From the NCBI GenBank assembly GCA_009602735.1, contig WELA01000646.1, positions 1 through 48,639 on the forward strand: a stretch of 48,639 nucleotides of DNA, written 5' to 3'. A model generated the notes under the pieces. The model saw nothing but the letters and a program-made list of their open reading frames with translations, made no database searches and was not told the origin of the DNA. The translations under genes were made by a program, and so were the position numbers. How positions within the stretch are numbered: the stretch's first letter is position 1; every line of letters begins with the position of its first letter. This document shows positions 1 through 48,639 of the stretch, one piece after another. This DNA comes from Mesotaenium endlicherianum (Eukaryota).

Positions 1-469
1 GGGGAGTGGGGGGAGGGAGAGGAATAGAGAGAGAGGGAGGGAGGGAAGGCAAAAGAGAGTGAATGAGAGAGAGGGAGGGAGAGAAGTAGTGGGGGTGGGG
101 CTCCAAACTTAGGGATTTGAGTACGGAGTTTTGAAAGCTGGGGTATGGCATTTTGGGTTTGAGATTTAGAGTTGTGAAAAGGGTCCAGGGTTATTTTGCA
201 AAGGACGCGATAGGCAGGATTGATAGGGGCTGAGGTTAATAGGAAGGACGGCACTGATACAGGTTAGGAGCAAAGGGGCAGAGGCTGGAGGGAGGCAGGG
301 GAATCACTCAAAAGTGAGCAGTTAAGTCAAGGGGGGGGGTAAGGAAGGGGCAAAGGTTGAGATGGAAAGGGAGGTCTTGCTCATGAATGGACAGAAGGGT
401 AAGGGGGGTGGGTGTAGGGGCTGGGACTGAAGCTGGGTAAGAGGAGGAGGGGGCCTGTGGCTCACTTAC

Positions 470-886
470 AACACCGCCAACTTGTGCAGGCTGCCAGCCC
501 ACGAGGGGATGTCAGCCGGTTGCCGTACAGTATCCTGCATCCCACGCCCCAAAGTTGAGCAGCCATTTAACGCCAGTTCGGGCCAAGCGAGGTCGCCCGC
601 ACGCATCAATGACAAGCAAGGGGTACCATAACACGATGAAAGACAATGGAGAGGACGATGTGGAGGACGATTTGGAGGACAATGCGGAGGACGATGCGGA
701 GGACGATGCGGACGACGATGCAGAGGACGATGCAGATGAAGGGGAGGTGGAAAGGCATGAGGCAGATGGAGGCAGATGGAGGAGGAGGAGGAGGAGGAGG
801 GGGGCGGGGGCTCATAGCTGCTTAGGTCAGAGGCAATGGCTAGCGTGGAGGGGATGGGCCCGCTTAGGTCGATGGAGTAGAGCACC
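470..886 (-). pseudogene. Two decayed plant-type extracellular LRR exons (LRR-RLK/RLP-like gene remnant)
   Basis: Exon 816-886 follows ctgcag and reads VLYSIDLSGPIPSTLAIASDLSS (71 nt, donor reads ATGAG). Exon 470-534 follows atgcag and reads ILYGNRLT/IPSWAGSLHKLAV followed by gtaagt (65 nt, frameshifted). Both match LxxNxLsGxIP and the 72-nt one-LRR-per-exon pattern, but with indels. Confidence 0.7.
651..735 (+). repeat. 12-bp tandem repeat (GAGGACGATGCG-like, about 7 units)
   Basis: Units are directly visible, lying between the two LRR exons. Confidence 0.85.
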
Positions 887-1414
887 CTGCAGCAACAGCA
901 CATTGACACATGCACGTGTATGTCACAAACTCGCAAATAAGCACGCTTCTCACAAGAATATTGGCCGCCATTGGAGCCCGTCCCGCAACGTTCTCACCCA
1001 CCCCACGTTGTGGCACGCGCATTCACCCACCCCACTCCAGCGGTGCAGCGACGTGCAGCAATCATTAACACCACCTGTCAAGCGCAGGAGCACACACAAA
1101 AGAGATATAGAGAGGTAAATCTAAATAGTCAAACCACTCACGCCTGTACCTTTGTGTTTCACTCACACATTGCCCCTTGCATGCGTACGTATCAATGCCG
1201 TATGGTTGTTGATCATAGATACATACAGACATGCAGGGCAGGAACTTGGGATTGTGACTCACAAATGGCAGGCTTATGACCCTCACAGGCGCCTAACAAC
1301 GGCTCTCAACGCCTTTCGTGACACACGTAGGTTGTGCCTGCAATGCATTGCCACTAGTCACAAAAGACCACCATAAACATATATTCAACAACGGAGGGCA
1401 CAAAATGAGATGGA

Positions 1415-1695
1415 TGTCGTGCCTAACGTGGCACGTGCGTGGCTTCTCAGCACGTGTGCCTTCGACTTGGTTGACGTGTCGGTGCGTCGCTGCACGTGGG
1501 GATCGACCTGATTGATCGTCCCTCGCACGTGTGTTGGTGACAGACTGGTTGGGGTTTGACCCATTCTTGGTCTTCCTGCACTTGCATCATGCGGTGAGGC
1601 ATCCCACACTCAGTGCTTCCCATGTTCAACCCGTTCGTCATTCAACACTTAGCAAAAAATTTCAAGAAGATAGCTTATCTTCAGTTTCCCTTACA
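1415..1695 (-). repeat. Family A terminal repeat segment X, outer copy
   Basis: Direct repeat of 2927-3218 (over 90% by eye, one ~12-nt indel). On the minus strand it starts TGTAAGGG and ends GGCACGACA. Similarity stops sharply at 1415. Confidence 0.9.
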
Positions 1696-2924
1696 AGGAC
1701 AGGAGCGTCTTACTTCCACACAGGCTTTCGCCCGAGTTGAGGGTTTACAGAATGAATAACTTTATAGTTTGTAGAAATCACGTCTAAGCAGCTTAACAGG
1801 CAATGCCTAGTTCAAAGAAAATCGCCCTTTAAGGCTTTTGCTTAACTTCCACAAGTCACAGCTTACAAAACTCTGAATTGCACATCTATGCTGGCCTGGT
1901 TTGAGTTCTTCGCTCAACACCGCGCCTTAACAGCTCTTCACGGCTTGGCTGAGCTCACTCAATGCTTCACTGAGGGCTCTACTTGTTAATACTACTCTTG
2001 CTTATCAGCAATTCGACAATTGAGACTTCTGAGAACTTGGAAACTAACACAGCACTCACCATTTTAAGTGACCCTCGCACGCTTGCGGCGTTTGACCCAA
2101 ATCTGTGCTAATCTCCTAACAGATTCTATCTTGCAGCTCTCTACTTTCTACCAGCGAGATCCTGTCTTGGGAACTCCTGAGGTCTAACCTTTCTATGATA
2201 CCCTTAGGAAGAAATCTTCCAGCGTCGGTAGAAGCGTGGCGCCCCCGCTCTTCTATGCCCTTGGGAACTCCTCTTCTTTGCGCTCCTTCTGCTTCTTCAG
2301 CTTCCTTTGACAACAATGCGAGCAAGAATGAGGCAGCTTCAGGCAAGACTCGTGCCTTTCACAGGCACCACACACTGTCCTCTCTCGAGAATGCCAGTGC
2401 TTAGTTACAGCGTTTAGCATGCATGCCGTCCTTACCCAACAGTTCTCACACAGCTTAGAAGTTGTCATTCAGCATGCATGCATGCATTGGGATTGTTGCG
2501 CGTGACCGCTTAGCCTTTCAGCTGACAATCACGCCTATGCGGCTGGCTGGCACCGTTTAGGGTGAACGCTCAATCCGTGACTAGTCATCTGAGGGTCTGG
2601 CCGAGGCGGCACACAACACCCTTTGCAACATCCCTGCTGTACTTGGCTTGGGTAGCCGATTGATCAGTACCTTTCTTGGTACTCGCTGGGCTGGCTCATT
2701 GCTGGTTCCATGCCCCTAGCCTTTCGGCTGACTACTTTGTCGTAATCCCTATCCAGTCCTGGATGTGGGTTTGATGTGTCGTGACCACTTTGACAGTGGT
2801 AACGACTTGAACATGACCGCTGACTCGGTCCTTTGGTCGGTGAGTCAATGTTGACTTCCCGTACCTGGGCGGCCATGACTTGCGCTGCGCGTGCGGCACC
2901 GTCAAGTGGATAGCAGTCGCGACA
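1696..2924 (-). repeat. Family A terminal repeat segment Y
   Basis: Begins TGTCGCGAC on the minus strand. 2664-2924 is homologous to 45838-46100, the 5' end of family A copy 2. Confidence 0.75.
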
Positions 2925-2926
2925 GC

Positions 2927-3218
2927 TGTCGTGCCTAACAGCGTCAAAAACCTGGCACGTGCGTGGCTTCTCAGCACGTGTGCCCTCGACTTGGTTGACG
3001 TGTCAGTGCATCGCTGCACGTGGGGATCGACCGGGTTGATCGTCCCTTGCACGTGTGTCGATGACAGACTGGTTAGGGTTCGACCCATTCCTGGTCTTCC
3101 TGCACTTGCATCATGCGGTGAGGCATCCCATACTCGGTGCTTCCCATGTTCAACCAGTTCCTCATTCAACACTTAGCAGAAATTTCGAGAAGATAGCTTA
3201 TCTTCAGTTTCCCTTACA
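2927..3218 (-). repeat. Family A terminal repeat segment X, inner copy (PPT-adjacent, U3-like)
   Basis: Starts TGTAAGGG immediately after the polypurine tract. Contains four CACGTG boxes. Confidence 0.9.
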
Positions 3219-3230
3219 CCCCTCCCTTTC
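3219..3230 (-). promoter_or_regulatory. Polypurine tract of family A
   Basis: GAAAGGGAGGGG directly abuts TGTAAGG, about 35 nt after the end of pol. Confidence 0.85.
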
Positions 3231-3264
3231 AGCTGAGGCGTCCCTGCCTTTCTGCTGAAAGCTT

Positions 3265-3672
3265 TTATTTTTTGTCCCTGTGGCTGGGGGTTTCGGGAAG
3301 GCAGTCACGACATTCCCACCATCCTGCCATAATCTCTTCTTCACCAATGCAGAAGGTGTGCCAACGGGCACCACACTAATCGCAAGTTACCATTGCTTCT
3401 TGAGCATCCAGCACTTTGCAGCTGGCACAAGGCGTGGCTGGCACCAATTCCTCGGGCATTGTCTTGATCGTAGGATCGATATTTGGCAAATGGCACAACA
3501 AACAGTTCTGCACGTCATCTCTCATGGTCTTACCATCAAAACCTTCCAATTCCAACACACCATTGTTGAACGCATGTTTCACGCGTAAGATCACTTCACC
3601 TGAACTGGTGTCAATGGTGGTCTTAGTCTGGCGCTTGCGGTAGACAAAGTCTCCTTCCTGGATCTGCGTCAT
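3265..3672 (-). pseudogene. Integrase C-terminal extension with PHD finger (one in-frame TAG)
   Basis: Reading through the stop at 3376-3378 gives CASCKVLDAQEAMVTCD*CGARWHTFCIGEEEIMAGWWECRDC, a C4-H-C3 PHD signature with WxCxxC. Confidence 0.85.
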
Positions 3673-3693
3673 TTGCAGGCGGTAGCTCCCATC

Positions 3694-5253
3694 TCACGTC
3701 TTGGCGTAACGCTGCGTGTCTCTTTTCTGTGCAATTTTCAGATTGTCCAGGGCAGCAGGCATTATGTGCTCAAATAACACCTTACGGCGCAACATGACCT
3801 TTAGCAGTTCATCAGGGTTGTCCAGGTCTTTCACCTGCTCAATCTCCTGCTTGATGCTGCTGGGCACAATTGGACTTCTTCCAAACAAAATTTGATAAGG
3901 CGAGTAATTTGCCAAAGCAGCTTGCTTGCTAAATCTATAACCCATAAGCAGCCATGGCAAGGCCAGATCCCAATCACGCTTATCATGCTTAAGGCAAAAT
4001 TTGCGCAAAGCAGACTTAATGGTTTGCACCATCCGTTCTGCCAGACCATTTGCTTGTGAGTGGTCTCTAGACGTAGTGCGATGGTCAATGAAGCATTTGT
4101 CCAGGAGTTTTTGAAAAGATCCTTGGAACTCAGACCCTTGGTCTGTCAGCACTTCTGCTGGGGCTCCATGACGTACAATCACACCATTGAGGAGCGCTTC
4201 CGCGGTCCCCAAGCTTTCCTTAGCATTTAGAGGCACCACCTCTATCCACTTAGAGAAATGCTCAATCACGACCATAATGTACTTGTTACCTCGCTTGGAC
4301 AGCGGTAGCTCACCTGCGAGATCGCAGCTCCACCGATATCCTAGGCCCGTAATTGGCAGAGGTTGTAGGTGCGGGTGTTGCTGCGTAAAACCAGCCTTGA
4401 CGCGATCGCAGCTTCTACAGGCCTTGATCACATCCTCACAGTGCTGCTTCATGCCCCTCCACCAGTAAGACAGCTCCAGAAGACTGTATGTCTTCTTAAC
4501 ACCATAGTGTCCAGTATTCTCATGCATTTCCTGCACCAGAGCTTGTCTTTTGTTGGGTTCTGGCACTAACTTATCCTGACCAGTTTCTTCAATCTTGAAG
4601 AGGTTATTGCATTTCCAGCAAAACTTTTTAGCCCGATGGCCTACCTGGTCCTTTTTTGTTGTCGACAATCCTTCTATATGGGTCCCCGTCTTCAACCAAT
4701 GCATAGTGGCTTGATCTTTCCAGATCTCTGGACTGAACAAGGGTAGGGGCTCAGCTTCTCCTGATGCTACCATTCTAGCCATTTCGGCCAAGCAGGCGGC
4801 CAATTCTGTGGGGCTGCTCGGGTCTTCGTCTTCTCGAGCCCCTGTTCTGTCGTCTGCAGATGGGTCCGGGTTCCTGCTGAGTCCATTAGCGTCGTTGTTG
4901 AGTATACCTGCTCGGTGTATCACCGTCATCTGGTACTCCTGGAGCTTGAGAGCCCAACGAGCGAGTTTACCAGTGAGGTCTCCATTCTTCATCAACCAGA
5001 GTAACGGCGAATGATCTGTGATCAGCGTGAAGGGCCTCCCCCATAGATATTCTCTAAAATGTGCAACAGCCCAGACCACTGCCAGTAGCTCTCCTTCGTA
5101 GGACGAGTAGTTGCTCTCTGCTTGGTTGTTAAAGCACAAGACATAGGCAATGACGTACTCCTCTCTAGGACTTTCGGCCTGAGTGAGTACTGTGCCAATT
5201 CCCACACGACTCCAGTCGGTGTGTAGATTGAACGGCTTGGAGTAGTCAGGTGT
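3694..5253 (-). pseudogene. pol: Family A RNase H and DDE integrase (frameshifted)
   Basis: RNase H motifs LHTDWS, NYSSYEGELLAVVWAV, ITDHSPL, LARWALKLQEY. Integrase HHCC (HENTGH...CRSC) and catalytic CDLAG, TDQGSEF, LAERMV. Confidence 0.95.
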
Positions 5254-6261
5254 TCACAAGACTGGGGCTGTTACCAGCCGCTCCTTGAGCTCATTCATGG
5301 CCTTCTCCTGGGCTTCTGTCCACACAAAAGGTACGTCATTTTTGAGGAGTTCTGTTAAGGGTTTAGCAATTTTGCTATAATCCTTCACAAACTTACAATA
5401 GTATCCGCTTAGCCCTAACAGAGCTTTCAGCTTAGACACATTTGTTGGTGCAGGTATCTTGTAAATGGTTTTAGTCTTTACAGCCTGAGGGGACATAGCA
5501 TTATTCCCAATCTCATGTCCTAGGTAAGGCACGTGTGCCTCAAAGAATCTGCACTTTCCAGGGTGCAGCCTCATCTGGAATTTCTCCAGGCGCTGGAACA
5601 CTTGCTCCAAGTGCTCGAGGTGCTCCTCTATGGACTTGCTGAACACCACTACGTCATCTATGTATGGTTTTGCAAAATCCAGCCCCTCCAGCACTTTATC
5701 CATAGTCCTCTGAAAGATGGCTGGGGCATTTTTCAGCCCAAACGGCATTACCGTCCATTGCCAAAGTTCCCTTTGGGCCCATAAAGCGGTCTTACCTTGA
5801 TCTTCTGTTTTCACAGGGTTCTGGTTGAACCCTTGGCGTAGGTCGATGATGCTGAACACCTTCCCGGTGGTAGCAATCGCAAAGATCCGCTCTAGTGTAG
5901 GCATCACATAGCTGTCTGGCTCCGTGTGAAGATTCAGTCGTCTGTAGTCTTCACACATACAAGTGGCTGTATAATTGCCATCCTTGTCCTTCTTGGCAAC
6001 TACTACCATGGGAGCTCCATGTATTGAGGTTGATTTCTCAATCATGCCGAGCTTATGCAGCTCCTAGCAAGTTTTCTCCACATAGTCCCATTCGGTCTGA
6101 CTGAGCTTATGCGGCCCAAGTCTGACTGGGTTATCAGTAGTTAGTGTGATCTTACACATACTGGCAGTGGATCTACCAATCTCCTCCTTAGTAAAAGCAA
6201 ACACCTTGCAAAGCTTCTTCATCAGCCTCCCTACTTTTGCTCTCTGTTGGGCTGAGACCAT
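5254..6261 (-). pseudogene. pol: Family A reverse transcriptase
   Basis: DYRRLN, IIDLRQGFNQ, VMPFGLKNAPAIFQR, YIDDVVVFS, YLGH. In-frame stop near 6064. Confidence 0.95.
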
Positions 6262-8479
6262 GTTTCCAATGGTAAAAACCTCAGCTGCTGGCTGCTTTTC
6301 CCCAACACAGGCATCCAGTAGTTGCTACTTCTTGGGTCTAGGTGGAGGCTTTTTGCCCTCATCCTGGCCTTCAGGCTTTTCTGCCTGATTGTTAGACGGT
6401 GGAGTGGCAGGCTTTGCAGCTTGGTCCTCCGCTGTCTCAAGCTTGGTGGCCTGCTTCTCAGGCCTTTTACCTTTTCCAATAGAACGTCACCTCTCTTGTG
6501 GCGTGGAGTAGGTCAGACGCCTCCGGATGGGCTGCTTGAAGAATCTTTCTTCATCGGCTGCAGTCCAGCTGGTCCCTGTTCCTCCTTCTTCACGTGGTGG
6601 GGGTGGGTTTGGCCACCCTGCTGGATCTGCTCAAAGGTCGATTGTGCAACCCCACTCGCGCTCAATGGTAGCTATGCGCGCAACGGTTGTGCCAAACTCC
6701 TCCCTGGCTGGTGGCGTAACCGTCCATGCTTGTGTCACAGTCTGCGATCTTTGAGCCGCAGCTAGTTGTGCGTATATAGCATTCTCTGCTGTCAAATGGC
6801 TTATGGTGCTTCTCAGCTCTACCAATTCCCTTTCAGACACTGCAGGTGTCCTAGGAGCTGACCATTCTTTCTCCCACATTTCTGTAGATGAGGGGCGCAC
6901 CATGGAAATGTGAATTCCCAATGCCATGGCTTTGCGAATTAAGCCATCCTCTCCCTCTCTCTGCAAAACTTCCAAGATAGGTCGCGGAGGAGAAACCGTG
7001 GTTTTTTTCAAAACTTCTTCTCTCTAAGCTGTTCCCCTGTACTTAAGATAACGCATCAGCATCCGCCTGAAAGGTGCATTCCATTCCCAGGCCACCTTTC
7101 TTGGTCTGCTTGCGCAACCGTGAGGATTTCCTTGTGTTGGTTCCACCTTAGCAGTGCAGGCAGCCACTTCCTGCGGTTGTTGTAGCTAATGTGGGGTATC
7201 TTCTCGTGCTGGAAAACTGGCGGTTGGAGTGCTGGATGTGGGCGACCTTAGATCGTTGTAAAGATCGGCCGGGCTGGGTCCTTCCATCATCAAGTGGTCG
7301 TTCACTCAATCATCCGTTCTGAGCTCTTGTAACTCCAACAGGTCCAGCTCTGGGGTAGGAAAACGTAGAATTTCTTCCCGAATCTCCTCTTCATTGGTGA
7401 CTGACGGGCAGGTCAAACCCTAGAAGGTCTGGCATCTCTGCCTCATCTTCAACTGATTTCCCCGCTCTCGTTGGTGGCGGTTCTCCTTCATTATCTGTGT
7501 TGAGCTTTGCCAAGTTGACGATGGCTGATTGCAGAGCGCTTGCCGCCTTAGCCACTTCCCTTTCCTTGTGTTGTCAAGCGTCTCCACCCAGCAGCTGCTC
7601 CATGATTTGCCTTGAAATGGATTCAGCTGTTTGACTGGCTGAACCCTGCTGTTGCCCCTTAGCTTGCGGCTCTGGGCTCATCAAGGCAGGTGTTGTAGAC
7701 AATTTCTTGTCCAACTCTTCCTGGCGTTCTTCAAATATCACTTCGAGACATATGGTCTTTGCAGACCCTCCAGAATCTCCTGAGTTCTGGCTACTCTCTT
7801 CAGCCCTTTCACCAAGATTGCACTGGCGTTCTTGCATTACTACTTGGTTTAAGCAGTATCCAGTATTTTCGGCCATAGGCCAGGAGTCTTCGTCTCAGAT
7901 TCTTCTGACATGTATTGTAACGACGCTTGCTCTGGTGAAGACGATAGACACTTTTGGTTAGATTCCCAGCTACTTGAGCATTCCTGCCAATAGTCTCCGC
8001 GCCCAGCTGCTCTTGGGGTGAGGTGGGTATCATACCTTGACCTGGTCTTTTTTGGAGTCTCTTCACGTCTTGATGTCGTGGCTACAAGATGTGAGCTCCC
8101 AAAAATCTAGCTGTGAATGGCGTTTCTCGCAGATGATGGGGTGCCATGCGTATCGTCTTCTACTCTTGGTAGCGGCACTGCCTGCTCACGCGCCTGATCC
8201 CTCATGGGTGTATCCTCTCTTTTTAGAGGTGCTTGTAATTCCTTGGTCCCGTTATCAATCCGGGCCAACAGATCCTGACATCTCATCAGTTTTGCCACTC
8301 TTTCTCCCCTGAATGCTCTGTCTACAGCGGCTTCCACTGCGTCTCTTTGCACTCAGTATTCTTCTTGTTGCTGATGTGCCGTTTTGATAGCCCTCTGATC
8401 AGATGTTGGCACCACATTGAACCCAATTGTCACTGGTTTTGGTCTTGGCATAGGCTTGTCAGTGAAGGTCAACTGTTGC

Positions 8480-8922
8480 CATGTCATGATTGTTTCCACC
8501 AACCAAGTCATAGAGTGCTGCCCGATCATGTTGCCGAAAATCTTTGCGGCTTCATAAGACCCTACAGCACCGGCTATATGCTGAGCTATGGTGTCAGGTA
8601 TTCCAAGGCATTTGCCCTTTTCCACCGCGGTAGGCTCTCTCCACACGGCGTCTCTTTCATATATGTCTTTGACCATTCTTGGTCCACCTCCTATGAAGGC
8701 TCGGCATCCTGGATATGCTGTGAAGGTTGGTAGTACCACTATTGGCTGGCCTGGTTCGTTGATGACACACTGTGGATAGGAATCCCTCCTGGTCACTGGT
8801 CTGGTATGCACCGCCAATTCCATTTCCACTGTCAATGCCGTTGGTGATTGCCGTGTAATGTCCTCCATTTCTCTCAGAACCTCCATAGACATGCCGTTGG
8901 TCCAAAATATCCTGGCCCTATG
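8480..8922 (-). pseudogene. C5-cytosine DNA methyltransferase, C-terminal half (motifs VIII-X), inside family A pol
   Basis: HRARIFWTN (motif VIII; DNMT3 has HRARYFWGN), REPTAVEKGKCLGIP (motif IX-like), AAKIFGNMI (motif X-like). Cut at 8922 by an LTR. Confidence 0.75.
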
Positions 8923-9636
8923 TGAAATGAATCGTCTTACCAAATAGGCGACTAATAATTAATAAAGATCATTATATCAGCAAGTAATCTTTATGGATTT
9001 TTTGTTAACTGATTAAACGGCAAAGGACAACACACTAGCTGTGAACAATACTTGTAAATCAAATGAGAGTAAACTAGCATCAATAATGCATTCAGTAAAC
9101 TCATACATAAGCAAGGTTAGAAGACAGTGCGTATCAATGGCTTCTCGCCTTGGATTCAGTTCTCTCTCAGTCAGCTGTACAAGAGAGTTGGCCTCGTTTT
9201 TGAATGCCGAACTCGAGAGCATTGCCTAGCATATGTACATGGAATGAGTTTACTGTTCAACGATCAGTGCGATGGCACCGCCTACCCGGGAGTTAACCAC
9301 GTTGGTAGGACCTTGGTTAACCAAATCCACCCCCATCTCCCATCATCCCAAATCGCCATCCGTCATAGGGATGTCATCTGGCCATTCATTTAGCATATCA
9401 CACCTAGACGCATATCGAGGCAGTTCGCTGCTACCGAGTACGGACGTCAGCTGGCTGTCAAAGAATGTGTTAGCAAGCTGACTTAAGCTGCAGCCTGCTG
9501 CATCCGGCTGAGTCATTAAACTGATACTAAATATAAAGTCCAGCAGCTGACTATCAACTAAAGTTCAGCAGGCTGAACTTAATTTACTATTACATTAAAA
9601 TGAATATTATATCTACTAATATACTGATTCATTACA
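8923..9636 (-). repeat. Family B 3' LTR
   Basis: TGAAATG...ATTACA on the plus strand. PPT (GGAGGGAT, minus) adjacent at 9637-9644. Confidence 0.95.
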
Positions 9637-9748
9637 ATCCCTCCAACTGTACTTGTTGTCGCCTCGACAACATTAAACTGCAAAAGTCTTTGGCCAGGAA
9701 ACTGAACCTGACCCGCCTCTTCCCGTGACTGCCCCTTCAGCGTTTTGC

Positions 9749-11421
9749 CTAGGGGGTTGTTCCTGGGGCTTCAGGATCAGGAGACCGAGATCTGGACCTA
9801 GATCTGGACAGCCCTCTAGGTCTGTCAGCTGGCCTTCTAAAAAACCCCGTTTGCTCTAAAGTTGGACCTCGAGGAGAACGAAGGATGGTAGCCTGCTCTT
9901 CACCCACTTGGGTGTTGATCCCCACATAGACAGGCATTCCAGTAGGATGCTGAAATACATTGGCTAGAGGTACATGCCCCTGAGCGGAGGGGGAGGCCGG
10001 CATACCTCTGGCCCACCCGCGTGTCCCTCTTCTGGCACCCCTGTCCTCTGGGGATTTCTGCCTGTGTCTGCTCCCCAGTACAGTTAGATCAGAATCTTCC
10101 CCTGCTTGGGCAGGTGGGGGGAGCGAGTGCGGGGTCCAGTTGCCTCCAAGACGGGGATCACGTTCCAAATGCCTGATCGTGGTTCTTTAGGAAGTGTTCC
10201 TGCCTGACCTTGGGTCTCCTGAGTACCAGCTGCTGATGCTTCTCTTCTGCCTTGTTCTTCTTCCTCATCCTCCTCATCCTCCTCCTCGGAGAGAGTAGGA
10301 GTCTCGTCCACTAAGTCGTCCTGCTCCCTAGTAGACATGGAGTAGTCTACCGACCTCCCTTTCTTAGGGCGCGCGGGGGGTTGCTTGGCCTTCAGCCTGT
10401 TGATATCTATCCGGCCTGCATTCTTTGCCCATTTGACGAAGGCATGCTTTCCCTTTGAGAAATAGTCTCTTCCCCTCCTCCTATGCTCCTTGGTCTCTGC
10501 ATTCATATTGCTCAGGCAACCATTCAGCCTGGGGTCCCAAGGGGCAATGTGAGGTGGTAGGATGAGATAGCCGTCTAGGCCATAGTGGAAGTCATCCGGT
10601 TGGGCTCGGTCACCTTCCTGCTTCTTATTTGTGACGATCATCCACCTCCAGTCTGTTGGCTGCTGGTAATACTGGGGTCCGTGCTCAGCCTTCCTCATTT
10701 TACACGGGAACCAGTGGGGAGAGAACATCTGCTGTCTTGCTTCCCGGGCCAAGTACTCCCAGCTCCTTCTCTCAACTTCATTGTAAGCTGGCAACAGTGT
10801 GAGGTAGAATACCGTGTCCTTAAAGCTATTGGGCCGCATGCTCACCATCCGGATGAGTCTCTAATCTCCCACTATTCCCGGTATGGGGACCGGCTTGTTT
10901 TCTAAATCATCTGCAAGGTACCGGGCCTGCTCTGCTGTATAGCCCACCATCTTGGCATAATCTTCGTAGAGGACCACACCAGTGTGTGTCTCGATGTACC
11001 TATCCAGTGTTGCAGCTCCTTCCCTCTGTAGCAGTGTCGTCTGTTCCAGCTTGTTGATCTCCTGGGCTGCCAGCAATGCTTTCTTCAGGTTATCAAAGTT
11101 TTGGCCACCCACTACAGTACACCTGTAAGTGGCCAAGCTCTTCTGTCTGTCCGCTTCAATCTTTTTCCTTTTCTCCTCCTCGCCGCTGCCGCTTCTTCTT
11201 GTTGTTTCTTCTCTCTCGCCTCCTCAGCTTTTCTGAGGTTTTTCCGCTTCCTGATCCTTCTTCCTCTGTGCCTCTTCTGCCGCCTCTTGTTGTCTGCGGA
11301 CCCTTTCTTGTTCTCCTCTGGTGAGGGACGTCGCCGCCAGCTCCTTTTGGTATTGCTCCATTGTCCTCCTGGCTTCTTCTGCCTTGCGCTTTCTGTCCTC
11401 CTTTTGTGTAGTGGGAGCCAT
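9749..11421 (-). pseudogene. Family B extra ORF downstream of pol (about 550 aa when two frameshifts and one TAG are repaired), function unknown
   Basis: Joins track ORFs 11224-11445, 11112-11471, 10861-11136, 10084-10848 and 9749-10168. Colinear with 22377-23663, with many synonymous differences. Confidence 0.8.
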
Positions 11422-11422
11422 C

Positions 11423-11528
11423 CTGTACATGTAACCAGGGCACAAGTTAGTAGGATATGGACGTTTGTCATAGGGATTGCAGGCAGGAAGTATGTCCGTA
11501 TTAGTATGGTGGATTTGCTCCTCTTTAC
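11423..11528 (-). other. Predicted 106-nt spliceosomal intron just upstream of the extra-ORF ATG
   Basis: AAG|GTAAAG donor, TACTAAC branch point (11446-11452) and TACAG|G-ATG acceptor. Same length and signals at 22270-22375. Confidence 0.65.
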
Positions 11529-11769
11529 CTTACAGGGTGATTGCTAGAAGTTGACGTAGTTGCGGTGCGCTAAACATAAACGTATGAATGTGTTTTAAGG
11601 TGAGTTAAGTGATGTGTTGCTGTGCGAGGCCCTTTTCCCTTCAGCTCAAGGTGCTTTCACGTAACTGTCCCTTTATCGCTCTCGCTCACTAACTGTCATA
11701 TACTTTTCCCCTCCAACTTAAATGAAGACACGACCGCCTGTCACCTTCCCGTGTCAACTGAAATGACAG

Positions 11770-14700
11770 TTATGGAGGGGCTCCAGTCGCCCGAAGGTGG
11801 AACCGTTTCAACGCCCCTTTGGCATTGGTCAAATGGTCCTTAAATTCCCAAGTGTCCCCAGAGGCATCGTAACCCTTCCATCGAATGAGGTATTTCATGA
11901 CATATTTAGACGATCAACGGACCGAGCGCGCGTCTAAAATCTCCTCAACCTCATATTCGTCAGAGTTGCCGTCCCTGACAGCGGGGACCGGTTCCGGTTG
12001 GACTGGGAACCAACCTGTGAACAGTATATCACCTTTGATGTATGGTTCCAGGAAGGAGACATTAAAGACCGGGTGACCCTTGTATTCGGCTGACACGTTT
12101 AGTTTGTAAGCGTTCTGACCGACACGACGCACCACCGAACATGGACCGACCCAGACAAGGCCAAGCTTTTTCTTGACCACACCAGGGAGGTACAGGTGCT
12201 GAGAATGCAGTTTGACTAGATTGCCTTTAGAAAATGTCAGCTCTCGACGGTGTTGATTAGCGTATTTTTGTTGGTTTTGTTGGGCTTTGTGCAGGTTTTG
12301 TTGGACTTCTGACAGGGTGTCAGCAAACTCCTGAGTTAACTGGAGGGAGACGGGATTGTCAATACCTTCAGGGTCAGTTAAAGACTCCCCCAGTACATCT
12401 AAAGGAGACTTAGGGACTCTACTCAGGCTGAGTTCAAAAGGAGTCTTGCCCGTTGACGCGTGCACCGCAATGTTGATCGCAAACTGAATTTGAGGCAACA
12501 GGTCATCCCAATTATCTTGTTTTTGGTTAATATATGCTCTCAGCACCTCCTGCAGAACTCGGTTAGTTCTTTCAGTCTGTCCATCAGTGTGAGGGTGGTT
12601 AGCTGTGCTAAGCAGCTGTTTGACTCCCATTAACCCCATTAAAGCTCTCCAAACTTAGAGGTAAATTTTGAGTCTCTGTCTGAGATGATATCAGAGGGAA
12701 GCCCATGTTGGCATACTACATGGTTGTAGAACTGTCTCGCTGTTTTGAGTGCAGTCACTTTGACAGTTGTGGGGATAAAATTGACCATCTTTGTCAGTTT
12801 ATCCACGACTACCAGTATCGAATCATGCCCATTGGCAGTTTTTGGTAGTGTGACCACCCAGTCCAGGGATATAGTTTCCCAGCGTCCAGCTGGAATGGGG
12901 AGTGGTTGCAAGAGACCTCCCGGTGGTGTGTGCCTAGACTTATTTTTTTGACACTGATCACAGGACTTTACATATTTCAAGACCTCCTGAGGCAACCCCT
13001 CCGAATGATAATGTTTCGCCAGTTTGCCAACTGTTTTGGCCTGCCCCAAATGCCCACCCAGTAAACTGTCATGTGCTTGACTCAATAAAAGGGACCTTAT
13101 TTCCAAGTTATTAGGAATGACCAGCTTCAGCCTGCCTGAAGTGATTTCTGTCACCCAGACCCCTCCCTTATGCTTATACCCGAGTGCAGTAGCACGACAC
13201 ACACCAGTAGTGGGGCTGGGCTCAAATGTTGGGTCAGAAAGGTAGGCTTTCCTAAGTTGTTCAAGAAAGGACTTTTTCACCTCTAGTGAAGTGAGTGCAC
13301 ACAGGACTTTATCTACAGCATGCTGACTAAAGTTGCTTTCTTGCAAGTCAGGTCTTCTAGAGAGTGCATCAGCAAGATTCAACTTCCCTGGTTTGTAGTC
13401 GATCTGGACTTGGAATTGCTCCAGCATCTTGGTCCAGCGGTTCTCCCTCCTCGACAGCTTGGACTTCTTCTCAAAGTGAGTCAGAGCTAGATGATCTGTA
13501 ATCACCTTAAAAGCTTTACCATGTAAGTATGCTCTCCACTGTTTGAGTACATGAATGATAGCTAGCAGCTCTTTATCATGCACTGAGTAATTAATCTCCG
13601 CTGGATTAAATTTCATAGACTCATACAACACAGGATGCCACTCCTGCCGTACCTTACCATCCTTTGTGGTTTTGTCAGCAGGCTGCAACAAAATAGCACC
13701 CATGGCAAAGTCAGAGGCATCAGTAACCACCTGCACCGGTTTGCTGGGGTCATACACGGCTAGCACTGGGGCAGAACAAAGGGCATCTTTAAGGGTCTGG
13801 AAGGCAGCCTGCTGCTCTTCCCCCCACGCATACCCTATGTCGTTCTTAGTAAGGTCAGTCGGTTTACTGGCCTTTGTAGAATAATTCTCAATAAATCTCC
13901 TATAGTAGTTAGCCAACCCGAGGAAGGATCTAACTTCAGAGACAGACTGTGATGCTGGCCAGTCCCTTATGGTCTGGACTCTCTTAGGATCCACACTGAT
14001 GCCGTCTTTACTGACAACATGGCCTAAGAATTCAGTACTTTCTTTAAAGAAATCACACTTGCTCATTTTTGCATATAAGTGATTTTTTCTCAGAGTGTCA
14101 AGGACTGTCTTTAAGTGTCTAGCAGGGTGAGCTTCATCCTTAGAGAAAATTAAAATATCTTCCAGGAAAACTTGCACAAACTTATCCAAGTAAGGCCTGA
14201 AAATGTCATTCATAGCACCCATGAAGGTCGCAGGAGCATTAGTCAGTCCAAATGGCATCACGTTGAACTCATAGTGTCCATAACGTGTGCGGAAGGCAAT
14301 CTTGTGTTCATCCCCCTCAGCAATTCTGATTTGATGATAACCACTCTTGAGATCTATCTTATTGAACACCTTAGCACCAGACAGGGTATCAAGCAAGTCC
14401 TTGATTCTGGGTAAAGCATACTTGTTCTTTATTGTTATTCTGTTCAGGGCTCTGTAATCCACTCACATCCGAATACCACCATCCTTTTTCTTAACAAATA
14501 GGATGGGTGCGCCGTAAGGTGATTTACTGGGAGAAATATAACCACTTTCCTCAAGCTCCGCAATCTGTGTTTTCAACTCCTCGCTCTCCACATAAGAGAA
14601 GTCATAAGTGCGTTGCCAGGGTGGCTGACTCCCAGGTAATAAATCAATCCTATGATCTACTTCTCTCTTATGGGGTAGTCCTGGAGGCATATTAAACACA

Positions 14701-15455
14701 TCCGTGTACTGAGCATCAATTTTCGCAGCAGTAGGGTGCTCCGGAGGGCTTACCTTTTTCTCCACCACTTCTTCGGGTTGAGGAGGTACGTCTCTTATCA
14801 GCAGACAGAACATTCTGTCTTCCTTCTGGTTCCAGCTTTTGACGAACTCCAATGCATTCAGCAACTTGCATCCTTCTGGAAGCCTCTTCTTTTCCTTCAT
14901 TTGCCATCCACACAGGACAAGAGGAAGAGCACTGGTGGGTGCCAAGTCAGTCTGCCCATCACTGGCTCCTCTCACTTTAACTGTACCTCTGCTCCAACAC
15001 ACTTCAGCTTGATGTCTATTAAGCCAGGACCTGCCTAGCACGAGATCATAAAAGCCAGTGTTGAGTACCTCAAATGTAAGCGTTTCAGTTAGAACTGCAA
15101 TGCCAGAACCTAACTGGACCTCAATAGGCTTGGTTATAACTCCTCCGGGGATACTTGAGGCATCTCCAAGGAATATTTTTCTATTCCCTTGGGTGACAGT
15201 AGGCAGCCTTAGCCGCTTAACTAAGTCCTTGTGGATAAAAGTATGTGACGCCCCTCCGTCAACAAATGCCCTCACCTTCCTACCTGCAATCATGCAATGC
15301 AGTAGGATAGGGGGGACTGTCTTTTCCTGACTTTCGCATTGTTCTCCTGACGTAGCAAAGAAATGTTGGACATCAGGTGGAACAAGAGCATCCAGACTGT
15401 GCACTCTCTGGACGTCTATATTGCTGATGGTCTCCTTTATCTGGTTGTCAGGCAT
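11770..15455 (-). pseudogene. pol: Family B pol: protease, RT, RNase H, integrase, chromodomain
   Basis: [34 protein letters not shown] (catalytic D mutated); [13 protein letters not shown]...GH...CDQC, SDRD, DGQTER; chromodomain EYEVEEILD...YLIRWKGYDASGDTWE. Stops at 14463 and 11914, frameshift near 12639. Confidence 0.95.
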
Positions 15456-15930
15456 GCATAGTCTAGCAAATGCAGCAGCGTGAAATTGGCATCTACTTGC
15501 TGCGTAGTGTCCTCAACAGTCCCTCTCGCTCCTGCAGCAGCAATTCCTGCCGCATTCAGCCGGTCACGTATTTGACCTAGGGGTACATTGAATTGTACAG
15601 CAGGAGGTGGGTTCAGGATATTGGCCCTGGATGCCATAAGTTCTTCAACAGTGCGCTTGTCAGCTGGCTGTTCTTCCCTCCTTTCTGTATCTTCAGCGGC
15701 CTTTGCTAATTGTTCAGTTCTAATCTGGCTCTCTCCTCCTCAGCTTGCTGTGCTGCAACTGCGGCAATAACACTGGCCTCATCTGCAGCCTCTCTAGGTG
15801 CAGTATCTGCCACTAGTTCAGAATAGGTACGGGTTCCCGCTACATGGCTTTTCGCCTGGTTTTTGACATTCTCGCTATCCTGGTTCTCCATGTCTCGGGT
15901 GTTGCTAGTTTGAGATCTTGTCCTTACCAT
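15437..15930 (-). pseudogene. gag: Family B gag N-terminus (capsid and zinc-knuckle region deleted)
   Basis: ATG about 20 nt after the PBS (MVRTRSQ). Homologous to 17010-17250, then jumps to the equivalent of about 18350. Confidence 0.75.
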
Positions 15931-15950
15931 ACAAAGAAGACTGTAATAAT

Positions 15951-15963
15951 TGCTCCGATACCA
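15951..15963 (-). promoter_or_regulatory. Primer binding site, tRNA-iMet type
   Basis: TGGTATCGGAGCA, 1 nt after the LTR end. Confidence 0.9.
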
Positions 15964-15964
15964 C

Positions 15965-16746
15965 TGAAATGAATCGTCTTACCAAATAGGCGATTAATAA
16001 TTAATAAAAATCTTTATATCAGGAAGTAATCTTTATGGATTTTTCGTTAACTGATTAAACGGCAAAGGACAACACACTAGCAGTGAACAATACTCGTAAA
16101 TCAAATGCGAGTAAACTAGCATCAATAATGCATTCAGTAAACTCATGCATAAGCAAGGTTAGAAGACAGTGCGTATCAATGGCTTCTCGCCTTGGATTCA
16201 GTTCTCTCTCAGTCAGCTGTACAAGAGAGTTGGCCTCGTTTTTGAATGCCGAACTCGAGAGCATTGCCTAGCATATGTACATGGAATGAGTTTACTGTTC
16301 AACGATCAGTGCGATGGCACCGCCTACCCGGGAGTTAACCACGTTGGTAGGACCTCGGTTAACCAAATCCACCGCCATCTCCCATCATCCCGAATCGCCA
16401 TCCATCATAGGGATGTCATTTGGCCATTCATCTAGCATACCACACTTAGATGCATATCGAGGCAGTTTGCTGCTACCGAGTACAGAAGTCAGCTGGCTGT
16501 TAAAGAATGTGTCAGCAAGCTGACTTAAGCTGACTTCAGCTTGCTGCATCCGGCTGAGTCATTAAACTGATACTAAATATAAACTCCAGCACACTGACTA
16601 TTAACTAAAGTTCAGCAGGCTGAATTATGTAAATTACATTTAAATGAATATTACTTCTACTAATATACTGATTCATTACAGGCTGAACTTAATTTACAAT
16701 TACATTTAAATGAATATTACATCTACTAATATACTGATTCATTACA
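15965..16746 (-). repeat. Family B 5' LTR with a 66-bp terminal tandem duplication (16681-16746)
   Basis: Near-identical to 8923-9636 apart from the extra unit. Confidence 0.95.
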
Positions 16747-17009
16747 ATGACTCAGCTGAGAGCAGCAGGCTGAAGTCAACTTAGGTCAGCTTGCTGATAC
16801 ATTGTTTGACAGCCAGCTGACTTCTGTACTCGGTAGCAGCGATTTGCCTAGATATGCATCTAAGTGTGGTATGCTAGATGAATGGCCAAATGACATCCTT
16901 AGCATGGATGGCGATTCGGGATGATGGGAGATGGCGGTGGATTTGGTTAACGGAGGTCCTACCAACGTGGTTAACTCCCAAGTAGGCAATGCCGTTGCAC
17001 TTGCCGTTG

Positions 17010-18256
17010 CTCGCTGCTGAGGGTGCAGAAAGGAGGGACGGACAGTCCGCGGTCGAGCGCACTGTCGAAGGATTTATGGCAGCGAGAGCCAATGTCCTGA
17101 AGCCACCTCCTGCTGTACAACTCAACGTTCCTCTAGGTCAAATTCGTGACCGGCTGAATGCGGCAAGAATTGCTGCTGTAGGAGCAAAAGGACTGTTGAG
17201 GACACCTCTCAGCAAGTGGATGCCACTGCTGCTGCTGCATTTGCTGGACTTTCACCTCAGAGTGTAGATTTGGGAGCACTATTTGTGCAAATGCAATTGC
17301 AAATGGCGAGCATGTATCAGTCCCAACAGGAGGATAAACGAATCATAATGTCCTTGCTGACAAAGACCAATTGGGTTCTCAAACCACTGGTGGTCGTGGT
17401 AGAGGACCTAGTAAGCCTAAGCCAAAACCTCCTCAAAACTATGATCCTGAGGGAAACAAAAAGTATTACCTGATCAAGTTTCTCGCTGATGTTGAGCAGT
17501 GGCTGGAGAACTACCCAGAACTGCAGGATTACGAGAAGGTCAGGCACACTGGTGCTTTACTAAACGGCAGTGCAGCAGACTGGTGGTTGTATTGGAAAGG
17601 AGGGCGTAAGGCTTAGCAACTCGGTGACCCTACTTGAGTAGAGTTTGTCGAGAAAGCGCATGAGAAGTTTGATGTCATTAATCAGCAGGAGAAAGCTATC
17701 TTTGCAATGATCTCCATGACACTGAAGCAGACCACTTCAGATCCTGAGTTTGCTCAGAAGTTCCAGGAGAACATGATGAAGCAGCCAGACTTGCCAGAGC
17801 GGTATAGGATAGCATACTTCAGGTATGGCTTGAAATCCGAAGTCTCTGGTCATTTTGCTGAAAAGAAATATGAGAAACTGGCTGACTTGATACAGGCCGC
17901 TGATGCGTGGGATCAGCAGCAGTTTAATCACAAGAGCCAGAGTAATGCTTTGGTGTCTAAGATTGTCAAATAGCCCCACGATTCCTACAAAGCAATTGAA
18001 GGAGACTGGGGCTAAGGACCATCAGGGTGATGAGTAAAAGTATGAATATACTGCTATGCAACCTAGAGAGAGAGGTGGTTACTCTCCAGGTGGCTATGGA
18101 AGAGGTGGTGGTAGGACTAAGCCGAGGCCAGCCTCAGCAAAATCTATTTGCTTCCATTGCCAGCAGCTGGGTCACTACAGAGAACAGTGTTCAATCAAGC
18201 ACCTTCCAAAGGTCGAGAGAAAAGACCAGCCATTAAAAGACAGCAACAGTCAGTAA
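17010..18256 (+). pseudogene. gag: Family B gag (capsid region and CCHC zinc knuckle)
   Basis: PKPPQNYD, LLNGSAADWW, FRYGLKSEV, CFHCQQLGHYREQC. Several stops and frameshifts. Confidence 0.9.
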
Positions 18257-21200
18257 TCCAATTTACAGATTGTGAGGATGCTAGAGATAGTGAGTCGTCA
18301 CTAGCTACCTACGTAGCAGGTATTATGGATCCTGCTGAACAAGATTCATTATGCATACCTGACAAACAAATAAGGAGACCATCAGCAATATAGACCCCCA
18401 GAGAGTGCACACTCTGGATGATCTTGTTCTACCTCATGTCCAACATTTCTTCGCTAAGTCAGGAGAACAATGCAAAAGTCAGGAAAAATATGTCCCCCCT
18501 ATTCTACTGCATTGTATGATTGCAGGTAGGAAGGTGAGGGCATTTGTTGACGGAGGGACGTCACATACTTTTATCCAGAAGGACTTAGTCAAGCGGCTAA
18601 GGCTGCCTACAGTCACCCAAAAAAATAGAAAAAATAAAAAATATTCTTTGGAGATGCCCCGAGTATCCCCGGAGGAATTATAAGCAAGCCTATTGAGATC
18701 CAGTTAGGTTTTGGCATTGCAGTTCTAACTGAAACGCTTACGTCTGAGGTACTCAACACTGGCTTTTATGATCTCTTGCTAGGCTAGTTGTGGCTTAACA
18801 GACATCAAGTTGAAGTGTGTTGGAGCAAAGGCACAGTGAAAGTGAGAGGAGCAAGTGATGGGCAGACTAACTTGGCACGCACCAGTGCTCTTCCTCTTGT
18901 CTTGTATCGATGGCAAATGAGGGAAAAGAAGAGGCTTCCAGAAGGATGCAAATTGCTGAATGCAATGGAGTTCATCGAAAGCTCGAACCAGAAGGAAGAC
19001 AAAATGTTTTGTCTGCTGCTAAGGAAGGTACCTGCTCAACTTGAAGAAGTGGCTGCGAAAAAGGTAAGCCCTCTGGAGCACCCTACTACTGCAAGAATTG
19101 TTGCTCATTATATTGATGTTTTTAATATGCCTCCAGGACTACCCCCTAAGAGGGAAGTAGGTCACATGGATGATTTGTTACCTCGGAGTCAGCCACCCTG
19201 GCAACGCACTTATGGCTTGTCTTATATCGAAAGCAAAGAGTTGAAAACACAGATTGCAGAGCTTGAGGAAAATGGTTATACTTCCCCCAGTAAATCACCT
19301 TATGGCGCACCCATCCTATTTGTTAAGAAAAAGGATGGACATTTGCGGATGTGTGTTGATTACAGAGCTCTTAATAGAATTACAATAAAGAACAAGTGTG
19401 CTATACCCAAAATTGAGGACTTGCTTGATACCCTGTCGGGTGCTAAAGTGTTCAAAAAAGTAGATCTTAAGAGTGGTTATCATCAAATGAGAGTTGCTGA
19501 GGGGGATGAACACAAGACTGCCTTCCGCACACGTTTTAAACATTATGAGTTTAATGTGATGCCATTTGGAGTGACTAATGCTCCTGCAACCTTCATGGGT
19601 GCTATGAATGACATTTTCAGACCTTACTTGGATAAGTTTGTGCAAGTCTTCATGGATGATATTTTAATTTTCTCCAAAGATGAAGCTCAACATGCTGAAC
19701 ACTTAAAGACAGTCATGGACACTCTGCAAAGGAATCAGTTATATGCTAAAATGAGCAAGTGTGATTTCATTAGGAAAGTATTGAATTGTTGGGCCACGTT
19801 GTCAGTAAAGAAGGCATCAGTGTGGATTCTAAGGAAGTCCAGACCATAAGGGACTGGCCAGTACCACAGTGGGTCTCAAAAGTTAGATTCTACCTTGCGT
19901 TGGCTAACTACTACAAGAGATTCATCGAAAATAATTCTATAAACGCCAGTAAACTGACTGACCTTACTAAGGACATAGGGTATGTGTGGGGGGAAGAGCA
20001 GCAAGCTGCCTTCCAGACCCTTAAAGATGCCCTTTGTTCTGCCCCAGTGCTAGTCGTGAATGACCCCAGCAAACCGGTGCAGGTGGTTACTGATGCCTCT
20101 GACTTTGCCATGGGTGCTATTTTGTTGCAGCCTGCTGACAAAACCACAAAGAATGGTAAGGTACGGCAGGAGTGGCATCCTGTGTTGTATGAGTTTATGA
20201 AATTTAATCCAGCGGAGATTAATTACTCAGTGCATGATAAAGAGCTGCTAGCTATCATTCATGTACTCAAACAGTGGAGAGCATACTTATATGGTAAAGT
20301 TTTTAAGGTGATTACAGATCATCTAGCTCTGACTCACTTTGAGAAGAAGTCCAAGCTGTCGAGGAGGGAGAACCGCTGGAGCTAGATGTTGGAGCAGCTC
20401 CAAGTCCAGATCGACTACAAACCAGGGGAGTTGAATACTGCTCATGCACTCTCTAAAAGACCTGACTTGCAAGAAGGGAACTTTAATCAGCATGCTATGA
20501 ACAAAGTTCTTTGTGCACTCACTTCACTAAAGGTGAAAAGTCCTTCCTGGAACAACCTAGGAAAGCCTACCTTTCTGACCCAACATTTGAGCCCAGCCTC
20601 ACTGAGGGTGCAATCTTGCAACTGCACTTGGGTATAGGCTAAAGGGAGGGGTTTGGGTAACTGAAACCACTTCAGGCAGGCTGAAGCTGGTCATTCCTAA
20701 TAACTTGGTCATAAGGTCCCTCTTATTGAGTCACGCACACGACAGTGTACTGGGTGGGCATTTGGGGCAAGCCAAAACTGTTGGCAAATTGGCAAAACAA
20801 TATCATTGGAAGAGGTTGCCTCGGCAAGTTTTGAAATATGTGAAATCTTGTGATCAGTGTCAAAAAAATAAGTCAAGGCACACACCACCCGGGGGGCTAT
20901 TACAACCACTACCCATCCCAGCTGGACGCTGGACAACAATATCCATGGACTGGGTGGTAACACTACCAAGAACTGCCAATGAGCATGACTCGATGCTGGT
21001 AGTAGTGGATAAACTGACAAAGATGGTCCTGTTCATCCCCACCACTGTCAAAGTAAACATTTAGAATTGCGAGACAGTTCTACAACCATGTAGTATGCCA
21101 ACATGGGCTACCCTCTAATATTGTCTCAGACGGAGACTCCAAGTTTTAATGGGGTTAATAGCAGTCAAACAGCCGCTTAGCACAGCAAATCACCCTCAGA

Positions 21201-21990
21201 CTGATGGGCAGATTGAAAGAACTAACCGAGTCCTGCAAGAGGTGCTGAGAGCATATATTAACCAAGAACAAGATAATTGGGATGACCTGTTGCCTCAAAT
21301 GCAGTTTGCGGTCAACAGTGCAGTGCACGCATCAACGGGCAAGACTCCTTTTGAACTCAGTCTGGGTAAAGTCCCTAAGTCTCCTTCAAATGTGCTGTGG
21401 GAGTCTTTAACTCACCTTGAGGGGATTGACAATCCGATGTCTCTCCAGTTGATTCAAGAGTTTGCTGACACCCTGTCAAAAATCCAGCACAATCTGCACA
21501 AAGCCCAGGAAAATCAACAAAAATACGCTAATCAACACCGTCGAGAGCTGACATTTTCAAAGGGTGATTTGGTCAAACTGCATTCTCAACACCTGTACCT
21601 GCCTGATGTGGTCAAGAAAAAGCATGGACCGGTCTGGGTCAATTCGTATTCTGTGGTGCGTCGTGTCCGTCAAAATGCTTATAAACTGAATATGTCAGCG
21701 GAATATAAGGGTTACCCACTGGTTAATGTCTCCTTCCTGCAACCATTCATCAAGGGTGACACACTGTTCATTGGTTGGTTCCCTGTTCAACCGGGACCCT
21801 GAGGAACATGAGGTCGAGGAGATTTAGAAGCTCGGTCTGTTTGTCGATCATCTAAATATGTCATGAAATACCTGATCAGCGGGAAGGGTTACGATGCCTC
21901 TGGGGATACTTGGGAATTTAAGGACCATTTGACCAATGCCAAAGGGGCGTTCAAACGGTTCCATCTTCGGGCGGCTGGGGCACCTCCCTA
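18232..21990 (+). pseudogene. pol: Family B copy 2 pol fragments (PR, RT, RH, INT, chromodomain)
   Basis: [30 protein letters not shown] and DGQIER, colinear with 11770-15455. Confidence 0.95.
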
Positions 21991-22376
21991 ATTGTCGTTT
22001 CATTTGACATAGGACGATGACAGGAGGTGTTGTCTCCATTTGAGTTGGAGGGGAAATGTGCTAGTAAATGACAGGTAGTGTGCGAGAGAGGGACAGTTAT
22101 TGACAGCATAGTCACAGATGGGACACCCACGCCTACATTCAGCAAAGTTGGCGGAATGAAGAAGGGACTTGCACATCAACACATTATTTAACTTACCCTG
22201 CACACACATTCATTTGTTTATTTTTCATCGCACTGCAGCTACGTCTACTCCTCGTAACTACCCTGTAAGGTTAACGGGAACAAACCTACTATAACAATAC
22301 AAACTTGCTTCTCTTCCTGCAACTCCGGTGACAAGATCAAGATCCTACTAACTTGTGCCTTGGTGGCATGTGCAGG

Positions 22377-23663
22377 ATGGCTCCCACCACACAAAAGGAA
22401 GACAAAAAGCGCAAGGTAGAAGAAGCCAGGAGGACAATGGAGCAATACCAGAAAGAGCTGGCGGCGACGTCCCTCACCAAAAGAGAACAAGAAAGGGTCC
22501 GCAAACAACAAGAGGCGGCAGAGGAAGCACAAAGGAAGAAGGAGCAAGAGGCCAAAAATCTTAGGAAAGCTGAGGAGGAGAGACAGAAGAAACAACAAGA
22601 AGAAGCGGTGGCAGCAGAGGAGGAGAGAAGGAAGAAGGCTGAAGCTGACAAGCAGAAGAGCCTGGCCACTTACAGGATATACGATGGTGGGTGGCCAAAC
22701 CTTTGATAACCTGAAGGAAGCATTGCTGGCAGCCCAGGATATCAACAAGCTGGAACAGGAAACAATGTTACAGAGAGAAGGAGCTGAGATCCTAGACAGG
22801 TACATTGAGACACACATGGGTGTGGTCCTCTACAAAGATTATGCCAAAATGGTGGGGTATACAGCAGAGCAGGCACGATTTCTGGCAGATGACTCGGAAG
22901 ATAAGCCGGTACCAGTGCCTGGCATAGTGGGGAATCAGAGACTCATCAGGATGGTCAGCATGCAGCCCAATAGCTTTAAGGATGCGATATTCTACCTCTC
23001 ACTACTTCCAGCTTACAATGAAGTTGAGAGGAGGAGCTGGGAGTACTTGGCCAGGGAAGCAGGGCAGCAGATGTTCTTCCCCCACAGATTCTCTTGTAAG
23101 CTGAAAAAGGCCGAGCATGGACCACAGTACTACCAGCAGCCCACAAATTGGAGGTGGATGACCGTCACTAACAGGAAGCAGGAGCGTGACCAAGCCCATC
23201 CAGATGACTTCCATAATAGGCTGGACGGCTACCTCATCCTACCACCTCACATTGCCCCTTGGGACCCCAAGCTAAATGGATGCCTGAGTAATATGAATGC
23301 TGAGACCAAGGAGCACAGGAGGAGGGGGAGAAATTACTTCTTGAAGAAGAAGCATGCCTTTGACAAATGGACGAAGAATGCAGGCCGGATAGATATCAGC
23401 AGGCTGAGGCGTGGCAACCTCCAGCTCGTCCTAAGAAAGAGCGGTTAGTGGATTTTTCTATGCCTACCCGGGAGCAGGATGACTTAGTGGACGAGACCCC
23501 TACCCTTTCAGAGGAGGAAGATGAGGAGGATGAAGAAGAAGAACAAGGCAGAGGAGAAGCATCAGGAGCTGGTACTCAGGAGATCCAAGGGCAGGCAGAA
23601 GCAGGGGCTCTTAGGGCGCGAAGATCAGGTGTATTCACTGTCACTAATGATCCCCACAGCTAG
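22377..23663 (+). pseudogene. Family B extra ORF, copy 2 (shorter, different C-terminus)
   Basis: MAPTTQKEDKKRK... coiled coil, conserved core and acidic EEEDEEDEEEE tract. Two frameshifts. Confidence 0.8.
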
Positions 23664-23766
23664 GCAACAGTGCTGAAACACGGGGGGGTTAGTTCTGTTA
23701 GTTTCCTTACCAGCTAATTTTGCAATTCAATGTTGTCGAGGCGACAACAATTTAAGTTCGAGGGAT

Positions 23767-24532
23767 TGTAATGTATCAGTATATTGGTAGATATAATATT
23801 CATTTGAATATAATAGTAAGTTCAATATATTGGTAGATATAACATTCTTATAACTATAATAGTTAATTACGTTCAACCTGCTAAACTTTACTTAATATTT
23901 AGTCTGTTGGACTTCATAAAATTATGAGTTTAATGACTCAGCCGAGAGCAGCAGGCTGAAGTCAAATTAGGTCAGCTTGCTGACACATTCTTTGACAACC
24001 AGCTGACTTCCGTACTCAGTAGCAGCAAACTGCCTAAACATGCATCTAAGTGTGGTATGCTAGATGAATGGCCAGATGACATCCTTAGGATGGATGGCAA
24101 TTCGGGATGATGGGAGATGGCGGTGGATTTGGTTAACCGAGGTCCTACCAACGTGGTTAACTCCCAGGTAGGCGGTGCCATCGCACTTGCCGTTGAACAG
24201 TAAACTCATTCCATGTACACATGCTAGGTATTGCTCTCCAGTTCGGCATTCGGAAACGAGGCCAATCCTCTTGTACAAGCTTACTGAGAGATATCGGAAT
24301 CCAAGGCGAGAAGCCATTGATATGCACTGTCTTCTAGCCTTGCTTATGTATGAGTTCACTGATTTGTATTATTGATGCTAATTTACTTATTTGACTCGCG
24401 AGTATTGTCCATTGCTAGTGTGTTGTCTTATGCTGTTTAATCAATTAACAAAAAAATACCATAAAGAGAACTTGCTGATATAAAGATCTTCATTAATTGT
24501 TAATCACCTATTTGGTAAATCGATTCATTTCA
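23767..24532 (+). repeat. Family B 3' LTR (copy 2)
   Basis: GAGGGAT PPT, then TGTAATG...CATTTCA. Reverse-complement homologue of 8923-9636. Confidence 0.95.
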
Positions 24533-26309
24533 GGATCCCTCTAGCACAAGTGTCTACACGAAGTAGCGGGGCACTTCCGTTCAGTTCAGACAGGTGAGAG
24601 TGGCCTGGCATCAGAGTGGCTACCTCAAGGCAATGCCTAATTTGTGTCGCTGTCTGAGGACCAACCGCTGCTCCTTGTGCCACGCTCGTCTGCCTAAGAC
24701 AGCATCATCCAGAAAGACAGACATGCAGGGAGGCAGGCCTGACGGCGGGAAGGCAGATGGACAGCCAAGCGGGTCTGGCAGGCAGAGAGGCAGGCAGACA
24801 GACAGGCAGACAGGCAAACGGGGAAAAAGGCAGGCAAGCAGACAGACGTGAAAGAAGGCAGTCAGGCAGGCAGACAAGCGGGTAGTTAGGCAGGTCGAAA
24901 GAAATGCAGGGAGGCAGGCAGGAACACAACAGAGCGCAGCAACATTGATGCTGTTGGAAAAAAAAAAGTAGAAGGGCGCTCCCGAATGGCAGCAGTTGTT
25001 GGCCCTGTGCGGAGATGAGACTCGCCCGCCGGCGTGAAGCCGACAGACAAAGTCCCTCTTGAACAAGGGCCGGGGTTGGGTGCCACCTGTTCGCGAGCAC
25101 GTGCACCCTGTCGCTCGGCTGGCGGGCAGCAGAGGGCACGCACGCACGGACAAGTGGCGCGGCGTGATGAGCTTTGGCAAAAATGCACGGGTCCGGTATC
25201 TGCGGGAAGAGGCATAACAGCACCACCAGAAACAATTCCAGAAGACCCCTCTAGTCGAACCTGCCCTCAGACTAGCCTCCTCCCCGGTCGCACATGACTA
25301 GCTCACCCGTCCCCAGGTTAGTGGGTTCATTTATGACGTTAAAAACTTACGCTCCCCCCCTCCGCGGCATGCTGCACCCACATCAGCACTCATCGCAATA
25401 ACCAGCACCACCACCACAAGAGCGAACCAATGACGGAGAGTTAGTGTATGAGTCACCAACTGCAATGCAATACACGTGCTATGCTTAACGGCGCAGGTCC
25501 AATCCAGATCAACACCTCAGCTTCGCCCTAGCCCTAGCTCAAGCGTAATTTCAGACGTAAGCAAAAGCATCTGCACCGGCAGCAGCAGCAGCAGCGATAC
25601 AGAGATGCCAAGCTGCAAGAAAGTCTTCCCCACCCTGTTGACTGACCCGGCGCCAGGATAATCAGCAACCAGCCCCCCCCTCTTCCCCCCCTCCCCCCCA
25701 CTTTGAACAGGTGCACACGCAGATGAGTAGATTGAGGAGGAGAAGGTAGGCACTTATCTTTTGGAACAAGGGGAGTGCGAGCGCACGGGCGACGGCCGTG
25801 CGTGCTCGCCTCACGCGCAGGGCACGCCCTCGACGCACGCACTCCAAGCAGCCACCAGGACCCACCACCTTCCGCCCTCGCGCCCCCGTGGCCCCGGCGC
25901 CCCCTGCCCCCCCTCCCCTAAGCCCCATTCCCACGAGTTGGTTAGCGCCTTGCTGCCTCTAGCGTGACATCATTCTCCTCTCCTCTCCTCTTAAGTGCCG
26001 CCGCGACGAGCACGTGCTTGCTCTTGAATTTGCAAGTGTGCATAAGACACAAGTAGGTCATTGCAAAAGTGCCTCGCAAGGCACTTTCGCTTTGCTGGGA
26101 ATGGCGATGTAGTAGACCTATGTTTGGTACAGAAGGGCGCTTAAGGCGCTCCCAGATTCTAATCCAAAAGAAGCCCGCAGGCTCTGACTCTCCCATCACA
26201 AGCTGACCTCAGGCCCCAGCACCCTCGCGAGTGTGCCGCCATTGCTAATGTCAACAATGTAGCCCGGCCATCGACAGACGCATCCCCCAATCCCAACACC
26301 GCTTGTTGT

Positions 26310-26930
26310 CCCCCCTCGATTCCTCCCCTTCCTCTTGCTTCAAGCCCGCCCCATCCACCTCCCCACCTCTCCTCCTTCAGGTTTCTCCACCTCCTCCTCT
26401 CCTTCACCGCTTGAGGCCTCCTCCTTCCTCCTCCCTTTCCTCATCTCCTTCCCCTTCCTCTTTCCTCTCTCGACTACACCTCCTCTTCCACCTTCTCAAT
26501 TCTCACCTTCTTTCTCCCCTGCCTTCTCCTCTTCCTCTCCTCCTCCCTCACCTCTCCCACTCACTCAACTCCAACTTCTTCTCCTCCTCCTTCCCCCTCG
26601 CCTCCTCCATTGCCTCCTCCGCCCCTCCTCTCCTCCCTTCCTCCCCCCCTCCTCTCTCATTTTGTCCCCCCTCTTTCCGCCTTCATCAAGCCCATCTTCT
26701 CCTCCTCCTCCTTCTGCACCTCCTCCCTCCTCCTCCTCCCCCCTCCTGTCCACCCCTCTCCCCTTCATCACCTTCCTTCCTCCTCCCTCTTCACCTTCCC
26801 TCTCCCCCCTCCTCCCTCCTTTAGTTCCACCTCCTCTTCCTCCTTCTCCCTTCCTCCTCCCCTGCCTCAACCCCCTCCCTTCTCCCTCAACGCCTTCCCT
26901 CTACCCCTCCTTCCTCCTCCTCCTCCTCCT
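26310..26930 (+). repeat. CT-rich low-complexity tract
   Basis: About 620 nt of almost pure C/T (CCT, CTT units). Confidence 0.9.
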
Positions 26931-27468
26931 CAACGACTGCCTCTTGCGCCTCCGCTCCACCTTCTCGTCCCACTTCTCGTCGCGCTCGCGCTCGCGCTCC
27001 CCCCTCACCACCTCCCTGCGCTGCCGCTTCTCCACCCGGCGCTCCTCTCGCTCCTCCCGCCGCCCCATCTGCTCGCGAAACTCCTCCTCCCGCCCCCTCT
27101 CCACGGCCCGCTCTAGCTTCTCCTCCTCGCGCCGCCGCCGCTTGCCCTCCCGCTCGCGCCGCCGCTCCTGCACGCGCTGCGACTTGCCCAGCCTGCCGGG
27201 GGGGTCCTTGTTGCCCACCAGGAACTTGACCACGGAGAACATGCGCTCCAGCGGCGAGAGGAAGAGGCTCTGCGCGTCGGCGGCCACGACGGCGGCGCCC
27301 ACGCCCAGGATGGCCACGAGCGCGCATGTGAGCCACAGGTTGTTGAGCAGAGCCTCCCGCTCCGCGTGCGAGTTGTCCAGGATGGCCAGCGTGCCGCACT
27401 CGCCCGCCGCCGACCGGAATGCGGCCTGCGGGCGGCTGGGGCACCGGAAGGCGCTCGCGTCCACCCGC
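26901..27468 (-). CDS. Host exon: transmembrane helix plus juxtamembrane helix resembling membrane-bound class III adenylyl cyclases (CAPE / alveolate AC-alpha type), followed by a Glu/Arg-rich stretch; 3' boundary uncertain
   Basis: GC3-rich frame after a gtgcag acceptor: ILDNSHAEREALLNNLWLTCALVAILGVGAAVVAADAQSLFLSPLERMFSVVKFLVGNKDP. It recalls the DAxxLxxxPxERM segment that precedes such cyclase domains. No catalytic domain is seen in the window. Confidence 0.5.
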
Positions 27469-28161
27469 CTGCACGCGCGCACGCACGCACGCACGTTGCC
27501 ATTGCTGTCATTGTTACGAAACGGCTTGGAGGTACAAGCATTGCACATAGACGTGTATGTGTCTATGCATACATGCACGCACATATCCACCCCTCTGCGC
27601 CTGCGCAGGTGTGAACCTCCGAGGTCCAACCCGGGAGGCGTTGGCCGGCTGACACGGAATCACGCTCGCTCAAAAGGCGTTCCTGAAAAGACGGAGTGTG
27701 GCATAGGATGAGAGCCCAGCGGCAGTCAGCCGGTAGAGCAGCAGTAGCGGCAGCAGCAGCTGTGCCTCTGCAGCCCCACACAGGGTTTACTTGTTCAGGT
27801 AGGGGGAAGTGGCACACCCTTCCTGAGCTGGCCTCAGTGGGATGGGATGGGATGGCAACCTCAGATGCAACAGCAGTGCTTATGCTAAATAAAGCGCACG
27901 CACGTGGATGAGTGTATGTATATCTGTGTGTGTGTATGTATGTGTATGTGTATGTGTGTGTGCGTGCGCGTATTGGTCAGTCGAGGATAAAGAAGGCCAG
28001 CGCTAGACATGATGCGGGTGCACTGGCCTGAGATGTAGCAACAGCAAATATCATGAAATAATAAGGTTGAGTGGGAGGGGAGGAGGGGGGAAGGGGGGGC
28101 GTTAGCGGGAGGGCAGCATGCAGGACACAGCTGACAGGCGAGGGGGGGCGTTGCCGCTTAC

Positions 28162-28295
28162 TCTTTATCATAGCACTCAAAGACAGCAGCCATGGACGTA
28201 AGCTCCGTGAAATTGGCCCCGCCATTATGGTCTCCGAGCAACGACACGCCGTTGACCCCCGGGACAGCTGGTGCTGCCACGAGCATCCACCAGTC
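28162..28295 (-). CDS. Possible upstream exon of the same host gene
   Basis: Open frame AAPAVPGVNGVSLLGDHNGGANFTELTSMAAVFECYDK ends GA|gtaagc, in phase with the acceptor at 27468. The 5' end is lost at an N. Confidence 0.3.
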
Positions 28296-28296
28296 N

Positions 28297-28620
28297 ATCC
28301 ACATCTATATCCAAGAATGTCCATATCCAGGGCCAGATTTTCGATTCCGAATCTGAGTCCAAATCCAGGTCCATATTGATAGTCATATTCATATATCCAT
28401 ATCCATATATCCAAATCTATATCTCACCATATCCAAGTCCAATTCCAAATCCATGTCCATATCCATGACCATATCAAAATCCAAATCCAAATCCAAATCC
28501 AAAAAGTCGGATCCGGGTCCACATCGAGGTCCATGCCCATAGGCTCATGCTATGTTGTATCCATATCCAAATTCAATATCAATGCTTCCGCACCCACACC
28601 CAAAAATAATATTGAAGTCT
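28297..28620. repeat. Degenerate ATCCAT/ATCCAA hexamer array, possibly a MITE remnant
   Basis: Many atccat and atccaa units. Begins at an assembly N. No TIR pair found. Confidence 0.5.
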
Positions 28621-30029
28621 TCAAAACCACATAAGATACACCACCTGCACGTATCACACCACCCACGAAGACCCTCCATCAGTGCACGCAAAAGCAGGAA
28701 GGGGCGCTCACAAAGACTCGAACTGTGCCCCATCCAATGAGAACATAATGGTGCGCAAGGTATACATGCACAAAGTTCCAGGAGCCCTACCTGCGGCCCG
28801 CAGGTGAGGTGGGCCCACTAGCTTGTACTTACACACGGGTGTGCACACGTGCGTGCGCACACGCACGGGAGTCGCTGCCGCGCCCGCTCCCTTTGAGCAC
28901 CTGAACAAGTCAGCATTGAGGGCGCACTGAGTGCGTGCAAACAACGTTAGTAACATACCTTCAGTCCTGCCAAGGGAGGAGGGCTTACCAGGGGAGAGGA
29001 ACAAGGGAGGGACGATGCGCCTGCTAGAGCATGCGTTGACTGGCTACCAAGCTTACCATCTAACACACGTGTGTGCTCTCGACACCTGGCTGCATGTACG
29101 ATGTCCACCGCATATACTTGCCCCGACACACCACAGCCCTGGCATGTCTCGACTCAGGAGTGCAGTGACACGCACACACACATCTGGGCACGACAAAAAG
29201 AGGTGCAAGGAAGGTGACAGCAGGGGAGGGTAGAGAGGCTCCGGTGACCGTGCACGGCACAGTAGCAGCAGCTGCAGCGCTGCACACGCGCACATGCATG
29301 CACGCGCGTGTGCTTGCGCGCCCTTCCTTGCTCTCCATGTGCAAGCGTCCCCCGCGCAGCAACTGGTCGGCCCTGCTCCCCCGCCACCACGTTCAGCCCC
29401 AACCACAGCAGCAAGTCAGGGAGGAGGGATGCTCGGCTTGCCGTACAAGATGCCCTAAGACACTGGGTAAAGTGGGGCAGAGAGGGAAGGTGGAAGGACT
29501 CGGATGACAGCCTGCGTCCCACAGGCACTCCTTGTAGTGGCTCTCGCTCCCCACTCCTCGCCTTGTCTCTTGGGCGGCGTCCCCAATCTTGAACGTTGCT
29601 GGCATCCCCCACCCACACACACCACCACCACAAAGACAAACACACAGCCCATGCATGCCCACGCCAAAAAATGCGTGACAAGATGAGTCAACCGTCGGCG
29701 AGGCTGGCATCATTAACCGTCCCATTCCTCATTCGAGAGTGCATGGGAGGGATGTGTGATGCACTCGCGCAAGCGCACGCACAAACACACACACAAACAC
29801 ACACACACAGAGAACGGGATGCGGAGAGCGCCCATGCCGGCGAGTGCCTGGCCAGCACGCGCCCGCACGGACGCTCGCAACAGAGCGATACATGATCAAG
29901 CAATACCTGTTTAATGAATGAACGCATGCATGAAGTGAGGAAGAGAGACAAAAGTTCATGAGGTGCGTTTGAGGAGGAGGCAGAGCACTGATGGGTGCAG
30001 CGGCCGCAGAGGTCTTAAGGGGGAGCGGG

Positions 30030-30830
30030 CAAGCAGGTGCATGCGTCAGAGGCAACTTGACTCAGCTTTCAGGTTGCGAGAGCAGGTTGCTGCAACTACC
30101 ACCGCCGTCGCTGCTGCTGCTGCTGCTGCTGGTCCTGCGCTCCCTCTTTCTTGAAGAGGCGCACAAAACACTCAACACCCCATTGGCCCGCAAAGGAAGA
30201 CCATCGTCAGCCCCCTTCTGCTGGAAAGCAAGCAACAGCGAGCATGTAAGGCCAGAATAATCTCCACACACATTGGACGCAAGACAAACTCCCTCCGACT
30301 GACTGGTCGTCTGCTCACATGGGGTTCTCAAGAGGGTGACTGACTTACGACGGCAAGGCGGCGCTGTTGTTGCTGCTTCTGCTTCTGCTCCTCCTCCTCT
30401 TCCTACTCCTTCTCCTCCTCCTCCTTGTCAAACGGACACACACACGTGAGCACTCCTCCCTCCCTCCCGTCCCTGCCCACCAACTTCCCTCCCCCAAATT
30501 CGACCCAGTAGAGCAGCACACGGGCTATGCTCAGCCGTCGGCAAAACAAGCATGAATGGTGCATCCGACTTACTCGCCCTCCACAAAAGGACCAGACCCA
30601 CACACGGCCAGACGGTCAGGAGGGCACGCGGGCGGGCGGGCAGAGCCACAGGCAACCACACTGGCGGAGCAACGGTCGACAAACAAACAGACAGGGCAGA
30701 CAGACAGACCTACAGACCGGCCGACCAGCAAACGGACCAACGGCCAGAGACAGGGACTAGCAGCAGACACAGGTAGATGGATGCGCAGACTCCCTAGAGC
30801 AGGGGTGGTCCAGGTGCGGGTGGGTGCTGG
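30030..30830 (+). repeat. Unclassified dispersed repeat, copy 1
   Basis: Colinear blocks shared with about 32945-33545: gcatgc.tcagaggcaa.ttgactca, ggcccgcaaag, tctcaag, ccttgtcaa, tggtccaggtgc.ggtggg. Confidence 0.65.
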
Positions 30831-31314
30831 CCAGGCACACCCGCACTTGGTGGCACTCTTGCAATTGGAGACTCACCCGCAACGAGGAAACAAGCGTCGG
30901 CCTCTCGCACTCTGTCTGGTCTGGCACCTCTCGCCGTCTCTGCAACAGAAGAGCAAGCGGGGAGGGAGTCAGGCTCCAGCGAAGAGTGAGTGTGGGAGGG
31001 AGGCAGGCAGGCAAACATCAGCGAGCAAGGGGAACGCCAGGAAGGAAGGAAGGACGAACGCACGCCACTTCTTTTTGCTCCACAGGACGAAGTGCAGTTG
31101 GTCCACCTACCTATCGTCAGCTGCTGCTGCAGGCCCTTCGCAGCCTGCTAGCCCGCCCCTCCGTACGCGCGCCAGCAAACTACTTGGATGGCCGAATCAT
31201 CTTGCACCGCCCCTAGCTTCCTCGTGCATGTTGCGCTGACTAAGTGCCCCCGCAAACACATGCACACCCACGCACAACAGCCAAGTTCTCGTGAACTTGT
31301 GTACGCAAGTGCTT

Positions 31315-31565
31315 GCGTGTGTGTTTGCGCGTGTGTGTATGTGGGTGGTGTGTGTGTGCGTGTGCGTGTGTGCAAGTGTGCGTGTGTGTTTGCGCGTGTG
31401 TGTGTGTGGGTGTGTGTGTGCGTGTGCGTGTGTGCGAGTGTGCGTGTGTGTGTGCATGCACGTGTGTGTGCGCGTGCGTGTGTGCGCGTGTGTGCCTGTG
31501 TGTGCATGTGTGCGTGCGCATGTGTGCGTGCGTCTGTGTGTGTGCGTGTGTGTGCGTGTGTGTAT
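31315..31565 (+). repeat. (GT/GC)n alternating purine-pyrimidine microsatellite
   Basis: Directly visible. Confidence 0.95.
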
Positions 31566-32944
31566 GCGCACCTGCGCAAGAGACACGCCCAGTAAAGGAA
31601 AGGAGTTGCAACTGTACGAGCCCTGAAGGAGGGGCGTACAAACACATGTGGAGAGTGCGTGCCGACATGTGCTGGCCAGGCAGAGGCCCGCACGCACGTC
31701 CACTTTATGTGTAGTACGCAACGTAGTGACATGTGTATTGCATGCACATGAATGTCTTTAACTACTTCTTCGATCCTTGGGTCTGAAGAGCTGACGCAGA
31801 GGAGCATGCAGATGAGCAACATTAGCAGCGCTGGTAGAGGAGTGGCACGCGCATCATATCTTTTTTGAGATGCCAAGGCTAATCCACGAGCTGCTGCTTC
31901 TGCTGCGTCTGCTGCCGCTGCTCCTCCCCCTTCTCCTACCCCACGAGACACGAGACACACGTCGTCATTTCTCCCATCACAAGAGGATGAGGCAGAGAGA
32001 GAGCCACAACACAAAGCGTGTCCAAGCTGATTCGAAACGTTGATTTGCCACCACCAATAGCCAGCTCTGTCAACGACACGCCGTGCGGCATTAGGCATTC
32101 CCGCCGTGCGCTTCACTGGGAGGAGGAGGACCCCGCGCTGACTGCCTGACGCAGATTGGAGCACGGAGGGCGCACACGACGTCGACACGATCAAATTTGA
32201 CGCGGCAGCCTTCCGGGGCAGAGACACGCTCCTTGACTCGCTTTCGCGTGACGGGGGCTGGACTCACTCATTGCGGGACTGCATGGGTGCCAGAGAGCCT
32301 CCAAAGTAGCACCAACTTGTCAGAGAGGGAACTCACATTGGGGCCGGGGTCGGGGGCTCCTCCTGGCGCCAGCTGGCATGTCCTGGCCACGGGGGGCAAG
32401 TGGGCGTGAGCAGAGGCGAGCTCGCACATGCGGGGCAGGAGGAGCGATTTTGGGGCCCTCCCTCCTCGCCTTCCTCTCCCTCAGGCTACAGCACCAGCCC
32501 CAAGCGTCGCCCTTGTCGTGCCACCCCGCACCCCAATACACATCACGACCACCCATGCGTGCAGTGGTTAGTGGGTACGTGAGAGACGAGTCTTCCGCCG
32601 ACGGCGCTGACATCAGCGACCCATCCACTCGTCGAGAGTGACTGATTGGAAGGTACGCTCACCGCTCCCATACATACACACGCGAAAACGTGCGGAGCGT
32701 CCAAGCGGGCGCGTAGTGGTCAGGCACACGCCCGCACAGGCGGCCGCATTGGTGCCATACGACAGAAGAGAACGAGCTAGCATTTGATTTTGGGTTCATA
32801 TTGCCTTGAAATTTCTAGAGAATGATCGCATGCACAAGGCGAGGCAGAGGGGCGGTGTGGCATGAGGGGCACAAGAGAGAGGACCAACCTGTGCAGAAAG
32901 TGCAGAGATTGAGGGAAGAACCGGCTGGACGGGAGGAGGCGGAG

Positions 32945-33545
32945 GAGGCGCATGCCTCAGAGGCAAGTTGACTCATCTTTTCGGTTTGTGGCAGAATATC
33001 AACGCAACGACTGCTGTTGTTGCCGCTGCTGCTGCCGGCAGTCTTGCTGCTGGTGCTGCTCGTAAATGCCTGCAGACATACAAGCAAAACACACACCCCA
33101 CCGGCCCGCAAAGAAACTTGATGGTCAGCCGCCTTTTGCGGGAAGGCAAGCAACGACGGACATGTGTCAACAGACTGCAGACGCAGGTCAGACTGTCTAC
33201 AACTCACTGCTCATGTGTTCACCGGGGGAATCTCAAGGGGGTACCGAACTTGAGATATCAATGGTGGCTGTGCCACTGCTGCTGCTGTTTCGCCTCCTCC
33301 TCCTTCCTTGTCAAGCAAACAAAGGCAAGAGTGCTTTTTCCTATTCCCCTCCCTCGTTCCCCGCCCACTAACTCCCCTTGTACTCCACTTAGCAGAGCAA
33401 CACAAAGAGTGGAGACTCACAGACTGGCAGACAAAAAGAAAAAATAACCGAAAGACAAACGAAAGAAACACCAGCAGATCGGACGAATGGACGGATGGAC
33501 ACTCGGACTTCTAGGGCAGAGCTGGTCCAGGTGCAGGTGGGAGGT
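32945..33545 (+). repeat. Unclassified dispersed repeat, copy 2
   Basis: Shares the blocks listed for 30030-30830. Confidence 0.65.
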
Positions 33546-33605
33546 AGAAAGAGGGAAAGCGACTTCCCGACACAAGAGGCAAGCAAAAGTGAGCCCCACG
33601 AGGTG

Positions 33606-34350
33606 TGAAAGGGGCAAAGTGCCCTAGTGGAAGCATAGTGACTCACGAGGAAAGGAACTAGTTGCCATCATACTAAAGAGTGCAGCGGCATATCATTAAC
33701 GAAGCTTAGGAAAAATACTCAACATTTAGAGTAGCAAAAAACTGCTCACAATTTGGTGTAGGATGAAAGGCCTTGTCATTACAAACCCGTAGAAACTTAC
33801 AGAAGTGAAAACTGATAAGAAACATAGAAGTTATGCCTATTTATAATTTTTTGCCTAAGTGCTCCTCCCTACGAGGAAGCTACGGATTTTCCTAAGTGTT
33901 CGTCAAATCGTCCCTTCCAGAATATTTGTGAGTAAGCCAGATCAGTCTAATCTGACGTGTCGGGCTGAATTGACGTCCACATACATGCATCGACATTACT
34001 AGAATATTCTATCTCAGACGCGCTAGGCTAAACCGAAACTTCTAGGTAAATCGACCTAGTCGGCACTCCGCGTCAGCCGAACTTACGTGAAGGTTCGAGT
34101 TCATTCTAACGGGCCAGATCGCTCGACGCTGTCGGTCAATCCGACGGTCGCGCTCACCGCGAATTAAGGACAGTCGTCAACCGACCTCAAAACTAATTAA
34201 ACTTCGGAAATCCATAACTCTCTCAATACTTGACCAAATTCGATGAACTTTATATCAAAATGACCACAAAAATGCACTGCACACTACTATACAATCAAAA
34301 CATACTTTCATGAAACTCAAAAATGCACTTTATAAACCGATGACCTTACA
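33606..34350 (-). repeat. Family D 3' LTR
   Basis: TGAAAGG...CCTTACA on the plus strand, PPT adjacent. Confidence 0.95.
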
Positions 34351-37300
34351 TCATCCCCCTCCTCAAGATGCGACGTCCTCGACGCATTCTGCAGAGAACG
34401 TCTTAACTTACTCTTACAATCAGTCAAGTTGGCCTCTGGCTCCCAAGTGTTGTCGTCCGCATGGTAGCCTTTCCACTTGACCATATACTCTTGGGTAATT
34501 CGTTGACCTCGCTTGACTCGTCGATCGCTGACAATCGCCTCCACTTCATATTCCAATACATCATCGATCTTGACCGGTGGTGGCAGTGTAGGTAGTTGTC
34601 CTAGATGTCCTTCATTCGGGTCAACGTATGGCCGTAGACAACTGACATGGAACACGTCATGGATACGCCAGCCTGAAGGAAGTTCCAACTTGTAGGCCAC
34701 TGGATTCACCTGCTTGAGCACCACAAAGGGACCTGTAAACCGTGCCCGCAGTTTCCTCTTGCCTGTGAAAGGTAGGTTCTCTGTGGACAAGAGTACTTTG
34801 TCGCCCACATGGAATGTCACTTCCCTCCTGTGCTTGTTAGCATGCTTGACCTGCTCTTCCTGTGCCTTCCGAATACACGTCTTCGCCATATCCCAAGTCT
34901 TGGCCATCTGCTCCATAAAAGCTTGTGTAGTAGGAACCTGAGTCTCCTTGGCCTTCTCCAACAAGATGTTCCCTGGATGATATACTTCTCGCCCATAAAC
35001 CATAGCGAATGGTGACTGCTTGGTGGATCCCTGCATGCTGTTGTTGTAGGCAAACTCCAATCCTGGCAGCTTCTTGTCCCACTCTGAAGGGTCCTCCATA
35101 GTGAAACTCCTGAGCACCTCTTGCAGAGTTCTGTTGAGCCACTCACTCTGCCCATCTGTCTGAGGGTGATAGGAAGTGCTCATACTCAGCTTGATCCCCA
35201 TCAAAGTAAACAATGACCGCTAAAAGTTGCTAGTGAACCTTGGATCCCGATCTGAAACGATCACCTTCGGCAACCCATGTAGCTTGAAAATATAATCAAA
35301 GAATAGCCGTGCCACATCCGCTGCCGTAGAAGTCTCCTTCATGGGAATGAAGTGAGCCATCTTGCTGAGTCTGTCAGACACAACCCATACTGCATCGTGC
35401 CCTTGACCACTGACTGGTAACGATGTGATGAAGTCCATAGCAATCTGCTCCCTGGGATACTCTGGAATAGGCAGGGGCTGCAATGTACCTCCCTTCTTTT
35501 GATTTGGTGTCTTGTTTCTCTGGCACGCATCGCAACTCCTGATCCACTCCTCGATGTCTTTGTCCATATTTCTCCAGTAGTATTCCCGCTTCAGCACGCT
35601 TGCCGTCTTCTCGTTTCCAAAGTGTCCAGCATATAAGCAGTCATGATGCTCCGCAAGTAGTAAGTCTCGTAGCTCCTTGATGTCAGGTACCACCACTCTC
35701 TTGGAATCACCATAATACCATATGCCGTCTTTCTTCTGCATACTCGAGTTGGACTCAGCTGCTCCACCATCAGCAAACTCTGGGTCCTCCTCATAACCTC
35801 TCTGAAGCTTCTTCTTGAAGTCCATATTCTCCTTAATGACTGAAACAGCTGCAAGGTCACACCTCCTGGATAGAGCGTCTGCAGGGTTGATCTTCCCAGG
35901 TAAGTACTCAATCTTGTGGTCGAACTGTTGCAGAAACTCCATCCACCTTGCTTGTCTTGGTGTCAACGTTGGCTGCGTCATAAACTTCTCCAAGCTCTTG
36001 TGGTCGGTCTTGATGAACACCTTCCGGCCGTCCACATAACATCGCCAAATCCTCAAAGCCTGGATAATAGCCAACATCTCCCGCTCGTGTGCTGCATAGT
36101 TCTGCTCAGCAGGACTCAACTTCCTGCTCTCATATGCCACAGGCTGCAATCCTTTGCCCTGGTCCTGGAGAAGAATGGCTCCCACTGCAAAGTTTGATGC
36201 GTCCGTGATGATGGTGAAAGGAAGCTCTGGACTGGCAATTGCCAACACAGGTGCCTGTGTCAACAGCTCCTTAATCTTCTCAAAGGCTTGCTGCTCCTTG
36301 TCACCCCATAGCCACTTCTCCTGCTTCTTCAACATGTCCGTGAGCGGTGCACACACCTTGGCAAATCCTTCAATGAAACGTCGGTAATAATTCGCCATGC
36401 CGAGGAAACTCCTGAGTTGATGAATATCAGCAGGTACCGGCCAATCTCTGACTGCTTGCACCTTCTTCTGCTCCACCTTGACTCCTTCAGCTCCCACTAT
36501 GTGTCCAAGAAACTCGACCTCCTTGAGACAGAAGTCGCACTTGCTCATCTTCCCATACAGCTTTTGATCTCTCAAGACCTCCAACACCTTCCTCAGATGC
36601 TCCACATGCTCTTCCAAGGTCTTCGAATAGATCAGGATGTCGTCCAAAAATACCACCACAAACTGGTCCAAGTAGGGTCTGAAGATACTATTCATGAGTC
36701 CCATGAATGTAGCAGGTGCATTAGTCAATCCAAAAGGCATGACTGTGAACTCGAACAAACCATAGCGAGTTCTGAAAGCAGTCTTCTGAACGTCTCCTTC
36801 CGCAATCCGTACCTGGTGATAGCCACTCCTCAAATCGATCTTCGAGAAATACTTCGCCCCGACAAGCCTGTCAATCAACTCGTCCACTCGTGGAAGTGGG
36901 TACCTGTTCTTGATGGTGACCTTGTTGAGTGCCCGGTAGTCGACACACATCCTCATAGTCCCATCCTTCTTCTTCACAAATAAGACTGGCGCTGCAAATG
37001 GAGACTCGCTGGGTCGGATGAATCCCTTCTCCAATAACTCTGTCAGCTGCTTCTTCAACTCATCCAACTCCGCAAACGATTGTCGATAGGCGGGTCTCAC
37101 TGGTGGCTTGCTCCCTGGTTCCAACTCAATCTTGTGCTCCATAGCTCTCTGTGGAGGTAATCCTGCAGGTAGCTCCTCAGGAAATACGCACTTGAACTCC
37201 TCCAACAGCGCCTTAATTTGGGCAGGCATCTCAGCAGGCTTCTTCTCTTGAGCAGTTGGGCTCTGCTCCTTCTGAGCAAGGGGATCAGACACCACTACTT

Positions 37301-37958
37301 GCTCCTCCGGCGATGTACATTCGCCCAGGCTGTTAGGATTCACGCTTGCTCCATCTGATGACCTGGCCAGGGCCACCGAAACAAGGTACATCTCCTTCAC
37401 CTGATTCGCCCTGCATAGCTTCTTAACTTGCAGGCTCGACAGAAGACAGTTACTTGTGGTCGTATCTACCTCCACCTGTTTCGCTGTCTCCATTCGACCA
37501 TCACGCCCTTGGACTTTCACTTGTCCTGTGCTCCAGTGCACTTGAGGGTTGGCTTTCCTCAGCCATGGTCGGCCCAATATCACCTCATGGTGACCCAACT
37601 CTGCCTGCTCCATAACTTCCTTACTCCGGTGCCCCGCTACTTCCACGTGAATAGCTTCCGTAGGTGCACCACACTTGAGTCTCTGCCCATTCGCCAAAAT
37701 TGCCTCCTTAGGCTCATAATGCTTCTGCACAGGGACTCGCCACTCTTTCACCAGCTTCTTGTGCACAAAGTTTGCACTTGCGCCACTGTCGACCATACAC
37801 TTCGCATTATTGCCGTCGACCACTCCTTCCACGATGATAGGCTTGTCAACGTCTCGTCCTTTGCTTCTCGGCAGGCTCCTGGGGATAACCTCCTTGTGAG
37901 TTCTCGTCTTCACGCCAGTAGACACACCAGAACGACTTACTGGCGTCCTCCTTTTTCC
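34317..37958 (-). pseudogene. pol: Family D pol (PR-RT-RH-INT-chromodomain) with a single TAG at 35220-35222
   Basis: [28 protein letters not shown]...GH...CDAC, SDRDPRF, DGQSE; chromodomain EYEVEAIV...YMVKWKGYHADDNTWEP. The ORF runs through the PPT into the LTR. Confidence 0.95.
37900..37958 (-). promoter_or_regulatory. Predicted -1 ribosomal frameshift signal
   Basis: G_GAA_AAA heptamer, 5-nt spacer and a perfect 9-bp stem ACGCCAGTA/TACTGGCGT. pol is in the -1 frame. Confidence 0.75.
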
Positions 37959-38980
37959 TGTTGTTGAGGTTGTTTCGCCTTCACATGACAGTCTCGAGCC
38001 AGATGTCCAAGCTTGCCGCAATTATAGCAGGGTCCTCTCGGCTTCAAATTCTGCTGCCTGCGCTGGTACTGCACAAGTCCCAACTCCATGGGTACTGGAC
38101 CTTGAACATTCGTGCTTGGCGCTTGAGATCCAAAGTGTCGATATCCTCCAAAGTTGTGGCTGCCCCACTGCCTCTGACTATACTCCACAGCGTCGACCCT
38201 TGTTGCCAATGCCATCATTTCTCCAAGACTGGTAGGGTCCTTGAGCGCCACTTCCTTGGCCACAGTTGGCTTGAGTCCCCTCTTGAACTTGTCCATCATC
38301 TCTGACTCGTGCATGGATGGACATTGAAGCACCAGCTCGTTGAAGCGCGATACATACTCCTGAACGCTTCCTCGCTGACGAAGGCGCACCAATAGATCTC
38401 GAGCGGTANTTCGAGCGGTAGCCTCGGGCGCAATAGGTTGAAGTTGCCTCTTCAAGCCTTCAAAGAGCTGATTAACAGTAGCAGGAACTCCAAACAACTG
38501 CTCTTCTCGTTCATACCAAGCTCCAGCACTCTTCTGCAGCAAAGTTATGACAAAGGCGACTTGCCTGTCGGGCGTGAGCGCAGAATACTCCATAAACTTC
38601 TTCACTCCAAAAATCCATTGATGAACAGGCGGCGATCCACGCTCTCCAGTATAAACTTCAGGCTTAGGTGCACGCACTCCTGATGCGGGTGGAATAACTG
38701 GTTGCACCACTGGGTTAACATGAATCGGTGGTACAACAGGTGCAGGTGCCGAACTCGTCGAAGCGGCGTTCCCCATAACAACTTGCACCATTCTCTCCAC
38801 CTCCGCGCGCATATTTTGTTGAAACTGGGTGTAGACTTCTCCTCCAATTGCATTTGCCATTTGTCTTAGCATCGCCTGCATCTCTTGTTGCTCTCTGGTC
38901 ATTGTTGGTGCTGCCTGCTGCCCCGCGCGCTCAACATGCTCGACATGTTCGCCTCCTCCAGCTGCCGACTGCGACTCCAT
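37937..38980 (-). CDS. gag: Family D Gag
   Basis: [50 protein letters not shown]. Confidence 0.95.
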
Positions 38981-39000
38981 AATATAACATGCAAACTAGT

Positions 39001-39015
39001 CCTGCTCCGATACCA
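39001..39015 (-). promoter_or_regulatory. Primer binding site, tRNA-iMet type
   Basis: TGGTATCGGAGCAGG, 2 nt after the 5' LTR. Confidence 0.9.
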
Positions 39016-39017
39016 GA

Positions 39018-39761
39018 TGAAAGGGGCAAAGTGCCCTAGTGGAAGCGTAGTGACTCACGAGGAAAGGAACTAGTTGCCATCATACTAGAGAGTGCAGCGG
39101 CATATCATTAACAAAGCTTAGGAAAAATACTCAACATTGTGAGTAGCAAGAAACTGCTCACAATTGATGTAGGATGAAAGGCCTTGTCATTACAAACCCG
39201 TAGGAATTTACAGAAGTGAAAACTGATAAGAAACAAAAAAGTTATGCCTATTTATAATTTTCTGCCTAAGTGCTCCTGCCTAGGAGGAAGCTACGGATTT
39301 TCCTAAGTGTTCGTCAAATCGTCCCTTCCAGAATATTCGTGAGTAAGCCAGATCAGTCTAATCTGACGTGTCGGGCCGAATTGACGTCCACATACATGCA
39401 TCGACATTACTAGAATATTCTATCTCAGACGCGCTAGGCTAAACCGAAACTTCTAGGTAAATCGACCTAGTCGGCACTCCGCGTCAGCCGAACTTACGTG
39501 AAGGTTCGAGTTCATTCTAACGGGCCAGATCGCTCGACGCTGTCGGTCAATCCGACGGTCGCGCTCACCGCGAATTAAGGACAGTCGTCAACCGACCTCA
39601 AAATTAATTAAACTTCGGAAATCCATAACTCTCTCAATACTTGACCAAATTCGATGAACTTTATATTAAAATGACCACAAAAATGAACTCTATACTACTA
39701 TACAATCAAAACATACTTTCATGAAACTCAAAAATGCACTTTATAAACCTATGACCTTACA
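39018..39761 (-). repeat. Family D 5' LTR
   Basis: Direct repeat of 33606-34350. Confidence 0.95.
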
Positions 39762-39973
39762 TCATCCCCCTCCTCAAGATGCGACGTCCTCGACGCATTC
39801 TGCAGATAACGTCTCAACTTACTCTTACAATGAGTCAAGTTGGCCTCTGGCTCCCAAGTGTTGTCGTCCGCATGGTAGCCTTTCCACTTGACCAGATACT
39901 CTTGGGCAAATCGTTGACCTCGCTTGACTCGTCGATCATTGTAAGGTCATAGGTTTACAATGATCAACGAGTC
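39762..39973 (-). mobile_element. 3' tail (chromodomain end and PPT) of a second family D unit sharing the LTR, ending in a fold-back junction
   Basis: 39762-39937 repeats 34351-34526. It is followed by an inverted LTR tip and an inverted copy of the preceding bases. Confidence 0.85.
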
Positions 39974-41586
39974 TCCAGCCTGCAACAGCCCAGCAACGCG
40001 TCCCTTCGGCCAGCTAGCCAGCGTCTAAGCCACGTCTCTCTGCTCGGACACGAGGGGGCTGACAGCAAACTTGAGAATCAGCAAAGCTGGCCGGCCAGGA
40101 TAGCTTGCGCCAGCTGGCACGCGAAGCGAGAGGCGTCCTCTCGGCCAGGCCTTGAGCTAAACGCGCTGCAAGCCATGCAGGAAGGCAAGGGACGTGAGCG
40201 ACGAACTGACGGACGCAAGGGCAGCTCTTGCCATCTCCTAGAGGGGTGGGTGGGGGGGGGGTTGGGGGTAACCGTAGACGCCCTCCAGTCTTGTAGTGCG
40301 GGGGGCAAAAGTCTCCCCCGAATATTTTGCAGTGCACGACAGCAACCATGGCCGGCCAGCCAGCGCAGCGTTCGACTTCACCTTGCCCACACACGGGAGC
40401 ACACACACATGCTCAATGGCCGCAGCCAGATGTGGGTCGATGTCACCTACAGGTGGCCGTGGGGCAGCGGACAAGGAAATCAGCAGACAGGTGGCAGGCA
40501 GAGGGGCGCAACGTACAGGTGTTAGATGTGTGAGCAAACAGGTGGCAGTAAGAAGGCAATCGGGCTCAGCGGACAGGTCGGCAGATGGGTTCAGCAAATA
40601 GGTAGCGGACAGGTGGCCGACGAATTCAGCCAACGGGTTGCAGATGTAGTCAAGTGACAGTGGGGTGGCATACTGGTGAAAGTGAAAGTCGGGGAACTGG
40701 TGGCAGATGGGTTCCAACGGCCAGGTGGCAAACTGGTGGCAGTCAACGGGCTCAGCTGAGAGGGGGACGACAGGCTGCAAACAGGTTAGGTGGGGAACAG
40801 GTGGCAGCTGGCGGCAGTTGGCAGCCTTCAAACTTTACCGTAAATCCTCCCTCGATTGCATTGGAAGTTACTGCGTGGTGAAACTGAATGGAAGTGAAGG
40901 GCAGCAAGGTGGCGCCCACGAGGTCCCGAGACGCGCCAACAGGAACGGGACAGGAGCAGTTTTTGGTAGCAGCAGATTCGCTGAGTAAACAGCTGGCAGG
41001 CAGCCGGACCAGAGTGACACAGCCACAAAACACGGGCTATCTGTGTGAAAGAAAAAGGTAAGGGGTACACCAAATAGGTAGTTTAGGTTGCCCAAATGAC
41101 TAGGCACAGCCAAACGTGACAATACCTCTTGCTCGGCATGAATGTCTGGTGGCGCACCATATCGGAATCCTCCCTAACTGTAAGGATTGACAGTTGAGAC
41201 CGTGAAATTGTACACCTGCATGAAAAAATATAAATCGAGACAGTGTCACTTGCCCACACAGACAGGCCAGCAAGCTTCAGACTTTCGTATGCAACAGCTG
41301 GAACTTTAGTCCAAGTATTCATCCTCGAGTATGCAAACAGGTCGAAGCCACGAGAATGCGTAAAAGAGATTGAAGGGAAGTGGATTCAGTGAAAGAAGAC
41401 ATAAATATCTTACATGAAACATGAAAGACGACCACTTTCTCCCTTCATGATTTCCTGTCGCCTCTCACATATTTGAAAAGAATTCTAGAACTGAATGCTG
41501 TGACTGAAGCGCAAACGCAAATGCTCGTCTGCATGAAAGTGCTATTGCGTCTTGAGAGTGGTGAAACTAAAGCATTTTAGGGCTCT

Positions 41587-42257
41587 CTTTCCAGGATGCA
41601 GCTTCATCTGGAATTTCTCCAAGCGCTGGAACACTTATCCCAAGTGCTCGAGGTGCTCCTCTATGGACTTGCTGAATACTACTACATTGTCAATGTATGG
41701 CTTAGCGAAATCCAGCCCCTCCAGCGCTTTATCCATAGTCCTCTGAAATATGGCTGGGGCATTTTTCAGTCCAAATGGCATTACTGTCCATTGCCAAAGT
41801 TCCCTTTGAGCCCAGAAAGCAGTCTTACCTCGATCTTCTGTTTTCACAGGGATCTGGTTGAAGCCTTGGCGCAGATCGATAATGCTGAACACCTTTCCGG
41901 TGGTGGCAATTGCAAAGATCCTTTCCGGCGTAGGCATCACATAGCTATCTGGCTCCGTGTAGAGATTCAGTCGCCTGTAATCTCCACACATTCGAGTGGC
42001 AGTGTAATGCCGGCCTCGTCCTTTTTGGCGACTACTACTGTGGGAGCCCCATGCACTGAGGTAGATTTTTCAATCATGCGGAGCTTATGCAGCTCTTCAA
42101 AGGTTTTCTCCACACAGTCCCATTCTGTCTGACTGAGCTTATGCGGCCCTAGTCTGACTGGATAATCAGTAGTTAGTGTGATCTCACACACACTGGCAGT
42201 GGTTCTACCAATCTCCTCCTTAGTGAAAGCAAATACCTTGCGGTATTTCTTCAGCAA
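41587..42257 (-). pseudogene. pol: Family A RT, truncated
   Basis: DYRRLN, IIDLRQGFNQ, MPFGLKNAP, YIDNVVVFS (catalytic D to N). Confidence 0.95.
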
Positions 42258-43667
42258 CCTTTCTCCTTGTGCTCTCTGCTGAGCTCAGACCATTTCCCCA
42301 ATGGCAAAAGTCTCAGTTTCAGGTTGCGTCTCCCCAACAAAGACATCCAGTAGTTGCTACTCCTTAGGTGCAGGTGGGGGCTTCCCGCCCTCATCCTGGC
42401 CCTCAGGCTTTTCTGCCTGATTCTGGCTCTCAGGCTTTGCAGCTTGATTCTTAGGAGGTGGGGTAACAGGCTTTGCAGCTTGCTCCTCCGTTGCCATAAG
42501 TTTGGCAGCCTGTTTCTTAGGCTTTTTACCTTTCTCAATGACGCGTCGCCTCTCCTGCGGTGAGGGGTATGTCAGGCGCCTCCCGATGGGCAGCCTCAGG
42601 ATCATTTCCTCGTCGACTGCAGTCCAACCGGTCCCGGTTCCTCCTTCTTCACGTGGCCGAGGTTGGTTTGCCATTGGAAAACCTGCGGGATCTGTCCTAG
42701 GGCTGATCGCCCAGCCCCATTCTTGCTTAATAATAGCCATGCGGGCGACGGTCGTGCCATACTCCTCCCTTGCGGGTGGTGTGACCATCCATGCCTGCGC
42801 CAATGTTTGCGACCTTTGAGGTGCAGCTAGTTGTGCAAGAAAGGCATCATCTGCTGCGGTCAAGCGGCTGATGGTGTTTCTCAGATCCATCAGTTCCCAT
42901 TCTGGGATTGCAGGTATCATGGGGGCAGGCTCCTCCGACCTCTGTATCCTAAGGTCTGATAGTTGCAACAAGGGCGTGTTCATGCCAGGCGGCACACTAA
43001 TGCCCAATGCCATTGCCCTGCGAACCAAACCATCCTCTCCCTCTCTCTGCACAATATCCCGCAGAGGCGGAGGAGGTGGGGCTGTGGTTCCTCGCGGAAC
43101 GCCCTCTCTCTGAGCCTTCCCCTTATGCTTGAAATATCGCTTTAGCATCCTCCTAAAAGATGCGTTACCCTCACGGGCCACCTTCCTTGGTCTGCTTGCG
43201 CGACTTTCGGGCTTTCCTTGTGCTGTCTCCACTTTAGCAGTGCAGGCTGTCGCCTCCTGCCGTTGCGGCGGTTGTGCGGTTGACTTGGGTTCTGCCACTG
43301 GAAGCCTGGCAGAAGGAGAACGGATGTTGGCGACCTTAATTCTTCATAAAGTTCTGCCGGGCTTGGCCTCATCAGGTGGTCAGCTACCCAGTCGTCTGTC
43401 CTCAGCTCCTGTAAGTCAAGCAGATCCACCTCTGGCGTGGGAAAATGTAGGATTTCTTCCCCAATGTCGTCTTCATTGTTGAGTGATGGTGACTCCAACT
43501 CCGAGAGGCCTTGCATTTCTGCATCCTCTTCCTCCTCCGGCTTCTCTGTTCCAGGAGGCGGTAATTCTTCGTCCCCTCCTGTGTTGAGCCTCGCCATGTT
43601 GATGATGGCTGACTATAGAGCGAGAGCTGCTTTCGCCACTTTCTCTTCCTTGAGTCGAGGGGCGTCT

Positions 43668-44037
43668 GCTTCCGCAGCATACTGATGATCTTCACCATCC
43701 TTCCCCAGTGTTGTGCTCGCAGGTCATTGAATCCCCTCCTGTTCCCAGCTTGTGAGAAAGGTTGACAAGGGAATCCCGCAAAAATCCAGTCAATCCTGTG
43801 ATCATACAGGTCCTCAGACTTCACATCAAGAATGTTTCCTCCAGCAAGACGCACCACACTGGTAGGCACCAATGCCTTGAAGTGGTACATTTGCCGCATC
43901 TCACTCATGACCTCCTCAAATGCTGTAAAAACACTCTCATCATTGTCCACATACAGCACTTTGGATACCTGGATACCTCGCTGAATCAGTGCGATGGTTC
44001 CAGTACCAAGTCCGGCGAACAATTCCAGCACTACTAC
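43668..44037 (-). pseudogene. C5-cytosine DNA methyltransferase, N-terminal half (motifs I-V), inside family A pol
   Basis: VLELFAGLGTG (motif I, SAM binding), LYVDND (II), GNILDV (III), IDWIFAGFPCQPFSQAGNRRGFNDLR (IV with catalytic PC, and V). Ends at a deletion junction near 43667. Confidence 0.92.
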
Positions 44038-44432
44038 TCCTCTCCTGCGAAAAGGATCTTCCATCCTCACAATGCCTTGCGGCAATGGTTCTACTCCAGG
44101 CATCAAATTGGCAGCAGTCTTAACTGGATAAGGAACTGGCAGCAGCTCTTGCGGGCCACGGTCCCTGTTACTCACGGCTTCTAGTTGCTCCATAATCCAA
44201 GGCTGCCAAACCAAGGGAGTCGGCATGTTGATGCTGGTGTAGATCTTCTCTTCGCGTTGCATGATGAGGTCATAATGGTCTGGATACTGGTTATTCACAC
44301 AGCAGTCTAGCAGTCCGTAGTTTGCTTCTCCCGAGCAAACCATTTTTACAGGAATTTCTCCTGTCGGCTGCCGATCTGTCGACTGGTAAGTCACCCTCTG
44401 CTTCCGCAGGTCGATGACCATACCCAGGGGAA

Positions 44433-45837
44433 TCAGAGCTTCTGTCCCCAATANGAAATCAGAGCTTTTGTCCCCAATAGAACATCATAGTTTTCTGCCT
44501 CTGTCACTGTACACTCAATTAGCAGTGACGCTTCCTCAGGTTTCCCCAAGTTTACTGTGATTTCCACAGGCTTGCGGGTGATTCCACAAGACTTTGAAAT
44601 CTGCCCAGATGCAGTCCTCAACTGGAAAAGGACTTTCTTTCAGGTCCCTTGCCGTCAATCCCAGAGCTTTCACAGCTCGCTTTTCCAAGATTATTGGCTG
44701 TGCGCCAGTGTCGAATAGGATGTTGGGAGTGGCCCAGTTGTTAAACGTCAAAACTCTATCCTTGTTCTGCACTCTCACAATGCTGAAATCAGTAGGCAGC
44801 GAAGCGCTGTTCGCGCCTTCCTCAGCTAGGTCCAGCTGCTGTCTAGCTTCCTCAATCGTGAAAAGGTATGTAAGACGCAGATCAGCGAGTGAAAGACAAG
44901 GAATGTGCTGAATCCGGTGTTCCACCAGAGCTTTTAGCTTTTCCAGCGAAAAACTAAATGTCTTGCGTGGCCCAGGCTTGGCTTGTCGTAGCTGCGCAAT
45001 CTCGTTCTCATCGAGAGTGATCCGAAAGGTCTGAGGAAGCTTCCCAGCATTCCTTGGAACCAGGCGGTCATGATCTGCGCGCTCCGCAGCCGTTGCAGCC
45101 ACGGCCTTCTCAGGCGTCAGCTTCTCGCCTTTGCAGACGGTCTTTTCGGCCACATCTGCATCGTAATAGACATTAGGCACATTTAGTCTTGCAAATTGAG
45201 CTTTCAACTCTGCAATCTCTGCACTCATAGCATCATACTTCTGATTACCCTTCCGGTTACCAGAATTATCTTTCTCCTTTTTCTTACCCTTATCTGCCTC
45301 TTTTGTGGCAGCATTAGCCCATAATGGTTTCAGATTTGGGTTCTTGGACCAACACTTATCTTCTGAGTGTCCCTTTTTACTGCAATGTGCGCATACCTGC
45401 GCCTTGCTAGCAGACAATTGCTTAGCATCCGGGTACGCACAATCTCTCTTCTGATGTCCTGATTTCCCGCAGTTCCAACAACCCTCTGCTGTCTCAGCAG
45501 TGTTGGCGTGCTTAGCAAACCTATTGAAAGACCCGCTCTTTTTCTTAAACTGAAAGTAAGAGCTATTGGCCTTGGGCTGAAAGGATTCCTCCCTTCTCTC
45601 AGGAGCCATAAGCGTCCTGGAAGCCTCCTTGTACCAGACTTTACCTTCCTCGACATTGCGTGCTATTTCAGCAGCCTCGTCGATGTTCCAGTCGGTTCCG
45701 CGTTTCGCAGATAGGTGCGGCCTGACCTCCCGATCTGTATCTTTACCCAGACACAATAAGAATTTGTCAGCCACAATCCTAGGCTCATAGATTCCTGCCT
45801 TCTTGGCAAGGTCTACCAATCTGGATTTGACGTCCAC
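44433..45837 (-). pseudogene. gag: Family A gag C-terminal part (two CCHC knuckles) fused in frame to aspartic protease
   Basis: CWNCGKSGHQKRDC, CAHCSKKGHSEDKC, ILFDTGAQ, YDVLLGT. Frameshift near 44620. The gag start is deleted. Confidence 0.9.
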
Positions 45838-46100
45838 TCAGTACCTCACCTGGTACTTGCTGGGCGGCTCATTGCTGATCCCCAGCTCCTAGCCTCGCGG
45901 CTGTCTTGTAAAAACCTCCCCCATCCTTGGGTGTGGGTCATACTGACATTGATTCCTTGCCAGTGGTCTTGACGCCGCCATAACCGCTGACTGCGATGTA
46001 ATCAGTCAAGTGGTCGGTGAGTCAACGTTGACTTTCAGCACTAGGTGGCCGTAGCTTGCGCTGCGCGTGCGACACCGTCAAACGGATAATAGTCGCGACA

Positions 46101-47720
46101 ATGAATCGTCTTACCAAATAGGCGATTAATTCTTAATAAAGATCTTTATATCAGCAAGTAATTTTTATGGATTTTTCGTTAACTGATTAAACGGCAAAGG
46201 ACAACACACTAGCAGTGAACAATACTCGTAAACCAAATGCGAGTAAACTAGCATCAATAATGCATTCAGTAAACTCATACATAAGCAAGGTTAGAAGACA
46301 GTGCGTATCAATGGCTTCTCGCCTTGGATTCAGTTCTCTCTCAGTCAGCCGTACAAGAGAGTTGGCCTCGTTTCCGAATGCCGAACTCGAGAGCAATGCC
46401 TAGCATATGTACATGGAATGAGTTTACTGTTCAACGGTCAGTGCGATGGCACCGCCTACCCGGGAGTTAATCACGTTGGTAGGACCTCGGTTAACCAGAT
46501 CCACTGCCATCTCCCATCATCCCGAATCGCCATCCGTCATAGGGATGTCATCTGGCCATTCATCTAGCATACCACACTTAGATGCATATCAAGGCAGTTC
46601 GCTGCTACCGAGTACGGAAGTCAGCTGGCTGTCAAAGAATGTGTCAGCAAGCTGACTTAAGCTGACTTCAGCCTGCTGCATCCGGCTGAGTCATTAAACT
46701 GATACTAAATATAAAGTCCAGCAGACTGACTATTAACTAAAGTTGAGCAGGCTAAACTTAATCTACTATTACATTCAAATGAATATTATATCTACTAATA
46801 TACTGATTCATTACAGGCTAAACTTGATTTACTATTACATTTAAATGAATATTATATCTACTAATATACTGATTCATTACAATCCCTCCAACTGAACTTG
46901 TTGTCGCCTCGACAACATTAAACTGCAAAAGTCTTTGGCCAGGAAACTGAACCTCACCCGCCTCTCCCGGTGACTGCCCCTTCAGCGTTTTGCTTAAAGG
47001 GTTGTTCCTGGGACTTCAGGATCAGGAGACCAAGATCGGGACCTAGATCTGGACAGCCCTCTAGGTCTGTCAGCTGGCCTTCTCAAGAACCCCGTTTGCT
47101 CTAAAGTTGGACCTCGAGGAGAACGAAGGATGGTAGCCTGCTCTTCACCCACTTGGGTGTTGATCCCCACGTAGACAGGCATTCCAGTAGGATGCTGAAA
47201 TACATTGGCTAGAGGTACATGCCCCTGAGCGGAGGGGGAGGCCGGCATACCTCTGGCCCACCCGCGTGTCTCTCTTCTGGCACCCCTCTCCTCTGGGGAT
47301 TTCTGCCTGTGTCTGCTGCCCAGTACAGTCAGATCAGCTTCTTCCCCTGCTTGGGCAGGTGGGCTGGGGGAGCAAGTGCGGGCCAGTTGCCTCCAAGACG
47401 GGGATCACGTTCCAAATACCTGATCGTGGTTCTTTAGGAAGTGCCCCTGCCTGCCCCTGGGTCTCCGGAGTACCAGCTGCTGATGCTTCTCCTCTGCCTT
47501 GTTCTTCTTCCTCATCCTCCTCATCCTCCTCCTTGGAGAGAGTAGGAGTCTCGTCCACTAAGTCGTCCCGCTCCTTAGTAGACATGGAGTAGTCTACCGA
47601 CCTCCCTTTCTTAGGGCGCGCTGGGGGTTGCTTGGCCTTTAGCCTGCTGATATCTATCCGGCCTGCATTCTTTGCCCATTTGACAAAGGCATGCTTTCCC
47701 TTAGAGAAGTAGTCTCTTCC
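46101..47720 (-). mobile_element. Family B copy 3: 3' LTR (46101-46881, missing its terminal 4 nt, with the 66-bp duplication), PPT and 3' part of the extra ORF
   Basis: Homologous to 8927-10473. Confidence 0.95.
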
Positions 47721-48639
47721 TGAAATGAATCGACTTACCAAATAGGCGATTAACAATTAATAAAGATCTTTATATCAGCAAGTAATCTTTATGGTATTTC
47801 CGTTCACTCGTTAAACGGCAAAGGACAATACACTAGCAGGGATTACTACTCGTCAGTCAAATGAGAGTAAACTAGCATCAATAATGCAAATCAATAAACT
47901 CATACATAAGCAAGGTTAGAAGACAGTGCGTATCAATGGCTTCTCGCCTTGGATTCAGATCTCTCTCAGTAAGCTGTACAAGAGAGTTGGCCTCGTTTCC
48001 GAATGCCGAACTCGAGAGCAATGCCTAGCATATGTACATGGAATGAGTTTACTGTTCAACGGTCAGTGCGATGGCACCGCCTACCCGGGAGTTAACCACG
48101 TTGGTAGGACCTCGGTTAACCAAATCCACCGCCATCTCCCATCATCCCGAATAGCCATCCATCATAGGGATGTCATCTGGCTATTCATCTAGCATATCGC
48201 ACTTAGATGCATATCAAGGCAGTTCGCTGCTACCGAGTACGGAAGTCAGCTTGCTGTCAAAGAATGTGTCAGCAAGCTGACTTATATGGACTTTCAGCCT
48301 GCTGCTTTCCACTGAGTCAGCAAACTGATAATTATGTAAAGTCCAGCAGACTGACTATTAAGTAAAGTTCAGCAAACTGACTATTAACTAAAGTCTAGCA
48401 AACTGACTAATAACTAAAGGTCAGCAGGCTGAACTTAATTAACTATTATATTTAAATGAATATTATATCTACTAATATACTGATTCATTACAATCCCTCC
48501 AACTTAACTTGTTGTCGCCTCGACAACATTAAACTGCAAAAGCTTTAAATAAAGAAACTGACCCTGACCAGCCTCCCTTACTGACTGCCTCTTCAGCGTG
48601 TCACCTCAAGGGGTTGTTCCTGGGGCTTCAGGGTCAGGA
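47721..48639 (-). mobile_element. Family B copy 4: 3' LTR (47721-48492), PPT and 3' internal region running off the window, nested in copy 3
   Basis: Intact TGAAATG end interrupts the extra ORF of copy 3. Short internal tandem units at about 48350-48427. Confidence 0.95.

Follow-up and report, generated by a model that had tools for sequence, protein, structure and literature searches.

How an element with the proteins of a Ty3/gypsy retrotransposon comes to end in direct repeats that are split and permuted is the question raised by a locus in Mesotaenium endlicherianum. In the textbook account, long terminal repeat (LTR) elements and retroviruses integrate a linear cDNA by the ends that the primer site and the polypurine tract (PPT) define, and it is a long-standing question whether 2-LTR circles, in which these ends are joined, are real precursors. 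The window analysed here, a 48,639 nt stretch of contig WELA01000646.1, contains two copies of a family for which an initial annotation proposed that such a circle is opened by integrase at a palindrome inside the repeat.

Split repeats and a palindrome in the window

The annotated arrangement of copy 1, pol-PPT-X-GC-Y-X on the minus strand at 1415-3230, is borne out by the window sequence. The PPT (GAAAGGGAGGGG, 3230-3219) is directly abutted by the 292 nt X1 (3218-2927), which the spacer GC (2926-2925) separates from the 1229 nt Y (2924-1696). The 5' start of Y is TGTCGCGAC, at which other host copies begin with varied flanks. A second X (X2, 281 nt, 1695-1415) terminates in GCACGACA at the right end of the element; X1 and X2 are identical in 262 of 280 aligned columns, with two gaps besides, and their similarity stops exactly at GCACGACA, where X2 ends. 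The adjoining TCCA (1411-1414, minus strand) is predicted to be a target site duplication (TSD), its length of 4 bp being taken from relatives and its left partner lying outside the window. In the naming applied to relatives, A corresponds to Y and B to X, such that these repeats are B1, A2 and B2, with A1 at the left end of a copy.

The X1/Y joint forms the palindrome CGACAGCTGTCG (CGACA-GC-TGTCG, 2920-2931), consisting of two att-like half sites around a 2 nt spacer and constituting the putative integrase cut site. The window contains 15 palindromes of at least 12 nt, so this length alone is not rare; the placement is beyond chance because it coincides with two independently defined boundaries, the end of X1/X2 likeness at CA and the start of likeness to copy 2 at TG (46100), and because it recurs in related families.

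Upstream of the PPT, on the same strand, are found the C-terminal tail of integrase, in which a PHD-finger-like Cys/His pattern is broken (3265-3693), RNase H, an H2C2 zinc finger and an integrase core with D, D-35-E intact (3694-5253), and a reverse transcriptase (RVT_1) with stops on both sides (5254-6063). The upstream internal region (6328-8922), in which the ORF tested had no Pfam hit, gives way at 8922 to another family's LTR, the 5' end being absent; copy 1 is a dead, decayed Gypsy copy of a green-plant-lineage family. Copy 2 begins at 46100 with TGTCGCGAC, as had been claimed, and shares Y for only about 263 nt (A1, 45838-46100, minus) before gag, the remainder of Y and the primer site appearing to have been deleted. 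Its left flank lies in an LTR of another family (window family B) minus the last 4 nt of that LTR, and the TCAT found there (46101-46104, minus) is a predicted TSD with its right partner outside the window. The interior, likewise on the minus strand, comprises gag (zinc knuckle) and a protease-like region (44536-45837), a C5 cytosine methyltransferase (DNMT) domain interrupted by an internal deletion (43402-44484; PF00145, E 2.4e-14), and a stretch holding an unassigned ORF, a leaky-stop context and a fragment of reverse transcriptase (41587-43343), where copy 2 ends prematurely. With copy 1 truncated on the 5' side (8922) and copy 2 on the 3' side (41587), the window yields no TSD pair.

The candidate leaky stop is a TAG followed by CAR-YYA, TAG-CAA-CTA in copy 1, where it is in frame with the RT ORF (6319-6327, minus); the same in-frame context occurs in copy 2 (42351-42359, minus) and in the relatives L001 (position 5083) and L082 (position 3489), and matches a leaky-stop context of plant viruses. 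In both window copies and 2 of the 23 relatives checked, the TAG divides the gag-PR-DNMT side from RT-RH-INT, and the protease is thereby upstream of it, an unusual position. The region between DNMT and RT (6328-8922 and 42357-43343, minus) spans about 3 kb or more in the window family, as against about 1.1 kb in family 1 of the relatives, and its ORFs in the window family had no Pfam hit.

The remaining window families, B and C, are ordinary Gypsy elements in which the 5' LTR is followed by a TGGTATC primer site. Two family B elements stand back to back at 16746 (within 8923-24532) without matching TSDs, one 5' LTR of this family is reduced to 264 nt, its LTRs have a variable 66 nt tandem duplication at their start, and additional pieces are nested at 46101-48639. 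Family C (33606-39937, minus) is a chromodomain-bearing Gypsy element with LTRs 97% alike and a tRNA-type primer site, the start of its 5' LTR adjoining another chromodomain-like fragment.

As the window is a nest of rearranged elements, and X begins with TG after the PPT in this family, the layout could be attributed to an ordinary LTR element and a local accident: tandem insertion, deletion, misassembly or a small A-B element inserting beside B ends. Other copies in the host argue against this. Contigs from two DNA runs of one sample, possibly the source of the assembly, were compared with 1696-3700, and loose contig ends at 2924, the first base of Y (80/2983 and 69/3015 contigs in the two runs), formed the largest pile among the matches listed, with flank agreement of only 0.40 and 0.38; this pile with varied flanks indicates that the palindrome's TG is where the family starts. 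No row of loose ends was present at 3218 among the matches listed. Three contigs in each of the two runs connect the terminus of Y with the beginning of X, so the Y/X joint (1689-1700, minus, in copy 1) is no assembly accident, and it is variable, other host copies having 2-3 extra letters (AGT or GT on the plus strand, i.e. CCT-ACT or CCT-AC). These letters rule out the annotated reading of the joint as a trimmed CCTTACA, and the B of relatives begins without TG; the other part of that claim, that the joint is a junction of cDNA ends, agrees with its behaviour, and we read it as the fossil of such a junction. Two RNA runs yielded 16 and 61 reads, mostly partial and diverged.

Relatives, their proteins and their termini

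Relatives were identified by integrase alignment, comprising 80 of 527 confirmed metagenome loci and 15 loci from prokaryote assemblies, the latter most likely contaminants; in viral contigs, none of 33 pattern matches was confirmed. Duplicate loci (L004, L015, L019, L025, L031, L045, L055, L074 and L077) were removed before counting. The relatives used for TSDs, primer binding sites (PBS) and 5' ends are about 50-57% identical to the window family in integrase.

By its proteins this clade belongs to Ty3/gypsy. In an RT-RH tree of 31 rows, window copy 1, three families of relatives, and proteins from Klebsormidium nitens, Closterium and Calypogeia form one clade (100/99) that leaves window families B and C outside; copy 1 has a long branch and its sister is not resolved. 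The closest named proteins, from Closterium, Klebsormidium and liverworts, have 41-52% identity. The domain order gag-PR-RT-RH-INT, an RT nearest that of Ty3 and a DDE integrase with an H2C2 finger are those of Ty3/gypsy, as are the PPT in the window and the PBS, 4 bp TSDs and TG...CA ends in relatives. By terminal structure the clade is not canonical, since two whole direct LTRs bounded by PPT and PBS are not found at the element ends. L001 and L082 encode DNMT, RT, RNase H, integrase and a PHD finger (PF00628), and the best PDB hits for L001 are Ty3 Gag-Pol (E 4e-98) and, for the methyltransferase, DNMT3A/B (E about 2e-7). A Dnmt3-type DNMT is thus present inside a Gypsy element, PF00145 being found in copy 2 and in L001/L082; none of the 61 matching DNMT proteins is named K. 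nitens. Pfam hits to a tyrosine recombinase were absent from 22 window ORFs and 21 ORFs of L001/L082, and no Chromo hit was found at the integrase end of L001/L082, which has a PHD finger instead.

Self-comparison and mapping revealed three families in which B-NN-A follows the PPT. Family 1 includes nine complete A-internal-B-NN-A-B copies, six A-internal-B and one solo A-B; family 2 has one complete long copy (L059) and one short (L041); and family 3 has B-GC-A-B in L081, with L001 and L082 collapsed yet intact, giving totals of 10 long, 7 short and 1 solo. Most of the TSDs and 25/26 of the family-1 joints described below stem from a single family and from short-read metagenome assemblies, in which B-A-B might have been collapsed into B. 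The joint C-G/A-ACA-NN-TGTC is common to all three families and the window, so that the annotated palindrome is a conserved feature; its spacer is 2 nt in 25/25 cases and GC or its transition product in 23/25. Relatives' B starts with ATAC, CGAG or CACT/CATT, and the PPT-defined end therefore lacks TG there. L083 and L084 have the joint CGTGACA-GC-TGTCACG; in these two loci, both from hypersaline sediment assemblies, the palindrome is perfect over 16 nt (L083, 4606-4625) and 20 nt (L084, 2780-2799), and a second B was not seen in either.

Target duplications were tallied for 17 elements of two families with both ends resolved, excluding L027 on account of its unresolved 5' start. A 4 bp TSD around TG...CA is exact in 11 of these and has at most one mismatch in 15, L017 and L022 having none; TSDs of 5 and 6 bp were found in 0/17, and shuffled pairs gave a mean of 0.0. 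Lengths of 3, 5 and 6 were rejected in the relatives. One further element, represented by the overlapping loci L002 and L048, is an eighth short form (A-internal-B, flanks AGCT and AGCC) and stands outside this tally. Ends of TG...CA with a 4 bp TSD indicate DDE integration at the half sites of the palindrome, and the internal att site proposed in the initial annotation is thereby upheld: the TG of the palindrome forms the start of the copies and its CA their end, as seen in the pile of host contigs at 2924 and the TSDs of relatives. Moreover, in relatives a single TSD pair encloses the whole A-internal-B-NN-A-B unit. With layout and palindrome recurring in three other families, a spacer that is conserved and not random, and not one conventional form among the 20 + 29 A copies classified, a local accident in an ordinary element is a very improbable source of the arrangement.

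The ends of the cDNA and their junction

No tRNA primer site was found after A1 in the relatives. The 12 nt after A1 are complementary to a site 31-34 nt behind the TATA box in A in 16/16 family-1 copies, with 9-12 Watson-Crick pairs; in families 2 and 3 (L059, L001 and L082) the letters are wholly different and the complementarity perfect, L001 and L082 differing from one another by a compensated double change. This site was read from relatives; Y in the window carries no A1 end, and no TATA/self-primer pair could be assigned to it. The pattern suggests self-priming of the Tf1 type in relatives. A PBS after the first Y, as the initial annotation expected, is accordingly present in relatives in position but not in type, being of the self-priming kind and not for a tRNA. 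Primer sites complementary to the predicted first RNA bases, and not to a tRNA, are similarly described for Tf1/Sushi and Tcn1 in the accessible text of PMC6317226; these are chromoviruses with ordinary LTRs, whereas in the present clade the repeats are permuted and a PHD finger was found but no chromodomain hit.

By standard reverse transcription, a self-primer after A and a PPT before B would define a cDNA LTR of B-NN-A (X-NN-Y), which favours the annotated X+Y, and the A2/B2 joint connects exactly the PBS edge and the PPT edge. Joint classes were assigned by eye for 26 distinct family-1 loci: 11 have this exact join, one has a substitution and 14 are altered in length, the changes including -1, -2, -4, -7, +1 and a large deletion at a microhomology (L012). 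The joint of L073 retains a 135 nt stretch including the PPT, and all four family-2 joints are altered, one by a 17 nt, partly templated insert. Control joints remain in register (25/25 for PPT/B1 and 16/16 for A1/PBS). Joint classes are interleaved on the tree, with variants on separate branches; 5 of the 14 altered joints are a 2 nt loss in an AT run, which slippage could also yield. The A2/B2 joint hence appears to vary as an end-joined junction does, and to be remade, unlike inherited joints.

On average, repeats are less distant within one element than across elements, both for B (distance 0.103 within and 0.136 between elements, n 23) and for A (0.119 and 0.186, n 9), in a set that contains one and the same locus as L006 and L015 (permutation p 5e-5). 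This closeness is an average signal, a copy's own partner being the nearest for only 6/23 B2 and 5/9 A2. The B2-B2 distance, 0.147, is no closer than that of B2 to B1, and B2 forms no group of its own.

These observations bear on the alternative of copying similar to that of PAT and Ngaro, in which the RNA spans A2 and B2, the joint is inherited via RNA, and a linear cDNA that strand transfers have built with TG...CA ends, or that is trimmed to them, undergoes ordinary DDE integration. Such copying would yield a single polarity without further rules and accommodates the 11/26 joints that are identical, and the repeat layout is that given for PAT and Ngaro in the accessible text of PMC4157794. 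It is nevertheless decidedly unlikely: the sides of the joint match the PBS and PPT edges, as expected of cDNA ends, its variants, including retained PPT sequence, recur on separate branches, there is no separate B2 lineage, and a primer for the far 3' end is not evident.

Polarity, the proposed route and known systems

Complete long copies show one permutation, A-int-B-A-B in 10 and A-B-A-int-B in none (two-sided p 0.002), and the choice of site is therefore fixed. In the relatives none of 20 PBS-linked A copies is preceded by B, and neither ordinary long-LTR nor short-LTR copies, the forms against which the initial annotation had set its reading, were found; 29 B-preceded A copies are all then followed by B, one more ending at a contig edge. 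Distinct family-1 loci that stop after B1 number 21, against 25 with B-A-B. Dead-end forms are not hidden by selection, because A-int-B is common.

This polarity is difficult to reconcile with the free 2-LTR circle of the initial annotation, in which joining of the ends comes first, a circle is set free and either internal palindrome can be opened by integrase. Such a circle would yield exactly the long form, the variation of the joint resembles that of circle junctions, the solo A-B and the A-int-B forms, both with TSD, match the two pieces of a doubly cut circle, and junction cleavage has retroviral precedent in the accessible text of the reports cited below. Its two equal sites, however, predict both permutations in equal number, where all ten long copies are of one kind and B stands in front of no PBS-linked A. 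An extra rule of site choice would be needed, with which the circle merges with the explanation by an internal cut. This part of the annotation is not supported, and the free circle is unlikely.

Instead, integrase probably cuts the palindrome inside the repeat, the true cDNA ends being sealed by host end joining. From the layout, ends, TSDs, conserved palindrome, primer complementarity, joint variation and polarity, observed mostly in relatives, we infer self-priming, internal cleavage and end joining, as well as the order of these steps. The RNA would start inside A, about 32 nt behind the TATA box, and its first 12 nt would self-prime at the site after A1. With the plus strand primed at the PPT, a linear cDNA would result with an LTR of B-NN-A at both ends, which in relatives would lack TG...CA. 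Within the left LTR, integrase would then nick CGACA-NN-TGTC behind the CA on each strand, and this double nick would produce two ends with 2 nt 5' overhangs in one step, akin to 3' processing, and these cut ends would be inserted 4 bp apart in the target. The right cDNA end and the start of the small B piece would be joined by error-prone end joining, either before integration, in a circle held by integrase, or after it, as break repair; the sequence fits both orders. The expected product is A-internal-B-NN-A-B with a 4 bp TSD, a form itself observed in relatives. The short A-internal-B with TSD, common in relatives, could arise from a one-LTR intermediate, from cuts at both sites, or from B-to-B annealing in repair. 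As a guess, engagement of the left LTR by integrase as the first finished duplex would explain the use of a single palindrome.

On balance it seems that across the whole clade, which spans streptophyte algae, liverworts and moss-like hosts, the att sites were shifted away from the cDNA ends into a palindrome in U3, such that each insertion needs internal cleavage and host end joining and fossilises the LTR-LTR junction. If so, the normal route of an LTR element would be the side route long debated for retroviral circles, and the layout of DIRS and Ngaro would have been reached with a DDE enzyme. A natural family with att sites inside the repeat, and with the end junction kept at each insertion, would make the question of circle precursors readable from genomes. 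Abutted ends are also acted on by DDE enzymes in the circle or tandem junctions of the bacterial IS3, IS30 and IS21, with a spacer of 2-3 nt; these are DNA transposons, in which the transposase makes the junction and reverse transcription plays no part. In retroviruses, the accessible text of PMC1180852 and PMC1905944 describes foamy virus and HIV-1 integrases cutting a palindromic LTR-LTR junction internally, again a DDE integrase acting on two back-to-back att sites in one duplex, as the cut proposed here would be. In those reports it is the joined cDNA ends that form the palindrome, and the route is minor or disputed, whereas in the present clade the palindrome would be inherited within U3, away from the junction, and seemingly provide the only route.

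Split direct repeats of the form A...B-A-B are shared with PAT, TOC1, Kangaroo, Ngaro and VIPER, which according to the accessible text of PMC4157794 carry a tyrosine recombinase and lack both integrase and TSD; the present clade has a DDE integrase, 4 bp TSDs, a PPT and TG...CA ends. Split direct repeats alone hence do not mark a tyrosine-recombinase element, and LTR finders, which seek two terminal repeats, would miss or mislabel the clade. The initial annotation knew of no such architecture in Ty3/gypsy elements, but KnitGypsy-Dnmt3 of K. nitens has Gypsy domains and repeats described as 'the same as that of a DIRS retrotransposon' (de Mendoza et al. 2018, PMC5890265, Fig. 4c legend). Gypsy domains, a Dnmt3-type methyltransferase and DIRS-like repeats are common to both, and three K. 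nitens RT proteins, not labelled KnitGypsy, are those sharing the clade of window copy 1; the present clade differs in that its DNMT lies in the ORF before the TAG, not visibly in one ORF with RT (L001 and L082). The accessible part of PMC5890265 is silent on termini, TSD, primer site, palindrome and mechanism, and no other paper was found under the name KnitGypsy. The literature searched, with subscription journals and Repbase outside its coverage, did not describe internal att sites, self-priming or end joining in this clade, and the accessible part of bioRxiv 10.64898/2026.05.21.726589 does not treat the mechanism. As far as searched, the layout has thus been noted once, in 2018, and the mechanism is apparently undescribed.

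Members of the clade also occur in contigs of bacterial and archaeal metagenome-assembled genomes (L081-L087, GTDB genome contigs assigned to Synechococcales, Mollicutes, Halorubrum and Halanaerobiaceae), most likely as eukaryotic contamination. The contig L082 looks circular, its ends overlapping by 127 nt, and a 91%-identical DNMT protein carries a bacterial label in NCBI (P0121).

What the first reader, a model, noticed from the sequence alone, without database searches (positions are those of the whole stretch)
3265..3450. PHD finger at the integrase C-terminus, hidden by a stop codon: a reader and a writer in one element
Seen: a complete C4HC3 PHD pattern when the TAG at 3376-3378 is read through, in the position chromoviruses use for a chromodomain. 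Known: many PHD fingers read the H3 tail, and host DNMT3 enzymes are guided by a PHD-like ADD domain that senses H3K4. Inference: this element combines histone-guided targeting with its own DNA methyltransferase, echoing DNMT3 logic.
Basis: partly seen in the sequence, partly recalled or inferred. Interest (0 to 1): 0.7.

Follow-up and report, generated by a model that had tools for sequence, protein, structure and literature searches.

The report
PHD-tipped integrase of Gypsy-DNMT3 retrotransposon
A dead copy of a jumping gene, likely from a green plant or alga, ends its integrase with a real PHD zinc finger and also carries part of a DNA methyltransferase; the pairing is common across a large, partly described family, and the finger likely helps choose where new copies land rather than steering the methyltransferase.

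Summary
Confirmed. A C4HC3 PHD finger (3301-3429, minus strand) ends the integrase of a decayed Ty3/Gypsy element (Pfam 24.8 bits, cut-off 24). The TAG at 3376-78 is private decay: over 99% of family depth has another first base. A DNMT3-like C-half lies 5 kb upstream; a second window copy holds the N-half.

The pairing is clade-wide. Of 120 relatives found with a PHD-free query, 106 have the PHD, 77 the DNMT and 69 both. Domain order and split direct repeats match KnitGypsy-Dnmt3 (PMC5890265). The finger resembles readers of the unmodified H3 tail, has no K4me3 cage, and its K4-sensing acid is variable.

The ADD analogy is weak here. A family-fixed UAG-CAA-CUA, likely a leaky stop, and about 700 extra codons separate the DNMT from RT-integrase-PHD, so reader and writer probably act apart: PHD on integration, DNMT on DNA.

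The scan reported this pairing three times before on other genomes. The leaky stop, the 4-bp target duplications and a second DNMT position next to integrase came from my own calls. New member of a known kind.

The parts
3301..3429 (-). PHD finger (C4HC3) at the integrase C-terminus
   Evidence: Pfam PF00628 24.8 bits; ligand map; PDB hits are PHD fingers
3376..3378 (-). Premature TAG between Cys3 and Cys4, private to this copy
   Evidence: Other first base in 48308 of 48481 (X1), 51577 of 51777 (X4), 44 of 44 (X5) and 124.9 of 124.9 (X7) depth
3265..3267 (-). Natural stop (TAA) of the RT-RNase H-integrase-PHD frame
   Evidence: 14 close relatives also end within about 14 residues of the last Cys
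3430..3696 (-). Integrase C-terminal domain (SH3-like by inference), with a premature TGA at 3694-3696
   Evidence: Aligns with 14 relatives; stop list
4066..4557 (-). Integrase H2C2 zinc finger and DDE core
   Evidence: PF17921 and PF00665
4933..5991 (-). Reverse transcriptase and RNase H, with a premature stop at 5254-5256
   Evidence: PF00078, PF17917; the 5256 base differs in 26440 of 26596 depth in X1
6319..6327 (-). Family-fixed in-frame TAG CAA CTA, likely a leaky (read-through) stop between ORF1 and RT-integrase-PHD
   Evidence: Same in both window copies; no variant at 8% or more over 6290-6329 in X1; fits UAG CAR YYA (PMC3542737)
6328..8364 (-). About 700-codon coding extension between DNMT and RT, decayed; no homologue found
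   Evidence: Differences between the two copies over 6330-7300 by codon position: 62/291, 40/293, 110/294; no hit
8365..8925 (-). C-half of a DNMT3-like C5 methyltransferase (motifs VIII-X), cut by a nested Ty3 element at about 8925
   Evidence: tblastn E 5e-7 to 5e-13 from 6 of 6 DNMT-bearing polyproteins; own HMM 75 bits; Pfam alone gave no hit
2927..3218 (-). Repeat B1, ending ...CACGACA
   Evidence: 93% to B2; ends read
1696..2924 (-). Repeat A2, starting TGTCGCGAC and separated from B1 by 2 bases (GC at 2925-2926); its lower boundary is inferred from B2
   Evidence: 2664-2924 matches 45838-46100; 96 and 85 loose ends with mixed flanks behind 2924
1415..1695 (-). Repeat B2, the element's 3' end (...CACGACA)
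41587..46100 (-). Second, deleted copy of the family: repeat A1 (45838-46100), gag zinc knuckles, protease, DNMT N-half (43660-44046, with FAG and PCQ motifs), extension, same fixed stop (42351-42359), part of RT
   Evidence: 76% DNA identity to copy 1 over 2089 columns; PF00145 54 bits, PF00098

Best explanation
This is the tail of a dead Gypsy-DNMT3 retrotransposon copy whose integrase ends in a PHD finger that, in intact copies, likely binds the N-terminal tail of histone H3 and so likely tethers the integration complex to chromatin, while the element's DNMT3-like enzyme likely works separately. Shown: the domain order gag-protease-DNMT-extension-[fixed UAG CAA CUA]-RT-RNase H-integrase-PHD, pieced from two window copies; split direct repeats A...B-A-B; the private nature of the PHD stop; clade-wide conservation of the finger and of the DNMT catalytic residues. 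Inferred: most ribosomes stop at the fixed UAG and make Gag-protease-DNMT in excess; a minority read through to make RT-integrase-PHD; the protease frees the domains in the particle; the DNMT methylates the cDNA or nearby DNA; integrase-PHD docks on nucleosomes with a free H3 N-terminus, with uncertain sensitivity to K4 methylation.
For: PHD in 104 of the best 120 relatives by Pfam and 106 of 120 by my HMM, with a query that lacked the PHD. DNMT in 77 of 120, both in 69. Of the 43 without DNMT, 41 begin under 450 aa before RT, too short to hold an upstream one. In 78 metagenome loci, 48 show a DNMT and 56 a PHD (many are copies of a few families). Catalytic Cys 65 of 67, motif VI Glu 65 of 67, motif VIII Arg 64 of 67 full-length DNMT domains. 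All 29 PDB hits of a relative's DNMT are DNMT3A/B/C. Best PDB hits of the PHD profile are KMT2C/D, CHD4, KDM5 PHD1, WSTF, ATXR5, DPF, BAZ2, UHRF1 and AIRE; no ING or BPTF among the 60 shown of 75. Among 218 pattern-matching PHDs (of 262 proteins): Asp after Cys3 in 204, Trp two before Cys7 in 198, no Trp two before the His (Gly 190). These correspond to KDM5B D328 and W351 and to the absence of the K4me3 cage Trp (PMC4225485 passages; the position of the cage Trp is recalled). Four-base target duplications in 4 relatives with both ends (two exact, two with one mismatch) show integrase-type insertion. Fixed stop; a sister family has a stop followed by CAA CCC at the same junction in 8 loci.
Against: No binding, targeting, read-through or methylation was measured. 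This copy's finger is divergent: 24-36% identity to aligned relatives, a 2-residue deletion, no acidic residue before Cys1, Arg instead of the usual Gly two before the His. The acid three before Cys1 is Asp in only 97 of 218. ING1 and Pygopus PHDs appear lower in the single-sequence and fold lists. Several DNMT-bearing relatives lack a detectable PHD (8 of 77), some because they are partial, so it is not universal. The fixed-stop evidence comes from one run (X1), which may be the window's source sample. The largest locus family shows no conserved stop at the junction, and 13 relatives have a full DNMT and RT in one ORF. Motif VI of the DNMT is in neither window copy, so this family's enzyme is not shown intact.
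Confidence: 0.6

Rival explanations
1. True DNMT3 analogue: the PHD recruits or activates the element's DNMT on chromatin lacking H3K4 methylation, in an uncut read-through chain or in a complex, so the new insertion or its flanks are methylated as it lands.
For: PHD and DNMT co-occur in 69 of 120 relatives. In 60 of 120 the DNMT sits between RNase H and integrase, directly ahead of integrase-PHD, in one clade with support 1.0. The PHD class fits unmodified-H3 readers.
Against: In the window's family the DNMT is about 5 kb and a fixed stop away. The K4-sensing acid is variable. Co-occurrence within one lineage is shared ancestry, not independent evidence of coupling.
Confidence: 0.2
2. The PHD is a protein-binding or structural module: it binds a host factor or non-histone peptide, or stabilises integrase, and has no role in reading histone marks.
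For: Among the best PDB matches is a KMT2D PHD2/3 pair solved with ASXL2, not a histone. Some relatives have very degenerate fingers (P0007, P0028, P0030).
Against: The Ala1 and Arg2 pocket residues are kept in 198 and 204 of 218 fingers. Position equals that of the chromodomain in chromoviruses.
Confidence: 0.15
3. In this particular family the finger is already drifting and non-functional, a relic of the clade.
For: Low score (29-32 bits against about 75 for relatives), loop deletion, atypical residues.
Against: All eight ligands are present, none of the 40 best-supported family variants falls on a ligand codon (498 rows not shown), and the family has many copies without the stop.
Confidence: 0.05

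Closest known systems
KnitGypsy-Dnmt3 / streptophyte 'Gypsy-DNMT3' (de Mendoza et al. 2018, PMC5890265; named again in preprint 10.64898/2026.05.21.726589)
   Same: Ty3/Gypsy pol with an intronless DNMT3-like domain, conserved catalytic residues, and DIRS-like repeats around Gypsy domains (Fig. 4c legend). A K. nitens protein (P0027) aligns at 42% over RT-integrase and also to the DNMT C-half.
   Different: PHD occurs 0 times in that paper's text and in its 3 held supplements; the figure itself was not visible and may show one. Both K. nitens hits are partial and end before the PHD position. The window family adds a fixed leaky-type stop and an extension of about 700 codons. Relatives also occur in chlorophytes (Tetrabaena, Monoraphidium, Pleodorina), with the DNMT at a different position.
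Chromoviruses (Ty3/Gypsy with a chromodomain on integrase)
   Same: A histone-reader fold at the integrase C-terminus; the window holds a real chromovirus for comparison (33606-39937).
   Different: PHD instead of chromodomain; separate branch from the window's chromovirus in an RT-RNase H-integrase tree with only three non-clade sequences; split repeats instead of paired LTRs.
EpiLTRs (chromodomain + DAM + DNMT; preprint 10.64898/2026.05.21.726589) and CopiaMBD (PMC6673714)
   Same: Reader and writer domains in one LTR element; a reader proposed to guide insertion.
   Different: Different reader, different DNMT clade (sister to DNMT4 in EpiLTRs), different hosts (passages).
PHD fingers in other mobile elements: Ginger1-9 (PMC2836005), CR1, Chlamys, and Chlamydomonas elements (PMC8557442, PMC6673714)
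   Same: PHD as a common accessory domain; in Ginger1-9 it lies C-terminal to a Gypsy-like integrase.
   Different: The passages read do not describe it paired with a DNMT in an LTR-type pol.
Host DNMT3A/B ADD domain (mechanism recalled)
   Same: DNMT3-type catalytic domain plus a PHD-like reader of the H3 tail.
   Different: ADD is adjacent to and regulates the catalytic domain; here the finger is a canonical C4HC3 on integrase, far from the DNMT.

Membership tests
PHD finger (PF00628) | C4HC3 ligand pattern with correct spacing | tested here: met
PHD finger (PF00628) | Profile score above the curated cut-off | tested here: met
   24.8 bits against 24 for the isolated piece; 18.7 within the long protein
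Unmodified-H3 reader PHDs (KDM5 PHD1, BAZ2, UHRF1 type) | Asp after Cys3 (Arg2 pocket) and Trp before Cys7 (Ala1 pocket) | tested here: met
   Present in this copy; 204 and 198 of 218; KDM5B D328 and W351
Unmodified-H3 reader PHDs (KDM5 PHD1, BAZ2, UHRF1 type) | Acidic residue before Cys1 that senses unmethylated K4 | tested here: inconclusive
   Absent in this copy; Asp at Cys1-3 in 97 of 218
Unmodified-H3 reader PHDs (KDM5 PHD1, BAZ2, UHRF1 type) | Measured binding to H3 peptide | not testable with these tools
   No assay possible
H3K4me3-reader PHDs (ING2, BPTF type) | Aromatic cage with Trp two before the His | tested here: not met
   0 of 218 have Trp there; position rule recalled, cage role from PMC4225485
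Gypsy-DNMT3 (KnitGypsy-Dnmt3) | Ty3/Gypsy order protease-RT-RNase H-integrase | tested here: met
   (two copies combined)
Gypsy-DNMT3 (KnitGypsy-Dnmt3) | DNMT3-related domain inside the element's coding region | tested here: met
   DNMT3 class shown on relative L012, not on the window halves themselves
Gypsy-DNMT3 (KnitGypsy-Dnmt3) | DNMT in one uninterrupted ORF with pol | tested here: inconclusive
   Same frame at both ends, but a family-fixed stop and a decayed extension lie between; one chain only if read through
Gypsy-DNMT3 (KnitGypsy-Dnmt3) | DIRS-like (split direct) repeats | tested here: met
   Window. Full A...B-A-B in 6 of 37 relatives examined, the B pair alone in 14 more
Gypsy-DNMT3 (KnitGypsy-Dnmt3) | Conserved catalytic residues | tested here: inconclusive
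   Motifs I and IV in copy 2, VIII-X in copy 1, motif VI missing from the window; conserved in 64-65 of 67 relatives
Gypsy-DNMT3 (KnitGypsy-Dnmt3) | Groups with the K. nitens elements in an RT tree | not tested
   P0027 and P0036 fell below the length filter; 116 of 123 sequences entered the tree
Chromovirus | Chromodomain after integrase | tested here: not met
   No Chromo hit on this element; clear hit on the neighbouring element
DIRS/Ngaro (tyrosine recombinase) | Tyrosine recombinase instead of DDE integrase, no target duplication | tested here: not met
   DDE integrase; 4-bp duplications in 4 relatives; the no-duplication rule is recalled

The most novel reading that the evidence does not exclude
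An old, unnamed Viridiplantae-wide Ty3 lineage has rebuilt DNMT3 logic from parts. Its integrase-PHD reads unmethylated H3 tails and brings along a DNMT3-like writer, fused directly ahead of integrase in the chlorophyte branch and dosed by a leaky UAG-CAR-YYA stop in this branch, so that each new insertion is placed and methylated according to histone state. It does this with a DDE integrase acting on DIRS-like split repeats that contain a built-in end-to-end junction.
Probability: 0.2. Interest if true: 0.75.

Novelty: new member of a known kind. Interest (0 to 1): 0.4.

Why it matters
If the finger steers integration, this is a second histone-reader solution at the integrase tail beside the chromodomain, in a lineage spread over green algae and early land plants, and a small domain that could be tested directly on peptides. 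If it also steers the DNMT, a transposon would be writing its own chromatin-dependent methylation, which bears on why elements keep an enzyme that hosts use to silence them. The fixed leaky stop and the split repeats with 4-bp target duplications raise separate, testable questions on expression ratio and on how the cDNA ends are made.

Tried and rejected
No whole genome is held for this window, so copy number, insertion-site context and an intact copy could not be checked. A homologue search restricted to the integrase tail among long proteins found none among 386 candidates; two searches found many. No RNA holder was listed. Two RNA runs and DNA run X5 gave 0 reads on 6230-6430, which is no test. 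The extension found no relative by Pfam, among stored proteins and loci or among 5481 candidates. Foldseek gave no match at E<=0.001. A weak tblastx hint of a second PHD near 10917-11000 was rejected: the PHD HMM finds one site in the whole window. Phygy was considered; the four duplications seen do not fit its NCGN preference (PMC6317226 passage), but no Phygy sequence was compared. A read-through or recoding role for the TAG inside the PHD was rejected because it is private to this copy. No complex was folded: a histone tail was not available as a chain. Literature: searches found no paper describing a PHD on Gypsy-DNMT3 integrase; subscription papers, figures and bioRxiv supplements were not visible, and the Sanchez and Zhou review was not held.

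Full report
Setting. The window is a eukaryotic nest of LTR-type retrotransposons; no genome is held for it. The host is not known. The labels of the relatives (Klebsormidium, Closterium, Tetrabaena, Monoraphidium, Pleodorina) suggest a green plant or alga, which is an inference. The finding lies on the minus strand at the end of a Ty3/Gypsy pol frame with RT, RNase H, H2C2 and DDE core.

The observation. The eight zinc ligands are present at 3429-3301 with a TAG between Cys3 and Cys4, and the frame ends at TAA 3265-67. With X at the stop the piece passes the Pfam PHD cut-off (24.8 against 24 bits), though not inside the long protein. PDB sequence hits are PHD fingers (best E 2.6e-6). The AlphaFold model (pLDDT 74, 13 sequences) returns PHD structures first, none at E<=0.001.

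The stop is decay. Contigs of four runs (three samples at most; X1 and X4 are one sample and may be the window's source) show another base at 3378, the first position of the stop, in over 99% of depth (40, 44, 2 and 2 contigs). Any change there gives a sense codon. The stop at 5254-56 is private too. The copy has two more premature stops (6066, 3696) that the shown rows do not address. None of the 40 rows shown hits a ligand codon; 498 rows were not shown.

The writer. Six of six DNMT-bearing polyproteins align to a stretch within 8416-8925 (E 5e-7 to 5e-13). An HMM built from 15 of the 23 Pfam-labelled DNMT domains scores that stretch at 75 bits (profile positions 183-362) and 43660-44046 of a second copy at 69 bits (positions 2-136); positions 137-182 with motif VI are absent from the window. 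Copy 1 is cut by a nested Ty3 element at about 8925; copy 2 has lost the C-half. A relative's complete domain hits only DNMT3A/B/C in PDB, 29 of 29.

The clade. A query of RNase H and integrase without the PHD gave 358 long proteins at E<=1e-20; of the 120 listed, 104 carry Pfam PHD and 23 Pfam DNA_methylase. My HMMs find PHD in 106, DNMT in 77 (a few partial or weak) and both in 69. There are two layouts: DNMT before RT (17) and DNMT between RNase H and integrase (60, one clade with support 1.0, holding the named chlorophytes). The window copy falls among the first type (116 of 123 sequences, FastTree, rooted on the window's chromovirus). A DNMT tree of 67 domains splits the same way, 13 and 54. 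Catalytic residues are kept in 64-65 of 67. The representative search counts 329 clusters at E<=1e-30 for the integrase tail with PHD. In 78 metagenome loci, 48 show a DNMT and 56 a PHD.

Family identity. The 3' end reads PHD stop, B1 (3218-2927), two bases, A2 (from 2924), B2 (1695-1415); copy 2 begins with A1. About 90 loose ends with mixed flanks at 2924 mark A as the element's start. Six of 37 relatives show the full A...B-A-B layout and 14 more the B pair. Ends are TG...CA, and four relatives have 4-bp target duplications, two exact and two with one mismatch. De Mendoza et al. describe KnitGypsy-Dnmt3 as Gypsy domains with DIRS-like repeats (PMC5890265; abstract, passages, section 9 and a term search of 3 supplements seen). 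The element is therefore filed as Gypsy-DNMT3, with tree placement beside K. nitens untested.

What the finger likely reads. The closest solved domains are KMT2C/D, CHD4, KDM5 PHD1, WSTF, ATXR5, DPF, BAZ2 and UHRF1 fingers. In KDM5B PHD1, D328 binds Arg2, W351 and L325 bind Ala1, and D308 binds unmethylated Lys4, while K4me3 readers use an aromatic cage (PMC4225485, abstract and passages). The clade keeps the Asp (204 of 218) and Trp (198 of 218), never has the cage Trp, and has a variable acid before Cys1. This copy has the Asp and Trp but no such acid. Binding of a free H3 N-terminus is likely; K4 sensing is open.

Reader and writer are probably apart. Between the DNMT and RT the window family has about 2.1 kb more than relatives. 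The 1 kb tested shows third-position bias between the two copies (110/294 against 62/291 and 40/293), so it is coding, but no homologue was found. It ends in an in-frame TAG CAA CTA present in both copies, with no variant at 8% or more over 6290-6329 in X1 while both flanks vary (22 rows, complete list). This fits the type I read-through motif UAG CAR YYA (PMC3542737, one passage). A sister family has a stop plus CAA CCC at the same junction in 8 loci (6 TAG, 2 TAA), and one further locus has TGA CGG, the type II context. Against generality: the largest locus family has no conserved stop there (35 junctions read), and 13 proteins hold a full DNMT and RT in one ORF. With a protease in the element, DNMT and integrase-PHD are likely separate mature proteins, unlike ADD and the catalytic domain of DNMT3 (recalled).

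Novelty. Retrotransposon PHDs are called widespread (PMC6673714, PMC8557442; passages), a PHD follows a Gypsy-like integrase in Ginger1-9 (PMC2836005; passages), and reader-plus-writer LTR elements are described as EpiLTRs (preprint 10.64898/2026.05.21.726589; passages). Preprint 10.1101/2025.04.15.648976 (passages) added nothing on this. Six searches found no text on a PHD in Gypsy-DNMT3, but Fig. 4c of the 2018 paper and preprint supplements were not visible. Three earlier reports of this scan describe the same pairing on other genomes; they are unchecked notes and agree with a reading I had already reached.

Verdict. Interest 0.4.

Noticed in passing
window 6319-6327 and 42351-42359 (minus); L009, L021, L023, L025, L040, L042, L060, L071; L031: Family-fixed stop with a read-through context between DNMT and RT: TAG CAA CTA in the window, stop plus CAA CCC in a sister family, TGA CGG in one more locus. 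Suggests recoding sets the DNMT-to-pol ratio.
   Followed up: partly
window 2924-2927; L012, L028, L035, L045: The internal B1-A2 junction is element end + 2 bases + element start, like an end-to-end circle junction, in an element with DDE integrase and 4-bp target duplications. How the cDNA ends are made is unexplained.
   Followed up: partly
window 6328-8364 and 42360-43655: About 700-codon coding extension after the DNMT, under apparent purifying selection, with no relative found in three searches.
   Followed up: partly
P0049, P0082, P0114 and others (no window coordinates): In the branch with the DNMT between RNase H and integrase, the PHD is followed by a 70-500 aa tail; 11 of 120 proteins have a TSPW-like motif in the last 160 aa that recalls an amino-methyltransferase (recalled resemblance; no Pfam hit). 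Possibly a second writer.
   Followed up: partly
P0112; P0001: P0112 has DNMT, PHD and a chromodomain in one polyprotein; P0001 has two PHDs.
   Followed up: no
window 33606-39937 (minus): Near-complete chromovirus with 97% identical LTRs, gag, pol and chromodomain.
   Followed up: partly
window 8922-16748 (minus), 18350-24535 (plus), 46100-48639: A third Ty3 family, nested in the DNMT of copy 1, with an inverted sister copy and an extra ORF region (10084-11529; 22420-23448) that has no convincing Pfam match.
   Followed up: partly
window 1696-2663: Repeat A2 is about 1.2 kb here against about 0.3 kb in relatives and holds a decayed coding-like stretch on the minus strand (about 2040-2340).
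   Followed up: no
window 24600-33200: GC-rich region with GT and GGCA microsatellites and short coding-like pieces (for example 26901-27659, with a membrane-like segment); probably a host gene with introns; no convincing Pfam match.
   Followed up: no
window 3265-8920: CpG observed/expected is 0.51 in copy 1 against 0.72 in the chromovirus, and family differences are mostly transitions, consistent with the element itself being methylated.
   Followed up: partly

What the first reader, a model, noticed from the sequence alone, without database searches (positions are those of the whole stretch)
9749..11421. Conserved orphan ORF in the env position of a chromovirus
Seen: a sense-strand ORF between chromodomain and PPT, readable in copies 1-3 (only its last codons fall in the window for copy 4). 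Lesions in copies 1 and 2 fall at different places, so the consensus is continuous. Differences are heavily third-position synonymous (e.g. GCC CGG TAC CTT vs GCA CGA TTT CTG; GTC CCC ATA CCG GGA vs GTA CCA GTG CCT GGC). The protein has a charged coiled coil, a roughly 230-aa aromatic-rich core, a basic patch, an acidic tract and an RS-rich tail. No signal peptide or transmembrane helix is evident, so it is not a classical Env. Inference: a nuclear accessory factor, possibly anti-silencing. Extra ORFs are familiar in Athila/Tat/Ogre/SIRE but atypical for chromoviruses.
Basis: partly seen in the sequence, partly recalled or inferred. Interest (0 to 1): 0.75.

Follow-up and report, generated by a model that had tools for sequence, protein, structure and literature searches.

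The report
Spliced orphan gene in algal chromovirus
A chromodomain-bearing jumping gene, likely from a green alga, carries an extra gene with no known relatives that selection has conserved as strongly as its core enzymes; the gene is predicted to be made from a spliced message and would likely act in the nucleus to help the element express itself.

Summary
The extra ORF is real. It lies in sense between the chromodomain and the PPT of a Ty3/gypsy chromovirus family with four copies in the window. Copy 1 vs copy 2 dN/dS is 0.15 (0.10-0.22) in the 240-aa core, against 0.24-0.36 in pol and about 1 in spacer and LTR. New here: a perfect branch point TACTAAC plus YAG|G sits directly before the ATG in both copies that can be read there (2 of only 3 TACTAAC in 48.6 kb), so it is likely expressed like env, from a spliced subgenomic RNA; no junction read was seen. 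It has no membrane segment, so it is not Env. No homologue turned up in Pfam, PDB, 1.84 billion representatives or 81 related loci; folds failed. Corrections: no copy is open throughout, none reads into the RS tail (copy 2 lacks it), and 3' sense extra ORFs are known in Tekay chromoviruses (18%), though not in algal Chlamyvir. Most likely a nuclear trans-acting booster of its own family, chromatin-level (35%) or RNA-level (25%); function is untested. New variant of a known kind.

The parts
9749..11421 (-). Extra ORF, copy 1 (about 557 codons in span; broken by frameshifts near 11250, 11181 and 10116-10125 and a stop at 10861-10863)
11143..11421 (-). N-terminal charged helix region with basic clusters (RKRK)
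   Evidence: dN/dS 0.20 (0.04-0.77) on the first 54 codons
10393..11118 (-). Conserved core, about 240 aa, aromatic-rich, ending in an Arg/Lys patch; 83% identical to copy 2
   Evidence: dN/dS 0.15; identity; no homologue
10198..10392 (-). Basic patch (RPKK) followed by acidic tract
   Evidence: dN/dS 0.09 (0.03-0.20)
9749..10114 (-). Pro/Gly/Arg-rich tail with a short SR run; out of frame with the core in copies 1 and 3, absent in copy 2
11423..11452 (-). Predicted 3' splice site: branch point TACTAAC (11452-11446) and acceptor AG (11424-11423), one base before the ATG
   Evidence: not confirmed by reads
11422..11769 (-). Non-coding spacer between pol stop and ORF; evolves without codon bias
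   Evidence: dN/dS 0.62-0.97 in three sense frames, all not significant
11797..11955 (-). Chromodomain at the end of pol (one in-frame stop in copy 1)
   Evidence: PF00385 E 3.2e-11
11770..15512 (-). pol of copy 1: protease, RT, RNase H, integrase, chromodomain (several stops and frameshifts)
15920..15929 (-). Candidate splice donor (G|GTAAGG at 15927) between PBS and gag start; a second candidate lies in U5 at 15982
   Evidence: inference only
15952..15963 (-). Primer binding site, tRNA-Met type (identity of the tRNA recalled, not tested)
15965..16746 (-). 5' LTR of copy 1, with a 66-bp unit in two copies at the U3 start
8923..9636 (-). 3' LTR of copy 1 (94% identical to the 5' LTR); no coding signal
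9638..9648 (-). Polypurine tract
22346..22375 (+). Branch point TACTAAC and acceptor AG in copy 2
22377..23663 (+). Extra ORF, copy 2 (two frameshifts; core 22687-23406 open; RS tail missing)
46994..47720 (-). Extra ORF, copy 3, C-terminal part; interrupted by copy 4
48606..48639 (-). Last codons and stop of the extra ORF, copy 4

Best explanation
This is a third gene of a chromovirus retrotransposon, kept by purifying selection, that is likely translated from a spliced subgenomic RNA and would likely act in the nucleus as a trans-acting factor raising its own family's transcription against host silencing. Shown: position, selection, presence in all four copies, absence of a membrane segment, conserved branch point and acceptor sequence before the ATG. 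Inferred: (1) a transcript from the 5' LTR is spliced from a donor near the PBS to the acceptor at 11423, removing gag-pol (about 80%); (2) the protein is nuclear, from its basic clusters (about 60%); (3) the aromatic core with its Arg/Lys patch binds element DNA, possibly the short variable repeats in U3, while the acidic tract engages histones, by analogy with VANC and the plant mobile domain / Transposase_28 cargo of Ogre and Retand (about 35% overall).
For: Selection: dN/dS 0.15 core, 0.09 basic+acidic, against 0.36 and 0.24 in pol and no signal in spacer or LTR; copy 1 vs 3 gives 0.22 (0.07-0.66); 10 of the 15 differences listed inside the ORF for laid contigs and reads are synonymous, 11 of 15 at third positions (these are from the 40 rows shown of 169). 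Splicing: TACTAAC occurs 3 times on both strands of the window; two lie 31 nt before this ATG with the first AG giving YAG|GATG; 2 of 20000 resampled spacers gave such an arrangement; the third lies in a host-like GT-AG stretch. Precedent: ATHILA ORF2 is made from a spliced subgenomic RNA (PMC7197481, passages). Family-wide: summed contig depth over most ORF bins is of the same order as over integrase (36k-442k vs 308k-709k; not a copy number). Silencing context: CpG observed/expected 0.49 and 0.40 in copies 1 and 2 vs 0.71 in the flank; a neighbouring Ty3 family carries a C5 DNA methyltransferase. Variable U3 repeats: 66 bp x2, 46 bp x1.9, 26 bp x4.3. Known green-lineage cargo is of this type: PF10536 in Ogre, PF04195 in Retand (PMC6317226 supplement); VANC is structurally related to MAIN (PMC13547354 section 10).
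Against: No sequence link to PF10536, PF04195 or any chromatin domain: Pfam at E<=10 gave only sub-threshold, inconsistent hits (HsdM_N E 0.018, Obc1_C E 0.004). Only 2 of the 6 conserved Transposase_28 positions named in PMC11963269 match exactly, one more is similar. No splice junction was listed in the 5 RNA runs laid, and ORF coverage is near zero, so neither splicing nor an anti-silencing effect is seen. The donor at 15927 would put an out-of-frame ATG just before the ORF's ATG. Every copy here is broken, so selection acted in the past.
Confidence: 0.35

Rival explanations
1. A Rev/Rex-like RNA regulator: made early from the spliced RNA, it would bind the unspliced genomic RNA through its Arg-rich patch and use its SR tail to damp splicing or promote export, so that gag-pol RNA reaches the cytoplasm.
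For: Strong consensus acceptor that the genomic RNA must escape; HRRRGR patch, RPKK and an SR run; the tail's stop is kept as TAG/TAA/TGA. The retroviral analogy is recalled, and is raised for plant extra ORFs in PMC7264820 (parts 1-2 of 3 read).
Against: The SR run is only about 10 residues, has a Trp in copy 3 and is missing in copy 2; tail selection is not significant (0.48); no RNA-binding domain found.
Confidence: 0.25
2. A particle or pre-integration-complex cofactor (nucleic-acid chaperone or nuclear import adaptor) that works with Gag and integrase.
For: Long charged helix plus several basic clusters; a spliced RNA would allow Gag-like amounts; this role is proposed for plant extra ORFs in PMC7264820.
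Against: No capsid or nucleocapsid similarity; the other chromovirus in the same window (33606-39937) has no room for such a gene.
Confidence: 0.15
3. A captured and diverged host gene, possibly an enzyme, whose parent is missing from the databases.
For: Sense orientation and no introns fit transduction; the host's own proteome seems absent from the collections (best full-length pol relatives only about 50% identical); no genome could be searched.
Against: 0 hits at E<=0.001 among 1.84 billion representatives, although Chara, Closterium and Haematococcus proteins are in the underlying collection; no abundant RNA at 85% identity or more.
Confidence: 0.15
4. An Env-like or cell-to-cell movement protein.
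For: Env position, sense strand, splice acceptor.
Against: No hydrophobic segment (maximum 0.78), charged N-terminus, 2-3 Cys in the core; no Pfam envelope or movement-protein hit.
Confidence: 0.05
5. Not a gene: a neutral spacer or the remnant of a nested element.
For: All copies are broken; almost no RNA.
Against: dN/dS 0.15, p 3e-19, only in this frame and its antisense shadow; pol in the same copies is broken as well; same position in four copies; no inverted ends among the repeats listed.
Confidence: 0.02

Closest known systems
ATHILA ORF2 and Bagy-2 env-like genes (sense extra ORF between pol and 3' LTR)
   Same: Position, orientation and likely expression from a spliced subgenomic RNA (PMC7197481 passages; PMC7264820).
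   Different: Those are non-chromovirus elements, some with membrane segments; no PF03078 hit and no hydrophobic segment here.
Tekay chromoviruses with 3' forward extra ORFs
   Same: Chromovirus with a sense extra ORF in the 3' region: 18% of 782 elements (PMC6317226 supplement).
   Different: Tekay is a seed-plant clade; this element has an aromatic-cage-type chromodomain and distant, partly algal pol relatives; the Tekay ORF sequences could not be compared (supplement too large).
Chlamyvir / Tcn1 chromoviruses of algae and non-seed plants
   Same: CHD chromodomain with cage aromatics, tRNA-Met-type PBS, 7.8 kb size range.
   Different: No extra ORF is listed for Chlamyvir (44) or Tcn1 (1500); clade membership was not tested by a tree.
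Ogre plant mobile domain (PF10536), Retand Transposase_28 (PF04195) and VANC anti-silencing proteins
   Same: Element-borne accessory genes with a folded domain, long helices and disordered parts, thought to act on DNA or chromatin.
   Different: Mostly antisense in Ogre and Retand; no Pfam match here, 2 of 6 marker residues; VANC belongs to DNA transposons.
Retroviral Rev/Rex-type regulators (recalled)
   Same: Spliced message, Arg-rich patch, predicted nuclear.
   Different: Those are about 100-190 aa (recalled); this is about 555 aa with a 240-aa conserved core; no sequence link.

Membership tests
Ty3/gypsy chromovirus | Domain order protease, RT, RNase H, integrase | tested here: met
Ty3/gypsy chromovirus | Chromodomain at the integrase C-terminus | tested here: met
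   PF00385 E 3.2e-11 in copy 1 (above cut-off), E 0.0047 on a frameshifted piece of copy 2
Ty3/gypsy chromovirus | TG...CA LTRs, PBS and PPT | tested here: met
Chlamyvir clade | RT-RH-INT groups with Chlamyvir references | not testable with these tools
   no labelled references at hand; best full-length relatives about 50% identical and mostly unnamed
Chlamyvir clade | No extra ORF | tested here: not met
Env / env-like protein | Sense ORF between pol and 3' LTR | tested here: met
Env / env-like protein | Expressed from a spliced subgenomic RNA | tested here: inconclusive
   acceptor motif conserved; no junction listed in 5 RNA runs with near-zero coverage
Env / env-like protein | Signal peptide and transmembrane helix | tested here: not met
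   maximum 19-residue hydropathy 0.78; charged N-terminus
Transposase_28 (PF04195) / plant mobile domain (PF10536) | Pfam profile match | tested here: not met
   not listed at E<=10 for 10 pieces of the ORF (HMMER filters drop most hits above E 0.1)
Transposase_28 (PF04195) / plant mobile domain (PF10536) | Conserved G21, P25, L34, P46, N47, F55 | tested here: not met
   anchored on PN without gaps: P and N match, Y for F, three others differ
Transposase_28 (PF04195) / plant mobile domain (PF10536) | PMD/VANC fold | tested here: inconclusive
   models had pLDDT 36, pTM 0.21; fold searches uninformative
VANC-type anti-silencing factor | Sequence-specific binding to own element and loss of methylation in trans | not testable with these tools
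   needs bench work
Rev/Rex-type regulator | Binds a cis element in unspliced RNA and promotes its export | not testable with these tools
   only sequence motifs seen

The most novel reading that the evidence does not exclude
A very abundant algal chromovirus has evolved a retrovirus-like third gene, expressed by splicing at the env position but encoding a nuclear regulator of a new protein family: either an anti-silencing factor independent of VANC, or the first Rev/Rex-like RNA regulator in an LTR retrotransposon of the green lineage, and a cause of the family's expansion.
Probability: 0.3. Interest if true: 0.8.

Novelty: new variant of a known kind. Interest (0 to 1): 0.5.

Why it matters
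The function of extra ORFs in green-lineage LTR retrotransposons is an open question (PMC7264820, PMC11963269), and the REXdb survey doubts that the variable ones have any (PMC6317226). Here one is under selection at least as strong as pol, has a defined expression signal and sits in a family that is very abundant in its host. That gives sharp tests: one splice junction, one protein, a DNA-versus-RNA binding question. It also extends env-position genes to a likely algal chromovirus, a group for which none was listed. If it is an anti-silencing or Rev-like factor, it would be a new way for retrotransposons to beat host control.

Tried and rejected
Homology, all blank for the 240-aa core: word-index search, longer proteins 0 of 1704 candidates at E<=0.001, similar length 0 of 435 at E<=0.1; phmmer over 1,835,955,588 representatives 0 hits; ESM Atlas twice, no usable hit; PDB by sequence best E 0.48 and by profile 0.42; PHROGs best E 0.11, NCBIfam none; pattern scans of metagenome and viral contigs, 0 of 43 and 0 of 1 candidates confirmed. 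Shorter proteins were not searched in the word index, and the N-terminal helix and tail were searched only in Pfam, the tail also in PHROGs and NCBIfam, and both in the 81 loci. Position-guided search: 81 loci with related pol (38-56% identity) gave no match to the core (best tblastn E 0.44; best hmmsearch E 1.9 among 5686 pieces); 29 of them had 1.8 kb or more after integrase, 7 of these had a sense ORF of 200 aa or more, one locus was read and held gag and protease of a neighbour, six were not annotated. AlphaFold with 1 and 2 sequences failed (pLDDT 35.6, 35.7); Foldseek on the second model found nothing at E<=0.001 in PDB or BFVD, which means nothing at this confidence. A recalled likeness to Transposase_28 was tested and not met. 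A protein-like frame in the LTR was rejected: three stops shared by all copies that cover them, no third-position excess in any sense frame over six LTRs (one search had slipped frame at a gap; one antisense frame gave 0.30 and was not reproduced). A TAA/TAG-as-Gln code was considered and dropped, since a 933-aa pol frame is open under the standard code. No RNA holder was listed by the run index. A junction of RNA reads at 15866 is also in a DNA-like contig, so it was not read as splicing. No whole genome is held. Seven paper searches listed no description of this gene; subscription journals are mostly not covered, and REXdb files 1 and 3 were too large to read and may bear on whether any algal element has an extra ORF. 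Earlier scan findings: none.

Full report
Setting. The window is a cluster of LTR retrotransposons around a GC-rich host-like stretch. Self-comparison shows four copies of one family: copy 1 at 8923-16746 (-), copy 2 at 16746-24533 (+), copy 3 at 46100-47720 (-) and copy 4 from 47721 to the window end (-). The family has protease, RT, RNase H and integrase in Ty3 order, a C-terminal chromodomain (E 3.2e-11), TG...CA LTRs, a tRNA-Met-type PBS (tRNA identity recalled) and a short PPT: it is a chromovirus. Full-length pol relatives reach only about 50% identity; most are unnamed, the named ones include Closterium, Chara, Haematococcus and seed plants. With the methyltransferase-bearing neighbour this points to a green alga, likely a streptophyte; the host was not established and no genome is held.

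The observation. After the pol stop (11770) and a 348-nt spacer, a coding region runs from ATG 11421 to a stop at 9749, 113 nt before the LTR. It is broken in every copy: four lesions in copy 1, two frameshifts and a 380-nt loss in copy 2, truncation by copy 4 and one frameshift in copy 3. For the tail this is weaker: copy 2 lacks it and copies 1 and 3 both shift frame at the same junction, by different indels. The tail is still likely part of the gene, because its stop codon is TAG, TAA and TGA at the same position in three copies.

Selection. Pairwise codon counts between copies 1 and 2 give dN/dS 0.15 (0.10-0.22; 241 codons; differences by codon position 26/18/64) for the core, 0.09 for the basic and acidic part, 0.20 for the first 54 codons, against 0.36 for RT-RNase H and 0.24 for the integrase end. 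The other sense frames give 0.97 and 1.54, the spacer 0.62-0.97, and six LTRs show no third-position excess. Copies 1 and 3 give 0.22 for the core end and acidic part, and 0.48 (not significant) for the tail. These values include neutral decay since insertion (37 differences in 707 LTR columns), so they likely understate selection. Of the 15 differences that fall in the ORF among the 40 rows shown (of 169) when contigs and reads were laid on copy 1, 10 are synonymous. In one DNA-type run 5192 contigs were laid on this 2.5-kb stretch, with summed depth over the ORF of the same order as over integrase, apart from dips at the acidic repeat and the spacer; the tool warns that this is no copy number, but it shows that the gene is a regular part of a very abundant family.

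How it is expressed. The ORF is not in frame with pol and lies 5 kb from the LTR promoter. Both readable copies carry TACTAAC 31 nt before the ATG, and the first AG after it gives YAG|GATG. TACTAAC occurs only three times in the window; the third lies in a host-like GT-AG stretch; 2 of 20000 resampled spacers produced such a site. Candidate donors lie at 15927, between PBS and gag start, and at 15982 in U5. This is the env-type strategy, reported for ATHILA ORF2 (PMC7197481, passages). It is an inference: 5 of the 9 raw RNA runs listed were laid, 6-24% of each was read, coverage of the ORF was zero in two polyA runs and mostly 0-3 over the core in the others, and no junction was among the rows shown. 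An upstream out-of-frame ATG would come with the first donor, which counts against that donor.

What the protein is. A charged helix of about 90 residues, a 240-residue core (helical start, aromatic-rich remainder, Arg/Lys patch at its end), RPKK, an acidic tract, and a Pro/Gly/Arg tail with a short SR run. No hydrophobic segment exceeds 0.78, so it is not an envelope protein. All homology searches with the core were blank, also within 81 loci of related elements. Two AlphaFold runs failed (pLDDT 36) and fold searches on such a model are uninformative. A recalled likeness to Transposase_28 around a PN motif was tested and not met.

Mechanism. I commit to a nuclear trans-acting factor that raises the family's own expression at the chromatin level (35%). 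The basis is indirect: basic clusters and an acidic tract; CpG depletion of the copies (0.40-0.49 vs 0.71 in the flank); variable short repeats in U3 as possible targets; and the fact that the named cargo domains of plant Ty3 elements are the plant mobile domain and Transposase_28 (PMC6317226 supplement), with VANC structurally related to MAIN (PMC13547354 section 10). The close rival (25%) is a Rev/Rex-like regulator of unspliced RNA, suggested by the strong acceptor, the Arg patch and the SR run, but weakened by the loss of the tail in copy 2. A particle cofactor (15%), a captured host gene (15%) and an Env-like role (5%) follow. That the gene is real is about 97% certain; that it is spliced about 80%.

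Comparison and novelty. Sense extra ORFs between pol and the 3' LTR are a known kind (PMC7264820, parts 1-2 of 3 read; PMC11963269, passages, section 11 part 1 and section 12). They are not foreign to chromoviruses: 18% of Tekay elements have one, while none is listed for Chlamyvir, Tcn1, Reina, Galadriel or CRM (PMC6317226, passages, section 9, two supplements). Seven literature searches listed no description of this gene; a Penium genome preprint (10.1101/835561, passages) held nothing relevant; two REXdb files could not be read. So: a new protein family in a known architecture, in a lineage where the architecture was not listed, with measured selection and a defined splice signal. New variant of a known kind; interest 0.5.

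Noticed in passing
window 1425-8922 (-) and 41587-46099 (-): Two copies of a second Ty3/gypsy family carry a C5 cytosine methyltransferase (PF00145 E 2.4e-14 at 43402-44484) between gag/protease and RT, with split repeats at the ends (1425-1695 = 2949-3218; 2664-2924 = 45838-46100). This resembles KnitGypsy-Dnmt3 of Klebsormidium nitens (PMC5890265, passages) and points to a streptophyte alga as host.
   Followed up: partly
window 33606-39937 (-): A compact, younger chromovirus (LTRs 96.7% identical) with gag, pol and chromodomain, one stop in integrase and no extra ORF; same PBS as the family studied.
   Followed up: partly
window 15460 (-) vs 17250-18350 (+): Copy 1 lacks about 1.1 kb of gag that copy 2 has; copy 2 lacks the end of its 5' LTR, the PBS and the leader. 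The two sit head to head at 16746.
   Followed up: partly
window 47720/47721: Copy 4 is inserted inside the extra ORF of copy 3; copies 1 and 3 both sit inside the methyltransferase-bearing family: nested insertion.
   Followed up: partly
copy 1 vs copy 2: Synonymous divergence rises along the element: 0.22 in RT-RNase H, 0.40 in integrase, 0.55 in the ORF core, 0.82 in the acidic part, about 0.13 in the LTR; suggests mosaic subfamilies.
   Followed up: no
window 11632-12567: In three RNA runs (X9, X10, X15) first mates over the integrase end and chromodomain lie almost only on the - strand, which in common stranded libraries would mean RNA antisense to the element; low depth.
   Followed up: no
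window 9640-10400: Run X13 covers the 3' half of the ORF at depth 2-14 on both mate orientations, more than the core (0-3); many reads run on into other sequence, so they may come from a few truncated loci.
   Followed up: no
window 48316-48426, 46748-46881, 23776-23863, 16616-16746: U3 starts with short tandem units that differ between copies (26 bp x4.3, 66 bp x2, 46 bp x1.9).
   Followed up: partly
window 26900-27480 (-), 28926-28990 (-): GC-rich host-like exon with two hydrophobic segments next to long GT and CT repeats, and a short GT-AG stretch with a TACTAAC branch point; probably parts of a host gene.
   Followed up: no
window 30032-30398 and 32943-33304: Two copies (66% identical) of an unidentified repeat in the host-like region.
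   Followed up: no

What the first reader, a model, noticed from the sequence alone, without database searches (positions are those of the whole stretch)
43668..44037. C5 cytosine methyltransferase embedded between protease and RT of a retrotransposon polyprotein
Seen: intact motifs I-V (ELFAGLG, GFPCQPFSQAG) in the frame continuing from the protease. Known: DNMT capture by retrotransposons has been reported in charophyte algae and dinoflagellates, so the concept is not new, but it is rare. Inference: the enzyme is packaged with pol and could methylate the element's own cDNA or its insertion site.
Basis: partly seen in the sequence, partly recalled or inferred. Interest (0 to 1): 0.8.

Follow-up and report, generated by a model that had tools for sequence, protein, structure and literature searches.

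The report
Methyltransferase retrotransposon with leaky stop
This is a broken copy of an abundant jumping gene of a known kind that carries its own DNMT3-like DNA methyltransferase; this copy has lost half of the enzyme, but two copies share a stop signal that likely lets only some ribosomes read on, which would make the methyltransferase far more plentiful than the reverse transcriptase.

Summary
Window 44049-43672 (minus strand) encodes C5-methyltransferase motifs I-V (PF00145, E=2e-14) in the gag-protease frame of a Gypsy element. This copy cannot methylate: a deletion at 43672 removes motifs VI-X. A second copy in the window (8922-8467) holds motifs VIII-X. Both halves match the same relatives, including Klebsormidium nitens GAQ93235.1, and both recur in many contigs of a public DNA run. 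The clade's profile fits DNMT3A (E~1e-26) far better than M.HhaI (~1e-12). The termini are A-coding-B-A-B, as reported for KnitGypsy-Dnmt3, so the capture is known; this scan also reported such elements in two bryophyte windows. Two features look new. About 710 codons of unknown protein follow the enzyme. Both copies (dS 0.4-0.85) then share one in-frame UAG-CAA-CUA, the tobacco-mosaic-virus readthrough motif, 88 codons before RT, while RT evolves at dN/dS 0.08. Likely mechanism: Gag-protease-DNMT is made at capsid levels and RT-integrase-PHD by readthrough; methylation of the element's cDNA is untested. No self-methylation signature or coding-region transcription was seen. The host is unidentified.

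The parts
45836..46100 (-). Copy A: 5' terminus, first 265 nt of terminal repeat A (starts TGTCG); the rest of A and the gag start are lost in a deletion at 45835/45836
   Evidence: 70% match to copy B 2924-2664 ends at 45838; loose ends on both sides of 45835/45836 in X1, X6, X7; position 46100 corresponds to 2924, where 97 X1 contigs have unlike flanks
44539..45837 (-). Copy A: remnant gag with two zinc knuckles and the N-half of the aspartic protease (D-T-G at 44718-44701)
   Evidence: zf-CCHC E=1e-4 (above cut-off); Asp_protease_2 E=0.017 (below cut-off); coordinates
44428..44639 (-). Copy A: protease C-half, broken by one extra base near 44625 and a 26-nt tandem duplication (44428-44479, holds an N)
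   Evidence: Three-frame translation; duplication visible; contigs of X1, X6, X7 lack the base, and one X7 contig spans 44327-45459 with 27 gaps
43672..44049 (-). Copy A: N-half of a DNMT3-like C5 methyltransferase, motifs I-V with the catalytic Pro-Cys (the finding)
   Evidence: PF00145 E=2.4e-14; nodes 8-140 of 344, 93.7 bits; 35% identity to K. nitens GAQ93235.1 830-952
43672..43673 (-). Copy A: deletion junction that removes motifs VI-X and the first part of the linker (about 1.5 kb, estimated from copy B and GAQ93235.1)
   Evidence: An X7 contig follows 43856-43672 and goes on in other letters; an X7 contig and two X1 contigs enter from the other side at 43673; similarity to copy B resumes at 43655
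42360..43671 (-). Copy A: remaining linker, a protein-coding region of unknown family
   Evidence: dN/dS 0.31 and 0.37 against copy B; no Pfam hit, no usable Atlas hit, no hit at E<0.05 among the fetched proteins, AlphaFold pLDDT 50
42351..42359 (-). Copy A: in-frame TAG CAA CTA, predicted readthrough signal
   Evidence: Same stop and context at the aligned place in copy B; motif UAG-CAR-YYA as given in PMC3159437
41587..42356 (-). Copy A: pre-RT segment and N-part of reverse transcriptase, cut off at 41587
   Evidence: RVT_1 E=1.3e-19; loose ends at 41587; dN/dS 0.08 against copy B
8467..8922 (-). Copy B: C-half of the same kind of DNMT (motif VIII H-R-A-R, target-recognition region, motifs IX-X), cut upstream by an LTR of another family
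   Evidence: Nodes 186-335 of 344, 76.7 bits; matches GAQ93235.1 1007-1160, E=5e-13; Atlas first hit a PF00145 cluster, score 0.95, family on 21% of members; no Pfam or PDB hit on its own
6328..8466 (-). Copy B: linker of about 710 codons, decayed (several private stops)
6319..6327 (-). Copy B: in-frame TAG CAA CTA
3697..6324 (-). Copy B: RT, RNase H, integrase
   Evidence: RVT_1 E=4e-29, RT_RNaseH E=7e-34, Integrase_H2C2 E=1e-16, rve E=2e-11
3301..3429 (-). Copy B: C-terminal PHD finger (one internal stop, read as X)
   Evidence: PF00628 E=4.5e-5, 23.8 bits, just under the cut-off of 24; PHD also on close relatives
1415..3230 (-). Copy B: polypurine tract 3230-3219, repeat B 3218-2927, repeat A 2924-1696, repeat B 1695-1415 (ends CGACA)
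   Evidence: B copies 93% alike over 271 nt; boundaries read; the 3' end at 1415 is inferred from the repeat end, no flank test

Best explanation
The finding is the N-half of a DNMT3-like cytosine methyltransferase in a dead, internally deleted copy of a multi-copy Gypsy retrotransposon of the KnitGypsy-Dnmt3 kind, whose complete copies likely make a Gag-protease-DNMT-linker protein that ends at a leaky UAG and would reach RT-RNase H-integrase-PHD by readthrough. Shown: the two DNMT halves, the domain order, the deletion, the A-coding-B-A-B termini, many insertion sites, and the shared TAG CAA CTA in two copies. Inferred: that complete copies carry the whole enzyme in one frame with Gag; that a minority of ribosomes read through (about 10% in tobacco mosaic virus, PMC2754532); that the DNMT therefore reaches capsid-level amounts in the particle, is released by the protease and methylates CG in the new cDNA before integration (by analogy to DNMT3A and SymbioDIRS-Dnmt3, PMC5890265); and that the PHD finger helps choose insertion sites. 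Odds: family assignment about 0.9, readthrough about 0.7, cDNA methylation about 0.5.
For: Both halves hit the same proteins in order: K. nitens GAQ93235.1 (zinc knuckle-protease-DNMT) and P0012 (zinc knuckle-protease-DNMT-RT-RNase H-integrase). Clade profile against PDB: the 29 best sequences are DNMT3A/B/C (3e-26 to 8e-21), M.HhaI 1e-12, DRM-type about 1e-11 to 4e-9, DNMT1 0.3. Motif I-IV spacing is 84, within the 83-97 of 30 retroelement-type rows and outside the 62-80 of 63 of 65 other rows. RT tree: both copies fall in a 21-row clade (SH-aLRT 99) that holds 8 of 8 DNMT-bearing RT proteins (57 of 131 hits used). Family level: summed contig depth 13,000-17,000 over the N-half and 6,500-7,800 over the C-half, against about 50 for single pieces; 97 unlike flanks at the 5' end. 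Stop: 1 of 4 in-frame stops of A and 1 of 7 of B are shared; only that one has CARYYA; 7 of 1358 in-frame codon pairs match the motif. RT dN/dS is 0.08 since the copies split, so RT was being made. The conserved pre-RT motif (aromatic-x-x-G) starts 5 codons before the first Met after the stop.
Against: The stop is seen in two copies only. It is not listed as a variable site, but only 40 of 475 and 40 of 804 rows are shown. Its 5' codon is GAG/AAG, not the CAA of tobacco mosaic virus. Six relatives have DNMT and RT in one open frame, as stated for KnitGypsy. Motif VI (E-N-V) was not seen for this family; no record spans a whole enzyme. The N-half alone is ambiguous: best PDB hit M.HhaI, top phmmer hit a solitary bacterial-type enzyme, tree support only 86, 102 versus 86 bits for the two rival profiles. 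CpG observed/expected 0.42-0.64 against 0.33-0.57 in DNMT-less Gypsy elements. KnitGypsy-Dnmt3 showed no activity in yeast, called inconclusive by its authors. RNA: 5 of 6.9 million reads on copy A and none on either DNMT half.
Confidence: 0.68

Rival explanations
1. Ordinary KnitGypsy-type element with one open polyprotein; the shared TAG is an old inactivating mutation inherited by both copies, and the CARYYA context is chance.
For: Only two copies examined. Both carry many other stops. Six relatives have DNMT and RT in one frame. PMC5890265 places the DNMT in the Pol ORF.
Against: The copies differ by dS 0.4-0.85 while RT downstream of the stop kept dN/dS 0.08. No other stop is shared; the motif occurs at 7 of 1358 codon pairs. 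The private stops of copy A at 43615 and 42287 are listed as variant sites in other contigs, this one is not (partial list).
Confidence: 0.12
2. The stop is conserved but is bypassed by splicing (as in Ogre elements) or by new initiation at the ATG 20 codons downstream, not by readthrough. The DNMT would still be made at Gag levels.
For: [quoted passage not shown] The Met is present in both copies. In Tca2 a junction stop did not direct readthrough in a reporter (PMC2194720).
Against: Both sides of the stop stay in one frame and look coding (dN/dS 0.31 before, 0.22 after). The conserved pre-RT motif begins upstream of the Met. The six bases after the stop fit the type I readthrough consensus in both copies.
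Confidence: 0.15
3. An independent capture of a bacterial-type (M.HhaI/Dcm-like) methyltransferase, unrelated to Gypsy-DNMT3.
For: The N-half alone hits M.HhaI best in PDB; many of the 150 listed phmmer hits are bacterial-type; it is the deepest, long branch of the retroelement clade with support 86.
Against: The C-half matches only retroelement-type proteins among those fetched and carries the DNMT3A-like H-R-A-R-x-F-W motif. Spacing, RT clade and terminal repeats agree with Gypsy-DNMT3.
Confidence: 0.05

Closest known systems
KnitGypsy-Dnmt3 of Klebsormidium nitens (PMC5890265; parts 1-4 of 7 of the text read, Fig. 4 legend only; main supplementary PDF too large to read)
   Same: Gypsy domains with a non-rearranged DNMT3-like domain; DIRS-like A-coding-B-A-B repeats; both halves match a K. 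nitens zinc knuckle-protease-DNMT protein (GAQ93235.1; that it is a KnitGypsy copy is my inference); mostly silent copies.
   Different: Only 29-35% identity in the DNMT. The paper places the DNMT in the Pol ORF with RT; here a shared TAG CAA CTA separates them. The DNMT-RT distance is about 800 codons against 89-191 in six relatives. Copy number looks higher (97 or more flanks; the paper's table lists 33 DNA_methylase genes). The text does not mention a PHD finger (0 occurrences); the figure was not seen.
SymbioDIRS-Dnmt3 and SymbioLINE-Dnmt of Symbiodinium (PMC5890265)
   Same: Retroelement-borne C5 methyltransferase; SymbioDIRS-Dnmt3 methylates CG de novo in yeast and has the same repeat order.
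   Different: DIRS uses a tyrosine recombinase and LINEs an endonuclease; this element has a DDE integrase, protease and polypurine tract.
EpiLTRs of Cymbomonas and Euglena (bioRxiv 10.64898/2026.05.21.726589; passages and section 8 read)
   Same: LTR element with a cytosine methyltransferase plus a chromatin-reader domain.
   Different: Their DNMT is sister to DNMT4 and comes with an adenine methyltransferase and a chromodomain; here DNMT3-like, PHD, no DAM seen.
Type I stop-codon readthrough, UAG-CAR-YYA of tobacco mosaic virus (PMC3159437, PMC2754532; passages read)
   Same: Same stop and six following bases, upstream of a polymerase domain.
   Different: Measured there (about 10%), untested here; 5' codon differs. 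Candidates in rice Gypsy elements are mentioned in PMC2754532. Use of the motif by SIRE1 and at some gag-pol junctions is recalled, not read (one search failed).
Ogre elements (PMC6317226; passages and section 13 read)
   Same: Coding region divided after the protease, before RT-RH-INT.
   Different: Ogre has a spacer of about 274 nt that is spliced; here one in-frame stop, with a DNMT and long linker before it.

Membership tests
C5 cytosine methyltransferase (PF00145) | Motifs I-V with catalytic Pro-Cys | tested here: met
C5 cytosine methyltransferase (PF00145) | Motifs VI-X in the same reading frame, this copy | tested here: not met
   Deleted at 43672
C5 cytosine methyltransferase (PF00145) | Motifs VI-X in the family | tested here: inconclusive
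   VIII-X present in copy B; VI-VII (nodes 141-185) absent from the window; an X7 contig runs on past motif V but only 30 letters are shown
C5 cytosine methyltransferase (PF00145) | Methyl transfer to cytosine | not testable with these tools
   Needs an assay
Streptophyte Gypsy-DNMT3 (KnitGypsy-Dnmt3 kind) | Gypsy domain order protease-RT-RNase H-integrase | tested here: met
   Pieced from copies A and B as separate records
Streptophyte Gypsy-DNMT3 (KnitGypsy-Dnmt3 kind) | DNMT3-related domain without DRM rearrangement | tested here: met
   Clade profile ranks DNMT3A/B/C first; motif order I-X collinear with GAQ93235.1. No tree with host DNMT3 or DRM sequences was built
Streptophyte Gypsy-DNMT3 (KnitGypsy-Dnmt3 kind) | A-coding-B-A-B terminal repeats | tested here: met
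   B-A-B at the 3' end of copy B, A at the 5' end of copy A, 97 unlike flanks at the start of A. Whether a B also follows the 5' A cannot be seen because of the deletion at 45835
Streptophyte Gypsy-DNMT3 (KnitGypsy-Dnmt3 kind) | DNMT in the same ORF as RT and RNase H | tested here: not met
   Same frame in copy B but separated by a stop shared by both copies; hence filed as a variant
Streptophyte Gypsy-DNMT3 (KnitGypsy-Dnmt3 kind) | [quoted passage not shown] | not testable with these tools
   The two copies hold non-overlapping halves; no genome was available
Streptophyte Gypsy-DNMT3 (KnitGypsy-Dnmt3 kind) | Streptophyte host | tested here: inconclusive
   Named relatives are Klebsormidium and Closterium; run organisms are coded; no host gene identified
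Type I readthrough site | UAG followed by CAR-YYA, in frame, conserved | tested here: met
   2 of 2 copies
Type I readthrough site | Measured readthrough | not testable with these tools
   Needs a reporter or proteomics

The most novel reading that the evidence does not exclude
A Gypsy lineage has moved its DNMT3-like enzyme, with a 700-residue protein of unknown family, into the abundant Gag-protease product by putting a virus-type leaky UAG in front of RT. Each particle would then carry methyltransferase at capsid levels and stamp its cDNA, or the target site chosen by the PHD-integrase, before the host sees it. I found no report of recoding in DNMT-bearing retrotransposons (searches).
Probability: 0.45. 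Interest if true: 0.65.

Novelty: new variant of a known kind. Interest (0 to 1): 0.42.

Why it matters
Why retrotransposons keep a silencing enzyme is still open; the one Gypsy enzyme tested was inactive in yeast. If the stop is leaky, selection has set the methyltransferase at Gag dose rather than Pol dose. That points to a stoichiometric job inside the particle and gives simple tests: reporter, particle proteomics, methylation of extrachromosomal cDNA. The family also has about a hundred or more insertions in a small, repeatedly sequenced genome, which suits selection and methylome analysis. The DNMT capture itself is not new.

Tried and rejected
No genome is held for the window, so copies could not be listed. 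Word-index search with the N-half gave 2 weak hits among 327 candidates. The metagenome scan gave 1 locus of 75 pattern matches, L001, a chance hit on an unrelated bacterial-looking gene. The C-half has no Pfam or PDB hit alone. Host identification failed: 0 of 400 candidates for a putative exon, 0 Pfam hits in 72 of 109 ORFs submitted. No RNA holder on record was listed. Linker: no family, no Atlas hit, unusable fold, so no fold search was run. RNA structure 3' of the stop: a shared stem is predicted, but with 0 of 31 pairs changed on both sides and z-scores of -0.5 and -2.1; one window was misplaced; not counted as evidence. The stop list used a wrong frame for part of copy A and was redone. 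The careful N-half tree did not finish; the quick tree is reported (92 of 96 parsed rows, 4 near-duplicates or fragments dropped). Both rival profiles were built from hits chosen by similarity to the query. CpG depletion as a sign of self-methylation was rejected. An assembly chimera was rejected: X7 contigs bridge protease to gag and linker to RT, and relatives have the same order.

Full report
1. Observation. Upstream lie two zinc knuckles and a protease D-T-G; downstream lies an RT cut off at 41587. Gag and DNMT are in the same frame. Between them this copy has one extra base near 44625 and a 26-nt duplication; contigs of three public runs lack the base, and one contig spans the region with 27 gaps.

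2. This copy is half an enzyme. A 344-node profile built from 13 relatives, without window sequence, covers nodes 8-140 here and stops. At 43672/43673 contigs leave the window on both sides: one follows the DNMT and runs on in other letters, others come in from the linker. So motifs VI-X were deleted from this copy, about 1.5 kb by comparison with copy B. A second deletion at 45835/45836 removes most of the 5' repeat and the gag start.

3. The domain is a family trait. A second copy (B, 8922 to about 1415, 76% alike over 2 kb) begins at motif VIII, where another LTR cut it, and covers nodes 186-335. Nodes 141-185, with motif VI, are in neither copy. In run X1 the summed contig depth is 13,000-17,000 over the N-half and 6,500-7,800 over the C-half, against about 50 for single pieces; the tool warns that this is no copy number. 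At the start of repeat A, 97 contigs have unlike flanks (agreement 0.36), which indicates many insertions. Copy B ends in polypurine tract, B, A, B; copy A starts with A. This is the DIRS-like order given in the Fig. 4 legend for KnitGypsy-Dnmt3 (PMC5890265).

4. Which methyltransferase. phmmer found 461 proteins at E<=0.001; the best 150 mix bacterial-type enzymes with collinear matches. Of 20 proteins looked up by name, five clusters carry a species: one K. nitens and four Closterium. GAQ93235.1 has zinc knuckle-protease-DNMT, and P0012 has the whole order through integrase. Both halves match these in sequence order. The clade profile ranks DNMT3A/B/C (3e-26 to 8e-21) above M.HhaI (1e-12), DRM-type enzymes and DNMT1. 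Against this, the N-half alone is closest to M.HhaI in PDB and joins the clade with support of only 86. The RTs of both copies fall in a clade (99) with 8 of 8 DNMT-bearing RT proteins; the DNMT-less rows there have at most 204 residues before RT (57 of 131 hits used).

5. What differs. DNMT and RT are about 800 codons apart in copy B, against 89-191 in six relatives. The linker looks coding (dN/dS 0.31-0.37) but has no family. Both copies have TAG CAA CTA at the same aligned place, 88 codons before the RT query start (42359 and 6327). It is the only shared stop among 4 in A and 7 in B, and the only one with that context; 7 of 1358 in-frame codon pairs fit the motif. UAG-CAR-YYA is the type I readthrough consensus (PMC3159437), with about 10% efficiency in tobacco mosaic virus (PMC2754532). 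RT kept dN/dS 0.08 while the copies diverged, so it was expressed past the stop. The conserved pre-RT motif starts before the first downstream Met, which argues against new initiation. Splicing, as in Ogre (PMC6317226), is not excluded. Tca2 shows that a junction stop can fail in a reporter (PMC2194720). Copy B ends in a PHD finger scoring just under the Pfam cut-off.

6. Mechanism. Shown: anatomy, deletion, repeats, many insertions, shared stop. Inferred: complete copies make Gag-protease-DNMT-linker in bulk and a minor readthrough product with RT-RNase H-integrase-PHD. The protease would free the DNMT inside the particle, where it would methylate CG in the cDNA, as proposed for SymbioDIRS-Dnmt3. 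Nothing here shows activity. CpG depletion is no stronger than in DNMT-less neighbours. RNA reads are nearly absent: 5 of 6.9 million on copy A, 235 of 12 million on the copy B stretch, mostly on terminal repeats and flanks, none on the DNMT halves (6% and 12% of each run read; same species label only).

7. Novelty. DNMT3 in Gypsy elements is published (PMC5890265; restated in PMC12344493 and the 2026 preprint), and the scan noted it in two bryophyte windows (unchecked). Searches listed no paper on readthrough in such elements; most subscription journals and the main supplement of PMC5890265 could not be seen and may bear on this. Reader-domain fusions to transposons are common (bioRxiv 10.1101/2021.11.30.470311, passages). 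Verdict: a dead copy of a new variant of a known kind; interest 0.42, carried by the predicted leaky stop.

Noticed in passing
proteins P0053, P0064, P0102: The same DNMT type sits after RNase H (before integrase in P0053 and P0102) instead of before RT, so the domain has moved within the clade. P0064 and P0102 are long branches in the RT tree.
   Followed up: partly
protein P0047 (cluster of 12, members up to 4799 aa): PHD finger, PCIF1_WW domain (E=5e-18; recalled as adenine-methyltransferase-like) and a Gypsy-type DNMT in one protein, with no RT seen; possibly a dual-methyltransferase mobile element.
   Followed up: no
proteins P0074, P0018, P0010; P0178 cluster: Some relatives end 155-477 residues after the DNMT without RT, and several P0178-cluster members are exactly 1033 aa and start 89 residues before RT; other families may also break the frame at this point.
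   Followed up: partly
window 33606-39937: Young chromovirus-type Gypsy element with LTRs 96.7% alike, gag, pol and a chromodomain (E=6e-17), few stops.
   Followed up: no
window 8923-16748, 17013-24533, 46100-48639: Nested copies of another Gypsy family (LTR about 780 nt) with an extra ORF of unknown family after integrase (10087-11544; 22332-23445), without a Pfam hit above cut-off for the piece tested.
   Followed up: no
window 46100-46101: Copy A's 5' end sits about 4 nt inside the end of that family's LTR, so copy A likely inserted into the LTR.
   Followed up: partly
window 26904-27659 (-): Hydrophobic exon-like segment that recalls membrane adenylyl cyclases (from memory); no hit.
   Followed up: partly
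window 16300-17009: Two inverted 270-nt pieces of that LTR, 89% complementary and 168 nt apart.
   Followed up: no
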